Assembly: GCA_030704615.1 (NCBI GenBank)
Contig: CM060731.1
Location: forward strand, 22,258,001 to 22,322,000
From: Takakia lepidozioides
Taxonomy: Eukaryota; Plantae; Bryophyta
Reading direction: 5' to 3'
Length of the DNA stretch: 64,000 nucleotides
Positions within the stretch are counted from its first letter, which is position 1, and every line of letters begins with the position of its first letter. Shown here piece after piece: positions 1-64,000 of the stretch. A program made the translations under genes and the position numbers. The notes under the pieces are model-generated. The model worked only from the letters and a program-made list of their open reading frames with translations, ran no database searches and was not told the DNA's origin.

Positions 1-1067
1 TGGCAGACTAGAGTGCGGAGGTTTTCCATCACTGCAGCCTTCTCTGCAAGCTGTGGCTGCAGCTACACAAACTTCACGAATAGAGAGGCAATGGCTAAAA
101 AAAAAGATTCAGCCTGAAACCCTCCAGGCCCCCATGGCACGGGCGGGGATTGAACCCAAAATTTTTGCCCACCGCAGCCGCAAACAAACCACCCCCCTCC
201 CCACCCACCCCCCCGGGCACCCCCCACCTCCATCCTGCCCCATCCCTGTCAGTACCTCGTCTTTCTCTCTCTCTCTAAACTGTTCTCATGCACCAAGTAC
301 ACCCGTCCCTTCCTGCACATGCACAATGCAATTGCCGAATGCCATGTGTGGCTAGAAGACTGATACTGGCTGCAAATGTATTGCAGCCCACTATTCTGTG
401 ACTTCTCCACCTCCAATTTCTACACTTTCAGGCGCAATAACAATCCTGCGAGACCGCGGGTCTTTTGGCAAGACAACCTTCCATCCCGGCAGGTTATTGT
501 CATCAAGGAAAAACACCTGCTCTACCTGTGAGGGACAAATGAATGGCTGATCACTATGAACTATGATGGTAGCAATGTGAACAGGGTAAGTCTAATGTCC
601 ATTGATAGGTGTTAAGAGAGTTATATTGTCAAGTACTTAAGTATCGTCCAATGGTGGAGGTGACTAGTCCAAGACAGTGCCTGAAAGGCCTCCATCATCA
701 ACATCACTAACGAGAAAGCGGTTACCTAAACAATTCAACTACCGATTGCTGCAAAAATTCAACTTTCCAGGCACAACTTTCCAGGCATACCTAGCAATGT
801 ACACAATCTGGCCTAGTGGCCCTTTATGTTAAAAGTCTGGACCAACAAAAGGTAGCAATCAATCATCTACTTTTGAATGGTATAAAAATGACAGTCAGTG
901 ATAGTTACATCATGTGTAGCATAAACCCTATCAGAACACCAACACATTCCTATTACCCTCATCATCAATGAGGGACAGATATTGAATGACTAAAGGACCT
1001 ACTGCACATGTAAAACCAAATGTACTGGTGACAGAGATAGGCAAAGCTACCTTACTCTCTCTGTATT

Positions 1068-1134
1068 TCCCGCTCAAACTGGGCACGGGGTCAATGGCCA
1101 CAAGGCTACGGCAAACAACGTCTTATGAGTACAA
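1068..1134 (+). mobile_element. LINE 3' tail fragment (family A)
   Basis: Matches the 3' end of the 36646-38150 LINE (GGTCAATGGCCACAAGGCTACGGCAAACAACGTCTTATGAGTACAA). Flanked by duplicated TCTGTATT. Confidence 0.9.
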
Positions 1135-1216
1135 TCTGTATTCCTGTGAAATATGCAGATATGGCCATTGCCATTGCCATTGCCTAGGGAAGCACCAGCT
1201 TTCGCCTCTGCAAACG

Positions 1217-4200
1217 TCATGAACTGTCTTGGTTCTGCGCTGTTGTGGCCGTGGCCGTTGGAGGTACCACCTTCCACTGCTGCAGACTTGATGGACATCT
1301 CAGTTCAGCAGATGGTTTTGGCCAACTGGCTTCATATTTTTGCACCAGTTGGTCAATGCGACGAAATTGCCATGGCCACCGTGACCGGTACAAAAATTGT
1401 CTGAGGTCAAAGCGGTTGTCCTCAGTTGAATAATTCTGGTGGTTCAAAGTATCCAAAGTCAGTACGAGGGTTACCGCAAAAATCAAATCACTCCCTAGCG
1501 GGCCTGGGAAGCGCACAAGGTTTCAGCCTACTAAAACTCAGGAGAAGATGCTTTATTAGGTGAACATACCTCAGCATGGTACGAAGGTGTTAGAGTGGTC
1601 ATTTTGTGTCGATTAATGGAGTAATACTTGAAAAAGTCTTTCACTTTCATCGCCACTTCTCCCGGTCTAAGACATCCATGCCAGCTTGCGCAAAGTTTCT
1701 GTTGAAATCCTCACCCAGAGAGTTGCCCGCAGGAGAGGTTACATTACAAAATGGCACTGACAGGACAACATGAAAACAACTGGATGCTAACAAGTATAGC
1801 AGCTATATTACCTTCAAACTCTTAAGAGAAACCTACAGCACTGAATATATCTACTTCAGTATTACATTGCTCCACATGCACAAAGCAACAGAGATAAGGG
1901 GGCTATTCAAGAACCTCGAACATAGAGACGGGACCACACATTTTCATCTTCCTCAATCGCCCATAGATGCCAAGCTCCTCGTATGTCATGCCCATGTCAA
2001 TTTCATCAGTCTGTGAAAGCAAGTTACAAGATTGATGAGAAAGTCTACAATTTTGCAACATGGTTGATCAAGGTCATAAGTATATACACAATTCCGAACA
2101 CCACATTTACTGAACAAACTCCAGACAATATCTGCAGTCGTTACCCAAATCGACAATCAGCATCCTTAATGCTGTTCCAATGCTGGTTCAATTGATGGAA
2201 TTAGTGCTTGAAGGATCCTTTCTCTCATCAGCTTGCTAACACCAGCTGCCTGTGACTACGTTAAGACTCATAGCCAAAGCATTGTACTTCAGCCAATTGG
2301 CTAAAAAAAGGGTGTACCTGTGTATAGTCCTCAGTGATTGGCTCCAGCTCTGCTGTTGGCGGCGCAACTTCAACTTCTGCTAATGTTTTGAACCCAAGGT
2401 TGTGAGCACCCCACCGTAAGAATGCTCGAATGTCTTGTTTACTAAACCCTCCGATTGGATTTATGTCAGATGAACTGCAGTCATACTGCACGACCAAATC
2501 TTAAAACTCAGTGATGTACAATGTTGATATCTATAACATTTCTTTGAGATGGACAAGATTAACTAGTTGGCAGAGGTTTGAACTGACAATTTGCAAAGTT
2601 TGTCTTCAGATGTGGCCATAAAGCCAATACTCAAGAGATAATGAAACTCTGAAACTGAAACCGTGGCCTAGATGATGAGATCATGACCTTGGTGAAATAG
2701 CCCCGAAGACCTTCATCAACATTTGCACTTCCGAGCACAAAGGCCTACTCCACACCCATGGCATTAGAGTAGCCAGCATGTAAGCAAAAACCATGCGTAT
2801 TTGTGCTTGTATGTTCTGCAAAGCAAGATTCTCTGTTTGCGTTCCTCCACGCACCTGATTTTTAGTTCAGTGTCATCCATGTCAGAGCTGCAATTCTGAA
2901 ATGTGACGCACATCAAAGTAGCAAGATAGTCGACTTTGCTTATTCAATCAAAACTTGAGATGGAGCAGATAATTTTTAAGAAGCCATTGCTGTGTCTAGA
3001 GAGTACATGTATATTCTAGTTGCAATAGCTACACATCCGATGTCAGAGGAGAGCAACCTGATAAGAAACATAAAAATCAAGAAACACTCAATGGAAGTAA
3101 TCGAGGGTACAGGGAAACTATTACACTGCATCTGAAAGGGCCTGTAATGATTTGAGCCCGAATTAAGACGGGGATATTACTTCTGAATACTCAGGCGAGG
3201 AGTCGGCAAGTATCATACCTTGTAATTCAGTTTCTTGCCCGGAAATATACTTTCAAATAGTGATACCAAGGCTTTAACAACAACATCAATATTGACGTTA
3301 AGATGTTTGGCGCCAATCTCTGCTGCCAATTGCTTAGCCCGGTCTCGAGTGCCTTCCGAGCTGTACTCAATAAGAAAAGTGAATGATCTCTGCTGTAAGC
3401 TAATATGGACACAGAAGATATCCCAACTTAAAATTCCTTGAACTTCCTCCACACTTCAGTTAAATAATCAAAGAAAACAAGAATTAAAAGAAGGCATTCA
3501 TATTCCCACAAAAAAATCAAGGTTGATTATACAGACCTATTCTCAGTGCCCATATACACTGTTAGTAGAAGTCTTTGGGCAAGTTCTTCAGCAGTTTCTG
3601 GAATTTCATCCATCTGATAATTGCCAATGCGAATGGCATCTGCAAGAACCTGCTTGTCACCCTCCTTCACCGCTGCATCCAAGTCCCAAAAGAATATTGT
3701 GAGATTCATATGAAGTACTTTATCAGATATCTCCAACTGAAATCAATATGCCCACATTCTGTCACGACATTGCCGCAAGAGTGTACAGTCAGTAGATATG
3801 AACCTTTGATAACAAGCTGGCACATACAGCCAACAATGGCAGCTACTGAGGAGCTGTCCGCACCCCCAGAAAGTGGCAACAAGAATCCTGTAGCGCTGCT
3901 ACGACGTAGGTAATCCCAGAGCCAGCAAGCCGGACCAAGAGCCATCTCTTCCTCTTGGTCATGATACCGCACCTGCCACAGCATCCACAACCTAATAGTG
4001 TAGCCCTGCTTTGAAAATTTGGGCATCAACGGCTCAAAGATGAATCTGGCAAAGAAATTGTGGATAGTTATAACAGAGGGAGATGAAATCATACTGGTAT
4101 GGGATTGTCGTGGATGTGGTTGACGATGTCTATGGATCGTGAGAGTTTGAACTTCACTGGAACTGATGGAATGCGGGGCTCTTGACTGGCTTGTTCTCTG

Positions 4201-6048
4201 AGACTGCTTATTGAAGCCCTGTAATCTGCAACCTTCAATCCCAATGGGCTGTCAGAGCCATGAGGACATTCCTCTGGTCTTCTGTACAGTCAAATCAAGA
4301 GCAGATACTGGTAGCATTGTGTTCCATTCTGTGATTAGGAAGCTTATGAAGATGAAATTAGCTTCTTTCAACAGGAGTGCTCTTTGTAAGTAAGACTTTG
4401 AGGACTCCAGAAACCTGGCATTTTACATTGAACTTGGGAATTCAATGGAAAATAAAGCTGAATTTGCCAGTAAAGTACTTACAGAGGTCAAGTCCACGAC
4501 TGCTACCACAACTTCAACGTCCATCATGGAGAACTGTGAGCCTTGTGCAACAACATCTCCATTCACCACTACGCAGGCACATCCATCTGCAAGCATCATT
4601 CCATCCATTAATTTATCAACCCTAATTTAAGCTACGCAGCATCTGTGGTGCACAATAAGCTAAAGAGAGTCAACTCACATATTCGAGGAATATGTAGAAA
4701 CCAGGGAGCAAAGAGATAGAATAAGCATATGGGAACTCCAAAACAACAACTCAGACATAGAAGAAGCCAGAAGGTTAATTGAAAAGCACATGAGCTTTAC
4801 ACGCTAGGAGCAGGCAAAGAAAGTGCCATAGTAAAGACGACCTCTATCGCAGCCCTGCTGATTAGCATAAAGGTACACACCACCAGCTTTGCGAGTTGCA
4901 CTTTGCATCAACTCCAGCCTTGTGTGGAGCTTCCGCAGCTGGTGGTGGCTACCGCTTCCATTTGCAATGATCTCAACTCCATTCAAATACAAGCCCACGT
5001 GGGGCGCTAACGGTGTAAAAAGCTCCTCGCAGGTCTCAGAGGCCACATTCCTGTTGTGCGTTTAGCCATGCTTAATCAAAGAAAATGGGTTAAGACCAAC
5101 GTGCCGTCTGTCACCCTGCCACCCCTTCCCGCCCCCCAAGAAAAGAGGAAGTTAGGGGTGTAACTTACGTGTCCTCGAAGGCAAGGTATCCATCACCAAA
5201 AGGAACGGTTGCTTGTCCATTAATTTCCTTGATGCACTCTGGGGTCTCAAGCTGTCGGAGACGTTTCCAGGCAGAAAACCATCGAAGCTCGCGGTAATTT
5301 CCATCATTGGCTAGGTGAAGTTTAGGTCGAATGAGCAGAATTTGACTATTGAGACAGTAAACTCTGCAATTATACCGAACTCCACGTTGTTCCACTGGTA
5401 AGCCGATGTCGCAGACCATTCCATTGGTGAGGTCCGAAGCTAAGATTTCTGCCAGGCACTCCCATCTAGCAGTGCCATTGTTTTAGATGTAAGCTGCGAG
5501 TTCCATCGTGACTACATAGAATGAAGTGCACTGTACTCTCAAAGATGTCCAACTGGTGGATGATTACTCCAAACATACAACAGGCTATTGCCTAATGACG
5601 TGAATTCTCATGCTTATCCAAGACACACCCCTGTTTTTCATGAAAATCACTAACAACAATCTCATGGACATCGGAAATTGAACATGTGATGAATCCGACG
5701 TGACTGTGGTCTAGCATACTCTACCGAGTCGCACATGATCAGCACATAGGCCTTGGAGAAGACACATATATAGGTCGGCGATTAATCCTTTCAGGTTAGT
5801 ATTACAAAGAAAAAACGACAATGCATGAAGGACGGGTTGGAAAGATCATCGTACGAGTGCATCAGAGTGTCAGACTCCAGAAAATGATCTTCACAGCCAT
5901 ATCCTGTGAGCTCAGGTCCAACACGAAACACAGCTCCAGCTTCACGAGCCTCACGTAGGGATTGCATAGTGCGTAACAGATTTCCTTCGAAATCCATGGC
6001 CCACTGATTCAGATTGCATGTCGCTACAGTTATCACCTTCCGACCCAT
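1217..6048 (-). pseudogene. Glutamine-dependent NAD+ synthetase (multi-exon), apparently disabled
   Basis: Exons translate to NADS motifs: [109 protein letters not shown]. There is a frameshifting deletion of about 10 nt at ~2740 ([17 protein letters not shown]), in-frame deletions at ~5907 (GPEL--TGY) and ~5242, and CDGGR is changed to CDRGR. Confidence 0.85.
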
Positions 6049-6947
6049 GATTACTTACAACGCTTGAAATATCAATTCCACATCTCCGACGTCGTTCATT
6101 TACAGCATCATCGATCAGGCTCGTTCATGTGGGCCAAAATTAGAAAATATAAGTGGCTGCAGTCTGCAGTTAGAGATTATTTTAGCTTAGAAGCAATTAT
6201 AGTGAATGTAGGCCTTTTGTAGCTACGAGCAAGTACCAGTGAAACCAAGATTCTGCAACGGAGATTGTGTTGTCCAAGCCAACTTGCAGCATCAACACTA
6301 CACAATATACAAAGATTAGGTTGCATTCAGTGCTGCTTACAAGTAGAACCCGAAGATCTACAAATGCAGAGCAAACTCTGATATCACTTTCCAGGGCACG
6401 GTGCCATGGAACCCGTAATTCCCTCCTTTTGCCGTGCTTCCCCTCCTCTCAATTTAGGATTTAATTCATCTCCGCATTCATGAACAAGATCGGATGAGAA
6501 GTGCTTGTAAGTCTTGCGAAAGTGCCTTGAAGTACAATCACAAAAAACAGCAAGTATGAATGGGGTGGCGTAGGAGTCCTTATACTTATTTCGTGCACGT
6601 GACCTCGGAGACGGCACCAGCTGTGTGGACGCGCAGACTGCGTTCGTAGGGGAAGTGGGACGACAAAGAATCTCGAGGAGTTTCCCTCTTCACACCAACA
6701 AGCGTTCAAGTACTTCTTCGGATTTAAACCCCGCAGTCTACAGATCAAGCAGACTGTATATATAAACATGAGGAACTAGTGGCTCTCTGTTAACCTGTTA
6801 GATCCACATCTTGGTTTCCCCTTGGTTTGATGCTTGAGGGATGCTTGACATATGTGCTCTTTCCAATGTCTTAACATGCATTGCTGATTTTGTGGACCTT
6901 GGCAGGAGGAGAAGCATATGCTTCCTGTCACCTTCAATACCCTTATG

Positions 6948-7071
6948 TACTAGAGAACGGGCCGTGTTTGGCCGATTCTGCCTTGTAAGCGGCCTTTGGG
7001 CGAGCCCGTCAGGGCGAGCCCTATGGCCACGCACAGGGCAGAATCGGTCAAACACGGCCCGTTCTCTAGTA
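6948..7071. mobile_element. MITE-like foldback element (~122 bp) with TA flanks
   Basis: CTAGAGAACGGGCCGTGTTTGGCCGATTCTGCC...GGCAGAATCGGTCAAACACGGCCCGTTCTCTAG, about 35-bp near-perfect inverted arms with TA on both sides. Confidence 0.75.
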
Positions 7072-7249
7072 CGTTAAAAGCAGGTGTGGCAGATTCTGCC
7101 ACTTTTTCGAGAAGGTGGACAATCGTGAGCTCACCGGTAGCCGACGTTGACACTAGCGAAATTTGTAACAGGAGTTTCTTGTGTATGTATTTCTTAGTTT
7201 CTCAGGATTGTTTGCAAATTTGGCTTGTTTTCAAGCCCTACATCACCTA

Positions 7250-8330
7250 GTCTACCGACACCTTGCCGAGCCACCCCATCTCCCGCCACGTGCCGATGCC
7301 CCCACCGTCGATCCCCACCTCTTCGAAACGCCCGATCCCCCCTACATCGATCCCCGCTAGCAGGGACTGCTTCCCCGATCACTCCCACATGGCGCTCCCC
7401 ACTCCGTCGATCCCCCCTACGTGCCAACATTCACCGAGACCTGATCGCCGAGACCGTATGTGGCGGCCCCCGGCCGTCGATCTCCCCTCCCATCTACGGG
7501 TTGATCCCCTGCGCCTCCGCTCCCCCCTACGTCGATCCCCCCTCCCATACAGGGACTGATCCCCCAGCCCAGGGGATTCCACCACGTGCTCCCTGCGCCG
7601 TCCACATCCCCTCCGTTGATACTCCCTGCAATGGGGATGGATGAGGGTAGGAGGAACGGCAGATGACACCAAAGGGCCACGTGGCGGTCACCTCACCGTT
7701 GATCCCCCACTCCCATCAACGGCGCGATGCCCCTCCCTCCGCTCCACCTTCAATCCGCCGCAACGTGGTGGTCCCTCGAACCCTCTATCCCCTGCACATC
7801 CATTGAACCTTAATAAAATGGGTGATGTGGGTCATCCCCCTCCATCCTCCTGCGCAGGGGATGGATGATAGTCCGATGAAGGGCGGATGACACTGCAGGG
7901 CCACGTGGCGATCTCCTCACCGTCGATCCCCACTCCCATCAATTGCGCGATCCCCGTGCCTCCGATCCCCCCTCAGTTGACCCCCTCCAATTCGGGGAGT
8001 GATCCTCCTCCCGTCATCTGCCGCCACATGGTGGACCCACCAACCGTCAATCCCCTGCACATCCATCAAACCTTTACAAAATGGATGACGTGGATCATCC
8101 GCCCCTCATCCCTTGTCATCCTCCCGCGCCGGGGATAGATAACGGTCCAATGAAGGGCAGATGACACTGCAAGACCACGTGGCGGTCCTCTCGCCGTCGA
8201 GCCCCCCACCCCTTCCCATGAACGGCGCGATCCCCTGCGCGTTCCCCCTCGATTGATCCCCTCCAATTCAGGGATTGATCCCCCTCCCATCATTTGGCCG
8301 CCGCCATGTGGTGGTCCCCTCCCTATCCAC
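7250..8330. repeat. GC-rich degenerate tandem repeat with a dense GATCCCC motif; probable TE subterminal region
   Basis: About 20 (C/T)GATC(C)n motifs in about 1 kb. Three related units of roughly 230-270 bp share GATGACAC..CCACGTGGCG..CCGTCGATCCCC, and two of them share CCCTGCACATCCAT. Confidence 0.75.
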
Positions 8331-8554
8331 AAAAGCTTTAAATGCGCTATACACCTCACCGCGCTTCGTTCTCTCGCATCTATTATTACCAATAAGCGAC
8401 AACTTGAATCTAATCCCTCTTCGATACCCTAGCCGGTACCTGGGTACCGCTACCCCCTGGTTATAGGGCCCACCCTCGAAAGGGGGCAGTAGCCGGGAGG
8501 CGAAGTGGCTCTTAATTATGCCGGTCTCGGCCGGAGTCTTCTCTCTGTTTACAG

Positions 8555-9490
8555 GGGATTTGGAGACATTGGCAAACCTTGTTAGAACTAGAAAGATGGA
8601 GACCTTACTTGGCTCAATCTACAAGTTCCTTACTACTTTGGGGACTGAATCATCTGCAATGCAAGTGGGATTGGATTATCCTAAAACAGCCGACATTATT
8701 TTTTGCGAGCTTCCAGACGGATAGATTGTTGATCTTGTTGATCCAGCATTATGCTCCGACCTCAGTCATGCCCCTGTGTGGAATGAGTATTTGCAATTAA
8801 TTTGGGATTTTTTTATTTTGTTTCCTCTTCCTTCTAAGCTTAATCTTCTCATATGTACCTGCACAGGACGTAATTCTTTGACTCCCATTGTTTGGTGCTC
8901 AAAACTTGTACATATTGAAATCCAGTGACCAGGATGGGCTAAAGTAATTAAAAAAAATGCTTTATCCAAGAATCCGGATAATTTTTCTTGCTAATATGTT
9001 GCAACATTTTCTACCTGCATCTGAGATGACAATGTCACCAAATGGTGATCATTATAGAGAATGCAAGGAGAAATCCCCCGCATTCTACCAGACAATATTC
9101 ATGGAGCTATATTCTGCTAAGGGGGCCAAGGTTCTAGATTTGACTGCTTCGAGAGGTAATATTGCTTCATTCTTTATGCTTGCCTCTTTGTAATTATACT
9201 ATTAAGGAGGCCAAGGTTCTGCATATGTCTGTTTCAACAGGTAGTATATATTACTTCATTCCCTATGCTTGTCTCTTTTGTTGTTAGACTACTCTTAACG
9301 TGGAAACGGTTCATCTTACGATTGCTATATATTATTGGCCGTCTTCCTTGCTCTTGTAGGGAACTTGGTGAAAGCCGCAATTATATCCGGCAGACACATC
9401 ATTGGAATGGAGAAAAACTTTGAGATGTTCGATGACGTTTTGAGGCCTATGATGGACGACCTACTGGGCCACCCCCTAGAAAGTCTGTAG
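8555..9490 (+). pseudogene. N4/N6 (beta-class amino) DNA methyltransferase-like relic with a spliceosomal intron
   Basis: ADIIFCELPDG (motif IV-like position) precedes EKSPAFYQTIFMELYSAKGAKVLDLTASRG. A GT..AG intron (9156-9359) splices in frame to NLVKAAIISGRHIIGMEKN, matching the C-terminal pattern of the N6_N4_Mtase family. In-frame stop at 8722. Confidence 0.65.
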
Positions 9491-10823
9491 TGAAGTATGT
9501 GGACACATCAGATGGCAAGGGTGATGCGTGAGTGAGTCATCTCACTAACCTTCTATGAATTGGTCTGTTTATTGTTTCCCTTGATCTCTTTAATATGAGT
9601 GTGACCGTATGACCACATTTGTGTAGGCACGAGGCAAAGGAACGAAGGACCTTTGGGTACCTACGCTGCTGACATACCCCATGACCCCACAGCTGTTTTC
9701 GATCTCCCAATCTACGTAGAGGCTGAGGTCCAAAGACATGCATCATCAATACAAGACAATGAGTGGGATGACCAGATGATCTAGACACAGAATGTGAATG
9801 GATGTTTGGGAATGATAGTTTTGTCTATGTCTTGGACAAGGCTACTGAGGCATGTGAACTGTCAGTAGTAATATGACGCTAGCCTGGTCGATGATCTATC
9901 AAAATGTGTAATAGATTTGAGATCTGAGGACACTACTCATAACAGATTTGTCAGATAGGGAAGGGGCTTAGTAGTACATGTCTTCCTGTCGGATGTTGTG
10001 TCTGAGCACAATGGCCTTGGTGGAACTGAATATAAGTGAAGCTTGATTGAGATGAACGTTCGAGGTTGGATTTTACATTCAAGGTGGCATTCATCATGGC
10101 TGATCAATCTAGTAATCCCTGAATATGATGTTGGCAATTTGGAGACCTCATATATTATCGCTTTGAACATTAACAATGATAGTGGACTGTCAAGAAGCAC
10201 GTTTGTTTTCTGTATTTGAAACATTCAATTTAGACATGCTTCCCCTAACAATGTAAATGCATACTCTATTCATTGTCATGATATAATTTTTGGATTTTGT
10301 CTCTTTTCATTCTTTTGTACAAGGCGTCGAGTTAACATTGCTTGCGTAGGTGTGCACTGATCTCAACCTAGAGCATCCGGTGGTCTGTCCTTTAATAAGA
10401 TTAGTCGGGTAAAAACCATCGCCTGAAGTTGGACAAAGGTAGATGCTATGATTTCAGGTTTAATGTTTTCTGGATTGAGGTTCGACCATGACCTATGGTG
10501 AACGAAGGTGTCCCTTTCTATGGGTAGTTGGGACATTCCAACATTCGGACCTAAGTTGAACGAAGGTGGCTGCTTCTCTCCTGATATAAGCACCTATTAC
10601 GTTTATGGAATGTGATCTTGCATTCAATTACAAACTGTAAAATGTGCTTTTTCTTGGGCAGGTTCGTTGGATAAATTCAAATGTTCTTGTCGACCTTTGC
10701 CACTGATGGAATTCATGTGTTGTTAATTGACAGAATATGAGCTCAAGGCAACATGGTTGTTGGCATTTTTGTCCCATAGTTTCTAAGCAAATAGGCCAAA
10801 ATCTGGAAAAAATCCCAAAATGC

Positions 10824-10922
10824 GCTGCTCATAAAGCACGGAGAGTAGTTAATCAGATTCGTGGTCGTTCATATGAACAAGCACTTACGATACCGGAATT
10901 CATGCCTTATCGAGCATGCTAC
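10824..10922 (+). pseudogene. rpl22: Plastid rpl22 fragment (NUPT)
   Basis: Translates [32 protein letters not shown], close to plastid L22. Isolated, about 100 bp. Confidence 0.85.
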
Positions 10923-10934
10923 TCAGAGTTTTTT

Positions 10935-11155
10935 TTTTAAATTCGGAAAATAGCACAAGTGGCTACAGAGTTTTGCAAAACTAAGGCATATATTCTGTTC
11001 ATCCATTCAAATTAGGACAGAATCATCCACATCCATAATTTCATCCATTCATATCATCCACATTTGGCGAATTCATCCATATATATATATATATTTTTGA
11101 GAAATTTGGCGATTTCATCCATGAAAAAACATGGAATTTCTACGGAATATTCTTT
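10935..11155. repeat. Dispersed repeat (MITE/TE fragment); inverted copy at 46400-46625
   Basis: TCATCCACATTTGGCGAATTCATC and TTTGGCGATTTCATCCATGAAAAAAC are reverse complements of sequence at 46425-46505. Confidence 0.75.
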
Positions 11156-12054
11156 TCTATTTTTTGAGGTCGCCATTTGGCGAAAATTAGTCAAAAAAAA
11201 AAAACGCTGGTCCCACTGATCCGACGATGACGACTCCCTTTTATAAGTGGGTTGACTATAATGGGTGACATACAACATCCATCCAGCTATGAAGCTTCCA
11301 ACCAACGCCCTTAGAGTCACTTTCCATGTCACTTTCACATTCGCTGATATCATTCAAGATGGCTTTGACGAAGGGTTCTTGTATCCATTGACTCTTTGGA
11401 TGGACCTTCGGGCCTCCATGCGCATCCCCTTTGCCGTGTGCACCCGCTGAACTATACCATAGCGAGAATGTGACGTGTAATTTGACCAAGACCTCTTGAT
11501 GAGTAAGCACACCGAAGCTACTTGTACATGACATCAGCGGCACCGAAGCGGATCTACATGGAAACTGGCCCTACCTCACTGAGGCACACCAAGTCCACGA
11601 TAGAGCGGCCGGGAATGTTGACTACATATTCTTGCACGCGTTCTTAAGAAGTATACCGCATATATATATCCTGATCATCGCACACATTTGGACTCATCTT
11701 GGTTTCCTGCAACCTAGTCCCATCACTGCACTGCTGCAACGCCGCTCTCAAGCTCTCTCTCCTCACACCGAACCCGAGCTCCGTGTGGATCTTCCCCAGT
11801 AATATAAGAGCTCTCTTGTTGGACCTACGCTTTCTCACTCTCACTCTCTTTGCGTACTGGTGCTACTTTGGCTGTTGTGGTTCTGCAGTCGCTGTACTTG
11901 GGCCTGAAACGAACGTAGAATTATACATCTCCCTTTACAAGTAAGTTTTTAATTCTCCCTAGCTTATATACACGAAACTTCGGTACAGATCACTGCCTCT
12001 CTCAGCAGTAGAGAGAGAACTATCCAGGCTGTGGGTACAGATCAAATTAGCATA

Positions 12055-14408
12055 ATGTTCAGCCTAGTTCCAGGAGATATGAGCTCTCAACGTAAGCAAC
12101 CCAGCTCGCAAATTGTGTTGAGGTGGCACGAGGTAGTGGAGAGCGTTAAAATTCAGTTAATGACGGCCGACCCAACATCTGCGCAGTCTATTGCCACCTC
12201 TGAAGACTCAATATCGTGTTCAAAGAGGGTAGATGATCCAGCTCTTAACGATGAAGATAAAAAGAGAAACTTGGAAAATATTCAAGCAAGATTGAATATG
12301 GAGCAGCGAAAAGATCAACGTGAAGGTGCCAAGTGGGGTAGTAAGCCCCGGGGAGCTGTAGCTAAACGGTGGAGGGATATCCAAGGTGCCGGCGATTGGC
12401 AGGGTTTGCTTGACCCCATGGATCCCGTGCTGCAAGAGGAGATTATCAAGTACGGAGAATTCGCACAAGCGACCTACGATGCATTTGATTATGAAACTAC
12501 ATCCAAGTATTGCGGCAGCAATAGGTCAGTACTGTAATCTGAATCGTGATTGTAATCGTCTCAACCCTGATATAGTATTCCCCATGACAGCCTCTCTTTT
12601 CTCAAGCTTCCCATGATCCAAAATTACAGGGGGAAACAGAGGCCGGTCACCCGTCGTACTTGTCTTTACTACGAGAGATCGAGAGTATGGATTTTTTTTT
12701 AGATAATCTAGATCGACCATATCGCTAGTCCTGAACAGGTTGTGAGCATGCCACTTGAGCACATGTGCAGATGAATTAGTCAGCCCTGAGGTTTGACAGA
12801 CTGTGTTAGTGTATTAATGTAACTTCAGCTGACTAAATATTATGTACATGTCTTGCTGCAGGTTTAGCAAGAAGAAACTTCTTGGGAAAGTAGGGTTGGG
12901 CGACAGTGGCTACGAGGTGACTAGATACATATATGCCATGTCCGATATCCACATACCCAACGTTCTCCACAGGTCACAACAGCCTGATCCATGGAGCCGA
13001 GATTCCAATTGGATGGGGTTCGTTGCTGTTGCAACCAACGAAGATGAGATCACGAGGCTAGGCAGACGAGACATTATCATCTCCTGGAGAGGCACTGGAA
13101 TGGCTCTAGAGTGGGTGGATGATTTCACGGATTATCTGATACCCGCGAGATCCACGAACAAATTTAACGCTGAGGAGGCGAGCAGTAACGTGAAAGTGGA
13201 GAAAGGATTCTTCAGTCTTTATACCTCCAAAGATGGAAACACGAGATACAACAAGAACAGTGCAGCTGAACAGGTATGTTGAATGGCTGTCTTCTGTCAA
13301 GATTTAGAAACATGATTTGAACCATGTTTGAATTTGTTTGAGATCAGGGATAGCCTGGGAGGCCTAAGTTGTGCTCGATCATTCCTTCTTTCATTCAGGT
13401 GTCTTGGACAGCTCCCTTCCCCATGACCTACATTTATACGCTATTGCTATGTACAATGCAGGATGTTGTCGATATTGATTGAGTACATTTTCAGCTCACT
13501 TTTCACCAAGTATAATGCAAAGCCTTGACCGGTCATCTCATGGTATATCGCATGTTCTGCAGGTGAAAGAGGAAATTCGCAGGCTTGTCAGTCTATATGC
13601 TGATGAAGAGCTCAGTATCACCGCCACTGGCCATAGCCTTGGGGCAGCTCTTGCTGTTCTCAGTGCCTACGATATTGCTAAATCCAAGCTAAACGAGCGA
13701 CCTAAGAATCACAAACCACGGCAAGGTCGCGATCAACTCAACAAAACGCCCTCCGTAGAAAAACTCTCTTCGCCTTCAGCAACAATGTCGGAGCCACTTC
13801 AAGAAGTAGATTCCAATATGAGGAATCCCACTCCATTGGGATCAATTGCTGTGTCAGTATTCTCATTTGCGGGTCCCCGAGTAGGGAATAACGCTTTCAG
13901 GGACACAGTGGAAGAGCTCGGAGTGAGCGTTCTTCGAGTTGTGTGTGTACACGACATTGTCCCAAAAGTCCCTGGTGTTTTTGTCAATGAGAAGTTCTAC
14001 GGCCGCAAGCTGGGCGCTTTGAGAAACATAGTGAGCCCGTTACTTGATCGCCTCCCGTGGACGTACAGTCATGTTGGTGTGGAGCTGAAGGTGGACAATG
14101 CAGCTTCTCCTTTTTTGAAGGCCACCAATGATGTAGACTACAGTGACTTTCATAATTTGGAGGGCTATCTGCACTTGGTGGATGGTTATCATGGGAAAAA
14201 GTTGGCCTTCGCCTCTGCGACGGGGAGGGACCATTCTTTGGTGAACAAGTCTTCTGGGTTCTTGAAAGCAAGCTTACTGGTACCTACTTCCTGGTGGCAG
14301 GTGGAAAACAAGGGCCTGATGAGGACTATCGATGGGCGCTGGGTTCAACCAGACAGACAGAAGCCGGAGGATAGACCTTCTAACAACGCAAATGACGACT
14401 GGGTTTGA
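12055..14408 (+). CDS. Phospholipase A1 (DAD1-like, lipase class 3); exons ~12055-12524, 12862-13273, 13563-14408
   Basis: WRDIQGAGDWQGLLDPMD, YGEFAQATYDAF, SNWMGFVAV, ISWRGT, catalytic TGHSLG, FAGPRVGN, DIVPKVPG, HNLEGYLH. GT-AG introns keep the frame. Start codon uncertain. Confidence 0.92.
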
Positions 14409-14857
14409 TCGTGCTACTCCTCACCTCCTCCCCACCTGTACCTGTAGAGTTTCAGACAATCTCTTAGAAGAGTTAGGTCTGTACAGTAGTTTCGAGAAGC
14501 TTTTGGTAGGATCGTTGGGAAACACCAAGGAGGAGTAATGCCTCCCATTTGTAATTAAAAACGAATGCTTCATGAACAATAGAATCTGAGTTCGAACGAT
14601 TTCATTCGGGTTTACCTGTTCGCCAGCTATTCACTCTAGAACATTATGGATTGTATTGTTTCCTTACTATGTGGGTCGAGTTAAAAGGCATATGACATGT
14701 CACCTCGGCTTGATCTAAAGGTCATGCTCGTCTTGGAATTGGGCCAAGCACTGCATGAAATCAAATTCAAATATTCTTGGGTGGAAAATAAAGAGTGGAT
14801 CGAGTTGCAAGTCTTTACAGAAAATCATAAGTTATAGCTTCGCTTGATTTTCGGTCG

Positions 14858-15025
14858 TGGTCGAGCATGGTCCAGAGAGTACACAAACAGTGAGGCCGAT
14901 GCAGCACATGCTGCCCGTCCTAAAATCAGTTTTCCTGGAAACCATTTGGAGCACCAGAACCATCCGTGTCTCTCCCAAGTAGTACGGAAAGGCTTAAGAA
15001 AGTCTTCAAAGAAGAGGATTGATGC
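14858..15025 (-). pseudogene. ADP/ATP carrier (adenine nucleotide translocase) fragment
   Basis: KWFPGKLILGRAACAASASLFVYSLDHARPR resembles the AAC segment [30 protein letters not shown]. Isolated and diverged. Confidence 0.6.
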
Positions 15026-16347
15026 CTTTTCGACTCTTCGAAGTGAGAGCAGCTTCACGCTCTCAGTAGGAGCTGCTATGTAAGTAAAGGCAAGGAATGT
15101 AGCCGGAGTTTAGTTCAAATGTCAGTTTTTTGAGATATAACATGTGACGGGGATACATTTAGTTCCAAAGTATGTACAGAGAGCACGCTCACGAAACTCA
15201 ATCAAGAAGATACTATGCGATGAAATTCATATATATGTTTGGAAGTGGGAAAGGTCACGTCCATTCTGTGGCCTAACGGACGGCAATTAAAACTATGCAA
15301 AACTTATTCAAGCAATCAAGACTGTTTACAAGAGTTTTCAAAATTATTTTGCCCACTTCTGATTCTGCAGAAAGTTAGGAAGGTGAAGCTGGAGCCAGGG
15401 ACCACTTCAATGCTTCGTTAACGTGTCTCGTCCTTGTACATACTCGCGAGTTAAGTTACTGCCCTTCACCTTGAAGGCACTCCACTGTTTTGGGTCTGGC
15501 GAGCATCAAGTGCAGTACACGATCATCGCATCAGCTCTTGTAGCTGTCAAGAAACGAGCCCTTGTCCAATTCAGCACGTTATAAACAAGGAGATAACGTC
15601 CGAAAGCATTGGATCTTTTGGCTTCTACAGTGGATGCTGTGGCTCCAAGTGCTGACAAGATCAATCAGCTTGTCATAATCTAGTTAGCAAGACCTGTACT
15701 ACATCTGCCGCTCTATTTGAGGAGGTGCTGAATAAGGCCGAGGGGGGGGGGTTCGAACTTGGTGAAGCTGGTTTTCAGGGATGAAAGTTTAAAACAAGAA
15801 GAGGACTTGACTGTTGTGATCAGTGAGGTGATTTTTCAAACGCTGGGAACATTCGCTCAGGGTAAACTGTCCACCACCAAAGAATTAGGAGCTCCCTAGT
15901 CCAAAAATCAACCCTCCCCATAAACAAAGAGTGTTGTGCAAGACTTTATGCTCTTTACATATATAGCCAACATGAAACCTCCAGTGAATTATTTTTTGGC
16001 TAAACTGCATGAGCAAAAGCCCCCATATCTACAAATTCTTTGTTAAAACTGATGTCAATAGCCATAATGTACTGAAAATGGGCACCCAGCTTAATGGACT
16101 ATTAGAGCCTTGACCATAATGCCTCCATGAAACTCACCTCAGAAGTCCAATAACTTCTCTAGCAATCAACTGAATCCAGCCACAAGGAAACCTTCCTTCT
16201 TTGTGTACATTTCTGCTGGCCAACTTGAGGGAAAGGTGCCATATTTTACAATTCAAAATCCAGAGATAAGCACTCCATTCTGTTGCTGTTAAGTTCCATG
16301 AACCTTGTGACATGGCTCACACAACCCGGGCGGATCAGTAACCCGTC

Positions 16348-19300
16348 TCACATCCTGCGAAGATTGTCCAAGCGAGCTTGAAGATCGCTGTCAATCCCTG
16401 AGTCATCCCCACCAACCCCTGCTCCTGTGGGTTGTGCTACCTTTGAGGGAGTCGCTTGTGCTGGTGCCGCTGCTATATTTGCAGGAGCATGCACTAGCTG
16501 CAAATCCACACAGATGATCATTACTACACTTGGATGCCGACATCAAAGAGAGAGAGAGAGACGGAAGACTCTAGTCATGAATTAGCAGCATAAGCAGCAA
16601 GGGAGAAAATGTAGGTGTATTCATCAGAGTCTGCTGGCTCTACGTAACCTGCATGCGGTTAGGACAGAGCACTAGACATGAGAGAGAAGACTAGAGAAAG
16701 CCAGGCTTCTCTACACTCAGCCTTGTGATGTCATTTGAGAAAAACCCCATCTCATATGGTTCATAAGTAGCTAAGACTAGGCACCTTGCTGAACATATTG
16801 ATCTCTGGGCCCTTGGGAGATCCTCAATATGAACAAGATAAAGCAGGTTTTTCAGTCCCATATGTGCAGGGGTAAAATAAGTGCAAGTGAGTGGGCTCTC
16901 CATTAACCCTCAACTCTTGACCTTTGTCAATGCAAGAAAGAAGTGCATTGCACCCACAGCGCCCGTGGGACACAGTAGAACAACACAACAGAAGCAGACA
17001 AAACAATTAAACCCCACAGGTCGGAGTGCATCATGCAGGTAAACTAAGCACTTTCAGTCCCCATAGCTAAGGATGCGGAATGTCTACAAAGACAGAAGTA
17101 TCTGTCCTGCGTATCTGTAGCCTTGTGGCCATTGACCCTGCGCCCAGATTGAGCGGAACGCAAAGGGACAGAAACTACCTTCGACGCTATGACTTACCTT
17201 GGAACAGACAATTGATCAGAGCTTTCCAGATATCCTCTAGAACTCCCTTAATCAAGCATCAATCTGCTGTGTGTGATTTACCCAATAAGTAGGTCCCAAA
17301 AGGGCCTGGGTTGTTGGCTCAGCCTCAAGATTTTCAAAGTTGGCAAAGTGAAAAAGAGAGAGAGAGAGAGAGAGGAAGAGCAATCTAATATAACCACTGG
17401 CAGCCAAGAAAGCCCATCAGACAGTTGAACCAGTTGACAGAGAAAGAGAGTTGTGCAGCAATGGGTTGGGATTCTAGAACACACCTGAGAATCAAGGTCA
17501 ACACCAATTTCATCAAGCACTTGACTAACAAGCTCATCGGTCTCCTCTTCCTCCTCATCTCCTTCCAAAGCGTCATCAATAGCATCCCCCATAACCTCTG
17601 TTGTCATTTCCATTCTCTCATTCTGCCTCTCAAACTCCTGCATGATTTTTTGCAATGCTGGCAGGTTGAGTTGCTTGTTCATCTGCCCCATGGCTTTTGT
17701 AACCCCCTTCATGGCTTCTGCCATCGCCTGTGTTGATTTAAGTGTCTGCCAAACCATACCAGCACATCAGTTAAGACAATCAACAATATGCTAAAGTCAT
17801 TGGAGGATGATTGAAATAAGAAAAGAAAAAGAGTAGAGAATGATCAGAGTGAACACATCCGGCAAGTAGAAAAAGAGTTGGGAAACACTCTATCAGGTAA
17901 ATGGAAACATGGACAATGTGTAACCTCTAATACCATTACGGCATCAACAACTGACCTGTTGGAATGCCTCCTTTGGCGTCTGCCACTTCTAATAGGACAA
18001 ATGTAACTAAGGTCATGTGACACAGCCACCAAATCATCAAATTATGCAGAGGGAGGTAAAGCCATGTCCTGACTTTAACAAAACCATGCGCAGTCCACCT
18101 TAGGCTTTACACCCAAGACACTATCTGATGGGCTGCACAAGCCTACAGTTTGGAGGACTCGACAAAACCCTCAGAAAGAAGGAATATAAAAAAGCACTGA
18201 CCTGAATGCGCAGAGAGATCCCTTGAAGCTGCGATTTGAGACCATAGAACTTGGTAATTTGATGTCGTGTCCGTATTAGATCCTTTGCCATCACCCTGAC
18301 AGCGCCCTGCAATGTTCAGAGTCGTATGTCAGATAGGGAGGAGCAAGATGGAGAACAGGCTTGAAATTGCTGGCAGAAGCCTTGGGGTCATAGACCCTGC
18401 TCACAGAAGACGGGTGTGAATCAGAGTCTTAAGAGTGTGATAGTCTGACAGTGTCTTGTGGGAATGAAATCGGATGCAGCAGAAGAATAGAGGACCTTGG
18501 GGCAATTGGTTGAGGAGACACAGAGGATGGAGTGTGAACCACCGAAGGCTGTTAAATCTGCTACATCATTGTTTATCCCATGATCACTCTTGCAAATTCT
18601 GAGCCTTGATAGAAAAACTGCCTATTGTATGACCTAAGAAATTTTGAAACTTTCATTGCAATCTGTCATTCAGTCCACAACCTAGACAGCATTCTGCACT
18701 ACAGTGTCTGCAAGTGGTTTCTAAGTTGAAGGACTGGATGCTTGTTAAACTTAGGGAGATTTTAAAGCATGCTTGCCTAGGGTTGCATTATGTGGAATTG
18801 TGGGCAATTCCAACATTGGATTTCAAGAATGTCAATGACTAAGAAAGCCCCCGTGGTCTTGTGATAGATTTGTCACCCAAACAAGAGGGGTAAGGCGCCG
18901 CGATAGAATATGGACCATAAGGTTATGGGGGTAATGGAAAACTATTGAACTTCTTACTGACTACAAACTCCGAACTATCAGCGAAAAATAAAGATGGAGG
19001 TATCGATTAGACGAGTAGGAACCCTTTCACACAAATCCCTGATTGACGTTGTCCATGATAAGACAAGAGGGAATTAGGAATCTACCATTTGGCCTTGCTT
19101 TGCAGTCTTTTTTATTTCAGCAATCAGCTTCTTCTCCTGAGACTGCAGATTCTGCCTCTCTCGCTCGATTTCTCGAATGGATTTATCAAGCATGCGTTTG
19201 TTCTCCCGCAAAAGCTCTGTTAAGATAAAAAACAGTCACACATGTGATTTACAAAGCATCCTAAATGGAACCTCCCTACAATTGAACTGAACCACCGGTA

Positions 19301-19567
19301 ACTGATATCATTATGGCTTTGGCTTAACTCACGATTACTTACAGAGATCAGAGCATTACAAGCCCAATTCTTCCCCTTTGACTTCTACGAAGAACGCACC
19401 GACCGCTAATAAGTGAAGAGTTCTAACCTAGTACAACTCCACAATCTTCTGATGTGCCTACAACGTATTTAAGGACTAGATTTGGAGAGCCAAAGAACGA
19501 GGATTCGCGGGGAAGTTGGATAGAGCGCACCTGCGGGAGTCTTCTTCTTTCCAAATAGGAAACTCAT
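16348..19567 (-). CDS. VPS2: ESCRT-III subunit VPS2/CHMP2A (5 exons)
   Basis: MSFLFGKKKTPA / ELLRENKRMLDKSIREIERERQ / GAVRVMAKDLIRTR / TLKSTQAMAEAMKGVTKAM / DSDLQARLDNLRRM* with canonical splice sites. Confidence 0.95.
17115..17346 (-). mobile_element. LINE family A 3' fragment in a VPS2 intron, beside an (AG)n tract
   Basis: Homologous to 36665-36913 (GTAGCCTTGTGGCCATTGACC...CAAGCATCAATCTGCTGTGTGTGATTT). Confidence 0.85.
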
Positions 19568-20055
19568 CGTGTAGATTGCCAAAACCCTACGCAGAGAGCT
19601 GGGGGAGCAGAGAGCTCAATTTCCAGGCAGAGCCACCAATACCCACCGAAATCTTCCTTTCTCCTTGAGTAACCCAAAATTCAGATCCAATCTCACCCAA
19701 TTTCCACAGTATGAAGCAAACAACAAGACAATCCAAGAGTTTCAGACGAACATAGCCCAACCCACAAACTGGAATGCACACTCCCGTTCCTCCAAAGCCG
19801 TCGAGAACTTCAATTTGCAGCGCTTTCACGCCTGATGGCTTCTTTGCTTTCGCTGGATCTGACTCAACCGTCCTTGCATCTTCTCAACCGTGTGCAAGAC
19901 GACCTGCTTTGCTTTCCAGGAAGGAGGTGTGGCTTCTCTCTCCCTCGCTTTTTTACCCCTTGAGCAACAGGGTTACTAGTCAACAGACTCTGAACTATGA
20001 TCGTTAAATATGTACCTCCAAAAAGGAAAGCAAGCGCACAAACTTTACTGGATGG

Positions 20056-20136
20056 TGTCAACAGTGGGATTCGAACCCACGCCCTTTCGGACCAGTACCT
20101 GAAACTGGCGCCTTAGACCAACTCGGCCATATTGAC
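20056..20136 (-). tRNA. tRNA-Leu(CAG)
   Basis: GTCAATATGGCCGAGTTGGTCTAAGGCGCCAGTTTCAGGTACTGGTCCGAAAGGGCGTGGGTTCGAATCCCACTGTTGACA. Acceptor stem, anticodon stem CCAGT/ACTGG with loop TTCAGGT, long variable arm, GGTTCGAATCC B box. Confidence 0.95.
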
Positions 20137-21659
20137 ACATGCTACGTGACACATAAATATGTTGGTTTTGTATGGTATAGTAAGCGTGAAGGTTGCTCTT
20201 GTCTACCCAAGGGACTGTGTTCCCCCTGTGGTGAAGGGGCGGGAGGTCTCGCATCCCGCCGAAGGTACAGCATTGGGTCTGAAGTGGGTGATGCGAAGCC
20301 CGAGACCCGTTCAAGACATGGCGACATCGCTTCCCCACCCTGCACTGCAATCGAAGCCAGGTACTCAAATTATCTCTTTGCATAATTTTTTGTTGGGTCT
20401 GTGAAGCGATGCAGGCTCTTCACCACCCCAGCAGAAGCTGATTCATCTTCGTTGAAAAGGTTCACATGGTGTTCCAGGCAGTGTTATCCTTAGAGGAATT
20501 TGCATGGGTTGGCTGTTATGCAATTTCAAATGTGGTGCAGGCAATTTTCAGCTCCTTTCTTGGTGTAGAGGGCTAGTGGCTACAGATTGATGTGGCCTCT
20601 GCAGAAAAGTGCAATGCCACATTCCCAGTCACAATGAGGGATGGATAAATGGAAAAAAGATTACTCATCGACCGACGCTGCACGCTTTGGCGAACCTGTG
20701 TGGGCATAGAATCGCTGGGCCATTCCTAGTTTATGTACCCACCAGGATTTAGGAATTGAGCCATAATACCCAGACTAATCGACCGTAGTTAACGCTGGTC
20801 CTGCAACAGGAATTGATTGTTGTTACATAGGCTGGTACAGACATCTTCTAGAAAACACCGTGTTGAATCTAGCACTACTGCTCTAGACCCAATCTGACGT
20901 AAGATGTGATAAATGTGGCAGTGGCTGTCAAATTGATGTTTTACTGGTGTGTGCATACAGGACAAGCAATGAAGATAGAACAGCGTTGGCAGGAGTTCTT
21001 CTCAGATCCTCCACAGTGCTGGGACAAAAGACTTGAGAAGGTGCCAGTACTTCCATGGTGTATGTGAAAGAGTCTGTCAAACGGTGCTTGTGACTGAAGC
21101 AGCATGATGATATTATGTGGACTACATTAATGACAATTTTGGAAAGCAGCAGCATTGAGTCTTGGTATTGCTGTCAGTGGGTGGTTGCCAGACCTACTTG
21201 GCCTTTCGTGGTTGTAGCCTCAACCATACAAGGCAGCGTTCAAAGCTACAGCTGCTCATGAGCTGCCGGTTCGTGGTTTCTTCAGGAAAGTCCAAGCTCA
21301 CCAGACTTCACACATAAGCGAACAAAAGAGGTCCTGTGGATTGAGAGATGGTCACATCGCCCTGGGGTGAAAGAAGAGCTGGTAGATGGTCAAGCACAAT
21401 CCAGTACTGGTCCTAATGTCAATATACAACATGGAACTCCAAGCAGAGCATACAGCGGGTATTGTTTTGCCAATGATGGATCAAGGCTTCCAACTCTAAC
21501 AATTAGATTTGGTACATTTTATTCTCCAGTTCGTTGACTGCAGTGAATTTTGAAACGTAGTAAGAAGCCTCCTCATGGAGAGATCGTGGATAAGGAGCTT
21601 TAAGAATTTATGTGATTTGGTTTGCCTCTAAGAGTTTTGAGTAATGCAGGCTGGCAGCG

Positions 21660-24600
21660 TTGAATCAAGCAGAGTTATTTGTTGGGGATCAGACTGACTG
21701 CAGGGGTAGCACATCCACCATAACCACTGCTTTTGAAAGAGCTCCAAGAGAGGCAGTCAAACAGAAACCTTCTGGAACTTGTGGGAAAGAGGCAATGCAC
21801 ATTTTCAACCAACCGGGCATTCAGGCAGACTTGAATACTTATGTCTGTCTCTTGCAGGAGAGTATCAACATGAAAGACATGGCAAAGGGAAAGCAGGTGC
21901 ACGCTCACATTATCAAAAGTGGATTCAAGCCAACCACATTTCTACTGAATACCCTTGTTGACATGTATGCTAAATGTGGGAGCATGAAGAATGCTCGTCA
22001 AGTGTTCGATAATATGACTCAGCGAAATGTGGTCTCATGGAACTTGATGATCGCAGGATATGCCAAGCACAGGCTTGGTAGGGAGGCTCTCATGATCTAT
22101 GAGCAAATGCAACGGGAAGGGGTGACTCCCAACAGGGTCACGTTCATTTGTGTCCTCAATGCATGTGCTGGCCTAGGGGCCTTGGAAAAGGGCAAAGAGG
22201 TCCATGCTGCTATCGTGAATACTGGAATTGAGTCATACATGAATTTGGAAACTGCCCTTGCTGGCATGTATGCAAAATGTGGGAGCATGAAGGATGCACA
22301 TCAAGTATTTGACAACATGGCTAAACGAGATGTGGTCACATGGAATGCCATGATCGCAGGATATGCGCAGCATGGGTCTGCTACGAATACTTTCGAGATC
22401 TATGAGCAAATGCAACAGGAAGGGGTGACACCCAATAGAGTCACATTCATTTGCATTCTTAAAGCATGTTCCAATCTGGGACTCTTGGAAAAGGGCAGAC
22501 AGGTCCATGCTGACATCATCAAAGCCAGAATTGCATCATATATTCATCTAGAAAATACCCTTGTCGACATGTATGCGAAATGTGGAAGCATGAGAGACGC
22601 TCGTCAAGTGTTTGACAATATGGGTCAACAAGATGTGGTCTCATGGAACACCATGCTCACAGGATATGCTCAGCATGGATGTGGTAGGGAGGCTTTGGAA
22701 ATCTATGAGCAAATGCAACAGGAAGGGGTGACGCCTGATAGGGTAACATTCATTTGTGTTCTCAATGCGTGTGCCAGCCTAGGAGCCCTGAAAATGGGCA
22801 AAGAGGTGCATGCTGACATCATCAAAGCTGGAATTCCTTCATATATAAATTTGGAGACCGCACTCGTTGATATGTATGCCAAATGTGGGAGCATGCAGGA
22901 TGCATGTTGGGTGTTCAACAAAATGGCTGAACGAAATGTGGTCTCATGGAATGCTATGATTGCAGGATATGCTCAGCATGGGTGTGGTGGGGAGGCTTTT
23001 GAGATATACGAACAAATGCAACAGGAAGAGGTAACACCTGACAGTGTCACATTCACTTCCCTTCTGAATCTGTGTGCCAGCCTAGAAGCCTTGGAAAAGG
23101 GCAAGCAGGTCCATGCTAACATCCACAAAAGTGGAATTGTGCCAGATATTATTTTGGAGAATACCCTTGTTGACATGTATGCCAAATGTCACAGCATGAA
23201 GGATGCGCATCACGTGTTCGACAACATGGTTCAACGAGATGTGATCTCGTGGAATGCTATGCTTGCAGGATATGCTCAGCATGGATGTGGCAGGGAGGCT
23301 TTTGGGATCTATGAACAAATGCAAGAGGAAGGGGTGATGCCTGACAAAGTCACATTCATTTCTGCTCTCAATGCATGTGCCAGCCTGGAAAAGGGCAAAG
23401 AGGTCCATGCTGACATCATCAAAGCTGGTGTTGCATCATATGTTAATTTGGACACTGCCCTTGTTGACATGTATGCTAAATGCGGGAGCATGCAGGATGC
23501 ACACAGAGTGTTCAACAATATGGGTCAACGAAATGTGATCTCATGGAACGCAATGATATCTGGATATGCTCAGCATGGGTGTGGTTGGGAGGCTTTGGAG
23601 GTCTATGAGAAAATGCAGCAGGAAGAGGTGACGCCTGACAAGGTGACATTCACTTGTGTTCTGAATGCGTGTGCAAGCCTAGGAGCTTTGGAAAGAGGCA
23701 AGCAGTTCCATGCTGACATCAGCAAAATAAAAAATGCGCCAGATATTATTCTGGAGAATACCCTTGTTGACATGTATGCAAAATGTGGGAGCCTGAAGGG
23801 TGCTCATCAAGTATTTGACAATATGTCTCAACGAAATGTGGTCTCCTGGAGTGCAATGATCGCAGGGTGTGCTCAGCATGGGCTTGGTAGGGAGGCCCTG
23901 GATCTATTTGAACAAATGCAACAGGAAGGCGTGAAGCCAGACGGTATCACCTTTACATCACTTCTCTCAGCGTGTAGCCATGCAGGCTTAGTGCATGAAG
24001 GCCGTCACTACTTTGATTCCTTGAGTCGAGATCATGGCCTCACTCCGACAGCGGAGCATTTTGGCTGTATTGTGGACCTTCTTGGCCGTGCAGGGCGATT
24101 GGATGAGGCTGAGGACTTCATTAACAAAATGGCAATCAAACCAGATGCGTTGGTGTGGAGGCCTTTGCTAGGTGCGTGTAGAGTTCATGGCAATGTGGAC
24201 GTTGCAGAACGTGCGGCAAAAAGCATCTTGAAGACTGATCCACAGCACCCGGCAGCTTATGTGCTGCTATCAAACATTTATGCTGCAGCTGGCAGGTGGG
24301 ATGATAAAGCAAAGGTCAGAAAAATTATGCATGATAGAGGTGTCAGAAAGGAGCCAGGGCACAGTTGCATTGAGGTTGACAAGCTGGTGCATACATTTGT
24401 TGTAGAAGACGATTCACATCAGCAAATCAAGGAAATTCATGCCAAGCTGAGGAGATTGCATGGGCAGATGAAGGAGGCTGGTTATATGCCTGACACTTGC
24501 TTTGTATTGCATGACTTAGAGGAAGAGCAGAAGGAGCTTTCTCTTTGGCACCACAGTGAGAGGCTGGCCATTGCTTTTGGACTCATCAGTACACCCCCTG

Positions 24601-24761
24601 GGGCACCTATCCTCGTCATCAAGAACCTCAGGATATGTGGTGACTGCCACACCACCACCAAGTTCATCTCAAAGATTGATGGGCGAGTCATTGTTATACG
24701 AGATGCCAATCGCTTTCACCACTTTCAGGATGGCGTTTGTTCTTGTGGAGATTACTGGTGA
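21660..24761 (+). CDS. PLS-class pentatricopeptide repeat protein with E1/E2/DYW deaminase (organellar C-to-U editing factor); first in-frame ATG at ~21795
   Basis: Regular P-L-S triplets, P2-L2-S2, E1/E2, PG box (PGHSCIEV), HSERLA, CGDCH and terminal DYW. Uninterrupted 1033-codon ORF. Confidence 0.95.
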
Positions 24762-25129
24762 ATCAAGCAACATGCATGAAAGAAAGTCTGCTGCTCTTAT
24801 TGTTCTTGAAGCAAATATCAGGAATAATATCGTTGATTGTGACAAACAGTACTGCACTTTTCAGTACGCTCCCATGACAACTCCTCTTTGTAATTATAAC
24901 CAGCAGCGGTGAAGTCACAAAAAATTCTATGGCCCAAATTCTCGGCACAATTCGGTAACCTGTCGGCCTGAAAAACATGTTCAAGCAATGGGGGAAGTCT
25001 TGCTCGAGAAAAGGTTGGACAATGGAAACATTGCATTGTGGAATCTGAATGACATCACAGGACCTTGGGAAGTTAGACCAAAAGAGAGACGACACAGAAC
25101 TCGGTAGGCACTTGTGACATTTGGGCCAG

Positions 25130-25400
25130 ACTCCTATACAAATGTATGTCTGTGTCGACCATTCTTCACTCTAAGCCAGACTATCCAGGGAAGGAAAAAA
25201 GAAAGAAAGCCCACTTTTCCTGGATGTCAAAAGGCTGAAGACACTGGCGCTACGGGCTGTGGCTTTGGCTTGTGTCTTCTGGGGTCAGGGGAAAGATGTG
25301 GAGGGTGGTCTACAACCTGTATGTGAACACCAAAAGCTGTGTTACGGTCAATGGACATAAGTCTAACTTCTTTGATATTGACCAAGGTGTAGCTCGTGGT
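25130..25400 (+). mobile_element. Degenerate internal RT fragment of LINE family A
   Basis: GVRGKMWRVVYNLYVNTKSCVTVNGHKSNFFDIDQGVARG. The end overlaps the 5' end of the 36646-38150 copy (KSNFFDIDQGVAQG). Confidence 0.7.
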
Positions 25401-26527
25401 TAACACTTATTGGAGTTGAGCCAAACATCTCTCTACTTTCTTGATATGTTCCATGGTACCCCTTCTTTGGTTCCTGCGGAATGCATGGCGATGTATCAGC
25501 AGATGTACAGAAAGAGACATTCTCAACATTAGCTCCTGCTACTATCAAAGCTCCACACGACAGCTGGCAGATGGGAAAGCATGGGAAAGCGAAGGTCAGA
25601 AGAGTGTTGGGGGCCAGATGTGTGAGGCGCAAGTGCATTGTGATCGATGTACTGGGTGCTTGCAATTGCATTCACATAAAACGAAATCCCATCTTGAGCT
25701 CAATAGATATGAGTGGGTGGCTGGGTGTGTGCTGATGCGTGCTTTATAGTGTCACACCATTTGGACAGCATAATGCATTTCTCTTTGGCACCAGTGGGCA
25801 ACTCACTCCAGCTTCTGGAATCATTGGCACACCCCAGAGACACCTATCCACACCTTCCATGGGATGTTTGTCCCTATGGGCCAAAACAAACTTGCCCTTG
25901 GTGAGATGAAGTTGGAAGGGCAAAATGATATAGGCCAGTGTGTGGTGCCTTGGGATTTACTGGGGCCTCTCCATAACACTAAGGCATTCTTGCTGCAGCT
26001 TACACATTAAATATGATCACGGTGCCGGATCACTCGGCTAACCTGCAAACAGAGGTGGAAACTTAATGGCTCTTATGATATTGGTTTCGCCAACAACTTC
26101 CAAGCCCGTCAAATGGTCATTATCATATGCAACAGGCGCTACAAGATAATGTTTTGATATTCCCATTTGAATAATAATGGAGTTGTGTGCATGGAATGTG
26201 TGAATGTGTCGGACTTAGATTTTCGTGTGGATGGATATGGCATATGTGATATTTTCTTCAGAAATCTGGAAACTGGCGGTAGGATTAGCACTCATGGATT
26301 TTTCTTGGCAAGTTTACAAGGTCCACAAGTAGAAGATGTCACAATCAAACTTCGTAGGATTGCTTTTAGGTTGTACCCTAGGATCAACTGGGTACTAAAT
26401 GTACAAGTACTAGGGACTTTCGAGTCATTGGGGGAGGGTTGCCCCGGTTATGGCCCTTAGAAGATGGCCCTTCCAAACGTAAAGCAGTAGCCCTTCAGGG
26501 TGGTGTTCTCTCTCTATCTCTCTTTCC

Positions 26528-27110
26528 TTTGAACAGTAAACAGAAGCAGAGAGGAAAGGGAGAGTGCAATTGCCCGTTGTGTGGGCAACCCGAAGACAAT
26601 ATTCGTTTTCTGATTCACTGTCCGGGGTACTCTCACCAGAGAGAAGCTCTCCTCCAATCTATCAAGAGAGTTGTGCCTGTACCTCTGTTTGCCAACTTTG
26701 AAAGTCTCGAGGCTGAGCCAAAAGCCCAGGCCCTTCTGAGGCCTAGTTTTTGGGCAAATCACACACAGCAGATTGATGCTTGTGTGAAGGGATTTCTAGA
26801 GGATATCTGGAAAACCCGAATTAATTCTATTTATAAAGGTAAGTCTTACTACCAATGTCAGCCCCTGACGGAGGTAGGTTCTGTCCCTTTGGTTTCCGCT
26901 CAAACTGGGCGCGGGGTCAATGGCCACAAGGCTACGGCAAACAACGTCTTATGAGTACATTCTCTATCTCTCTCTGTCGCTTTTGTCTTTTGTCTTACTA
27001 CCGACGTCAGCCCCTGACAGAGGTAGGTTCTGTCCCTTGGTGTTCCGCTCAAACTGGGCGCGGGGTCAATGGCCACAAGGCTACGGCAAACAACGTCTTA
27101 TGAGTACATT
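26528..27110 (+). mobile_element. Two tandem 5'-truncated LINE family A copies (~26528-26960 and ~26990-27110)
   Basis: CNCPLCGQPEDNIRFLIHC zinc knuckle through ...GVNGHKATANNVL*. Duplications TCTCTATCTCTCT and CTTTTGTCT. Confidence 0.9.
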
Positions 27111-27274
27111 CTTTTGTCTGATGAAAATGAGTTAGGCAGAAAACTATCCTAAACTTGTTTCCTGTCTGTGACATGGGCAAGGCCATCAAGTATGACCTCA
27201 AGGGTTCACCCACTCTAAGCACTTGACTGAAATTTAAACCCAGGGCGAGAAGCCTACCTTAGAACAGCAAACAG

Positions 27275-29050
27275 ACGTGCATCCTTCATGCTCCCACATT
27301 TGGCATACATGTCCACAAGAGCTGTCTCCAGAATCACATCTAGCAGGATTCGGGCGTTGATGAAGTCTGCATGGACCTCTTTGCCTTTTCCAGGGCTCCC
27401 AGGCAAGCACATGCATTGAGAACGCTAGTGAATGAGACTTTGCTGGGTGCCACTCTTTCCTCTTGCATTTGCTTATATATGTCAAGAGCTTCCCTACTAC
27501 ACCCAGAGAGAAAAAGGGGATTGCAAATGCCCGTCATGTGGGCAACCTGCAGACAATATCCACTTTCTGATTCATTATCCTGGAGACTCTCACCAGAGAG
27601 ACACCCTCTTCAATTCCATCAAGGGAATTGTTCCTGAACCTCTGTTTACCAACTTTGATAATCTCGAGGCTGAGCCAAAAGCCGGGGCCCTTTCCACATC
27701 TTGTTGAACCATGGAGGCACCCCCTTCCTTGTCATTTGGTTATAGAGCTGGAAAGCCTCCCTATCACACCCATGCTGAGCATATCCTACAAATCATCACA
27801 TGGAATGATACCACATCTTGATGAGCCATATTGTCAAATACTCGATGTGCCTCGGTCATGCTCCCACATCTGGCATACATGTTAGCGAGCACAGTTTCCA
27901 GGATCAAATTTGGTGCAGTTCCAACTCTTATGATGTTAGCATGGACATCTTTGCCCTTCTCTAAGGCACCTAGGCTGGCACACACATTCAGAACACATAG
28001 GAATGTGACCCTGTTGGGTGCCATCCCTTCCTATTGCATTTTCTCATAGATCTCAAAAGCCTCTCTTCTGCACCCATGTTGAGCATATCCTGCAATCATT
28101 ACATTCCATGAGACAATCTGTCGCTTAGCCATACTGTCAAACCCTGCTATCATTATATTCCACGTAACCATATCTCGTTCAGGCATTTTGTCAAACACTT
28201 GGAGTGCATTCACCACACTCCCACATTTGGAATACAAATCGACAAGGGTGTTCAACAGAAAGATGCTTGGCTTAAATCCACTTCTAAGACTATGGATGTG
28301 CACCTGCTTTCCCACTGCTAGGTCTTTGAGTTTGATCCACTTCTGCAAGAGAGAGATTTAAGTAGTGGACTCTGCCCAAATGCCTTGTTGATTCAGAATG
28401 TGCAGCACCTCTTTCAGTTGTCCTGCCTTACATAGCGTCCTCACATTCGCATTAGTGTCAGAAGAGTCCTCGTTGACTACCTCTCTTGCTGCTCTTTCAA
28501 AACCAGTGGTGATGGCGGAGGTAGTACTACCACAGCCCCCAGTCCGAAGTCAAAGCTGTGCCTCATTTACCTCAGCCATCCTGCATGACTGCAAACTCTT
28601 CCTTACACAATCTCTTTGCCTCACGCACAAGAGAAACATAAAAAAACTAGAAAACCTTACGGATATTACCAAGGAGCTTGTGGGGCTCAAGGCTACCCTT
28701 CAAGCAAGGCTGATGGTGCATGCTACTCATGCTCCTCCAAAGCCATATGGCAACACTTTGTCCTTTAAACAAATGCCATACCACCCGGGTCTTGACTCCT
28801 GCAGCTCCAGTGCGCACACCAGAATTAGAGCCATACTCGGGCACCCATCCACCATTAATCCCTTGTACTCAACCTTGTATAGTCCAACAAACTCTGAATC
28901 CGAGAACCTCCTTTTTGCACTCATATCTGATGTCTTGCGACCTTGGAATTGTTTGTGAAAACCAGGAGTATGCAGCTGAGCAGCCATCGCTTCAACCACA
29001 GCCTCATACAGACCAGGCCACAACTTCTCACAAACATAGTGGTGGTGATC
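27275..29050 (-). pseudogene. Truncated PLS-PPR pseudogene, inverted paralog of 21660-24761
   Basis: [31 protein letters not shown] and [22 protein letters not shown]. Contains stops, frameshifts and a LINE insertion, and lacks DYW. The N-terminal region (SAITTGFERAARE) is homologous to the + copy. Confidence 0.85.
27505..27692 (+). mobile_element. LINE family A internal fragment inside the PPR pseudogene
   Basis: CKCPSCGQPADNIHFLIHYP...FTNFDNLEAEPKA. Confidence 0.85.
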
Positions 29051-29864
29051 CACACCAACTTATCTCACAAAAAAGAAGCAGTACAACACTGGGGTGGACA
29101 ACAAAGATCTTAATCAAAATTACAGCAACTGAAGTAGCCCAGTGGTTAAGGCATAATACCATTTCATTGGTGGTTGTGCGTTCAAAACCACATATAGTAT
29201 AATGAGAATTTTCTGTCTTCACTCATTCAAAGGGTTGAGGGTAAGCTGCTGAAAGGCAGGAGGGAGGATGCAGGCAAGTGGCAGCAACCCGCAGCATCCC
29301 AATAGACTGGCCTCAATGGCTTTACACATGGCCATGTTGGGCTCCACAATTAATGACTCAACTTGACCCAAGACAAGCCCAAGAATGGCACATATTGGGT
29401 TGCAAAATTCTCGGGTTGTTCCCTAATGTAAAGAGGACCTTAATAGAATTGCAATGTAATACACAGTCGTTTCACTGGTACAGTCACAGTAAACAGTAAC
29501 AATCACTGTGACCACCACCAGTTTTGAATATGTCCTTGACCAACAGCCCAGCACACACTCGATTGTCAACATGGTTCTCCCCTGACAAGTAATAGCTGGC
29601 CAATAATATTCAGATCCTACAGCTTGTGCATCCTTATTCAATATTGAGAATATTGTGCCCTGAATTTGAAAGGGCATATACAATAGTGCACAATATTGAT
29701 GCATAATTCCACAAGAGCGTTCTTTGCTTCCTTCCAGGCCCCAAAATCAATGACCAAAACAGAATTAAACATGCTCTATCATCACAACCTGCAGATATCG
29801 AAGAATGATGTCACCAACCACCCAGCACAAACATGCCCATGCCCTACCAAAGAGATCTCGACCC

Positions 29865-32800
29865 CTAGAGAAGTTTGAATAAAATCAAAACCAGAATTAC
29901 AATCACAACCATCAGCAAGCACATGGTCATGAGGGACCATCCCTGGCCCGACCCTTTGTTTATTATCCCAAGTCGCTTCTGTGCAGCCTGCATTCAGAGA
30001 CAAAATTGCCAACATGAATACTAAAAGTTCATACGCAGTATGAGGTAGATCTGTTGTCCTGGTAGTAGTTCTAGAGAAATCCACAGACATAGTAGGCTCT
30101 ACAGGCTCTTTAGCAGGCTTCTGATTCCACTTCGTTCCTGGCTCCTGAAGCAGGGGCCTGAACTCGTATCCTCCACACTAGATTGGGGCTTTATCGGCAA
30201 AAAGCGGAGGGCGAGACATTATTCAATAGATGGGGGTGCCACCATCTTGTGGTTTCTGTTATTGGGGTATTGGTCAATGACCAATCAGACATTTCAGCTA
30301 GGCAATCATCCTCCCTCTTTAACAGAGAGAATATGTACTCATAGGCCGTTGTTTGCTGTAGCCTTGTGGCCATTGACCCCACGCTCAGTTTGAGCGGAAC
30401 ACAAAGGGACAGAAACTACCTTTGTCAGGTGCTGACACCGGTAGTATGACTTGCCTTGGAACAGACAATTGATCCGAGTTTTCCAGATAGCCTCCAGAAA
30501 TCCCTTTACACTGTTTAACAGAGAGATTGTACTCATAAGACGTTGTTTGCCGTAGCCTTGTGGCCATTGACCCCGCGCCCAGTTTGAGCGGGAACAAAAG
30601 GGACAGAACCTACCTCTGTCAGGGGCTGACGTTGGTAGTAAGACTTACCTCCATATAAAGAATTAATCCGGGTTTTCCAGATATCCTCTAGAAATCCCTT
30701 CACACAAGCATCAATCTGCTGTGTGTGATTTGCCCAAAAACTAGGCCTCAGGAGGGCCTGGGCTTTTGGCTCAGCCTCGAGACTTTCAAAGTTGGTTGTT
30801 TAACAGAGAGAGAATAGTCCAAAGGCAGTTCATGCCAGAGTCTTACATCAAGTCAATTGGGCATGCGTTTGAACCAATCTGGACATCAAACTGGGCGCTC
30901 GTGCACAGCACACATTGAACCTGGGGCTCCAGACATGATACTAAAAACATGATAGTACAAAATGTTCAGCCAAAATGAGAAAGACTACTTAGCACTACAT
31001 CAAGGGTTTGAATCCTGCTGAAAAAAGTCACCCACCTTAAGCCTCAAGTTTGTTGAGTCGGCATCACGATCCATATCATCCTACACATACCCAAGCAATA
31101 GTGTTATACTCCATTGAGGGTAAGCTAAAATCAAGACTGCATAGGTTGAGTGGGCTTTGCAAATTACTGCAAGCATGTCAAATCTGAAAATGAGTAATTT
31201 TGATCCAGATTCGAGGACATGCTCTTTGACACAAAATCCTTAGCACCCTCAATAGCTTAGAGCTACTTTAGCTGCTGAATTGATAATTGCCACTTGGGCA
31301 CTAGTTACCCACATTTTACCTTGCTAGGTAACCCTATATAACGTTGCTATGATACAATTAGCAGGTGTTCCACATGCACTAGTGCTTAAGGGAGGAAGCT
31401 TGAAACTCAAGCCACTCACCCGCCTTCTCAATTGTGAAGGCAATCAGCCTCAAAGGATCAGCATTGTCTAGAGGCTGACTCCCAAACTGGTGTGGTGAAA
31501 AAAGACTGATGTGAGAAGAGATCCCTCAAGTGGTATACCGTGTACATTCTAGGAGTGCTTCAGCATTTAAGAGAGGTGCAAATGTTCCCTCACAAACTAT
31601 ACGGGCAAACTGAAGAGGATCAGAAGGTATTGAGCAATTACACACCAGCAGGTGTGTATGGAGATCCAACTCTTCATTTACAGCAAGTGCAATATGCTTG
31701 GTACTCAACACTGTATGTTCAAGCCCCTCCAAATCCTGATCTTGCTCTGCTCACCTCAAAATACCACAATTTCCATTTAGTGTGGGTTACATATCACACA
31801 AAGACAGTTGAACATTTGACCTCAACTACAGAGCAATCGACAACACCCACGAAGCCAGCTCTAACCAGTTCAAAGCAGTTGGTCAAATCCTTATATTGGG
31901 AGTGTGAAATACCACAAAGAAATTGCAATTAAACTTCCTCAAAACCATATGAGAGTGTCACAGAGACATGCCTTTCATGATTTGCCTCTGAAAGCCAATG
32001 AGTCCCCTGTTGTCCACGCCTGCCGTTCGACTTGTCTCCACTGGAGGAGGTCCTCCTTCAAGCAAGTTTTCCCTGAGAAAATTGGAATAATTGTCATCAC
32101 TCCAAAAGGGCTGTTGCAAATTTTGAAAAATTAAGTTCCAAAAGCTTGAATACTAAAGGAGTCTCAATTGGTGAATGCGTGCAACTTAACAGGTACAGAT
32201 CTCTAGTCTGATATCATTGTGATGAGTGCCAATCAAAGAATATGTATGAAAAGAAAAGAAAAAATAAACACCGCAAAAAGGGCAAAAGGGGCAAAAAGGG
32301 CAAGGTAGGGACACCTATTCGCGGCTTGTGCATTAGAGAAAAACGTAGTCATTTGCTTGGTTTTCAACCGGATTGACAGAAGCATCTCTTGTCGTCTGTA
32401 CAACTCCTTCTCGTGACTGCAAATTTTCGATAAAACGACACATATCAATTACTATTCACTGCAAATCACTTTTGATTCAGGTCACATGCACATCAGCCAT
32501 GGCAAATCCTTCAGGCAAAGCACGATTCCGACAGTGAGAATTTGAAGCCAGCAACTCCTTAAGCACAACCTCCAATTACCACAGACATCGCGAGCATCGT
32601 TTTAGCACGGATACCCTACCATCACAAACAGCGAGTGGCACTATTTGAGACAACAAGGCAGAGAGAAAAGGGAATACATACAGGCTACTTTTCATAGGAG
32701 GGTTCTGCAATACGGATTCCAGACGGTCAATCTTGATGACCAGCGTGTTGAGCTTGCGACGCGCGGTTGACACCAAGCGCGTCCCTTCACTCGAAGTGGG

Positions 32801-32899
32801 CGGGAGCGCACTCCCTTCCTGAATTCTTCCTTCTATGTCATCCGCCAGACGGAGTGCTTCCTCAAACTCCTTCAGCCATGCATCCGCTGCTTGCGCCAT
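29865..32899 (-). CDS. Syntaxin SYP5 (SYP51/52-like Qc-SNARE), 6 exons
   Basis: MAQAADAWLKEFEEALRLADDI; SNARE motif EQDQDLEGLEHTVLSTKHIALAVNEELDLHTHLL / DDMDRDADSTNLRLK; last exon 29987-29865 AAQKRLGIINK...MCLLMVVIVILVLILFKLL* (TM). Confidence 0.9.
30318..30811 (-). mobile_element. Two serial LINE family A 3' copies in the last intron of SYP5
   Basis: Two tails. TTTAACAGAGAGA occurs three times (30318, ~30514, ~30799). Confidence 0.9.
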
Positions 32900-33829
32900 G
32901 TCTGTCTAGGTGCCTGCCCCTTTTACTTCCCACTCCTTCGAAATGTAAGCAGAATTTTGCTCGTATCGTGCTAGGGTTAGTTCTCTCTAATCCCTTCACG
33001 TCTGTCCAAAATTCCAACGGCCTCCAAGTATGCCGTCCAATGAATCCCGCTAGGACTCGATCTCTGCCTCAACCATCCCCCCAGCCTCTTCACAGCTCTC
33101 AACCAAGCAATTCTACTCTTTCCCTGAAGAAATTCTTAACGCAATCCCTCCGAAACCGCACAGCAATCGCTCACCAAGCTTTTCCACACTCTTTCTCCGC
33201 GATCTTGAGAGCTGCCACCTCTCTTCTCCGCAGCCACGCTGCCACGCCTGCCTGCTCTCTCTCTCTCTCTCCTTGCATCATCCTCCCCATGACCTTCTAG
33301 GGTCAATGTGATCACCTGGGAAGGCCCCGAGTTTTGAGCACTACACCTCTTGTATATCAAGCAAGCAAACATCCGGGAAATACTTCATCCGCCTATTCCT
33401 CTGTTGCTTGTAAGTGATGGCAAGTGTGGAGTATTACGCAATCGAGAGAAAACGAGCAGACAGATTCGAACACCAGACTGATAACTAGAACAGATGAACA
33501 AAGTAATACCATCATCCGGCCAGTGTCAAAGCCCGAAGGGTATTTAGAAGGTTTGAACACAAAACCTCTTGTAGAGTATTAATAAACTAGTAATGATCAT
33601 ATGAGCCGAGGGTTTTAGTAAGCCCGTATATGATGGATGAACACAGGAATACATCCTGACCTATCTTCTCATCCGTCCAGTGTTGGTATTAGGTTTGAAC
33701 TTTGAAGTTCTCAGAGGAATCCGGAGCTGAAGAAATCGATGCTCGGATCGCCATCTCTGTCGTTGTTGCAATCCAGATCTACACGAGAAAATCTTCGCTA
33801 GAGGTTGGGGTGTTTGCATCTGGTTTCCT

Positions 33830-36800
33830 ATGAGCAAGCTCATTCAATCGCGTAGAATTTTGTCATCTTGTGTGCCGCTGATCACTCGCATCCATGCTGG
33901 TCAGAAATCCACGCAGTTGATTCGACAATATTCAGATGCTTTGCTGCACCAGGATAGATTGGGACAAGAGGCTACAAGAAGATGGAGTTGTGTGACATTT
34001 TCGAGGTCTAAGTTCGCAAGTGGATACTCAGCGCTATCTCCCAAGTCCTTGGATTCCATCATGAAGCTGGATAGTGTGAGACATGCCTCCCCTGAAGAAC
34101 TCACCCAGATTTGGAACGAGGTGTGGTACATCTTCGTCCCGATTTCTCTTCAGTCGTCTTGTGATTTATAATTGTTCCATGTCTGATTTGGTTCACAAAT
34201 TGGGCGTGAAAGTCTGCGGAGTTGAAGCAACTTACTCCAGACTGAACCATTCGGATATTGGTCAACTATACCACTTGTCGCCCAAACGAGTGAGAGCAGT
34301 CTCCCGCGGCTCTAACTGCGGCCAAGCTACTCGATCTGGTGTGAGGGCAAATGTAGGTACATTATGTTACTCTAACTTGTGGTCCTATGGTCCATAACCT
34401 GGGCAGCCAGGGTAGAGAAACTGCGTAGTGTATCCTTACGCTCTCTCTGTGTTTGTTGTTTCTCTGGGGTACTTCAGTTTCACGCAGGAAGGGGCTATGT
34501 CAGTGCTGTCATGGGGGCTGATCTTTACAAACTCTTGGAGCAGCGTGCCAAAGCCTGGTATGTAGTAGGCAGTAGCTAGTGCCTGCGAAGTTGCACTGGA
34601 TTGAGCCTCTAGTAATTGTGCTTGCCCCATTCTCTTTAGTTGAGACAGGGGTGTGACATATAAAGACACGGCCAGTTTGATGAGTTTGTTGGTTTTTGGA
34701 ACTGGGGCACTTTTTGAAGTGTACGTGTCTGTGCAGTCCGCTTTTTGTATTCCCTCTCCGAAAGGGAAATGGCTATGTCTCCATCTTTCTGCAAGGTATA
34801 ACCTTGGCTGGCACTTACTCTTGTTTCTGAGGACTTTAAATTAAAGAGTAGGAAAGGTGAATGGGTGCTTAGTGATCTGTTTCATTGCCACTTGAGCACT
34901 GTGAGTAAACATGCCTTTAGGGACCATCGGCCCAGTAGTGCCAAGACCCATTTGGTTTAGTCCCAGGCTTAAACGATGTAAATCTACACATCAGGATAGT
35001 AGGTTGAAATGATGTTGGTATTTAAGTGAGAAGACTGATGTTGCTTTTTGAATTCCTGTACTTCCGATGGTTAAGCTGATCCCTCACTCTTGATGAGTGA
35101 ACTTTGTTTTCAACAACCTTAAATAGAGTTGGAACGGTTGTGCAGCACAGATGCCGCACATGCTTTTCACAGCACTGGATGACTATAAGGCTCGGGGTTC
35201 AAAAGCGTCCCCATACATGACTGTAACCCATTACAATGATTTGGCTGATAGCAAGGGGTTGGCGTTAGTGCGTGGTGACATCGTCTTCAATAGCAGACTT
35301 AGTGATGATGAGGTACTCTTTGAAACCTTTTGCTTGCAAGACATTAGGACCATTCACAAGGAGCCTCTTAGTCTTTGCGACATGTCCATGCATCCATGAG
35401 GGGAGAGGAGTCCTTAGAGTGAGAGAGAGATCGCCATGTCACTACTGATCTTGGCTGGTTTATAGAGATCATGTCAAGGTTTATTCTCAGATCATCTGCC
35501 TGTAGTATATAATCCCAACTATTTATATCAAACCATTGCAAATGAGGAGGGCTGGCGGGAAGTAGAAACCACCAAAATAGGTTTCAAACTTCAAAATCAC
35601 TTATCTACAGCATAGATACTCTCTGTATTATTTACCTTGCTAAGAGTCACGTGACAGAAGAGAGTAGAAACCCTACCTTGATGGACCAGCACAAATGATG
35701 GATAATGAGCCATAAACACAATCAGCAACGAACTTCAAGGTAATATGAACCCTCATGCCAGTGTCACTGTAGTATTCAACTCTATGCTAGTCTAAATTCA
35801 AACTTCTTGCAACAGACTAACAATCCAACTTCTAAATTTTTTAGGTGACGGTGAACCTCATCTATTCCCATTGCATGTTAGCCACAAACACAATTTGGTC
35901 ATGAGTAGATGGATATTGGCATCAATCTGCTGTACGTGATCTGCCCAGCACAGAGAGAATGTACTCATTAGATGTTGTTTGCCGTAGCCTTGTGGCCATA
36001 GACCCCCTCCCAGTTTGGGCAAAATGCAGAGGGAGAGAGAATGTACTCATAAGACATTATTTGCAGTAGCCTTGTGGCCATAGACCCTGCGCCCAGTTGG
36101 GGCAGAACAAAGGAAACATACACTACCTTCGTGAGGGGCTCACTCCGGTCGTGGGACTTACCTTGGTATAAACAATTAGTTTGGGATTTCAGAATATCCA
36201 TTAGGAAGCCCTTCCCAGAAGCATCAATCTGCTGTACATGAGCTGTCCAGCAATAAGACCCCAACAGGGCCAGGGCTTTAGGCTCAGCCTAAAGATTTTG
36301 AAGGTATAGATGCAGGAACAATGTTCTTGATGTTCCTGAAGAGGGTCAATCTCTTTTGAGAATACCCTGGACAATGTATCAGCAATGGATATTGTTTTCA
36401 GGCTGACCGCACGTTGGGCAACTACAATTGTTCATTGTTCAAAGGTAGGCTTCCCGCCCTAAGTTTAAATTCTAGTCTAGTGCAGAGGGAGAGAGAGAAA
36501 GATGATGTTTCTATTTAATGCTACTTTTATAGCCAGCTAGAGAATGTAGAAGCATTCAAGACTTAAGTATACTCACCTTCACAGCTCCCATATTAGCCTG
36601 CAGCTGTTAGTTGGTGGATTGGCTTTTATCTAGCTGTTACAGAGATTGTACTCATAAGACGTTGTTTGCCGTAGCCTTGTGGCCATTGACCCCTTGCCCA
36701 GTTTGAGCGGGAACAAAAGGGACAGAACCTACCTCTGTCAGGGGCTGACATTGGTAGTAAGACTTACCTCCATATATACAATTAATCCGGGTTTTCCAGA

Positions 36801-38401
36801 TATCCTCTAGAAATCCCTTCACACAAGCATCAATCTGCTGTGTGTGATTTGCCCAAAAACTAGGCCTCAGGAGGGCCTGGGCTTTTGGCTCAGCCTCCAG
36901 ACTTTCAAAGTTGGTAAACAGGGGTACAGGCACAATTCCCTTAATAGATTTGAAGAGAGCGTCTCTTTGGTGAGGGAACCCCGGACAGTGTATCAGAAAA
37001 TGAATACTGTCTTCAGATTGCCCACACAACGGGCAATTGCACTCTCCCTTTCCTCTCTGCTTCTGTTTGCTGTTCAAAGGTAGGCTTCCTGCCCTGAGTT
37101 AAAATTTCAGTCTAGTGCCGAGAGTGGGTAGACCCTTGAGGTCATCCAAGATGTCCTCCCCCATGTCACAGACTGGAAACAAGTTCAGGGAAGTTTTCTG
37201 CCTAACTGCATTTTCATCAGACAATCTCATGGCAACAGACATGGCTGAGGACATTACAGCCTCTAAGTCAGATTTATCCAGCAGGGTCAAGACTTGCGGA
37301 TCCAGGTCCAGGTCCTTGAGGATCTCTTCTACTCTCTTCTGCCAGGACTTAGCCTGTTTGACAGGGCGGTCCTGTTTCCAAGATATAGAGTCGATTAACT
37401 TAGGATATCTGGTGTTGGGCATATGTTGCAGCTGACCCCACCATCTGACCTTGAATTCATCTCGTTGGGAGCTTAAGGACGGAATGCCAAACTCACCCCG
37501 AACAGCCACATTGGCTGTCATGGAGCATGCTGACATACACTCCTTAAGCACCCCCACTTGAATGGATTCTAGAGACTTAGCCTGGTTGGAGTTATCAACC
37601 CATATAGCAGATCCATACTCCAAGGCAGGTCTAATAACGTGACAAAGCATGGTTTTCTTAACCCCAGAGTTGACCCCTCTGCAGTGGAAAAATTGAGTGA
37701 GCCCCAGAGCTTTGCCCTTGCCAGTTTGAACAACTTTCCGGATATGTGCATCCCAATTACAATTGGAGAACTCAACGCCCAGGTAAGTGTAGGAAGGGAG
37801 GACCGGGATCTCTTGGCTACCCCACTGCCACTTAAGATCACTTCCTCCCTCTCCTCTGTCGTTGAATGCTACCACTGCACATTTGCTGACATTAGCCTCT
37901 AGCCCCCAAAGATCAAAGTATCTCTTTGCGCAATCAATCAACTCCTGGAGATTGGTTGGAGTCTCCCCTATGCCTGCGAAGTCATCCGCAAACATAAGGG
38001 CTGGTATGGTGGTATCACCCACCCTTAACCCAAATCCCTCACTTTCCACATCCTCGAGGAGTTGATTGATGAAAACATTGAAGAGCAGAGGGGAGAGAGT
38101 ACATCCTTGAGCTACACCTTGGTCTATGTCAAAGAAGTTGGACTTCTGTCTATCTAGCTGTTACAGAGAGAACGTGAAAATGACTCTGGATGGAGTTTTA
38201 CTCTTGGAGCTTTACATTTACCAGCACCCCAACCCCTAAATAGTGACAATTGGAATGCAGGCAAACAATTTGTTGAAGACAGCACACTCCTTTTACTTGG
38301 ATGACTCCAGATATAGAAAGGTGCAACAGTTCAACAAGGAAAGCAGCGATTTCGATTACAAAGAAGTGCTTCAAGAACTGGGAGTTTCCTCTGGGCCTTG
38401 A
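33830..38401 (+). CDS. ATP11: Mitochondrial F1-ATPase assembly factor ATP11/ATPAF1 (5 exons; last exon 38261-38401)
   Basis: PKSLDSIMKL..IWNE / FHAGRGYVSAVM / PLFVFPLRKGNGY / QMPHMLFTALDDYKARG..LVRGDIVFNSRLSDDE / ANNLLKTAHSFYLDDSRYRKVQQFNK. Confidence 0.9.
35918..36496 (-). mobile_element. Cluster of older LINE family A fragments in ATP11 intron 4
   Basis: Tail at ~35958-36022. The copy at 36041-36480 is flanked by TSD TGCAGAGGGAGAGAGA (36025-36040 and 36481-36496). Confidence 0.85.
36646..38150 (-). mobile_element. 5'-truncated non-LTR retrotransposon (RTE/RTEX-like): RT plus C-terminal CCHC zinc knuckle
   Basis: QGCTLSPLLF, LMFADD, YTYLGV, CPLCGQSEDSIHFLIHC. One nonsense codon at 37099. 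19-bp TSD TATCTAGCTGTTACAGAGA at 36627-36645 and 38151-38169. Clade assignment is tentative. Confidence 0.92.
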
Positions 38402-39879
38402 GGTGCCCCTTTTCCTGAGGGTTGTAATCAGAAAAGCATTAGATTGTGATCATTTTGGTTCCCGACCTGGTCTCCAAAAAATTTATTGTAAAGCCAAATA
38501 CACAGCTTCCATTTGGTTGTAGCTGGGTGGTTTTATGAGTATTGAGTTTATCTTTTGACCTCATCATTTCAATGCAGTCAATAGATAGATGTTTGCAGCT
38601 CTTGGAACCACTGTTGAGGACTCAAAAAGTATTGAATGGAGGGTGGTTTAAGCAGCTCTCTGCAACTTGGGAACACTTTTACACTGCAAACTACAGTCTC
38701 ACCCACAAGTTTCGCGTTTTTCATTACCTTCTGCCAATAAGTGTTGGGGCTGAAATTCTTTGTATCTGAAATCATATTAGTACATGACAGACTGAGCTGC
38801 TGATCTATATATGTGGAGGTGGGATTTGTAAAAGCTCTTAACTAAACCTGCAGTCACGATATTATTTTAAAATTCCACCAGAGGGTATCTAAGTAGTAGG
38901 CTAGAAGTCACAGGATTGGGCATTTGCACAAGCTTGATTTGATTGGTGCAATATTTAGGAACAATCATCCAAATGACATCAACTATCTTCATATGGAGTT
39001 TTTCATGGTACAAATCTTGAAAAATCTCATGAGGCTCGAAGGAGGTATGACTAACTCATTCAGTTGAAGTCAATGGAAATGCATAACCTCTTGCGGAAAA
39101 AACTCATTGAAGAGGCAATGACACCAATGTTACCATGTGCTACAGATAGAGTTACAAAAAGACTCTCACACATTCAAACTTTGTTTCACCTCAGCATATA
39201 TCCATGGAAGGATTGCAGTAGACTATCTCCTTCCTCCAGATGCTGCTTTTGCAGATCTTGAAGAGGAGAGGTCTTTAGTAAAGCTATGCAATCACCTCTC
39301 AAGTGGATGGAAAGGTAATGTACACGAGTATTCCTGTGTTTAGGCATCCCACACCTCACTGGCTCTGGAACTTGTGTAAGTGACTCTGATTTGAACAACT
39401 TCCTATGACTGACTTGTTCTGTATCTCAGTGTGAAGCCTTGTTTTGTAGGAGAACAAGTCTTTTGATGGTTGAAGCCGGTGTCTGATGACTACAGAGTTA
39501 TAGGGCAGTTCTTTGACCATGTTCCCCACTCTAAAGCCTGCAGATACATTATACTTTGATCCGACTCCAGCCATCTCTTCTGGACAATGATCAATCCTCA
39601 ACCTGGAGATCGTCTCTGCTTTGTTCAGTTTGGCTGCAACACAAAAGAGAGTACAAGTTCTCAATACTTCAACGCCTGTCCATGTAACACAATCTCTTGA
39701 TCAAATTTGCCTTTCAACATGCGATCAGTAGCTCCTCATGCATCTGTGCATCTTTCTTGTATCGACAGACATGTTTATGTGGGCTACAGAAAGACATCAG
39801 GCATGACTAAAACACAACACCTTTTACACACATCTGCAGAGATGGGGCAGTAATAACAGTCTAGCCAGATATTGGAAAA

Positions 39880-42800
39880 TCAGGGGCTGACCTTGGAGAA
39901 ACGGAAGTCTGGTGGTGGGAGAGTGTAGTCAACATGGTACAGCAATTTGGGTCCTGCCACTACCTTCCTTCGTCGCCGTCTAGTAAACCTGAAGAGAATG
40001 CGCTTGAGAGCCTTACACACTGACATCTACATCCCACATTGTTCCGATCCCACAAGTCAATAAGGCAAATTGGCAACATGAATGCTGAAAGACAACTTAC
40101 ACTAACAGTCATGGCTTCCATCCTCATTCGTGCCTTTTAGCAAGACTTTCCTGTGAATAGAGAAGCTGCTCATCATCTGCATACTCATACAATATATGAG
40201 AACAAGCTCCATTCATACCAATGTCAAAGAGAGCAAGAGAGCAAAGAGAGCAAGAGAAGTACTGTGGCAGTTTACCAACCTCATCACATTCCCAATACCA
40301 TTTAAATTCTGTAATCTTTCTCCTTCTCTGAAACCGGAGCTTTACACTGGGGAAATGCGATAAGGTACTTACAATGAAGCGAGCTCTTCTCCGTAGTCTT
40401 TGGACTGGCCACCCACAGCTGCGTGACATGGTCTTCGCTGGTCCCCTTTTCTTCTTGGACTTGAGTTCTCTGGCAGGAGACAATAACTCTAGGGTGGCTG
40501 TGTAGGCTGGTGATCGAAAGCCTTCCTCGGCATAATTGGCCGGACCAGTAGCTACGGACTGACTACCCACCCGGCCCAGAGTGCTCGAGCCAGAGTGATT
40601 GTCGCCCCTTGAGATGTATCTTGCGGGAGAGAACCTGCTGCCTAGACGTGCAGAAAAATCAGGATTCGGAGCCTTGAAGTCATTTGTTGCTGCCAATTCT
40701 TGTTCAAGGACGGAGGGCATCGTGTAAGGCAGTCTGGGAGATTCGACGGGACTCGCTTTGAGACTGCCTGACTGTGAGCCAACCTTTTCGGTAGGGAGAA
40801 CTCCATGGCTTCCATCCTGTCCGCTCGTTGTCACTGTTTCATCGAGTTCCATACAGTGGAAATAGGTAGCAAGAGTGGGAGCCCAAACCTCGGGGCTTGA
40901 AATTGTTGCCACTTTCTGCTGGTTTCTTGACTTTCCCCACAGTCCTGTCCCATTCTTGCACATTTTGATGAGAGCTTTCATGCCCTCGGAGGCTACCTGA
41001 ATAGAATCCTTCCCCAAAGAGTCTGCATCACCTCGACCCGGATCCCTGTTTGTGGAGCTCAGTGCGTCCGAACGGGGTGCCAGATCAAATGGTGGGGGAA
41101 GACTGTAAGTAGGGCTGGCAGGTTCCTCCAAATATTGCTCAAGAGACTCATACGATGCGGTGGAGATTGATTTCGAATCCGAGACAGAGTGAGGTCTAGC
41201 TGGGCCCACCCGTATGTCAAGATCGGAGCTGGAAGGATTTGAGACTGACGCAGGGCCACTAAGGATGCTTGTCGGCGATCGTCGATTGCTAGATACACAA
41301 CCTTCATTGACATCGTGCATCCAGGGATGGGACACTATAAGCTCTGAGCTGTGAAGCCTTCGAAGTGGATTAACGGGAGGTGTGCGGGTTATTGGTCCAG
41401 AAAATGCCCCAGACTTGCTGGTCAAGGACGAGTTGGTGACAGCTTGATTTTTGATCGAGCATTCCAGCAGGAGTCTAGGGCTGCCGCTAGCTACGGAAGC
41501 CTGCCTTGAATTTCTCGTCTGGAAGACTCGATGATCCTCTGCTGGGCTTACGATTGTAGTTGGAGCCTTGGGAGGTAAGTGTTTGGCAAATACATTGATC
41601 TTCGAAGAATCTGTGTTTGTCAAAGAGGGAGTTGGCTGCCGAGCTGGGGAGGAGACAAATCTAGATGGAGGGAAAAATCCAGCTAAAGGGGCGCTCATAG
41701 AGTGATTGATGTAGTGAGTTCGAAGCTCCTCCGATATTGAACCTTGCTTTGGAGGAGGTGCTGCAAGCCTGGGGGGCAGCTGGAGAGCGTGAGGTTTAGA
41801 TGCCACCGCATCTGCCTTGGGCTTCCCCGGAGCTTCCTCCCACTTGAAAGGGACAGCTGCTGGATTTTTCTTCGGGGTGGGGGAAGGAGAGACGGAGGTC
41901 TCTACCAAAAACCTGGCTGCAGCTGGGGCCACCAGATCAATATGGCACCCTATCTCCAATTGGGAACCAAATCGTCGACTGGACCTAGCCCCAAAGCTTC
42001 TGTCCTTGCAGTTCGCGCTTCGGTAGAACCTTTGGCTGCTTTTGCAACTGCGGTCCCCATCTCCAGCTGCCAGGCTTCCTCGAGGCGTCTCAAACTCGCT
42101 GAACATGCTCTCATCCATTGACCAAGACTTCTTTAAGGACATGCTTCTATCGATGGAAGTGTTTCTCTCCACCCCGGCTCCTGAAAGCTTTCTTGCCACT
42201 GCTCTTTGTGCAGCCGCTGCAATTGTCTTGGGTTTTCCAGGGACATCCTCCCATTGGAATGGAATTGCAGCAGCTGCCCGCAATGGGGTGAGCTCCGGTG
42301 ACTTGTCCAGGCACTCCGAGGCCGGGACGTCCGAAGGCTTATGAGTACTTTCTTCAGAATTTTCTGTCATGGGGCGGGCACCCTTCAGTCCCTCTGTATC
42401 TTTCTCCGGACTCCTCTCCTCAACACACAACTCCAAACCAGAAGAATTTGATATGCACAGAGGCGATATACCAAGCTCACCACTCACCCATTGGCGGGAC
42501 ATTCTTGAAGTTCTGACTGGACTGTACATGGACCTCAAGTCCCCACTGATGCATCTTCTGGAAGGGCTTTGCCAAGGCTTGACAGCATCCAGCGGAACAC
42601 CATTTGGCCTCTCTCCAGGAGTTATGAAATCCCTCCAGGGGGATCTGGACCCCTGTTTGTGGCAGACCAGAACACCCTCATTATTAGTCTCGACAATGCG
42701 AGTTGGAGAGTTCCTCCAAGGGGAACGACTCCCGTGTTTTGTACTCACTTTCCCATGAGAATGACCATCGCTCGTCTTGGCACCAAGACCAAAATCCCTC

Positions 42801-43213
42801 CAAGGTGATCGGATTCCCTGTCTGTTACCAACACCACCGTGAGCCAGATTTTTCTTTTTCTTCTTACCATGAATGACGGAGTCACCCCAAGGAGATTGAG
42901 ACCAATGTTTGCTATCCCGCCTTGCAGGATGTTCATCCTCTTCCCACAGCGCAAGGCTCTCCCGATCTCGACTGTCCTCCGACCGAAAGCTACTGCATGC
43001 TGACTTCCCTCCACTCTCACGACGCTTGTGCGCAGGTTCACTCCTCTCAGGGAGGGGTAGTCGGTTAGGTGAAGCTTCATACAGAGGGCTTCGTCGAGGG
43101 CTGGGGTAGAAGAGCGGCAGCTCCCCATTTCGTGAGTGATTGCTGATGGTACTGGTGGGGAAGAACTCCAGATCAGGAACGTCAAGCGCTATGCTCTTCA
43201 TACTCTTGTTCAT
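39880..43213 (-). CDS. Large Ser/Pro-rich disordered protein with two DUF688-type motifs; exons ~43213-40373 and 40026-39880
   Basis: ORF of over 1000 codons with AAIPFQWEDVPGKPK and AAVPFKWEEAPGKPK. GT donor after RARFI and an in-frame second exon. Start codon uncertain. Confidence 0.75.
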
Positions 43214-46200
43214 ACTGGAGTCATGGGAGTATCTCTGGATAGTCTTTTGAAATTCTCTGCGGTAGGGTCTGTCGCTTGTTTTGAATAGACCATCCAAACG
43301 CTTTGGCGTGACTCCGAGCCCATTCACCCCGTCTCCCCTTACCACCTTGTCCACAAAGAACCATCGGGCCTTTCCCAAGTCAATGGGGGAACCAGTTCCA
43401 TTCTATATCTTCAATATCCTGCCTCTCTCTCTCCCTCCTCGAGTATAAGCTACCTCTTCTTTTATCTTGATGAGAAAAGCTATATCCTCTGCCTTTATCT
43501 CAAATTTCTCCCGCCACTGTAGATCAAGAGATATGGTTTAAAATTTAGCCTGAGATCTAGCGTGTCTACAACGAACCGGACCTGAGTAACAAACGATTAA
43601 GCTCTCCAGGCCTGCGAGGAGGAAGTGAACTATCTACAACCAATAGTTTGCTTAGCAGGAGTGGAAAAAGCGAACTAACGAGGAATAGATGCTCTCTTCT
43701 GCAGAGAAGAAGCTGAGGCAATTTCGAAAATCCGGATCCGAAGTTACCCGGTTGCTAAATTCAAGGTTGAGGCCTTCAAAAGTTGAACTAGATGAGATGC
43801 CGAAACAACTCTAGAGACTAAAAGATGAAGTCTGCGCAACACTGGACACTTGACATATACACTACTATCTGAGCAGCTAACAAAGCACGAGCGATTGAGG
43901 TAAACACTGAACTAGCGAACACCCAGTTGCCAAGACAACACACTGATCGAGATTACCCAGTTGACAAGACACTAACTTCAAAGTCAGTGAGACGACACTG
44001 AACGGACTTAAAAGTGTTCAGGCATGCGATCAGCACACAGCCAGGAAAAGAAAGATATTGGGAAGTGGCGAAGCGGCTGCAGAGAGGCGGCGAGAAGCGA
44101 GGGCGAGCGAATTGTGGCATTCATGAGGCTTTTGAGGCTACTCTGACCACCCTGGGTCAAGTATTCATGAGCGGCCATGGCTGTCGCCAGCAGGCTACGT
44201 CCACGTTCTCGCATTCACAATACTTCAGATGCCTTCAAAGCTTGGGTCACTAATAAAAGAGCAAGGACTTGATGCTGGACGATGTACATAATTATTGATT
44301 AACTTAGAGAATCTCATCTAGCTTACTGCCTAATAAATTGTGTTAAGCAAAAAATTTGAAACCTCTATTGGGTTTGTCGCCTCACTGATGATTCTGTCTC
44401 TGAAAGGTGGGCGGCCATTGCTCTTGAATTTGGAGGCTGGCATTGTAGCTACGGACCCACATGAAATCGTGTGTGGGTTTGATAGTGAACACCTATATCG
44501 GGTTGCAACGTGCATTCACTCAGCCGTCTTTCCGAGGATTTGGACTGATTTTGGCGTTTCTTGTGTCTGCTTCGGACTCTGATGTGCTAAAGTTGGAAGT
44601 GGATGGCAGGCCTTTAAGACATTGGTACGTGTACTCGGGCTCGAAAGAGATTACTGTAGGTACTTGTAGGAGATGAGTGACAGCTTTGTCTCTTCTTCTG
44701 GAGGTTTTTTAGCACCGTTATGGATTGTAGCCGAAAACTGTAAGGCTTTGTGCAAGCTTATGATTAACACAATTATGATAATCTGGCATGCAAAGCTGAT
44801 CACTGTATTTTTAGGACTGCACAGCGCAGCTACCAAACAATAAATCCCAACTGGCTAATTGAGTACATGCTCATTAAAACCCTCTCCAGAGGGATCCATC
44901 TATCAAATCTCTGTGACACTCATGAGGCAACTATTACGACTACGTTTGTGCTTTCCTTCATGTGTATTGTGCATTCCTTTTCCGCAAAGGGCTTTGGAGG
45001 ATGACCAACTGTGACTCCCACAGGCGGTTGTCTCAACTTTCAAACTTTACGCAGTGAATGTTGTTATAATGATCTCTAAATATTTATAGAACCGAGGAGT
45101 GAATAGAATAGTACCAACTTCCGAGCATTGAAAACAGTCAGTCAGTCTTGTTGAAGATTAATGTGTCAGGGCCCTGCTGAATCGTTTTTAGGCAAATGCT
45201 CGTCAAGAAAAGCAAATGGAACCTAGAGAGGGTATCCGAAATTTCTTGGATACGTTATGACGTTATCCCCTTTACATGTTTAGAAGAGTGATGAATGGGA
45301 GTCGGGGTTATACTAAGAAAGGCAGATGCCTCACAGCGATGGAATGTTTCGAACTGGGGAGCTACTCAGATCCCAAGGGAATCCAAGTCTGGTGGGGGAT
45401 TCCACCTCCAAAACCTCGTCTGGTAACTCATCTATCCAAGTACTTCTGGCATTCCGCACTGCAGAAAGTCGTGGTCCAAGCGTGCTGATCTACTCGATTC
45501 CATAATGTAGACCGTCTGTCAGAGAGAAGGGCCTGTTTGCTTAGTCGTTAAATTTTTGTCTGCCTACTACTGGAGACGGAGAGAGGAGTGTGAGAAATAT
45601 ACCCAGAGAGTGGCTTAATTTGTGTGCACAAAGGCACTGATATAGGCTAAGGCATCGGCTGTGAGTGCAGCGCGGATCAATTCCTACCTACTTACCAAAG
45701 ACAGCAACAACACATGCTTCCTGGTCATGCTTACGTCGAGAGGCACTGGTGAAAAAAAATGACCTTGTTCAGACGAATATTGTCAGTGGGTTCTGTCGTG
45801 CAATGGCCCTCGCGACTCAGGAGTCAAAGTGATTCCAACGGACATCTGACTTCAACATGAAGTACAATCTCCACCGTGCACTATGAAAATATAATACCAT
45901 TCACACATTCATAACCCTTCCAAGTGAGTCGTAGTTCATATACTCTCTCGCCGGATGTTTTTAACCATAGCTTTCGTGAAAGAGTCACGAGGAGCACGCG
46001 GCCATCTCAGGGCAGCGTACCCGTGTCTGCAGGAGGACAATCCCCCTACAGTCTGTCCCACAGATCCATCAAGCTGTGTACCTCGCTGAACAAACAGAAC
46101 AAAAGAAAACTTTCCCATGCAGAGCCTGCTCATATGCCCCAATTCGCGAGCTTCCAGTAAAATTCTTTCCACTTTCGTCTCCTCCAAGGCAATCATCTCT

Positions 46201-46399
46201 GATATTCAATCCCGTCTCTGCTCCACAAACATGCAGTGATCTTTTCTGCCAACGACTTCAGAGCCTGCATCGCCAGCGCGGTCTGCAAGGAATGTGACCA
46301 GAAGAAACAAAACCCAGCTATCGCAGGCTGCACATCAACACAGCCCTCCATAGCCCGCAGCTCCATCCTCCTCCAAAGCCGACCTCAAAACATTAAAAT

Positions 46400-46625
46400 G
46401 GAATATTCTGTCGCAAATTCCCTGTTTTTTCATGGATGAAATCGCCAAACTTCTACAAGGAAAAAAAAAAAAAAGATAGATGAATTCGCCAAATGTGGAT
46501 GATATAAATGGATGAAAGTACATATGAGGATGATTCTATCCAAATTTTCAATGGATGAACAGAATATATAGCTATTTCTTGTAGAACTTAATAGCCACTA
46601 GTGGTATTTTTAAAATTTTAAGAAA
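46400..46625. repeat. Dispersed repeat, inverted copy of 10935-11155
   Basis: Reverse-complement identity over about 220 bp. Confidence 0.75.
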
Positions 46626-49600
46626 CAATTTGACTGCTTTTGAAGCTCTTGTCACGCATTCACTGCACGCTCGTCTCTCTCGCTCTGGCAATCACGTGAG
46701 ATTCACACCGCAGACAGAACACTGCGCACTCTTGATGACCGTGGTTCCCGGTTCAATTCCACACAAGCCTATTTTCATACATAATACACTGCACAACACT
46801 AGGTGACCGTCCCCTCCTCATCAAGAGCACTAACTGATTAATAAAATTAGACTGACCCCATTATACCATGTGCAGCAGACAGCGTACACTTCAAATTGGA
46901 GCTATGGTGGACGAACAAAGCATATGTAGATTTGAACCCTGCACCATCTGCTCAGCTTACAAAAATAGGAAGAAAAAGAAGATGAGGATGAAGATGAAGG
47001 AGAAGGAGAGAAGCTGGAGTCTGTCGCAAAAAGTTGACCAGAGACTGGACAGTGGAGAGTGGGATGATGAAGGCAGGGGTCCATGGAGATGAGTGGTAAT
47101 AGTAATAACGTCGCGGCAATGGAGCATTGAAGGCTGGAGGTGTGCTGGTGAACGACTTGGGCTCACACAATTGCATGTTTTGCTTGGAGCTGCAAGGTGC
47201 GTTCCTCTATGCAGCGCTTTTATGGCAATCGGGAGTCAAACTGGTCACTGGAGGCTCGTCCGAGGGCGTGGGGGTACTGGGAATGGTCTTGTCCCTGACA
47301 AGATCCTGTACAGTGTGGATCAATCTGCAAATCCGCCACCGCCACTGTTTTCCCTTGTGATATGTGGGAGGAGGTGGGATGATAAATTAAAGGCTCGAAA
47401 GTGGAGGTTACACTGTTCAACTAATCAGGAATGCGGGCCCTGTCTTCATCATAACGAACTTGTGGGTTTTACCTGGGGCTGTCGATCCTCTGGGAATGAG
47501 GACAGCCACTAACTGTGCAAGCAGGATGTTACCGTTTTTCTCGGTGGGGGGGGGTAAGGCTACAGCTACGGCAAAGTATAATAAGTCCTTCCTTTTTGGG
47601 CCCAAGCACAATGCAAGATAAGACAGTAAAAGGGTCAATAAAAAGGCGAGTGCTTATCTCGGATTTGAAAATGGCAAGTTGCAGCAGTCTCACGGTACAA
47701 TGTGATAAGTCAGGGTTCCGTTTTCGAAGTGCTTTTATTAGTCTATGAACGAATTATTGATATAGCTTCGTTTGGTGACTAGTGAAAATTGTTGTCCCCT
47801 TTATGATTTCAAAGTTTATTGCTATCGACAAATAGCTGCGCTTGAACTGTTGAAGCTAAACTGAAGTCCAAATGACAATTCGGAACGCTGGTCTGTTGGA
47901 GAGTCTCCAGTCTCAGCGGGCTATGATATGTACAGTGCTGTTGATACCTATGCGACAAAATTGTACTAATGGCCGGGTAGAGACTAGAGAGAGCCTGTTT
48001 GGGACACCCATCAAGGCATCATCTAGGAGATCAGTTGCTCATATTCTCTCAACAGGAACGTGGGCTTCTCTTGCTGGAGATATGCTTTTAGCTGTGACTC
48101 GTAGCTGAGTCTCCAGGGCTCTCAAGCCCTTGAAGGGCAGGTAATATTCTTGTTTCCTGGGTTCACCGTCGGGTGGGTAGGCCCAATTCTTCCAGCTTGA
48201 CAATTCATTCATTGCAACAAACACACGAAGTCTCTTTGACCACATTCAAAAACCCAATTTGGCGTAACTTGGTCTGCTGTGTGAGTTTGTGGCAATCAGT
48301 TGGGAGGCATTGGAACCGAACGGAGAGACAGGGTTGTCAAAGAGAGATGGCATGGCCATAATGGCCACAAATCCGTAGGGCTCGGGAAGAGCAAGGCGGC
48401 AACTTCGAACTGACACAAGGCGTAAATGAGGCTATAGAGCTTGTAGAAAGCCCTGGTTGCCGTTACCACGCCGCCCTAAAGGGCCTTCAATTATCCCTTT
48501 ATGAAGCTCAGCCATTGAGGGAGAGTACAGTGGAAGAAAGTACCCATGATGATTATACTGGTTATTATGGCATCATGGGAGACCATAGATTTGCTGCAGA
48601 GGCCAGTGCAAGCACGCTTGCTTTCCAACTGTATGGAACCTGGCCTGTTGAGCAAGAAACAAGTGGAAGACAAAATCCAACAACCTCATCATTGTTGTTT
48701 TCTTCACTTGAGGGGGTTCCAACATCTTCCCAATGATTTGGAAGCTGTTTGTTCTTGTAATGGATGTATGATTGTGATTTAACATACAAAGAACATCTTT
48801 GATCAGTTTTGTTATAACATACAAATATATAGCCTAGCATATTCACTTCCACTCGCTGAAAATCTGGTGCAGGTGCATATGAGTGTTGTGAGGATATTTG
48901 ATTCAGCGGCGGATCCCAACATATATATATGGGAGGTTGGGTAGCGAGTGAGCATGCTCACATGAGCACAAGGGCATATTCCCCGTATTCCCAAGAAATT
49001 TCTGGAAAAATTTCACCGCGAAATGAAACTGACGAAATTAACAACTATGCGAAACTAACACATAAAGAACAAGTAGCCCCTATACCTGATGAACATGTTA
49101 CCCTACATGCGTGGCTTTTTCTCCATAAGAGGCGGGAGAGTGGGTGGTGAAGCTTCCCCTCGAAAAAAAAAAAAAAAAAAATCTCTCATGGGTAATTTTG
49201 CACTGCGAAATTCCGCCTATGAAGCAATCACATTGTGGCTAAAAAGATGAATAGGTCACTTTGCAAGCCCCCACCCATTCTTTTTGGATGTAGGATTTTT
49301 GGGTGATGGGATTTCTCAATGCAAAACCCACCACTTGCTTAGTTTGTGCCCATATCACCAAGTTTTCTCACTGTGAAATTCACCGCTGCTTAGTTTGTGC
49401 CCATATCACCAAGTATTTCCAAGAAAACAAAAATTCTCTATGCGAAATTCACTCCCGCCACTACAGGTTTAGGGTTTTTGGCTACACTACTGAAGGTTTC
49501 ACCTCGCTGTATTGGCGCAAATGTACTACAAATGCACCGGTCCTCTATACCCGCTTATGGTTTAATTCCGTTTTGAAAACATATAACTCCTATGACCGAG

Positions 49601-49699
49601 GTTAAAAAACATAACACTCCGTGGGTTGTGCTCACACAAGCATGAGCGTGCTCACGGGAGCATGCACACGCTCTGCTCACAAGATACCAACCCCCATAT

Positions 49700-50315
49700 A
49701 TGTGGATCTGCCGGAGGTCAAAAAATCAAATATCCGCCTCCGATAAGAACCGCCGGATATGAAGAGATGGAATAACTGGATACGGTTGAGAACCCGTAGT
49801 TTTTTTTTTTTTTTTTTTTTTGGATTTGAATTGGAACTATTGGTCCAAAAGAAGCAGGTTATATGAACCCATATATCCGGCATTTAAAACCGGAGGTTAT
49901 AATAGCCGGTTATTCCGTTCACTCGAGATAAACGAGGTGGGGTGTAGTCATGAGCTGGCCCTATCTTCAATTCAATTCTACTCATCACGTTGTGAAGGGC
50001 GGCGTTGGATTTATGATAAGGCGGCGTTTGTGGATATTCTATGTTCTACCCTAATAATTATAACTATTTTTTCAGTAGTGTTTTTAATATATTAGATTTT
50101 TAATTTTTGGGTTATTTTAGTTTATTAAAATAAACTGATTTGTTTGATAACCGGAGGCCATCCGCATAGGGGTAATTTTTGTATTTGTTGCCAACCGGCA
50201 GGATATCAAAAACGGGACAGCTCCAAAACCCCGGAAACCAGAGGTATGAACATAAAGTTAAAGTTAAACATCTGTAACCGGGTGGCATAAATTAAATAAC
50301 CGCACAACACTAGTG
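49700..50315. mobile_element. Non-autonomous DNA transposon fragment with repeated ACCG(G/C)NGG(A/T)TAT motifs
   Basis: Recurrent AACCGG/CCGGAGGT motifs in AT-rich DNA. Ends in CACAACACTA, which also occurs at ~46792 and as the reverse complement at ~57335. Confidence 0.45.
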
Positions 50316-50539
50316 CATATCGCGTCCAACTGTTTCAGTGCAGCAGACTTATATGCACATTACCTAAAGTATCAAAAAATAAGAGTCGCAAATAGATACG
50401 TTGAGTTGCATAGGTCCATAGCGCAATGGAATACAATCATGCTGGTTGACGATAGCAACTGCAAATGCACTAGTATTCAACGTTAAGATCAAACATGCCA
50501 CTCTCTGCTGGTGGACTGAAATAGCGGTATGTAGATGTT

Positions 50540-51065
50540 GGTCGTCGATAAGAACCGGAATATCAACATGTTCACTTCACCTCTTCGATTCATGTATCCT
50601 TTGGAAATAGCATAAAGCGCCACAAGACAGACGTGATTCTTCAACTATGCACTACCGTATAAAGCATATTGTTATTTTCCTCTTTCATTTCTTTCGTAGT
50701 CACATTTTCGCAGAAGAATTGAAAATGAGGTTGATCAAAATCTTTCGAACAATAACCTAACATCCCTTTCCAAGTGTGCAAGTGATCTTGTTTGAGTTTT
50801 TTACATGTGTGGCTAGGTGGCGGACATTTTTTGCGATTGAAAGAGGTGGAGCAAAGCGTTATACAGACAAACAAACTGATCCAATCCTACTTGGGTTGAG
50901 ACAAAAACCTTGTCATGCATTTGTCTTGAACTTCTGCAAATGTTCGAACATACCGAATTCGACATATTGTCCACCAACTCCAATCATGCAAGATAGCTCA
51001 AATATAATTTGCCCTTCCTTGTTTGCTCCACGTTCCTTCTTTGGATGACCCCTACGCTTCTCCTC
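50540..51065 (-). mobile_element. Degenerate Replitron-like HUH endonuclease transposon relic with an internal inversion
   Basis: Minus strand: FELSCMIGVGG...; CKKLKQDHLHTWKGMLGYCSKD..HF...ENV..LYGSA*LKNHVCL. Plus strand in between: FAIERGGAKR and NKLIQSYLG*DK. Confidence 0.65.
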
Positions 51066-53699
51066 ACACCCCTACCTGAATCGCCCCTAGGATTAACGAG
51101 GCGTTACTAGCCTAGATAGAATATTCTATAGGGGCACCCCCACATAATGGCACCTTGCTAAGGGGCGCAAAAAAGAAGTCCCTTCACAAGGGGCGCCCCT
51201 AACTAACACCTTTGTCTTTTCCTATAGTGAGGCCCATAGCCTTACACAATGCTATTGATTTCCATCCAAACTAAGTTAGATTTTACGAAATGGAATGATG
51301 TTGGACATCTTCATCTAAAACTCATATTAATTATCATTTACTATGTCATGGGCCCACATGGCAATTGGAGCCAAGACTTTAGAGGGGTGAATGGAAAGGT
51401 GTCCATGAAACCACCTTTTCTCATTTTTAAGGGGTGATTCTCTTTTGGGGGCGGTTGGTTGGGGGCGGTTGGGAGTGCCCATGGAACCAGGAACTTAATC
51501 GACCCTCCCTCTCTTCCCGCGCTCCATGTTTGGCTATAGCCAGGCCAAGCGCTTGTTCATATGGCATTCTCTCCTCATTAACGCTTCACCCTCCTCTAGT
51601 CTTGCGCTCACTCTTTGGCTATAGCTTAGCCAAATGAGCTCACCACACCTCTACAATGGCCTCTTTCCATTCTAGAACTTTTGTAGCCAACTTTTTACAT
51701 GCATTTCATGTGGGCTCCATATGCAATTGTCACATTAATAGGGGATGCAATTGCCATATGGAGCCGCATGCAATAGCCATACTCCTTGAAACAACCTCTT
51801 CGATGTCCGGCCCTGCTTAGGTGATTTTGAAGGACTTGGGTACATATTTGATCAGTTGTTTGGAAACAATTAAAAAACTATACTGAGACATTGTTTTGAT
51901 AGTATCAAATTACAAGGGCCTAATTTTGTGAGCAAACGCTTCAGGATGATTATCTTTCTAAAATCTAAAAAATAAAATTATAACATGTGCGGGTCACACA
52001 AAAGTTATTAGGGCTTGACCAGCAAAGCCTCACGAAACAGACGCAGAACCGTGAACTAGGTGGGTCTTTTGCTGAGGCAATAATACCAGCAAGCAGGCAA
52101 CTTGTCACTTAACGGAGGCACACCAACTGGCGTGGTTATCAGTAGCAGCTTCACTTCCACCATAGCCTAGAAACGCCATGTGCACTCTTCCCCAGGCAGA
52201 GTCGAGGAGGGACTACCAGTCCATCAGACAATCTGATCGTTGGCCAACCAAATTTGACGATATATCGAAGGTGCGATTATCGGGGTCAATAAATGGGCAG
52301 TAGATGTCGTGGGAGAGAGGATGAATTTAAGCGGGGACGAGGCCTTGAAGAGCCTCATGGTGCTGCTAGGGACGCAGTAAGGCAGCCGAAAAAATAGCAC
52401 GCGTCATTTTGAAATTGGCGCCCTTCTTTTTGGCACTGTTAGGCATGCTCTTAGATGACCATACATTCTTCCAATTTAAGTGAGTTCTGTTTTCTGAAGT
52501 AATTGGGATGTTTGCATAATCTTTCATTGTTTTCTTTCATTTGTTTTCATTCAAAGTGTTGATTATTTTTAATAATATGATGTAAATTAAATTTGTTAGC
52601 TCAATTTATCTTTTAGCAAATCTTCTGAAATTAGAGTGAATTTGCATCTCATTTTTCCTTGGAAACCCATTTGGAAACCTAGATACACATGTCATATCAC
52701 GTCACGTCGAGTTAGAACTGACAGTGACACGACCTACATCATGTCTGTTTTTTTATAATAAAAATAAATATATATGAAAGATTTAAAAAAATGTCACATC
52801 AATAACCACATCACATTGACTGACACAATGACATCTTACACCCTAAAAGACGATGCGACCCGTGTCAAGTCGCATTGTTTTTTTACTTAGCTGTAACATG
52901 GGTAGGATGGAATCTGATGGAGGTGGCCCCCGAAGCAAAATTGTAGCTTACATTATCAGCTATTGAATGTACCAAATCCCCTGCCATTTGGATTACTATA
53001 GCGCCGATGAGGATTTTGGACATGAGTGAAAAATGTAGATTTTGTGTGGTATTCAAGTTTTGAGGTTGTTGACTTCGTGACGTGGGGTAATGAGCGCGTG
53101 GGCCAGACACGTGGACAATTCACTCTATGCTACATCCCTTGAGCCAAACTTGGAAATTCCAAGTGTGAATTGGTGCATCTCTTTGTATTCTTATGGCTTC
53201 TATTCACCGTTGAATTTTCTTTTTCCTACAAAATTTATGTTGCTCACTGCATTCCAAGCAAAAGTCTTGTTCTTTTTCCCAACGTAACCCCTAAGCAGTT
53301 ACATACAAAGGGGCATTAATGAAAATAGGTCATTACATGCTGAAATTTGGACACAATGTTCTGCATTTGGTAGGCAACAATTGATCAAAAGTTGGAGGGG
53401 AACCCACAACTAGAACATAGAGAAAATTGGTGGTCAAACCAAGTTTTTCCATGAATTTTTGTATGAGCCTAGAAATTGGGGGGTCACTCCCACATTATTA
53501 TCTGCTCATTCCAACGGTGGAATGACATATGAATTTTTAACCACCTATATGATGTAGTTACTGACAACATTGTACGGTTCATCCGCATGGATGAACTTTG
53601 ACAACACTCTTGTCAGGTCATGTCAGGTTTTTCTAAAAAATCGCCAAAAAAAACTCTCGTCCTTTAGAGGTTAACAACGCCACAATTAATTAAAAAATT

Positions 53700-55103
53700 A
53701 AAAAATAATTGCGACTGCCATATATTCAAAGTTGCATCTAATTAAATTTTAAAAAAATAGATGTGACCGCCTGTATTGGCAGTCGCGTAATGTTTTAAGA
53801 AAAATATGTACGAGCGTTAAAATTTGACAGTCCCACAAAAATTTTAAGAAAAATATGTGCGACCGATGAAATTTGACAGTCGCATGCTATTTCTTTTATT
53901 TGATATATGGGACTGCCAAAATCCGGCAATCATAATTTATTTATTTTTTAGTACGTGTAACTACCACAACTCGGCGGGCAACATATAATTTGTTTTGAAA
54001 AAAATATGTGCGATCTGCAAATTCAGCGGTCACATGTAAATTATTTTTGAAAAATAAGTACGACCGCCAAAAATTCAGAGGTCACTTATAATTTAAGTTT
54101 TCAAAAATTAGTGCGACCGCCAATTCTAGCGATCGCACATATTATTTTTTATTATTTTAAAAAAAACTACATGCTACCGCCAGCCTTGTTGGTCGAACCA
54201 ATTTTTAAAGAAATAGAACTTTTCTTTTCTTTTCCGAAAATGGGTACGATCACCAATTATGGCGGTCGTACCTCTTCATAGAATAAAACATTACATGCAT
54301 CCGCCAATCTTGGCGGTCGTACCAGCTTATGAGAAAAAAATGGTTTTTATTATTGAAAGTGGATGCGACGACCGATTACGGCGGTCGCATCTATTAAGAA
54401 AATAAAAACTTATATGCAACTTCCAGCATTGGCAGTCACACTCACTTTTAGAAAAAATAAAAATAAAAATATTGTTTTCCATATTTTGCTCGACTACCAG
54501 TATCTGTCATAAACACCCAAAAAATCAAATCGGCGAAAGGCCAGCGGACGCTTAAGCGGGTGTCCGAATAGAAGTAGCAGCCTCCATTCTAGGCCAAGTT
54601 GTAAATGGCATGGGCCCCACTTGGGTGCCACATGCCGCAATGTGGGCACATAGCTTTGGAAACTTCTAAAGTCCAGAACGTTCTATAGGGGGTCCCCTAA
54701 AACGTATCCGCCTAGCCGCTTACCATTTTAGCGTGAGCTGGAGAGGGCCAGGTTGTACGAGGAGGACTGTACCAGAGCATATGGGAGGTTGTAACAGAGA
54801 CACGGAGTGTAGTAGAGCCAGAGGCAGGGGACCGTGACCATGGAGGCAATGAAAGCAAAAGCCCTTATTATCCGCGTTGGGGTAGAGGTTGGCTGCAGCA
54901 GGCGGTAGTAGGGCTGGTTCCGTATCAAATTAGTTATCATTTCATTGGTAGTAAGTTCTTGGTGTGCTTGGTGACAAGGCTTGGACACAAAAATGAAAGT
55001 TATTATATTCATTGCAGCAAGTCGTGACAATAGATGGGTATGGCGGTCAAAATTATTTTCTTGAAAAAACATTACCTACGACCGCTAGCCTTGGCAGTCG
55101 CAC

Positions 55104-55138
<35 letters not shown>

Positions 55139-55536
55139 TCCCAATTATGGCAGTCTCACAAATTAAGAAAATAAAAGTACAGGCCACTGCCATAATTGGC
55201 TGTTGCACTTATTTAAGAAAATAAAAAATTATATGCGACAGGCAATTATGGCGATAGTATAAATTTTTAAAAAAAATACATGCGATCACTATAATTGGAC
55301 GTCACACCTATGAAAACATAAAAAATATAAATTATTGCAGCACATCCAAAATATTGGAATTCAAGCAACCACAAATATTTGGCGGCCTCATACAATTAAG
55401 AAAATTTTAATAGTTGTGACTGCCAAATTTCGGCGATCGTAGCTAATTACAAATATAAATTTTTTGAAGCGACTACTAAACTTCAGCCCTCGTAAATAAT
55501 TTTATATTTAAAGATATCATTAAAATGCCTTTAGTG
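53700..55536. repeat. Two arrays of palindromic TGCGACCGCC-N6/7-GGCGGTCGCA units with AT-rich spacers; probable CACTA-type subterminal repeats
   Basis: About 14 units in 53700-54500 and about 9 in 55020-55500, period roughly 50 bp. TAGTG at 55532-55536. Confidence 0.75.
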
Positions 55537-58333
55537 CTAGTTAGATCCACGTGTGCAGCCCATGGTCCACCTCGATATCTAGGATAAAAACATACTAATA
55601 AAAGTTAAATATAAAATAATTTTCAAGAGATAATTTCTATTTTGGACGTGACGCGACGTACGTTTGGACGTGACTTCCGATGTTACGCTTACGTACTAGC
55701 GCCACATCACGTCCATTGTGCAACCCTGTCTGAAAAGACATTTGGAGGAAAGATTAGTCTTCCAATATCAGGGCCTTCATGGAAGACTGTCAATCATATC
55801 ATCAATGTCTTTACAAGTGACCCTCTTTGCCCTATATGAAAAATTTGGAACAATGTCTCTGGCTATTTGTCTGACGCGGCTTGGAGGCTTGTCGTGAAAT
55901 TCTATGCCAAATGGAAGGTAAGGTGGCTATTGAAAAAAACATCGGGGTTATTCTTCTTAATATGCATAGTCAAATCCCTTGGCACTCTATTGCGCTTCAT
56001 TTCGTGCCTAAACTGTCTAGAATAGTTTGTCTAGGCATAGTTTGTCTTCTATGCATGCGGCATGAATTTGCAAAAATATGTTTCCTCTTCTGTGGCACCA
56101 CCTCTCTTTACTCGCTTACATCTTTTCCTTAGTGCACTCTTGCAAGAGCTTCCGTTTATGTATACAAAGCCGTAGGGAGACATTTATTTGGGATGGAGGG
56201 GAATACAAAGTTTTTAAAAAGTGTACTTGTTCCATTCGAGGCAGGATCCTTGTTTGGCACATCCCCAACTAGAACACAACCCCGGGCTATTAATCATGGG
56301 TCACCATAGCTGGTTGATATTTATGATTTTACCTATAAATAAGTTGTCATAACCATGGTACTTTTGTATGTAAGACTTTGTAGACAATATTATATTGTTT
56401 TTTGATGCATGTCTCATCCCAATATCTGACGTGTGTTTTTGTTTTTTTCTTCTATAAGACACTACTTTTTGACATCGGAAGGAGGGTCATTTCTTCTGGA
56501 TTTTTAGGATTTTTCCTAGTTCCCCGTGATAATTCCATCTTACCTTTCCACATGAGCTACACTGACCTCTCGATAATCCTATCAACTATTTCTTCTAGAA
56601 CCTTTGCTAGATATGCACATATGGAGGCTACAGTGTGTTTGGACGATATAGTCAGTGTTTCTAACTAACGATAGTGTGACGGATAGCTTCTCTTGAATAA
56701 TGTGCATTCACTTCGTTTTGAGACCGGCCTCATGTATTCCTCATTTCAGACTTCAATTTCTTTTGTTTGTCCACAACACTTTTTAAGGTTCCTGTGTGGA
56801 TGGCAATATTCAAATTATTATGTTCAAGTATGTTAAACATCGCATTATTGAACAACGCATCCATTTCAAGTCACATTAAAATTTTTCCTTGGAGTTGGTT
56901 TAGTTCTTGTCGGTTTGCATGGATAGTTAATCTTCCCGGAAATATGACTGCTTACTAATTGAACCTCCGTATATGTGGGTCTCATATCTGCGGGTATAGG
57001 TCTACAGTTGTCATCTTTCCGTGCCCTGAACCCGAATCCAACACAACTCTATACGACTGAGAATGCTCAAATCTGCTTACATTAGCATGCCCATTTATTA
57101 GCATTCCACAGGTTTGCAGCTTGCTCGCTTAGTGTGCTCTACATGGTTTTAGCATCCACATCTGTGATGCATTTAGGCCTCTCTGAGGTTATATTTCCTT
57201 GGAATATACTTTAGGTCGTCGTCGTTGAAAATTTAAAATAAAATAAAAAATAAAAATATGCATGCAGGTAAAATGGGCTGATCCTTTGTCAATATAGAGA
57301 GATCTATCCAACATTTAACCCAGTGATACCTCACTAGTGTTGTGGGGTTCAAACTACATATTGGATGATATAAAAGATGTGCATTTTCCACCGGAAGTTT
57401 ATATCTAGACTTAAGGGTCAACTGACACCATAATTTACGTTTGCTTTGGCAACAAGTCCACATTTTGTTTTTCAATCCATAATAGAAAAACCCGTAAAAT
57501 GACATCAGTCACATTTTTCTATTTTTTTTTTTTTCCTTGGTTACATTTATCCCATGGTTTTGTTGTAACCAAAGATGTGTTATTTGGGTAAGATACAACA
57601 TAATCAAAATAGTTGTGGCACTCCTCCTCGGGGATGAGCCAATAAAATAATAAAGTATAGAATAGTTAATTGTAATCTAGATTCTTGGACATTCAAATAA
57701 TTTTGAACTTATTAGTATCTTTTAATCATTAAATATTTACTTTCATTGAACAATAGTTTTGTCGTGCACCTAAGCATAGTGCCACAACATACATCGTTGT
57801 CTACCACACAATCTAAGCACACAATCCTAGAAAGCTATACCACCTATCCCCATGTCCCAAGTGAGGCTCGACACCTCACTTGGCATGTGAGACCCAATGA
57901 AGTCCCAACACACAAAATATAAATATAAATATCTAAAATGTCCTAGTTAACTAGAAGTAGGTAATTCTAAATAACCATGACTAAAACCATGACAGCTGTC
58001 GTACACCTAAGCATCGTGCCACAATATACATCGCTATCCACCACACAATCTAAGCACACAATCCTAGAAAGCTATACCACAATCGTCCCCCTAGCTGGTG
58101 ATTAGATCCTTCTAACACCAGATAGCTGACAAGTATCCATCCCAATAATATCATCGCTTGGTCATCAATCGCCCAAGTCCCAGTATCTGAAGTCAATAGA
58201 TCAAGAGGCGCAAAAGTAGCCCCATCGTTACTTGCCTTCCTGCAATCCATGGCTTCAATTGGGTGTCCATGGCATTGAACTCCCGTTAGCTAGACCTTGG
58301 ATCACTTGTCAACCTTGCCACTGTCATGCCCCA

Positions 58334-58486
58334 CTACCTCTGTCCAAAGCATCGTGGACACAACCATTCTCCATTAGGAACCTCCTCAAGTGGCGGTATC
58401 AAGCATCCCATGTGTCACCCCCTTGAGCATTTGTCACACACCAACATGGTCGCGGCACTACCAGCATGTCCACATAACATGCAATG
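58334..58486 (-). other. PHD finger (C4HC3) at the integrase C-terminus
   Basis: CMLC..[32 protein letters not shown]. The internal TGA falls at the conserved aromatic (W) position. Confidence 0.85.
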
Positions 58487-61400
58487 CAACCCTACAAGTA
58501 CCACTGCAAGGTTGGGATCCATCCTCCCATCCACATGTGGAAGGTGACATGACGCACAATTGCGCACATGGTCCTTCCATACCATGCCATCTCGACCCTC
58601 CAGAATCAATACTCCTGAAGGCAACACTTCCCAGACCCTTAGAATCACACGACCTGCTGTGATATCCAAGGTCGTAGGCGTTGTCTGCTGCAGATACACA
58701 AAGTCCTCAGGATGGAAACGCCGAACACCTGGCCGATATCCTCCTCCATGTATAGTGGCGTACCTCAATGTGTCTCGGTGTTGGGCAATAGCAAGATTCT
58801 CAAAAGCCTTAGGCATGACTCTATTGAACAACTCTGTCCGTTGGGCATATGCTTGTGTCCACACATCCGGATCATCAAGGTTGAGGACTACTGCAGTCTC
58901 CCTGTGAATAGATGCAGGCAAATCTGGCTCTCGGCCAAAGAAAAGGAAATAAGGCGAGAACGAGGCAAGTGATGCTTGCTTGTTAAACCTGTAACCCATG
59001 GCCAACCAAGGTAGCTGAAGGTCCCAATCTCCCAAGTGTCCCTTCTGCAAGTCATACTTGCGCAAGCCTCGTTTGACTGTTTGCACAACCTTCTCGGCCA
59101 AGCCATCAGCCTCGGGATGATCCCGAGAAGTAGTGCGGTGATCTATCAAGGCTTGGTCATACAAAGCTTGAAATTCCACCAAGAACTCTCTCCCCTGGTC
59201 AGTGAGTACCTCGGCTGGAGCACCAAATTGGCTAAGCACTCGATCTAAGAATGCATACGCAGCCCCCTCACTTGCCTTGTCAGGCAATGCCACCAGTTCA
59301 ATCCATTTGAAGAAATGTTCTACCATCACCAGCACATACTTGTTATGGCGAATTGTTAGTTGCAATGGGCCTACGAAGTCAAGACTCCAACGATAGCCCA
59401 AACCCATAATGGGTAAATGATGCAATTGTGGAGTAGGTGCATTGAAAGAAGCCTGCACTCTATCACACAACATGCACCTTGCCACTAACTGTTGCACATC
59501 CGTGTGCGTGCCCCACCACCAATATTATCCTTGCAGCAAACTATAAGTGCGCCGCACCCCAAAATATCCCAACTCCTCATGGGCATGGCATACCAATCGC
59601 GCTCGTTGTGTTAGATGAGGCACAATCCTCACTCGTCCATCCTCCCATACTCGGAGTAGGTGAGTCCCCTCCCACTTGAATCTCTTGGCTCGTTGTAGGA
59701 TCCGATCTCTCTCATTAGCAGTCACACTGGCTGCTATCTCTCTAGTACCAAGGTAGGCCAACACTGCTGCATCTTCATGCATATCCTTAGCACCACCAAG
59801 CTCCTCATTGATCTCTGGATCGTCATGCACACTATCTCCATGACCAATCACATGGGATGGACCAGCTTGAGCTCCCATTGCTAGAATGCACAAAAAGGCA
59901 GATGCATGTCATCCTGGCACCATCTCCTCATCTGTCTCATCATGCCACCGAGCTCCAGTATCATCATGTTCGCTCGTGCATGGATTACGATTCAACCCAT
60001 CTGCATCCCGATTGACTACACCGGCTCGATGTACCACCTAGAAGTTGTACTCTTGAAGCATAAGTGCCCACCGTGCAAGCTTCCCTGTAAGCTTGTCTGA
60101 CTCCATCAACCACTTCAATGGTTGGTGATCCGTGACAAGGGTGAAGAGATTGTCATAGAGGTAGCATCTAAAATGTGTCACTGCCCATACTGCAGCTAGA
60201 CACTCCCCTTCATAGGAATTATATTTCGCCTCGGCATCATTGTTCGAGTGGCTAGCATATGCCACTACGAACTCTCTTCCATCATATTCCACCTGTGTGA
60301 GCACTGCTCCAATCCCCAGCATACTCCAATCCATATGTAGCTAGAAAGACCGCCCCCAAATAGGCCGCATCAGAATAGGCGCAGAAGTCAATCGAGCCTT
60401 GAGTTCCTCAAAGGCTTTCTCCTGCTCCTTCTCCCACTGTCACTCCTGATCCACATTGGTCAACTTGGCAAGAGCCTTTGCAATGCTGCTAAATCCCTTG
60501 ACAAACCGTCGATAGTAGTTTGCCAACCCCATGAAAGCACGAACTCTGCTAACATCGATGGGGCGTGGAATGCGTGCAATGGCCTCCACCTTCGTCTTTT
60601 GAACACCCAATCCTCCAGGGTATATCATGTGGCCTAGATACTCAATCTGGTTATGGAAAAACTTGCACTTCCCAGGGTGCAATTTCAACCCATGCGCTCT
60701 CAAGCGCTCAAACACCATCTGAAGGTGTCTCTCGTGCTACTCAATCGTAGCACTAAAGATGATGATGTCATCAATGTAGCACCGAACGAAGTCTAGCCCC
60801 GCAAGAATCCTATCCATGACCCTCTGAAACTCTGCAGGAGCAATCTTCAACCCAAACAGTAGGAACCGCCATTGGTACAAGCAATCCTTCCCATGTTGGT
60901 CAATCCCCCAGAATATCGTCTTTTGCTTGTCAACCTCTTTGATTAGCAACTGGTGGTAACCGGATTACAAGTCCAATGTGCTAAACACATTTGCATGCCC
61001 AATGGCATCAAAGTTCTCCTCAGGAGTTGACATGGTATATCTATCGGACTTAGTCTGACGGTTCACAGGACGGTAGTCCCCACATATGCTCCTTTCTGTC
61101 CAATCGCCATAGATATCTTTCTTAGCTGGCATCACAGTTGCCGAGGCGTACTCCCCGCCTGACAACTCCACCAATCCAGATTCAAACAACTTCATAGTCT
61201 GTGACTGGATCAAAGACCTCTCCATATCACTATACTTGTAGGGCCTTCGAAAAATTGGCACGTCACTTGCCAAATCAATACGAATCTCCTGGCCCTTCAA
61301 ACTCCCCAAATCCTTCAAGCCGAAGGCAAAGCAATTTCTATAAGCCCTTATAAATCGCTAGATCCTCCGCCTCTCTCCTCCGGTGACTGTAGGTCCAACA

Positions 61401-61865
61401 TCTGATTCCCAGTTGTCTTCAGTGACTGCAACCTTGGGTACACCAGGTTTGGAAATAGGAGACGCATCCTTTGGTTGCTAGATAGCAACCTCTTGGGCTT
61501 TATCCGCCCACCCTGACCGTGGCGTAGCCTCCACTTGCTCCGCCATAGCCACCTTGAGAACATCCTCTGGGGGAAGAAACATTCTCAACCTCTTCAAAAA
61601 CATTGGTCACCTTGGCCTCCAACTGATCCTCAGTGTATGGCTCTCCCCACTCCTCATACTATTGCTTGAGAGATCCAATGAGACTCTCTTTGTGCACCTC
61701 ATCCCACATTTGCCATGGGTGTTTGTACCCCATGATCCTATGCTCGCCCCCACTCACTGCCTCCACCGTCCCGGTTGGCAGAGATGGTGTAATATCCAAT
61801 GGAAGTACAGAAGTAGCCACCAATGCTTGCAATCTCCGTTGCTCAGCCATGCACAAGCCAATGAC

Positions 61866-62835
61866 TCATGTCAAACAATCGAGATCCATGGCCTGCCCCA
61901 ACACCTGACGTCGTGATGCCTCTGACAGAGCTGGAAGAGTACTGCCTGTAGAAAATCCCATTGCCCGTTCTCGCTCATCCACATTGGGCTCCACTAATTG
62001 CTGTAGCACACCGTCCCAAATCAACCCAGGACCATTGTCTCGAAAAACATGAGACGAGGGAAAGCTTATGAGCGTAGGCAAGGCTGCATGTGGTTGCCCC
62101 ACTCGATTTACTACTGCTAGAGGTGGACGGTCATCATGTTGCACCCTCTGTGGTTGCCTCCCTTGGTCCAAAATGCCCTCAACTATGAGATTGGGTGGCC
62201 GTTGAATGGAATCGTATGCTCTCTTGAGCAGCTCTGGTGGTGCAAGATTGGTCCACCACAATCGAGGTTAATGCGCTCGTGATCCCACCGCTGCTGCATC
62301 CAATAGCACCGCCGATCCAATCCAAAACCGCACCTGATGCTTACTGGCTATAACCCTGGCCCGAGAGTCCCCTATAAGAGGAACATTCTCCAAGATATAG
62401 GCTAGCACTTGCTTCGTCTACAAATCACGCAACACTTTCAACATCTCCCAAAACAAATGCAATCGCGCATCATGCAAGCCATTCCCATGACCTATGGGAT
62501 AGTGTCCTTGACAAGACCATCCAGCTATCACCAAGTCAATGGCACCATGCTGGTCCAAATCATCCGCCCCCAGCAAGGTAATGTCTGCTAGCCAAGCCTT
62601 TTTGATACCCTTGAATTGCTCAGAGAGGCAACAACTCAGGATACCGGTGTGTGAGCAAGACGATGTGGCACATAGAAATACACCGAGCTATCTCATCCTT
62701 CTCCACATACAAGTACTTGCGTACTTTAAACCCTGCTTGCAACACTCTTGCAAGCCCAGTGCTCATGCCTTCAAACATGTCTAGCAAACAAATCCTCGAG
62801 TCAAGTGGTTGCCAGATAATGAGCATTGTGTCCAA
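61866..62835 (-). pseudogene. DNMT3-like C5 cytosine methyltransferase domain within gypsy Pol
   Basis: Motif I LLDMFEGMSTG, II YVEKD, III DIT, IV DLVIAGWSCQG (~62504-62537), VI YILENV (~62382-62399), VIII SRAH*PRLWWTN, IX ERERAMGF, X RRQVLGQAMD, all in canonical order. Stops and a frameshift are present. Confidence 0.88.
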
Positions 62836-63456
62836 AATGGAGGTGAGAGAGGCTCATGGAGGCTCAACTACAAGAAGATGAGCCTCCTCCATCCTCACAA
62901 AGGGAAAACCTATCCCCATGTCCCAAGTGAGGCTCAACACCTCATTTGGCATGTGAGACCCAATGAAGTCCCAACACACAAAATATAAATATAACTATCT
63001 AAAATGTCCTAGTTAACTAGAAGTAGGTAATTCTAGATAACCATGACTAAAACCCTGATAGTTTGGAAGGGAAAACATTCAATGTATATATAGAGGATTT
63101 AAGAAAGGCTATAACAAGAAAACACATATCATAGTGAGAGACAAATAAATAAATAAATAAAGGCCCAAATCACAAAAAACAACTTATTGGTAATAACTAG
63201 TCATCTTACTAGTAAGTCCAACTAGGAGAAGTTCACCAAGTTATAGCTGCATTTTTTTTTCTTTCAAACCCTAAACATATCCTCTCATTCCCATACATGC
63301 TCCAAGCAAGCTAAAAAACAGCTCTAATATAGGATACACAACCACAAGAACATGAACAACGTTTTTTTTTTTGCGAATTTTTGCCAAAATGCTCCATTTG
63401 TTTTGGCTCCTACCTCACTTTAGTCTTAGAGGAAATGAAGGCATTTTTTTTCTAGG

Positions 63457-63790
63457 CACTACAGGAAAAAAAGGGGGGGTTTCCGACGCCGGGGCCACGT
63501 CGCGGCGTCGTAAAACAGCCCTTTTCGGGCGGGGTGGGAAAGAACCAAATTTGCGTCGTCCAGGCGTCGCAAGCCCGTCGCCAAAAAAACGTTGCAAATT
63601 TGCGACCAATGGGGGTCACAAATGGGATCGTGATTTGCAACGCCCGGGCATCGCAGGGGATAAATAAATTTTATAAATAATAATTAAAAAAAAAACCTAC
63701 TCTGCATTGTAGAATTAGCACTGTCCGGGGGTCGCAAAGTGCGACGCCCGGACGTCGCAATTTAAGGGGGTACATTTGAGTTTGGGCGGA
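63457..63790 (+). mobile_element. CACTA (En/Spm) terminus with palindromic subterminal repeats
   Basis: CACTACAGGAAAA followed by repeated TGCGACGCCCGGGCGTCGCA-like palindromes. Confidence 0.75.
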
Positions 63791-64000
63791 AAAATTTAAA
63801 TTTAAACTTGTTGACCATTGACTCCGGTTCTATCTAATGGCGATATGTTCATTATTCTACATATATCATGCAATGCATACTTGAACCTAAGACCTCCACG
63901 TTATAACATTTCTAAGACACTGCAGATTAACCAACATACCTACGTCTCATCTATGTATCACCAAAACAATCTTATATATATACATATGAAGATTTCCTTC

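Follow-up and report, generated by a model that had tools for sequence, protein, structure and literature searches.

Introduction

The described systems that lie closest to the gene family reported here are characterized below. The algal transposon systems: in these, DNA transposons carry accessory genes with methyltransferase (MTase) domains. The giant DNA transposon Sola1-1_Ec32 of Ectocarpus encodes a ParB-like plus MTase protein (PMC12477816), and PAG2 of the Bostrychia Plavaka elements combines PF01555 with a SET domain, with inverted-repeat arrays lying beside PAG3 (bioRxiv 2025.02.11.637652). The host 4mC writers: these are the low-copy enzymes MpDN4MT1a/b of Marchantia (bioRxiv 2021.02.12.428880) and N4CMT of bdelloid rotifers (PMC8885841, PMC10406627), which have demonstrated activity and keep an SPPY-type motif. 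In N4CMT and CcrM the target amino group is held by this motif's first residue together with the carbonyl that follows, and a Tyr has been modelled as stacking on the base (PMC10406627). The VANC system: VANC of the VANDAL transposons is a transposon-encoded anti-silencing protein, whose target motifs are tandem repeats that vary between related elements (PMC5735166). For land plants, a review reports few N6A-MTases (PMC4738411).

Here we describe the remains of an MTase-like gene in a 64,000-nucleotide stretch of DNA from the moss Takakia lepidozioides (contig CM060731.1; hereafter the window). With moderate confidence, we read them as a 5'-truncated, broken copy of a plant family derived from β-class MTases, likely an accessory gene of a DNA transposon and encoding a non- or weakly catalytic DNA binder. 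A full-text search of the literature found no description of this family for land plants.

Remains of a spliced methyltransferase-like gene between two plant genes

The window is land-plant nuclear DNA with a 1038-codon PPR gene with a DYW end, spliced housekeeping genes and retroelements. The MTase-like remains lie between an NAD synthetase gene on the minus strand (Pfam matches at 3709-6054) and a lipase-3 gene on the plus strand (Pfam matches at 12833-14405). This intergenic stretch also holds three short very-high-copy repeats (6947-7109, 8462-8546 and 10825-11200), the first with 61-nt inverted arms. The gene remains and the repeats directly upstream of them comprise the following features:

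7150..8460, no strand assigned: degenerate GC-rich array, upstream of the gene remains, that repeats GATCCCC / CCACGTGG units; repeat families D9/D11/D14
8462..8546, no strand assigned: short MITE/SINE-like repeat of ~85 bp, present in very high copy, immediately before the 5' side of the gene remains
8557..8820, plus strand: pseudo-exon with the end of the family linker, the motif-IV region IIFCELPDG (family LLFADVPEN) and an xPxWN box
8796..8884, plus strand: junction at which ~55-60 family codons (the LHDDGVL...DLQSP block) are missing; candidate acceptor AG at 8865-8866
8867..9155, plus strand: pseudo-exon with a degraded 5' part containing stops, NGDHYRECKEK (DGxPWRGxREK in the family) and DLTASRG, the opening half of motif I
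9156..9359, plus strand: 204-nt phase-1 GT-AG intron within the SAM-binding motif I, splitting a Gly codon, at a site conserved in the family
9360..9527, plus strand: pseudo-exon with GRHIIGMEK, corresponding to strand 2 and the acidic SAM-ribose residue; TAG TGA at 9488-9493
9528..9626, plus strand: 99-nt GT-AG intron at a site like that of the family's intron after the MTase domain
9627..9790, plus strand: last pseudo-exon, PLGTYAADIPHDPTAVFDLPIY (family PIRVLNADMFxTPSxxFELPPY)

An earlier note on the window had placed at 8555..9490 an intron-containing gene with two spliced peptides that mirror the C-terminus of β-class amino-MTases. Both are present as placed: EKSPAFYQTIFMELYSAKGAKVLDLTASRG is read in frame at 8951-9155, followed by the intron at 9156-9359 and then by NLVKAAIISGRHIIGMEKN, and the observation of spliced MTase-like gene remains is confirmed. 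For comparison we used a profile of 60 β-class MTases from 84 phage loci, chosen by their DPPY/DLPY-type motif. On it the C-terminal piece, once spliced, reaches 16.4 bits, with none of 2000 shuffles above 5.1. Since splicing lifts this score from the 2.5 bits of the unspliced piece, the intron in motif I is real. On a family profile built without the window the spliced peptide reaches 41.1 bits (2000 shuffles, at most 7.0).

The peptide ADIIFCELPDG, which the note had set at the DPPY/SPPY position, lies in another frame (8557-8820) and is immediately followed by TAG at 8722-8724. By itself this N-terminal, motif-IV piece is not significant, either on the phage profile (-0.6 bits) or against exon B alone (4.2 bits; shuffles up to 6.5). 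Joined to the preceding family exon end it scores 13.7 bits, a value attained by none of 5000 shuffles, and the proposed position is the one at which hhalign puts the family's ADVPEN on ADPPYG. The last exon scores 10.8 bits, with one of 5000 shuffles higher, and is the top match of the six-frame window. As the motif-IV piece and this last exon score significantly, the gene remains run from ~8557 to 9790: the range given earlier contains the two peptides but stops short of the further exon at 9627-9790. In the degraded 5' part of the 8867..9155 exon frameshift models add only 1.7 bits, and a family-like PPPRK is read at 9469-9483 in a frame other than that of GRHIIGMEK.

General domain searches do not recover this form. 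Pfam detected no MTase on the window pieces, a PDB sequence search of them likewise none, and neither they nor P0004 and P0016, all read with introns or as single exons, matched PF01555 at E up to 1. PHROGs DNA-methyltransferase families match P0001 (E 0.006) and P0004 (E 0.011 and 0.093). Word-based homolog searches returned nothing for P0001 (113-361 aa), P0001 residues 28-96 (362-2000 aa) and P0015 residues 25-155 (371-2000 aa).

Relatives on plant-like contigs and a shared intron

Among 1.84 billion representatives, phmmer found one match, P0004 (E 2e-7), with 30% identity by BLASTP. Its gene call reads through an in-frame intron at the homologous site (DFSASTG / intron / SSIIVCRRSGRHIIAFEDD); it clusters with others, 12 members in all from 12 contigs at 86-99% identity, and its ESM Atlas features give PF01555 at 0.94. 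A degenerate motif made from P0004 matched 38 metagenome loci, 26 of which are relatives on intron-bearing, plant-like contigs, and we infer a plant host for them; the other 12 matches were dropped as unrelated. GT and AG occur at the homologous intron site in 18 of the 21 loci that hold both flanking exons, the remaining three comprising one with an altered acceptor and two frameshifted before the donor. The length of this intron modulo 3 varies among copies, and the exons remain open. Lesions were found in seven of the 26 metagenome relatives. The P0004 members and the metagenome copies could in part be one locus from different individuals. The homologous copies that the note had proposed looking for are thus found, and with them the shared intron site.

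Other collections yielded little. Exact peptide patterns from P0004 found no relative in metagenome contigs, P0004 had no relative in plasmids and only two weak DNA-methylase matches (E 4-6) in phage, and viral contigs held no family member (0 motif matches and one 19-residue match); an Atlas search with exon B of L108 gave no usable match. In a DNA run from the same plant, the gene remains have a summed contig depth ~2-8 times that of the flank, a depth that is no copy number. Related, internally deleted sequence is present elsewhere in that run, its contigs skipping internal parts.

Were the resemblance due to chance, or the sequence bacterial contamination, one would expect Pfam and PDB to show no MTase for the window pieces, as is the case. 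Against this stand the 41 bits on an independent family profile, the intron site common to the relatives and the plant genes on both sides, and we regard the explanation as practically negligible. The argument from the GT-AG intron that the gene is eukaryotised and not a contaminant holds, given the shared site and the flanking plant genes.

Decay of the window copy

The window locus is almost certainly a dead copy of the family, and it makes no working protein. Its lesions are the TAG at 8722-8724, the loss of ~55-60 codons after ~8800, and stops in the 5' part of the 8867..9155 exon and at 9488-9493. Furthermore, the first ~170 N-terminal residues of the intact relative L095 have no match in the window. 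The earlier note had treated the locus as a gene and overlooked its pseudogene state, namely the TAG, the absent middle block and the further stops.

If the locus were instead a working gene in the living plant, the lesions would have to be assembly errors. Such a reading draws on the contigs of the same plant's DNA run at 8796-8884, where the window differs from all matching contigs: these carry extra sequence, with 83 and 139 unaligned letters on either side. The lost codons may hence reflect a gap in the assembly or a polymorphism, which leaves the TAG unaffected. The contigs match 8517-8795 with no other letter, and because this match is exact the TAG at 8722 is present in the DNA run too. 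In the contig that starts at 8798 there are 9 mismatches and 31 gaps, and the listed differences cluster at 8838-8884, not at the stops 9488-9493. Considering also the unmatched N-terminal ~170 residues of the intact relative, a working gene is very improbable. Two further runs, guessed to be RNA, have no contig over the gene remains and are uninformative on expression either way.

A β-class domain with an altered motif IV

In hhalign, the family matches the 60 phage β-class MTases with a probability of 95.4 (E 1.7e-8, 204 columns), and column-shuffled templates used as a control reach at most 1.0 among 20; the family profile excludes L090 and L122. The motif-I half supplies most of this signal; on its own, the motif-IV half reaches a probability of 6.5. 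The alignment is colinear with motif IV before motif I, pairing ADVPEN with ADPPYG and DWQCGVG with DFxMGSG, and the window pieces follow the same order. The best solved-structure profile match of the family is rotifer N4CMT, at E 0.16. Two structure models were available, with mean pLDDT of 35 and 43. That of P0004 is poor and unusable; the second, made for an intact relative by reading through its introns, has a pLDDT of 43, with residues 51-100 at 51-67. A Foldseek search with the latter is headed by CcrM (E 2e-3), with no match reaching E 0.001, and among the matches listed nearly all are SAM-dependent MTases. Descent of the family's C-terminal domain from β-class DNA amino-MTases is supported at the level of sequence. 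What had been proposed as a divergent amino-MTase family is borne out by the 26 metagenome relatives, their non-canonical motifs and the β-MTase profile match.

Motif IV departs from the canonical form throughout. The 17 relatives that cover it read DVPE (14), DIPE, DILE and DIFE (one each), so that all have D-x-x-E, and the canonical [DNS][PL]P[YFW] is absent from all 27 rows. The window reads CELPD. As D-x-x-E is family-wide, this is a drifted form of a non-canonical motif and not a product of decay. In the phage set (from loci L001-L084), which was chosen by its DPPY/DLPY-type motif, DLPY stands in place of DPPY in 29 of the 60 β-class MTases.

Motif I and the acidic residue after strand 2 read DWQCGVG(G) and ALE in the metagenome relatives, DLTASRG and GME in the window, and DFSASTG and AFE in P0004. 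Both the window and the P0004 cluster thus carry Ser in place of the first glycine. Of the 26 metagenome copies, 25 have D-x-x-x-G-x-G, either in a clean reading or with its G-x-G falling at the splice. In the 12 near-complete cores used for dN/dS (L090, L122 and L102 were left out), the values are 0.06-0.15 between lineages (dS 0.85-2.5, partly saturated), a sign of purifying selection, and 0.19-0.44 among close copies (dS 0.06-0.12), which is more relaxed.

Repeat arrays and mobility

Tandem repeats accompany 13 of the 26 relative loci. Of the array-bearing loci, 11 were picked by hand, and in eight of them the word CCGAGAGG recurs, often as a palindrome and with periods of 73-128 bp; as these eight belong to three lineages, they are not eight independent cases. 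Near the window copy the array is built on another motif, GATCCCC in place of CCGAGAGG, with 14 of the window's 16 GATCCCC words falling within 7150..8460. Its bins from 7206 to 8210 have a summed contig depth ~0.6-5 times that of the flank. Possibly this is the element's own motif array, with a putative linkage to the gene. The 85-bp repeat that follows it has a summed depth of ~73,000 at 8497, versus 27 in the flank, and at its edges (8461/8462 and 8546) lie the loose ends of 35-118 contigs (run X1).

Near the window copy we found no transposase, terminal inverted repeats or target-site duplication, and Pfam detected no transposase on 13 pieces of relative contigs, which are at most 5.7 kb long. 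The linked transposase that the earlier note had suggested seeking therefore did not appear in either place, and of its claim of a mobile family the multi-copy part stands (12 contigs, 86-99%), while mobility itself is left without transposase, terminal inverted repeats or target-site duplication. A search for CACTA ends gave no pair with a target-site duplication; a pair agreeing at 9 of 14 positions, at 7151/9492, was dismissed as chance. On L088 (2076-3204, minus strand) there are ORFs convergent on the family gene, without Pfam support at E up to 1, which we take to resemble En/Spm TnpA-type proteins. No ParB or SET domain was found on the N-terminal exons examined, the 5' end of the gene lying outside all contigs.

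These observations bear on whether the family is a transposon's cargo or a multigene or domesticated family of the host, of which the window copy would be an ordinary pseudogene. The want of transposase and element ends, the strong purifying selection and the intron-rich gene are what a host family would show. Against it, copies are nearly identical and carry lesions here and there, dN/dS is relaxed among the young ones, arrays lie within the gene and around it, and the same DNA run holds deleted derivatives, as would be expected of a transposon. We accordingly consider a host family quite unlikely, and the family to be probably transposon-borne.

The window holds further repeats and fragments. 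The 3' end of a LINE-like element occurs in several copies (26382-26965, 30324-30800, 35900-38160 and 17100-17360), with an RT domain at 37102-38160 on the minus strand. A decayed inverted copy of PPR repeats (27130-28415, minus strand) is kin to the intact PPR-DYW gene at 21645-24761. A decayed LTR retroelement with Ty3/gypsy domain order spans 58418-62687 on the minus strand, with RT at 60740-60964, RNase H at 60041-60340 and an integrase at 58418-59524 that ends with a PHD-like Cys pattern. Ahead of it stands a fragment of a C5 DNA methylase (PF00145, E 1.8e-4, 62421-62687) with an ENV motif near 62390, which is probably the first MTase that the earlier note had counted in the window; DNMT-bearing retrotransposons are reported in streptophytes. 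At 56137-56250 on the plus strand lies ASVYVYKAVGRHLFGMEGNTKFLKSVLVP, a second fragment that weakly resembles exon D of the MTase-like family (HMM E 0.21; tblastn to the loci, E 0.003). Upstream of it, at 53700-55500, are ~50-bp palindromic repeats in both orientations, which presumably resemble CACTA subterminal repeats.

A possible role for the intact protein

The intact relatives are without the usual catalytic signature, and therefore the family is likely a DNA-binding helper of transposons and not a 4mC/6mA writer. As the aromatic residue of motif IV is lost, catalysis may be lost or altered, to judge from the motifs. We propose that the intact gene would be transposon cargo, and the window copy the relic of such an element. 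The intact protein would keep its SAM pocket, formed by D-x-x-x-G-x-G and the acidic residue after strand 2, and would lack the aromatic side chain for stacking on a flipped base. Most likely it would bind DNA at the repeat arrays of its own element, with weak catalysis or none, and in this way help the element stay active.

The intact family might alternatively be an active transposon-borne amino-MTase with a rewired D-V-P-E site that writes 4mC or 6mA on the element carrying it. The Asp of motif IV, the glycines of motif I and the acidic residue of the SAM site are indeed kept at dN/dS ~0.06-0.15, and phage enzymes, too, vary at the second position of motif IV (DLPY in 29/60, chosen by that motif). 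Moreover, algal elements carry predicted N4/N6 MTases, self-marking being proposed for algal accessory proteins, and the best solved-structure profile match is rotifer N4CMT, though only at E 0.16. The base-stacking aromatic is, however, Glu in 17/17 relatives and Asp in the window, and both the window and the P0004 cluster have Ser for the first glycine of motif I. We judge an active enzyme unlikely, and think it fairly probable from the motifs that the family is not a canonical 4mC/6mA writer. The suggestion of an inactive DNA-binding derivative is accordingly the one we favour at the sequence level, D-x-x-E being present in all 17 covering relatives. On the whole, the family-level idea of the earlier note is largely right and mobility is likely, and the sequence evidences no working 4mC/6mA enzyme here.

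A bolder proposal, which we consider doubtful, is that land-plant DNA transposons carry a widespread, unnamed pseudo-MTase, of β-class fold and with D-V-P-E fixed for DPPY, that binds short motifs multiplied in the tandem arrays of its own element (CCGAGAGG in the relatives; here perhaps GATCCCC) and shields the element from host silencing. It would constitute a second, independently evolved VANC-like system, made out of a bacterial enzyme.

The window locus itself is dead and ordinary, and matters little. The family has wider bearing: the amino-MTase-derived cargo of algal giant transposons likely extends into land plants. As its form is missed by Pfam here, surveys of plant 4mC/6mA writers may overlook the family or miscount it as an enzyme. 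A selected, family-wide change of the catalytic motif beside motif-sharing tandem arrays offers a testable case of an enzyme turning into a sequence-specific transposon helper.

Comparison with known systems

With the PF01555 enzymes, such as CcrM, M1.HpyAVI, M.PvuII and the phage orphan MTases, the family shares the order of motif IV before motif I, the GR-x-x-I-G/A-x-E strand and, in its metagenome relatives, the D-x-x-x-G-x-G loop. It differs from them in its spliceosomal introns, its long N-terminal extension and the lack of (D/N/S)PP(Y/F/W).

With MpDN4MT1 and N4CMT it shares a β-class amino-MTase domain in a eukaryotic nucleus. Unlike them, it is multi-copy and without SPPY, its window copy lacks an intact frame, and its profile match to N4CMT is only at E 0.16. 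The analogy with the Marchantia and rotifer 4mC enzymes, drawn in the earlier note, is weak because both keep SPPY/TSPPY and the family does not.

The likeness to VANC would be one of function only, by analogy: no sequence relation is expected, and both binding and anti-silencing are putative in the family.

The Sola1 and Plavaka proteins resemble the family in being eukaryotic proteins with a prokaryote-derived amino-MTase domain in repeated DNA. They are also proposed to bind or modify their own element, and like this type the family is multi-copy, with adjacent motif arrays in the relatives. It is set apart by its occurrence in land plants, its being Pfam PF01555-negative, its D-V-P-E and the absence of ParB or SET from the parts examined. 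The nearest known kind is nevertheless that of the N4/N6-MTase accessory genes of algal DNA transposons, and not that of the Marchantia and rotifer 4mC enzymes.

Follow-up and report, generated by a model that had tools for sequence, protein, structure and literature searches.

Positions 57760-63060 on the minus strand of the window (the whole analysed stretch of 64,000 nucleotides from Takakia lepidozioides) hold a dead and in part deleted copy of an abundant Ty3/gypsy retrotransposon of land plants, which carries its own DNMT3-like methyltransferase (DNMT) domain, reverse transcriptase (RT), RNase H (RH), integrase (IN) and a PHD finger predicted to read histones, with gag and protease deleted. 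On balance, we favour a reading in which this copy comes from an old Ty3/gypsy clade of green plants whose DNMT, by means of a probably leaky UAG codon, would be produced and packaged in amounts matching the capsid protein, and would then methylate cDNA within the particle; its observed basis is the family architecture, selection on the DNMT, the conserved stop, the A-B-A-B ends and the 4-bp target duplications. Since 2018 the role of retrotransposon-borne DNMTs has been an open question, in part because the hosts known so far are difficult experimental organisms. Marchantia polymorpha carries the family (14 named proteins) and has both genetics and methylation mutants, so the question is directly testable on existing material.

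Pfam searches, run on X-read translations of the window element, found the Ty3/gypsy order RT-RH-IN with a DDE integrase (RVT_1 4e-28, RT_RNaseH 2e-32, Integrase_H2C2 4.9e-11, rve 3.1e-11). All on the minus strand, the RT with its YIDD motif spans 60617-61321 (decay stops 60967 and 60739), RNase H spans 60047-60436, the integrase with H2C2 zinc finger, rve core and C-terminal part spans 58600-59608, and a C4HC3 PHD finger (58349-58483, decay stop 58417) ends it. The claim of an earlier note on this DNA that a PHD finger occupies the chromodomain position is confirmed, as the PHD profile matches with E 2.4e-10 and the finger is found clade-wide; there is no chromodomain at the integrase C-terminus, and classification as a chromovirus by that domain was rejected. 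One distant relative (P0259) lists a chromodomain as well as a PHD, while the accessible part of PMC6317226 makes no mention of a PHD for the REXdb clades Chlamyvir, Tcn1, Phygy and Selgy. The window finger has Gly two residues before His, so the tryptophan of the H3K4me3 cage is absent, as it is in all 104 PHD fingers compared, and the closest fingers are those of CHD4, PHF12, PHF21A, ATXR5 and KDM5A-PHD1. These fingers read unmethylated H3K4. Because the cage tryptophan is missing, the sequence predicts a reader of unmethylated H3K4 in the element too, and it is rather likely that the integrase PHD would bind H3 tails unmethylated at K4 and direct insertion away from active promoters.

Such a finger also suits a reading, unlikely in our judgement, in which the DNMT acts mainly at the insertion site or on host chromatin, as a readthrough polyprotein or a DNMT-integrase complex guided by the PHD to H3K4-unmethylated chromatin, so that the new copy and its flanks are methylated after integration, as with the ADD domain of DNMT3A. 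PHD and DNMT are both kept clade-wide and share one chain in 54 stored proteins, cluster members included (47 RT-RH-DNMT-IN-PHD and 7 DNMT-RT-RH-IN-PHD), and in green-algal relatives the DNMT lies inside Pol between RNase H and integrase, thus adjoining the latter. However, a stop separates DNMT from IN-PHD in the window subfamily, and the element's protease would likely cleave the domains apart. The earlier note had proposed a self-contained writer-reader module that methylates cDNA or the insertion site; both domains are indeed integral to the element, but the module is weakened because the conserved stop stands between them, and one chain holding both is likely only a minor readthrough product.

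The DNMT domain (61833-62850, minus strand; motifs I, IV, VI, VIII, IX and X) is of the unrearranged DNMT3 type, with motif order I-X, and all C5-DNMT motifs listed earlier were recovered on the minus strand in the claimed order. It is broken by stops at 62622, 62420, 62270 and 61868 and by a frameshift near 62620; only one frameshift had been counted earlier, but a second lies in the ORF1 tail or linker that follows (61481-61832, minus strand), together with a decay stop at 61661. The DNA_methylase profile matches with E 6.5e-6 (26.2 bits, cut-off 22), and the DNMT3-like assignment agrees with the best PDB match, human DNMT3A (E 2.2e-5, compared with 0.27 for HhaI). A DNMT profile against the PDB gave 4e-24 for DNMT3A, 1e-15 to 2e-11 for DRM and 5e-10 for HhaI, with DNMT1/CMT absent among its 56 hits, and the model of a natural relative's domain (pLDDT 92.9) predicts a whole DNMT3 fold, with DNMT3A/B as the top matches in Foldseek (E 1.6e-20). 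The copy is dead, as was proposed, by its stops, frameshifts and lack of gag; the change from PC to SC at motif IV is private to the window copy, but it keeps the catalytic Cys. Comparison of the window DNMT with 37 copies gave dN of 0.27-0.76 and dS of at least 2.1 or saturated, and the median dN/dS over 109 pairs at dS 0.8-2.5 was 0.23 (252 further pairs were saturated), which indicates purifying selection on the DNMT across family copies.

We regard it as rather improbable that the DNMT persists for the sake of nucleic-acid binding or weak catalysis (as an RNA or cDNA chaperone, or a decoy for host methylation factors) and writes no DNA methylation. The KnitGypsy-Dnmt3 enzyme of Klebsormidium gave no methylation in yeast, a result judged inconclusive (PMC5890265), and among 159 scored proteins of distant relatives motif IV reads EC in 82 and PC in 69. 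Against this, decaying copies have retained motif I, ENV, the catalytic Cys and motifs IX-X (FGGI in 33/37, ENV in 30/37, GWPCQ or GWECQ in 26/37), and the predicted fold is complete. SymbioDIRS-Dnmt3 methylates CG de novo (PMC5890265, in part). Returning to the packaged writer that we favour, it would, somewhat more probably than otherwise, methylate cDNA cytosines, most likely CG, before insertion, and new copies marked in this way would either resemble host DNA or be silent on arrival. CpG depletion was uninformative, since the ratio of the element (0.48) is close to that of the window (0.53) and within the range of seven relatives (0.28-0.70); the PPR gene has 0.35.

The ORF1 stop, TAG CAA CCA at 61472-61480 on the minus strand, is of the TMV type (type I) of readthrough context, UAG then CAR-YYA (motif in PMC2194720), in frame between two ORFs. 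The stop at 61480-61478 had been taken for decay, but the TAG is conserved family-wide, and the open DNMT-RT frame which was expected of intact copies is not what close relatives show, as they have the conserved stop between the two domains. One open frame for DNMT and RT/RNase H occurs in more distant relatives but not in the window subfamily; eight stored proteins hold DNMT and RT in one chain, and the stop is missing in 11/47 loci, which belong to a distant family. ORF1 consists of Gag-protease-DNMT, with RT-RH-IN-PHD behind the stop: in locus L048, a 1369-aa ORF1 (protease, DNMT) is followed by a single stop and a 1047-aa ORF2 in the same frame, and L006 has a CCHC knuckle in its ORF1. CAR directly follows the stop in 34 of 47 distinct linker-spanning loci, and the exact CAR-YYA is present in 5/47 with differing codons (CCA, TTA, TCA), compared with 0/188 decay stops; the commonest moss-type family has TAG-CAA-CCC-ATG (29/47 loci, of which 4 have TAA), which departs from the consensus by one base. 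No variants of at least 3% were seen over the stop in host sequencing runs with a summed depth near 1e5; at private changes nearby, the same runs carry other letters at 80-100%. The ORFs of four Marchantia proteins and one Calypogeia protein end 76-80 aa past the DNMT, the same place as the stop. A programmed frameshift was ruled out, as DNMT and RT are in frame in most relatives.

The available parts of PMC2194720 and PMC2754532 give 6-10% readthrough at UAG-CAR-YYA in stable plants and 32% in transient assays. Compared with TMV, SIRE1, MuLV and Tca2, the element shares the UAG-CAR-YYA context of the TMV type and differs, as far as these partial sources go, in that its stop is placed after Gag-protease-DNMT and before RT. 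It is quite probable that readthrough of a few to tens of percent would give the usual excess of Gag over Pol, and with it an excess of DNMT. Because RT-RH-IN-PHD lies behind the ORF1 stop, DNMT output probably matches that of the capsid protein, and its fusion to the PHD would be rare. The readthrough stop yields a sharp prediction, namely that the enzyme should be as abundant as Gag, reside in particles and act on cDNA. Such dosage is not needed clade-wide, because algal relatives carry the DNMT inside Pol. It seems improbable that, with the same architecture, expression of ORF2 depends on re-initiation, splicing or an internal promoter instead of readthrough. The main moss-type family does have an ATG two codons past the stop, the first Met lies 44-49 residues ahead of RT in P0192, P0194 and P0195, and for Tca2 it is reported that the gag-pol stop need not be simply read through (PMC2194720, PMC2754532, in part). 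However, there is no ATG at that place in the window, L006, L043, L045, L048 or L064, stop and ORF2 remain in frame with ORF1, and CAR-YYA is kept through different codons, which implies constraint at the nucleotide level.

The DNMT is an integral part of the family, as the earlier note had supposed, with close relatives in Marchantia, Calypogeia, Sphagnum and 80 metagenome loci (65 distinct) of the same domain order, and homologues up to E 2e-113 and 63% identity to the window element, values that chance would not give. The idea that this one locus captured part of a host DNMT3 by chance, or received a nested insertion, is suggested by a window copy without gag in which the DNMT directly adjoins the 5' repeat. 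It is refuted, since host runs show the DNMT stretch and RT-IN repeated to the same depth (7e4-1e5 versus 70-140 on the flanks, where depth does not equal copy number), the order is the same in liverworts, mosses and algae, and DNMT distances correlate with RT distances (Spearman 0.61, p 0.001). In the RT tree, where re-rooting makes the support at the root unreliable, a K. nitens RT-RH-IN-PHD protein (GAQ89454.1) joins the streptophyte group of the element, with the DNMT-upstream set; the DNMT tree has no root. As to the host lineage, the lipase reached at most 56% to unnamed proteins and 50% to those of seed plants. In plant proteomes, copies of the family are listed as "DNA methyltransferase" genes, and DNMT counts can be too high as a result.

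The element is best described, from its sequence, as a variant of KnitGypsy-Dnmt3 of Klebsormidium nitens, a Gypsy element with a DNMT3-like domain (de Mendoza et al. 2018, PMC5890265), and it is filed as a variant, not as a strict member, because DNMT and RT/RNase H frames are split by the conserved stop. Both have Gypsy domains, an unrearranged DNMT3-like domain under purifying selection and the DIRS-like A-coding-B-A-B repeats, but our family has a land-plant host, very high copy depth and its DNMT in the Gag ORF before a readthrough-type stop, whereas the DNMT of KnitGypsy-Dnmt3 is in the Pol ORF; the accessible text of that paper does not mention a PHD, 4-bp duplications or a CA-GC-TG junction, although its Fig. 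4c could show a PHD. SymbioDIRS-Dnmt3 and other split-repeat tyrosine-recombinase elements (PMC5890265, in part) share the DNMT3-like domain and the A-coding-B-A-B repeats; DIRS/PAT/Ngaro were excluded for the window element by its rve integrase instead of a tyrosine recombinase and by its 4-bp duplications. Troyka was excluded as well, having CG...CG ends, 3-bp duplications and animal hosts (PMC12440569), compared with TG...CA and 4 bp here. Writer-plus-reader retrotransposons are already in print: the EpiLTRs of Cymbomonas and Euglena (bioRxiv 10.64898/2026.05.21.726589, seen in part) are likewise LTR retrotransposons with a cytosine DNMT and a histone reader, but they have DAM, a chromodomain and a DNMT4-sister enzyme, and are called distinct from streptophyte Gypsy-DNMT3; intact-looking L048 has neither DAM nor a chromodomain. 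By description only, the element resembles two PHD-bearing gypsy elements of Chlamydomonas, Gypsy-7a_cRei, whose insertion is reported to be biased to intergenic sites (PMC9940879), and REM1 (cited in PMC6673714 and PMC9940879), and the available parts of these sources mention no DNMT for either. A land-plant family combining DNMT and PHD had been put forward as novel; the land-plant host stands, but the combination is less new than thought, because PHDs are common in retrotransposons and occur in a Klebsormidium relative, and because EpiLTRs with DNMT and chromodomain are already on record. New here are the conserved readthrough-type stop, the TG...CA ends with 4-bp duplications and a CA-GC-TG junction, the algal DNMT position between RNase H and integrase, and the PHD without cage tryptophan.

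The limits 57760-63060 proposed earlier are the true ends, TA(TG)...CA, flanked by GTTT on the plus strand as the left (63061-63064) and right (57756-57759) 4-bp target-site duplications; the family has TG...CA ends, with 4-bp duplications in 8/8 insertions checked. Instead of ordinary paired LTRs, the termini are split direct repeats on the minus strand: A1 at the 5' end (62908-63060; 6 mismatches in 154 to A2), B1 (57997-58080; 6 mismatches in 84 to B2), A2 (57842-57994) and B2 at the 3' end (57760-57843), with a polypurine tract (58083-58092, minus strand) directly before B1. About 70 nt past A1, an internal deletion joint at 62836-62837 on the minus strand marks the loss of gag and protease (about 3.6 kb in relatives), as indicated by loose ends at 62837 (32, 18 and 2 contigs of X1, X2 and X9, the last perhaps RNA) and by the spacing in relatives L052 and L053. 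The B1-GC-A2 junction (57990-58001) is palindromic, GACA-GC-TGTC, and holds both end sequences around a 2-nt spacer (57995-57996). There is perhaps an even chance that both DNA ends are copied from this junction, where the integrase would cut both strands behind CA, in staggered fashion, and leave two processed ends with 2-nt overhangs. Only tentatively do we go further: from the first stages of green-plant history, the clade, which would reach from green algae to land plants, may have combined a PHD of the H3K4me0 type with a DNMT3-like writer. Its land-plant branch may use programmed readthrough to load the DNMT into particles in capsid amounts, for the delivery of pre-methylated cDNA, and may make its ends in a manner undescribed for LTR elements, by a DDE integrase that cuts the palindromic CA-GC-TG junction templated by split direct repeats. 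The combination of split repeats and a DDE integrase suggests a hitherto undescribed mechanism of retroelement end formation, and paired-LTR finders would probably overlook elements of this kind.

No canonical TGG-type tRNA primer site stands right after A1 in the window or in 22 relative loci inspected, and a shared self-priming fold was unsupported (z of -2.6 in two of four A1-end stretches, +0.9 and -0.9 in the other two). A symmetric two-junction circle cut at random is disfavoured, because 0/19 5' ends have the B end before them. Copies with A...B only (L030, L061) need not be one-repeat circle products, as L050, with the same flank as L030, keeps B-A-B, and either a collapse in assembly or subsequent B1 x B2 recombination would fit them. 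A weak hint at end joining comes from unusual A2|B2 seams in two insertions, L042 and L055/56, with L055 rearranged.

The element, a decayed Ty3/gypsy copy on the minus strand, has its limits at exactly 57760–63060, with a GTTT tetramer on either side. Its translation contains C5-methyltransferase motifs I, IV, VI, VIII, IX and X in the order claimed by an earlier note (62850–61833, minus strand), and RT, RNase H, integrase and a C4HC3 PHD finger (61321–58349, minus strand). The Pfam profiles proposed there as a check match this translation (DNA_methylase, E 6.5e-6, better than the cut-off; PHD, E 2.4e-10). The DNMT3-like character suggested there also stands, as DNMT3A is the closest solved relative of the window DNMT and a profile built from 31 relatives ranks DNMT3A (4e-24) ahead of DRM (1e-15 to 2e-11) and HhaI (5e-10), while the predicted fold of a natural relative's DNMT (pLDDT 92.9) has DNMT3A/B as its top structural match. 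The window copy is dead, as had been stated: the DNMT carries four stops and one frameshift, the linker one further stop and one further frameshift, nine premature stops lie beyond 61480, and gag and protease are absent. Loose contig ends at 62837 in the host runs (sequencing runs holding the window's own sequence) correspond to this copy's internal deletion.

That DNMT might adjoin RT at this locus only was contradicted by relatives: in metagenome loci (L numbers; the best 80 of 172, 65 distinct) the order is gag-PR-DNMT-RT-RH-IN-PHD as far as contigs extend. The PHD is reached by 18/80, and the contigs of L066 and L075 are long enough for it, yet lack it. Among 7995 scored, 26 longer proteins match the window DNMT at E ≤1e-5 (identity 33–66%), including 14 from Marchantia polymorpha and one each from Calypogeia and Sphagnum fallax; 506 clusters of the 50% library match at E ≤1e-10, with a PHD in 18 of the 25 long clusters scanned out of 150 listed. 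Summed host-run depth, which is not copy number, is 7e4–6e5 across the coding part including the DNMT versus 72–136 in most flank bins, and the DNMT plainly belongs to a highly repeated unit. Ser-Cys at motif IV is not the family state, since Pro-Cys accounts for 43437/44093 of the depth of other host-run contigs. Purifying selection has acted on the DNMT, with a median dN/dS, the estimate called for earlier, of 0.23 (109 pairs at dS 0.8–2.5) and about 0.5 in close pairs, where post-insertion decay dominates; RT and IN behave alike. Between the window DNMT and 37 other copies, dN is 0.27–0.76 and dS at least 2.1 or saturated.

The family extends across the green lineage in two arrangements. 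Among 368 related stored proteins (P numbers; cluster members included), RT-RH-DNMT-IN-PHD occurs in 47, with named members in Scenedesmus and Pleodorina, and DNMT-RT-RH-IN-PHD in 7. In an RT-RH tree of 107 sequences, excluding those with short domains, named proteins from Klebsormidium, Coleochaete, Closterium and Calypogeia group with the DNMT-upstream type. Among 62 elements for which both domains are available, the DNMT tree and the RT tree each separate the two types cleanly (0.985, 0.978), and DNMT and RT distances correlate; these comparisons suggest that the two domains were long inherited jointly, with one relocation or two captures. The green-algal type, whose DNMT follows RNase H and precedes integrase, includes P0072, P0234, P0294 and 40-odd other proteins, is also seen as a piece in Haematococcus, and frequently has Glu-Cys at motif IV. 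P0193, a transcript-derived protein of Coleochaete scutata, is 64% identical to the window RT-IN-PHD frame. P0320, in a close RT-IN-PHD cluster, is filed as cyanobacterial and probably represents plant or algal DNA that ended up in a metagenome bin.

The stops had been read as decay, which is correct for those inside domains, but not for the TAG at 61480, which is conserved (TAG CAA CCA, 61480–61472, minus strand). In most relatives, DNMT and RT share a frame with a stop in between; the open DNMT-RT frame expected of intact copies is interrupted by a stop then CAR, 47–54 codons upstream of RT, in 34/47 distinct loci spanning the linker. The exact UAG-CAR-YYA occurs in five (L006, L043, L045, L048, L064) and TAG or TAA then CAA-CYC-ATG in 29; the site is broken in two, and the stop is lacking in 11, all from a distant family. 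CAR-YYA follows 0/188 decay stops inside domains. In host-run contigs (depth ~1e5), 61466–61484 has no variant at ≥3%, and five sites near the stop differ in 80–100%. The intact plan is seen in L048, with a 1369-aa ORF1 (protease, DNMT), one stop and a 1047-aa ORF2 (RT-RH-IN-PHD), and the equivalent position is where proteins of Marchantia (P0004, P0005, P0007, P0010) and Calypogeia (P0006) terminate.

CAR-YYA by itself directs TMV readthrough, and retroelements require roughly 20:1 Gag to Pol, according to the available text of PMC2194720; readthrough in the TMV context is given as 6–10% in stable plants (available text of PMC2754532). DNMT and protease would thereby be produced at Gag level and RT-IN-PHD through readthrough of the stop, and the DNMT may be packaged and methylate the cDNA. 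Two observations speak against this reading: the commonest family has an ATG directly behind the stop, and DNMT and RT lie in a single open chain in eight proteins.

The element has split direct repeats instead of paired LTRs: A1 (62908–63060), then the coding part, B1 (57997–58080), A2 (57842–57994) and B2 (57760–57843), all on the minus strand, with 12 mismatches/238 over the A and B pairs together. In L042, L052, L053 and L078 the identical plan is built from repeats whose sequences are unrelated or diverged. Apart from decay, the termini are TGTCATG...CACGACA, and a G-rich tract lies upstream of B1. Two bases link B1 to A2; they are GC in six distinct elements, the window's among them, and AT, AC, GT or TC in seven. 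The motif search presupposed this two-base spacer, and repeat mapping agreed wherever checked. All eight insertions with both ends visible (window, L030, L042, L052, L053, L055, L061, L078) have a 4-bp duplication. A DDE integrase thus inserts an element that has both of its ends written in the internal palindrome GACA-GC-TGTC; we infer that staggered cleavage of this palindrome, after CA on each strand, would yield two processed ends simultaneously. A B end precedes 0/19 5' ends, and any circular intermediate would therefore not make equal use of its two junctions. No tRNA-type primer site was seen in the elements examined. L030 and L050 share a flank (98.9% identical) around elements just 91% identical, one with B-A-B and the other with a lone B. 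The repeat A and B region and the sequence following A1 fold into strong hairpins (57760–57899 and 62837–62976, minus strand; z -3.2, -2.6).

In the PHD, Gly stands two residues before His in 96/104 sequences and Trp, which forms the H3K4me3 cage there, in 0/104. The nearest solved PHDs (CHD4, PHF12, PHF21A, KAT6A, ATXR5, KDM5A, DPF3, UHRF1, BAZ2A/B, AIRE) mostly read unmethylated H3K4. These residues point to a putative H3K4me0 reader, and insertion is predicted to be steered away from active promoters. P0047, P0259, P0290 and P0291 have an extra domain beside the PHD (Tudor-like, chromodomain or G-patch).

In the available text of PMC5890265, KnitGypsy-Dnmt3 has DIRS-like repeats and a DNMT3-like domain within Pol, with Ka/Ks <0.2; this DNMT showed no activity in yeast, a result regarded there as inconclusive, while SymbioDIRS-Dnmt3 methylated CG. 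The accessible parts of other sources describe PHDs as widespread in retrotransposons (PMC6673714, PMC8557442, PMC9940879), EpiLTRs as combining DNMT, DAM and chromodomain (preprint), and restate the streptophyte and dinoflagellate DNMT cases (PMC12344493); those of 10.1101/363937, PMC6317226 and PMC3350952 hold nothing on the window's family. Our literature search, outside subscription papers, theses and Repbase, found no description of land-plant or chlorophyte members and no paper on gypsy elements with split repeats or on CARYYA in retrotransposons. Because its DNMT is apparently placed at Gag level, its ends are unusual and Marchantia carries members, the family is a good, testable lead.

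The element is flanked on both sides (53790–55500, 63480–63760) by short AT-rich repeats in which a GCGAC/GTCGC core recurs, possibly DNA transposon relics. Elsewhere, the window contains an RT fragment of a non-LTR retrotransposon (37099–38160, minus strand) and many short dispersed copies of one non-LTR end (families D3–D9, I1; 17104–17361, 26526–27112, 30324–30813, 35950–37207), some in tandem with a 194-nt unit. An intact 1038-codon PPR-E-DYW open frame of the RNA-editing factor type, with 303-nt repeats, lies at 21645–24761 (plus strand), and an inverted PPR-like relic at ~27274–28415. Judged by this PPR-E-DYW gene and a PLA1-Igamma lipase, the host is a land plant and probably lies outside the seed plants. 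A tRNA-Leu(CAG) gene (20053–20136, minus strand) and host genes for a NAD synthase exon (3706–4251), a class 3 lipase (PLA1-Igamma-like; 11953–14408), a Snf7/VPS2 exon (17278–17766) and a DUF688 protein (40124–43402) are also present.
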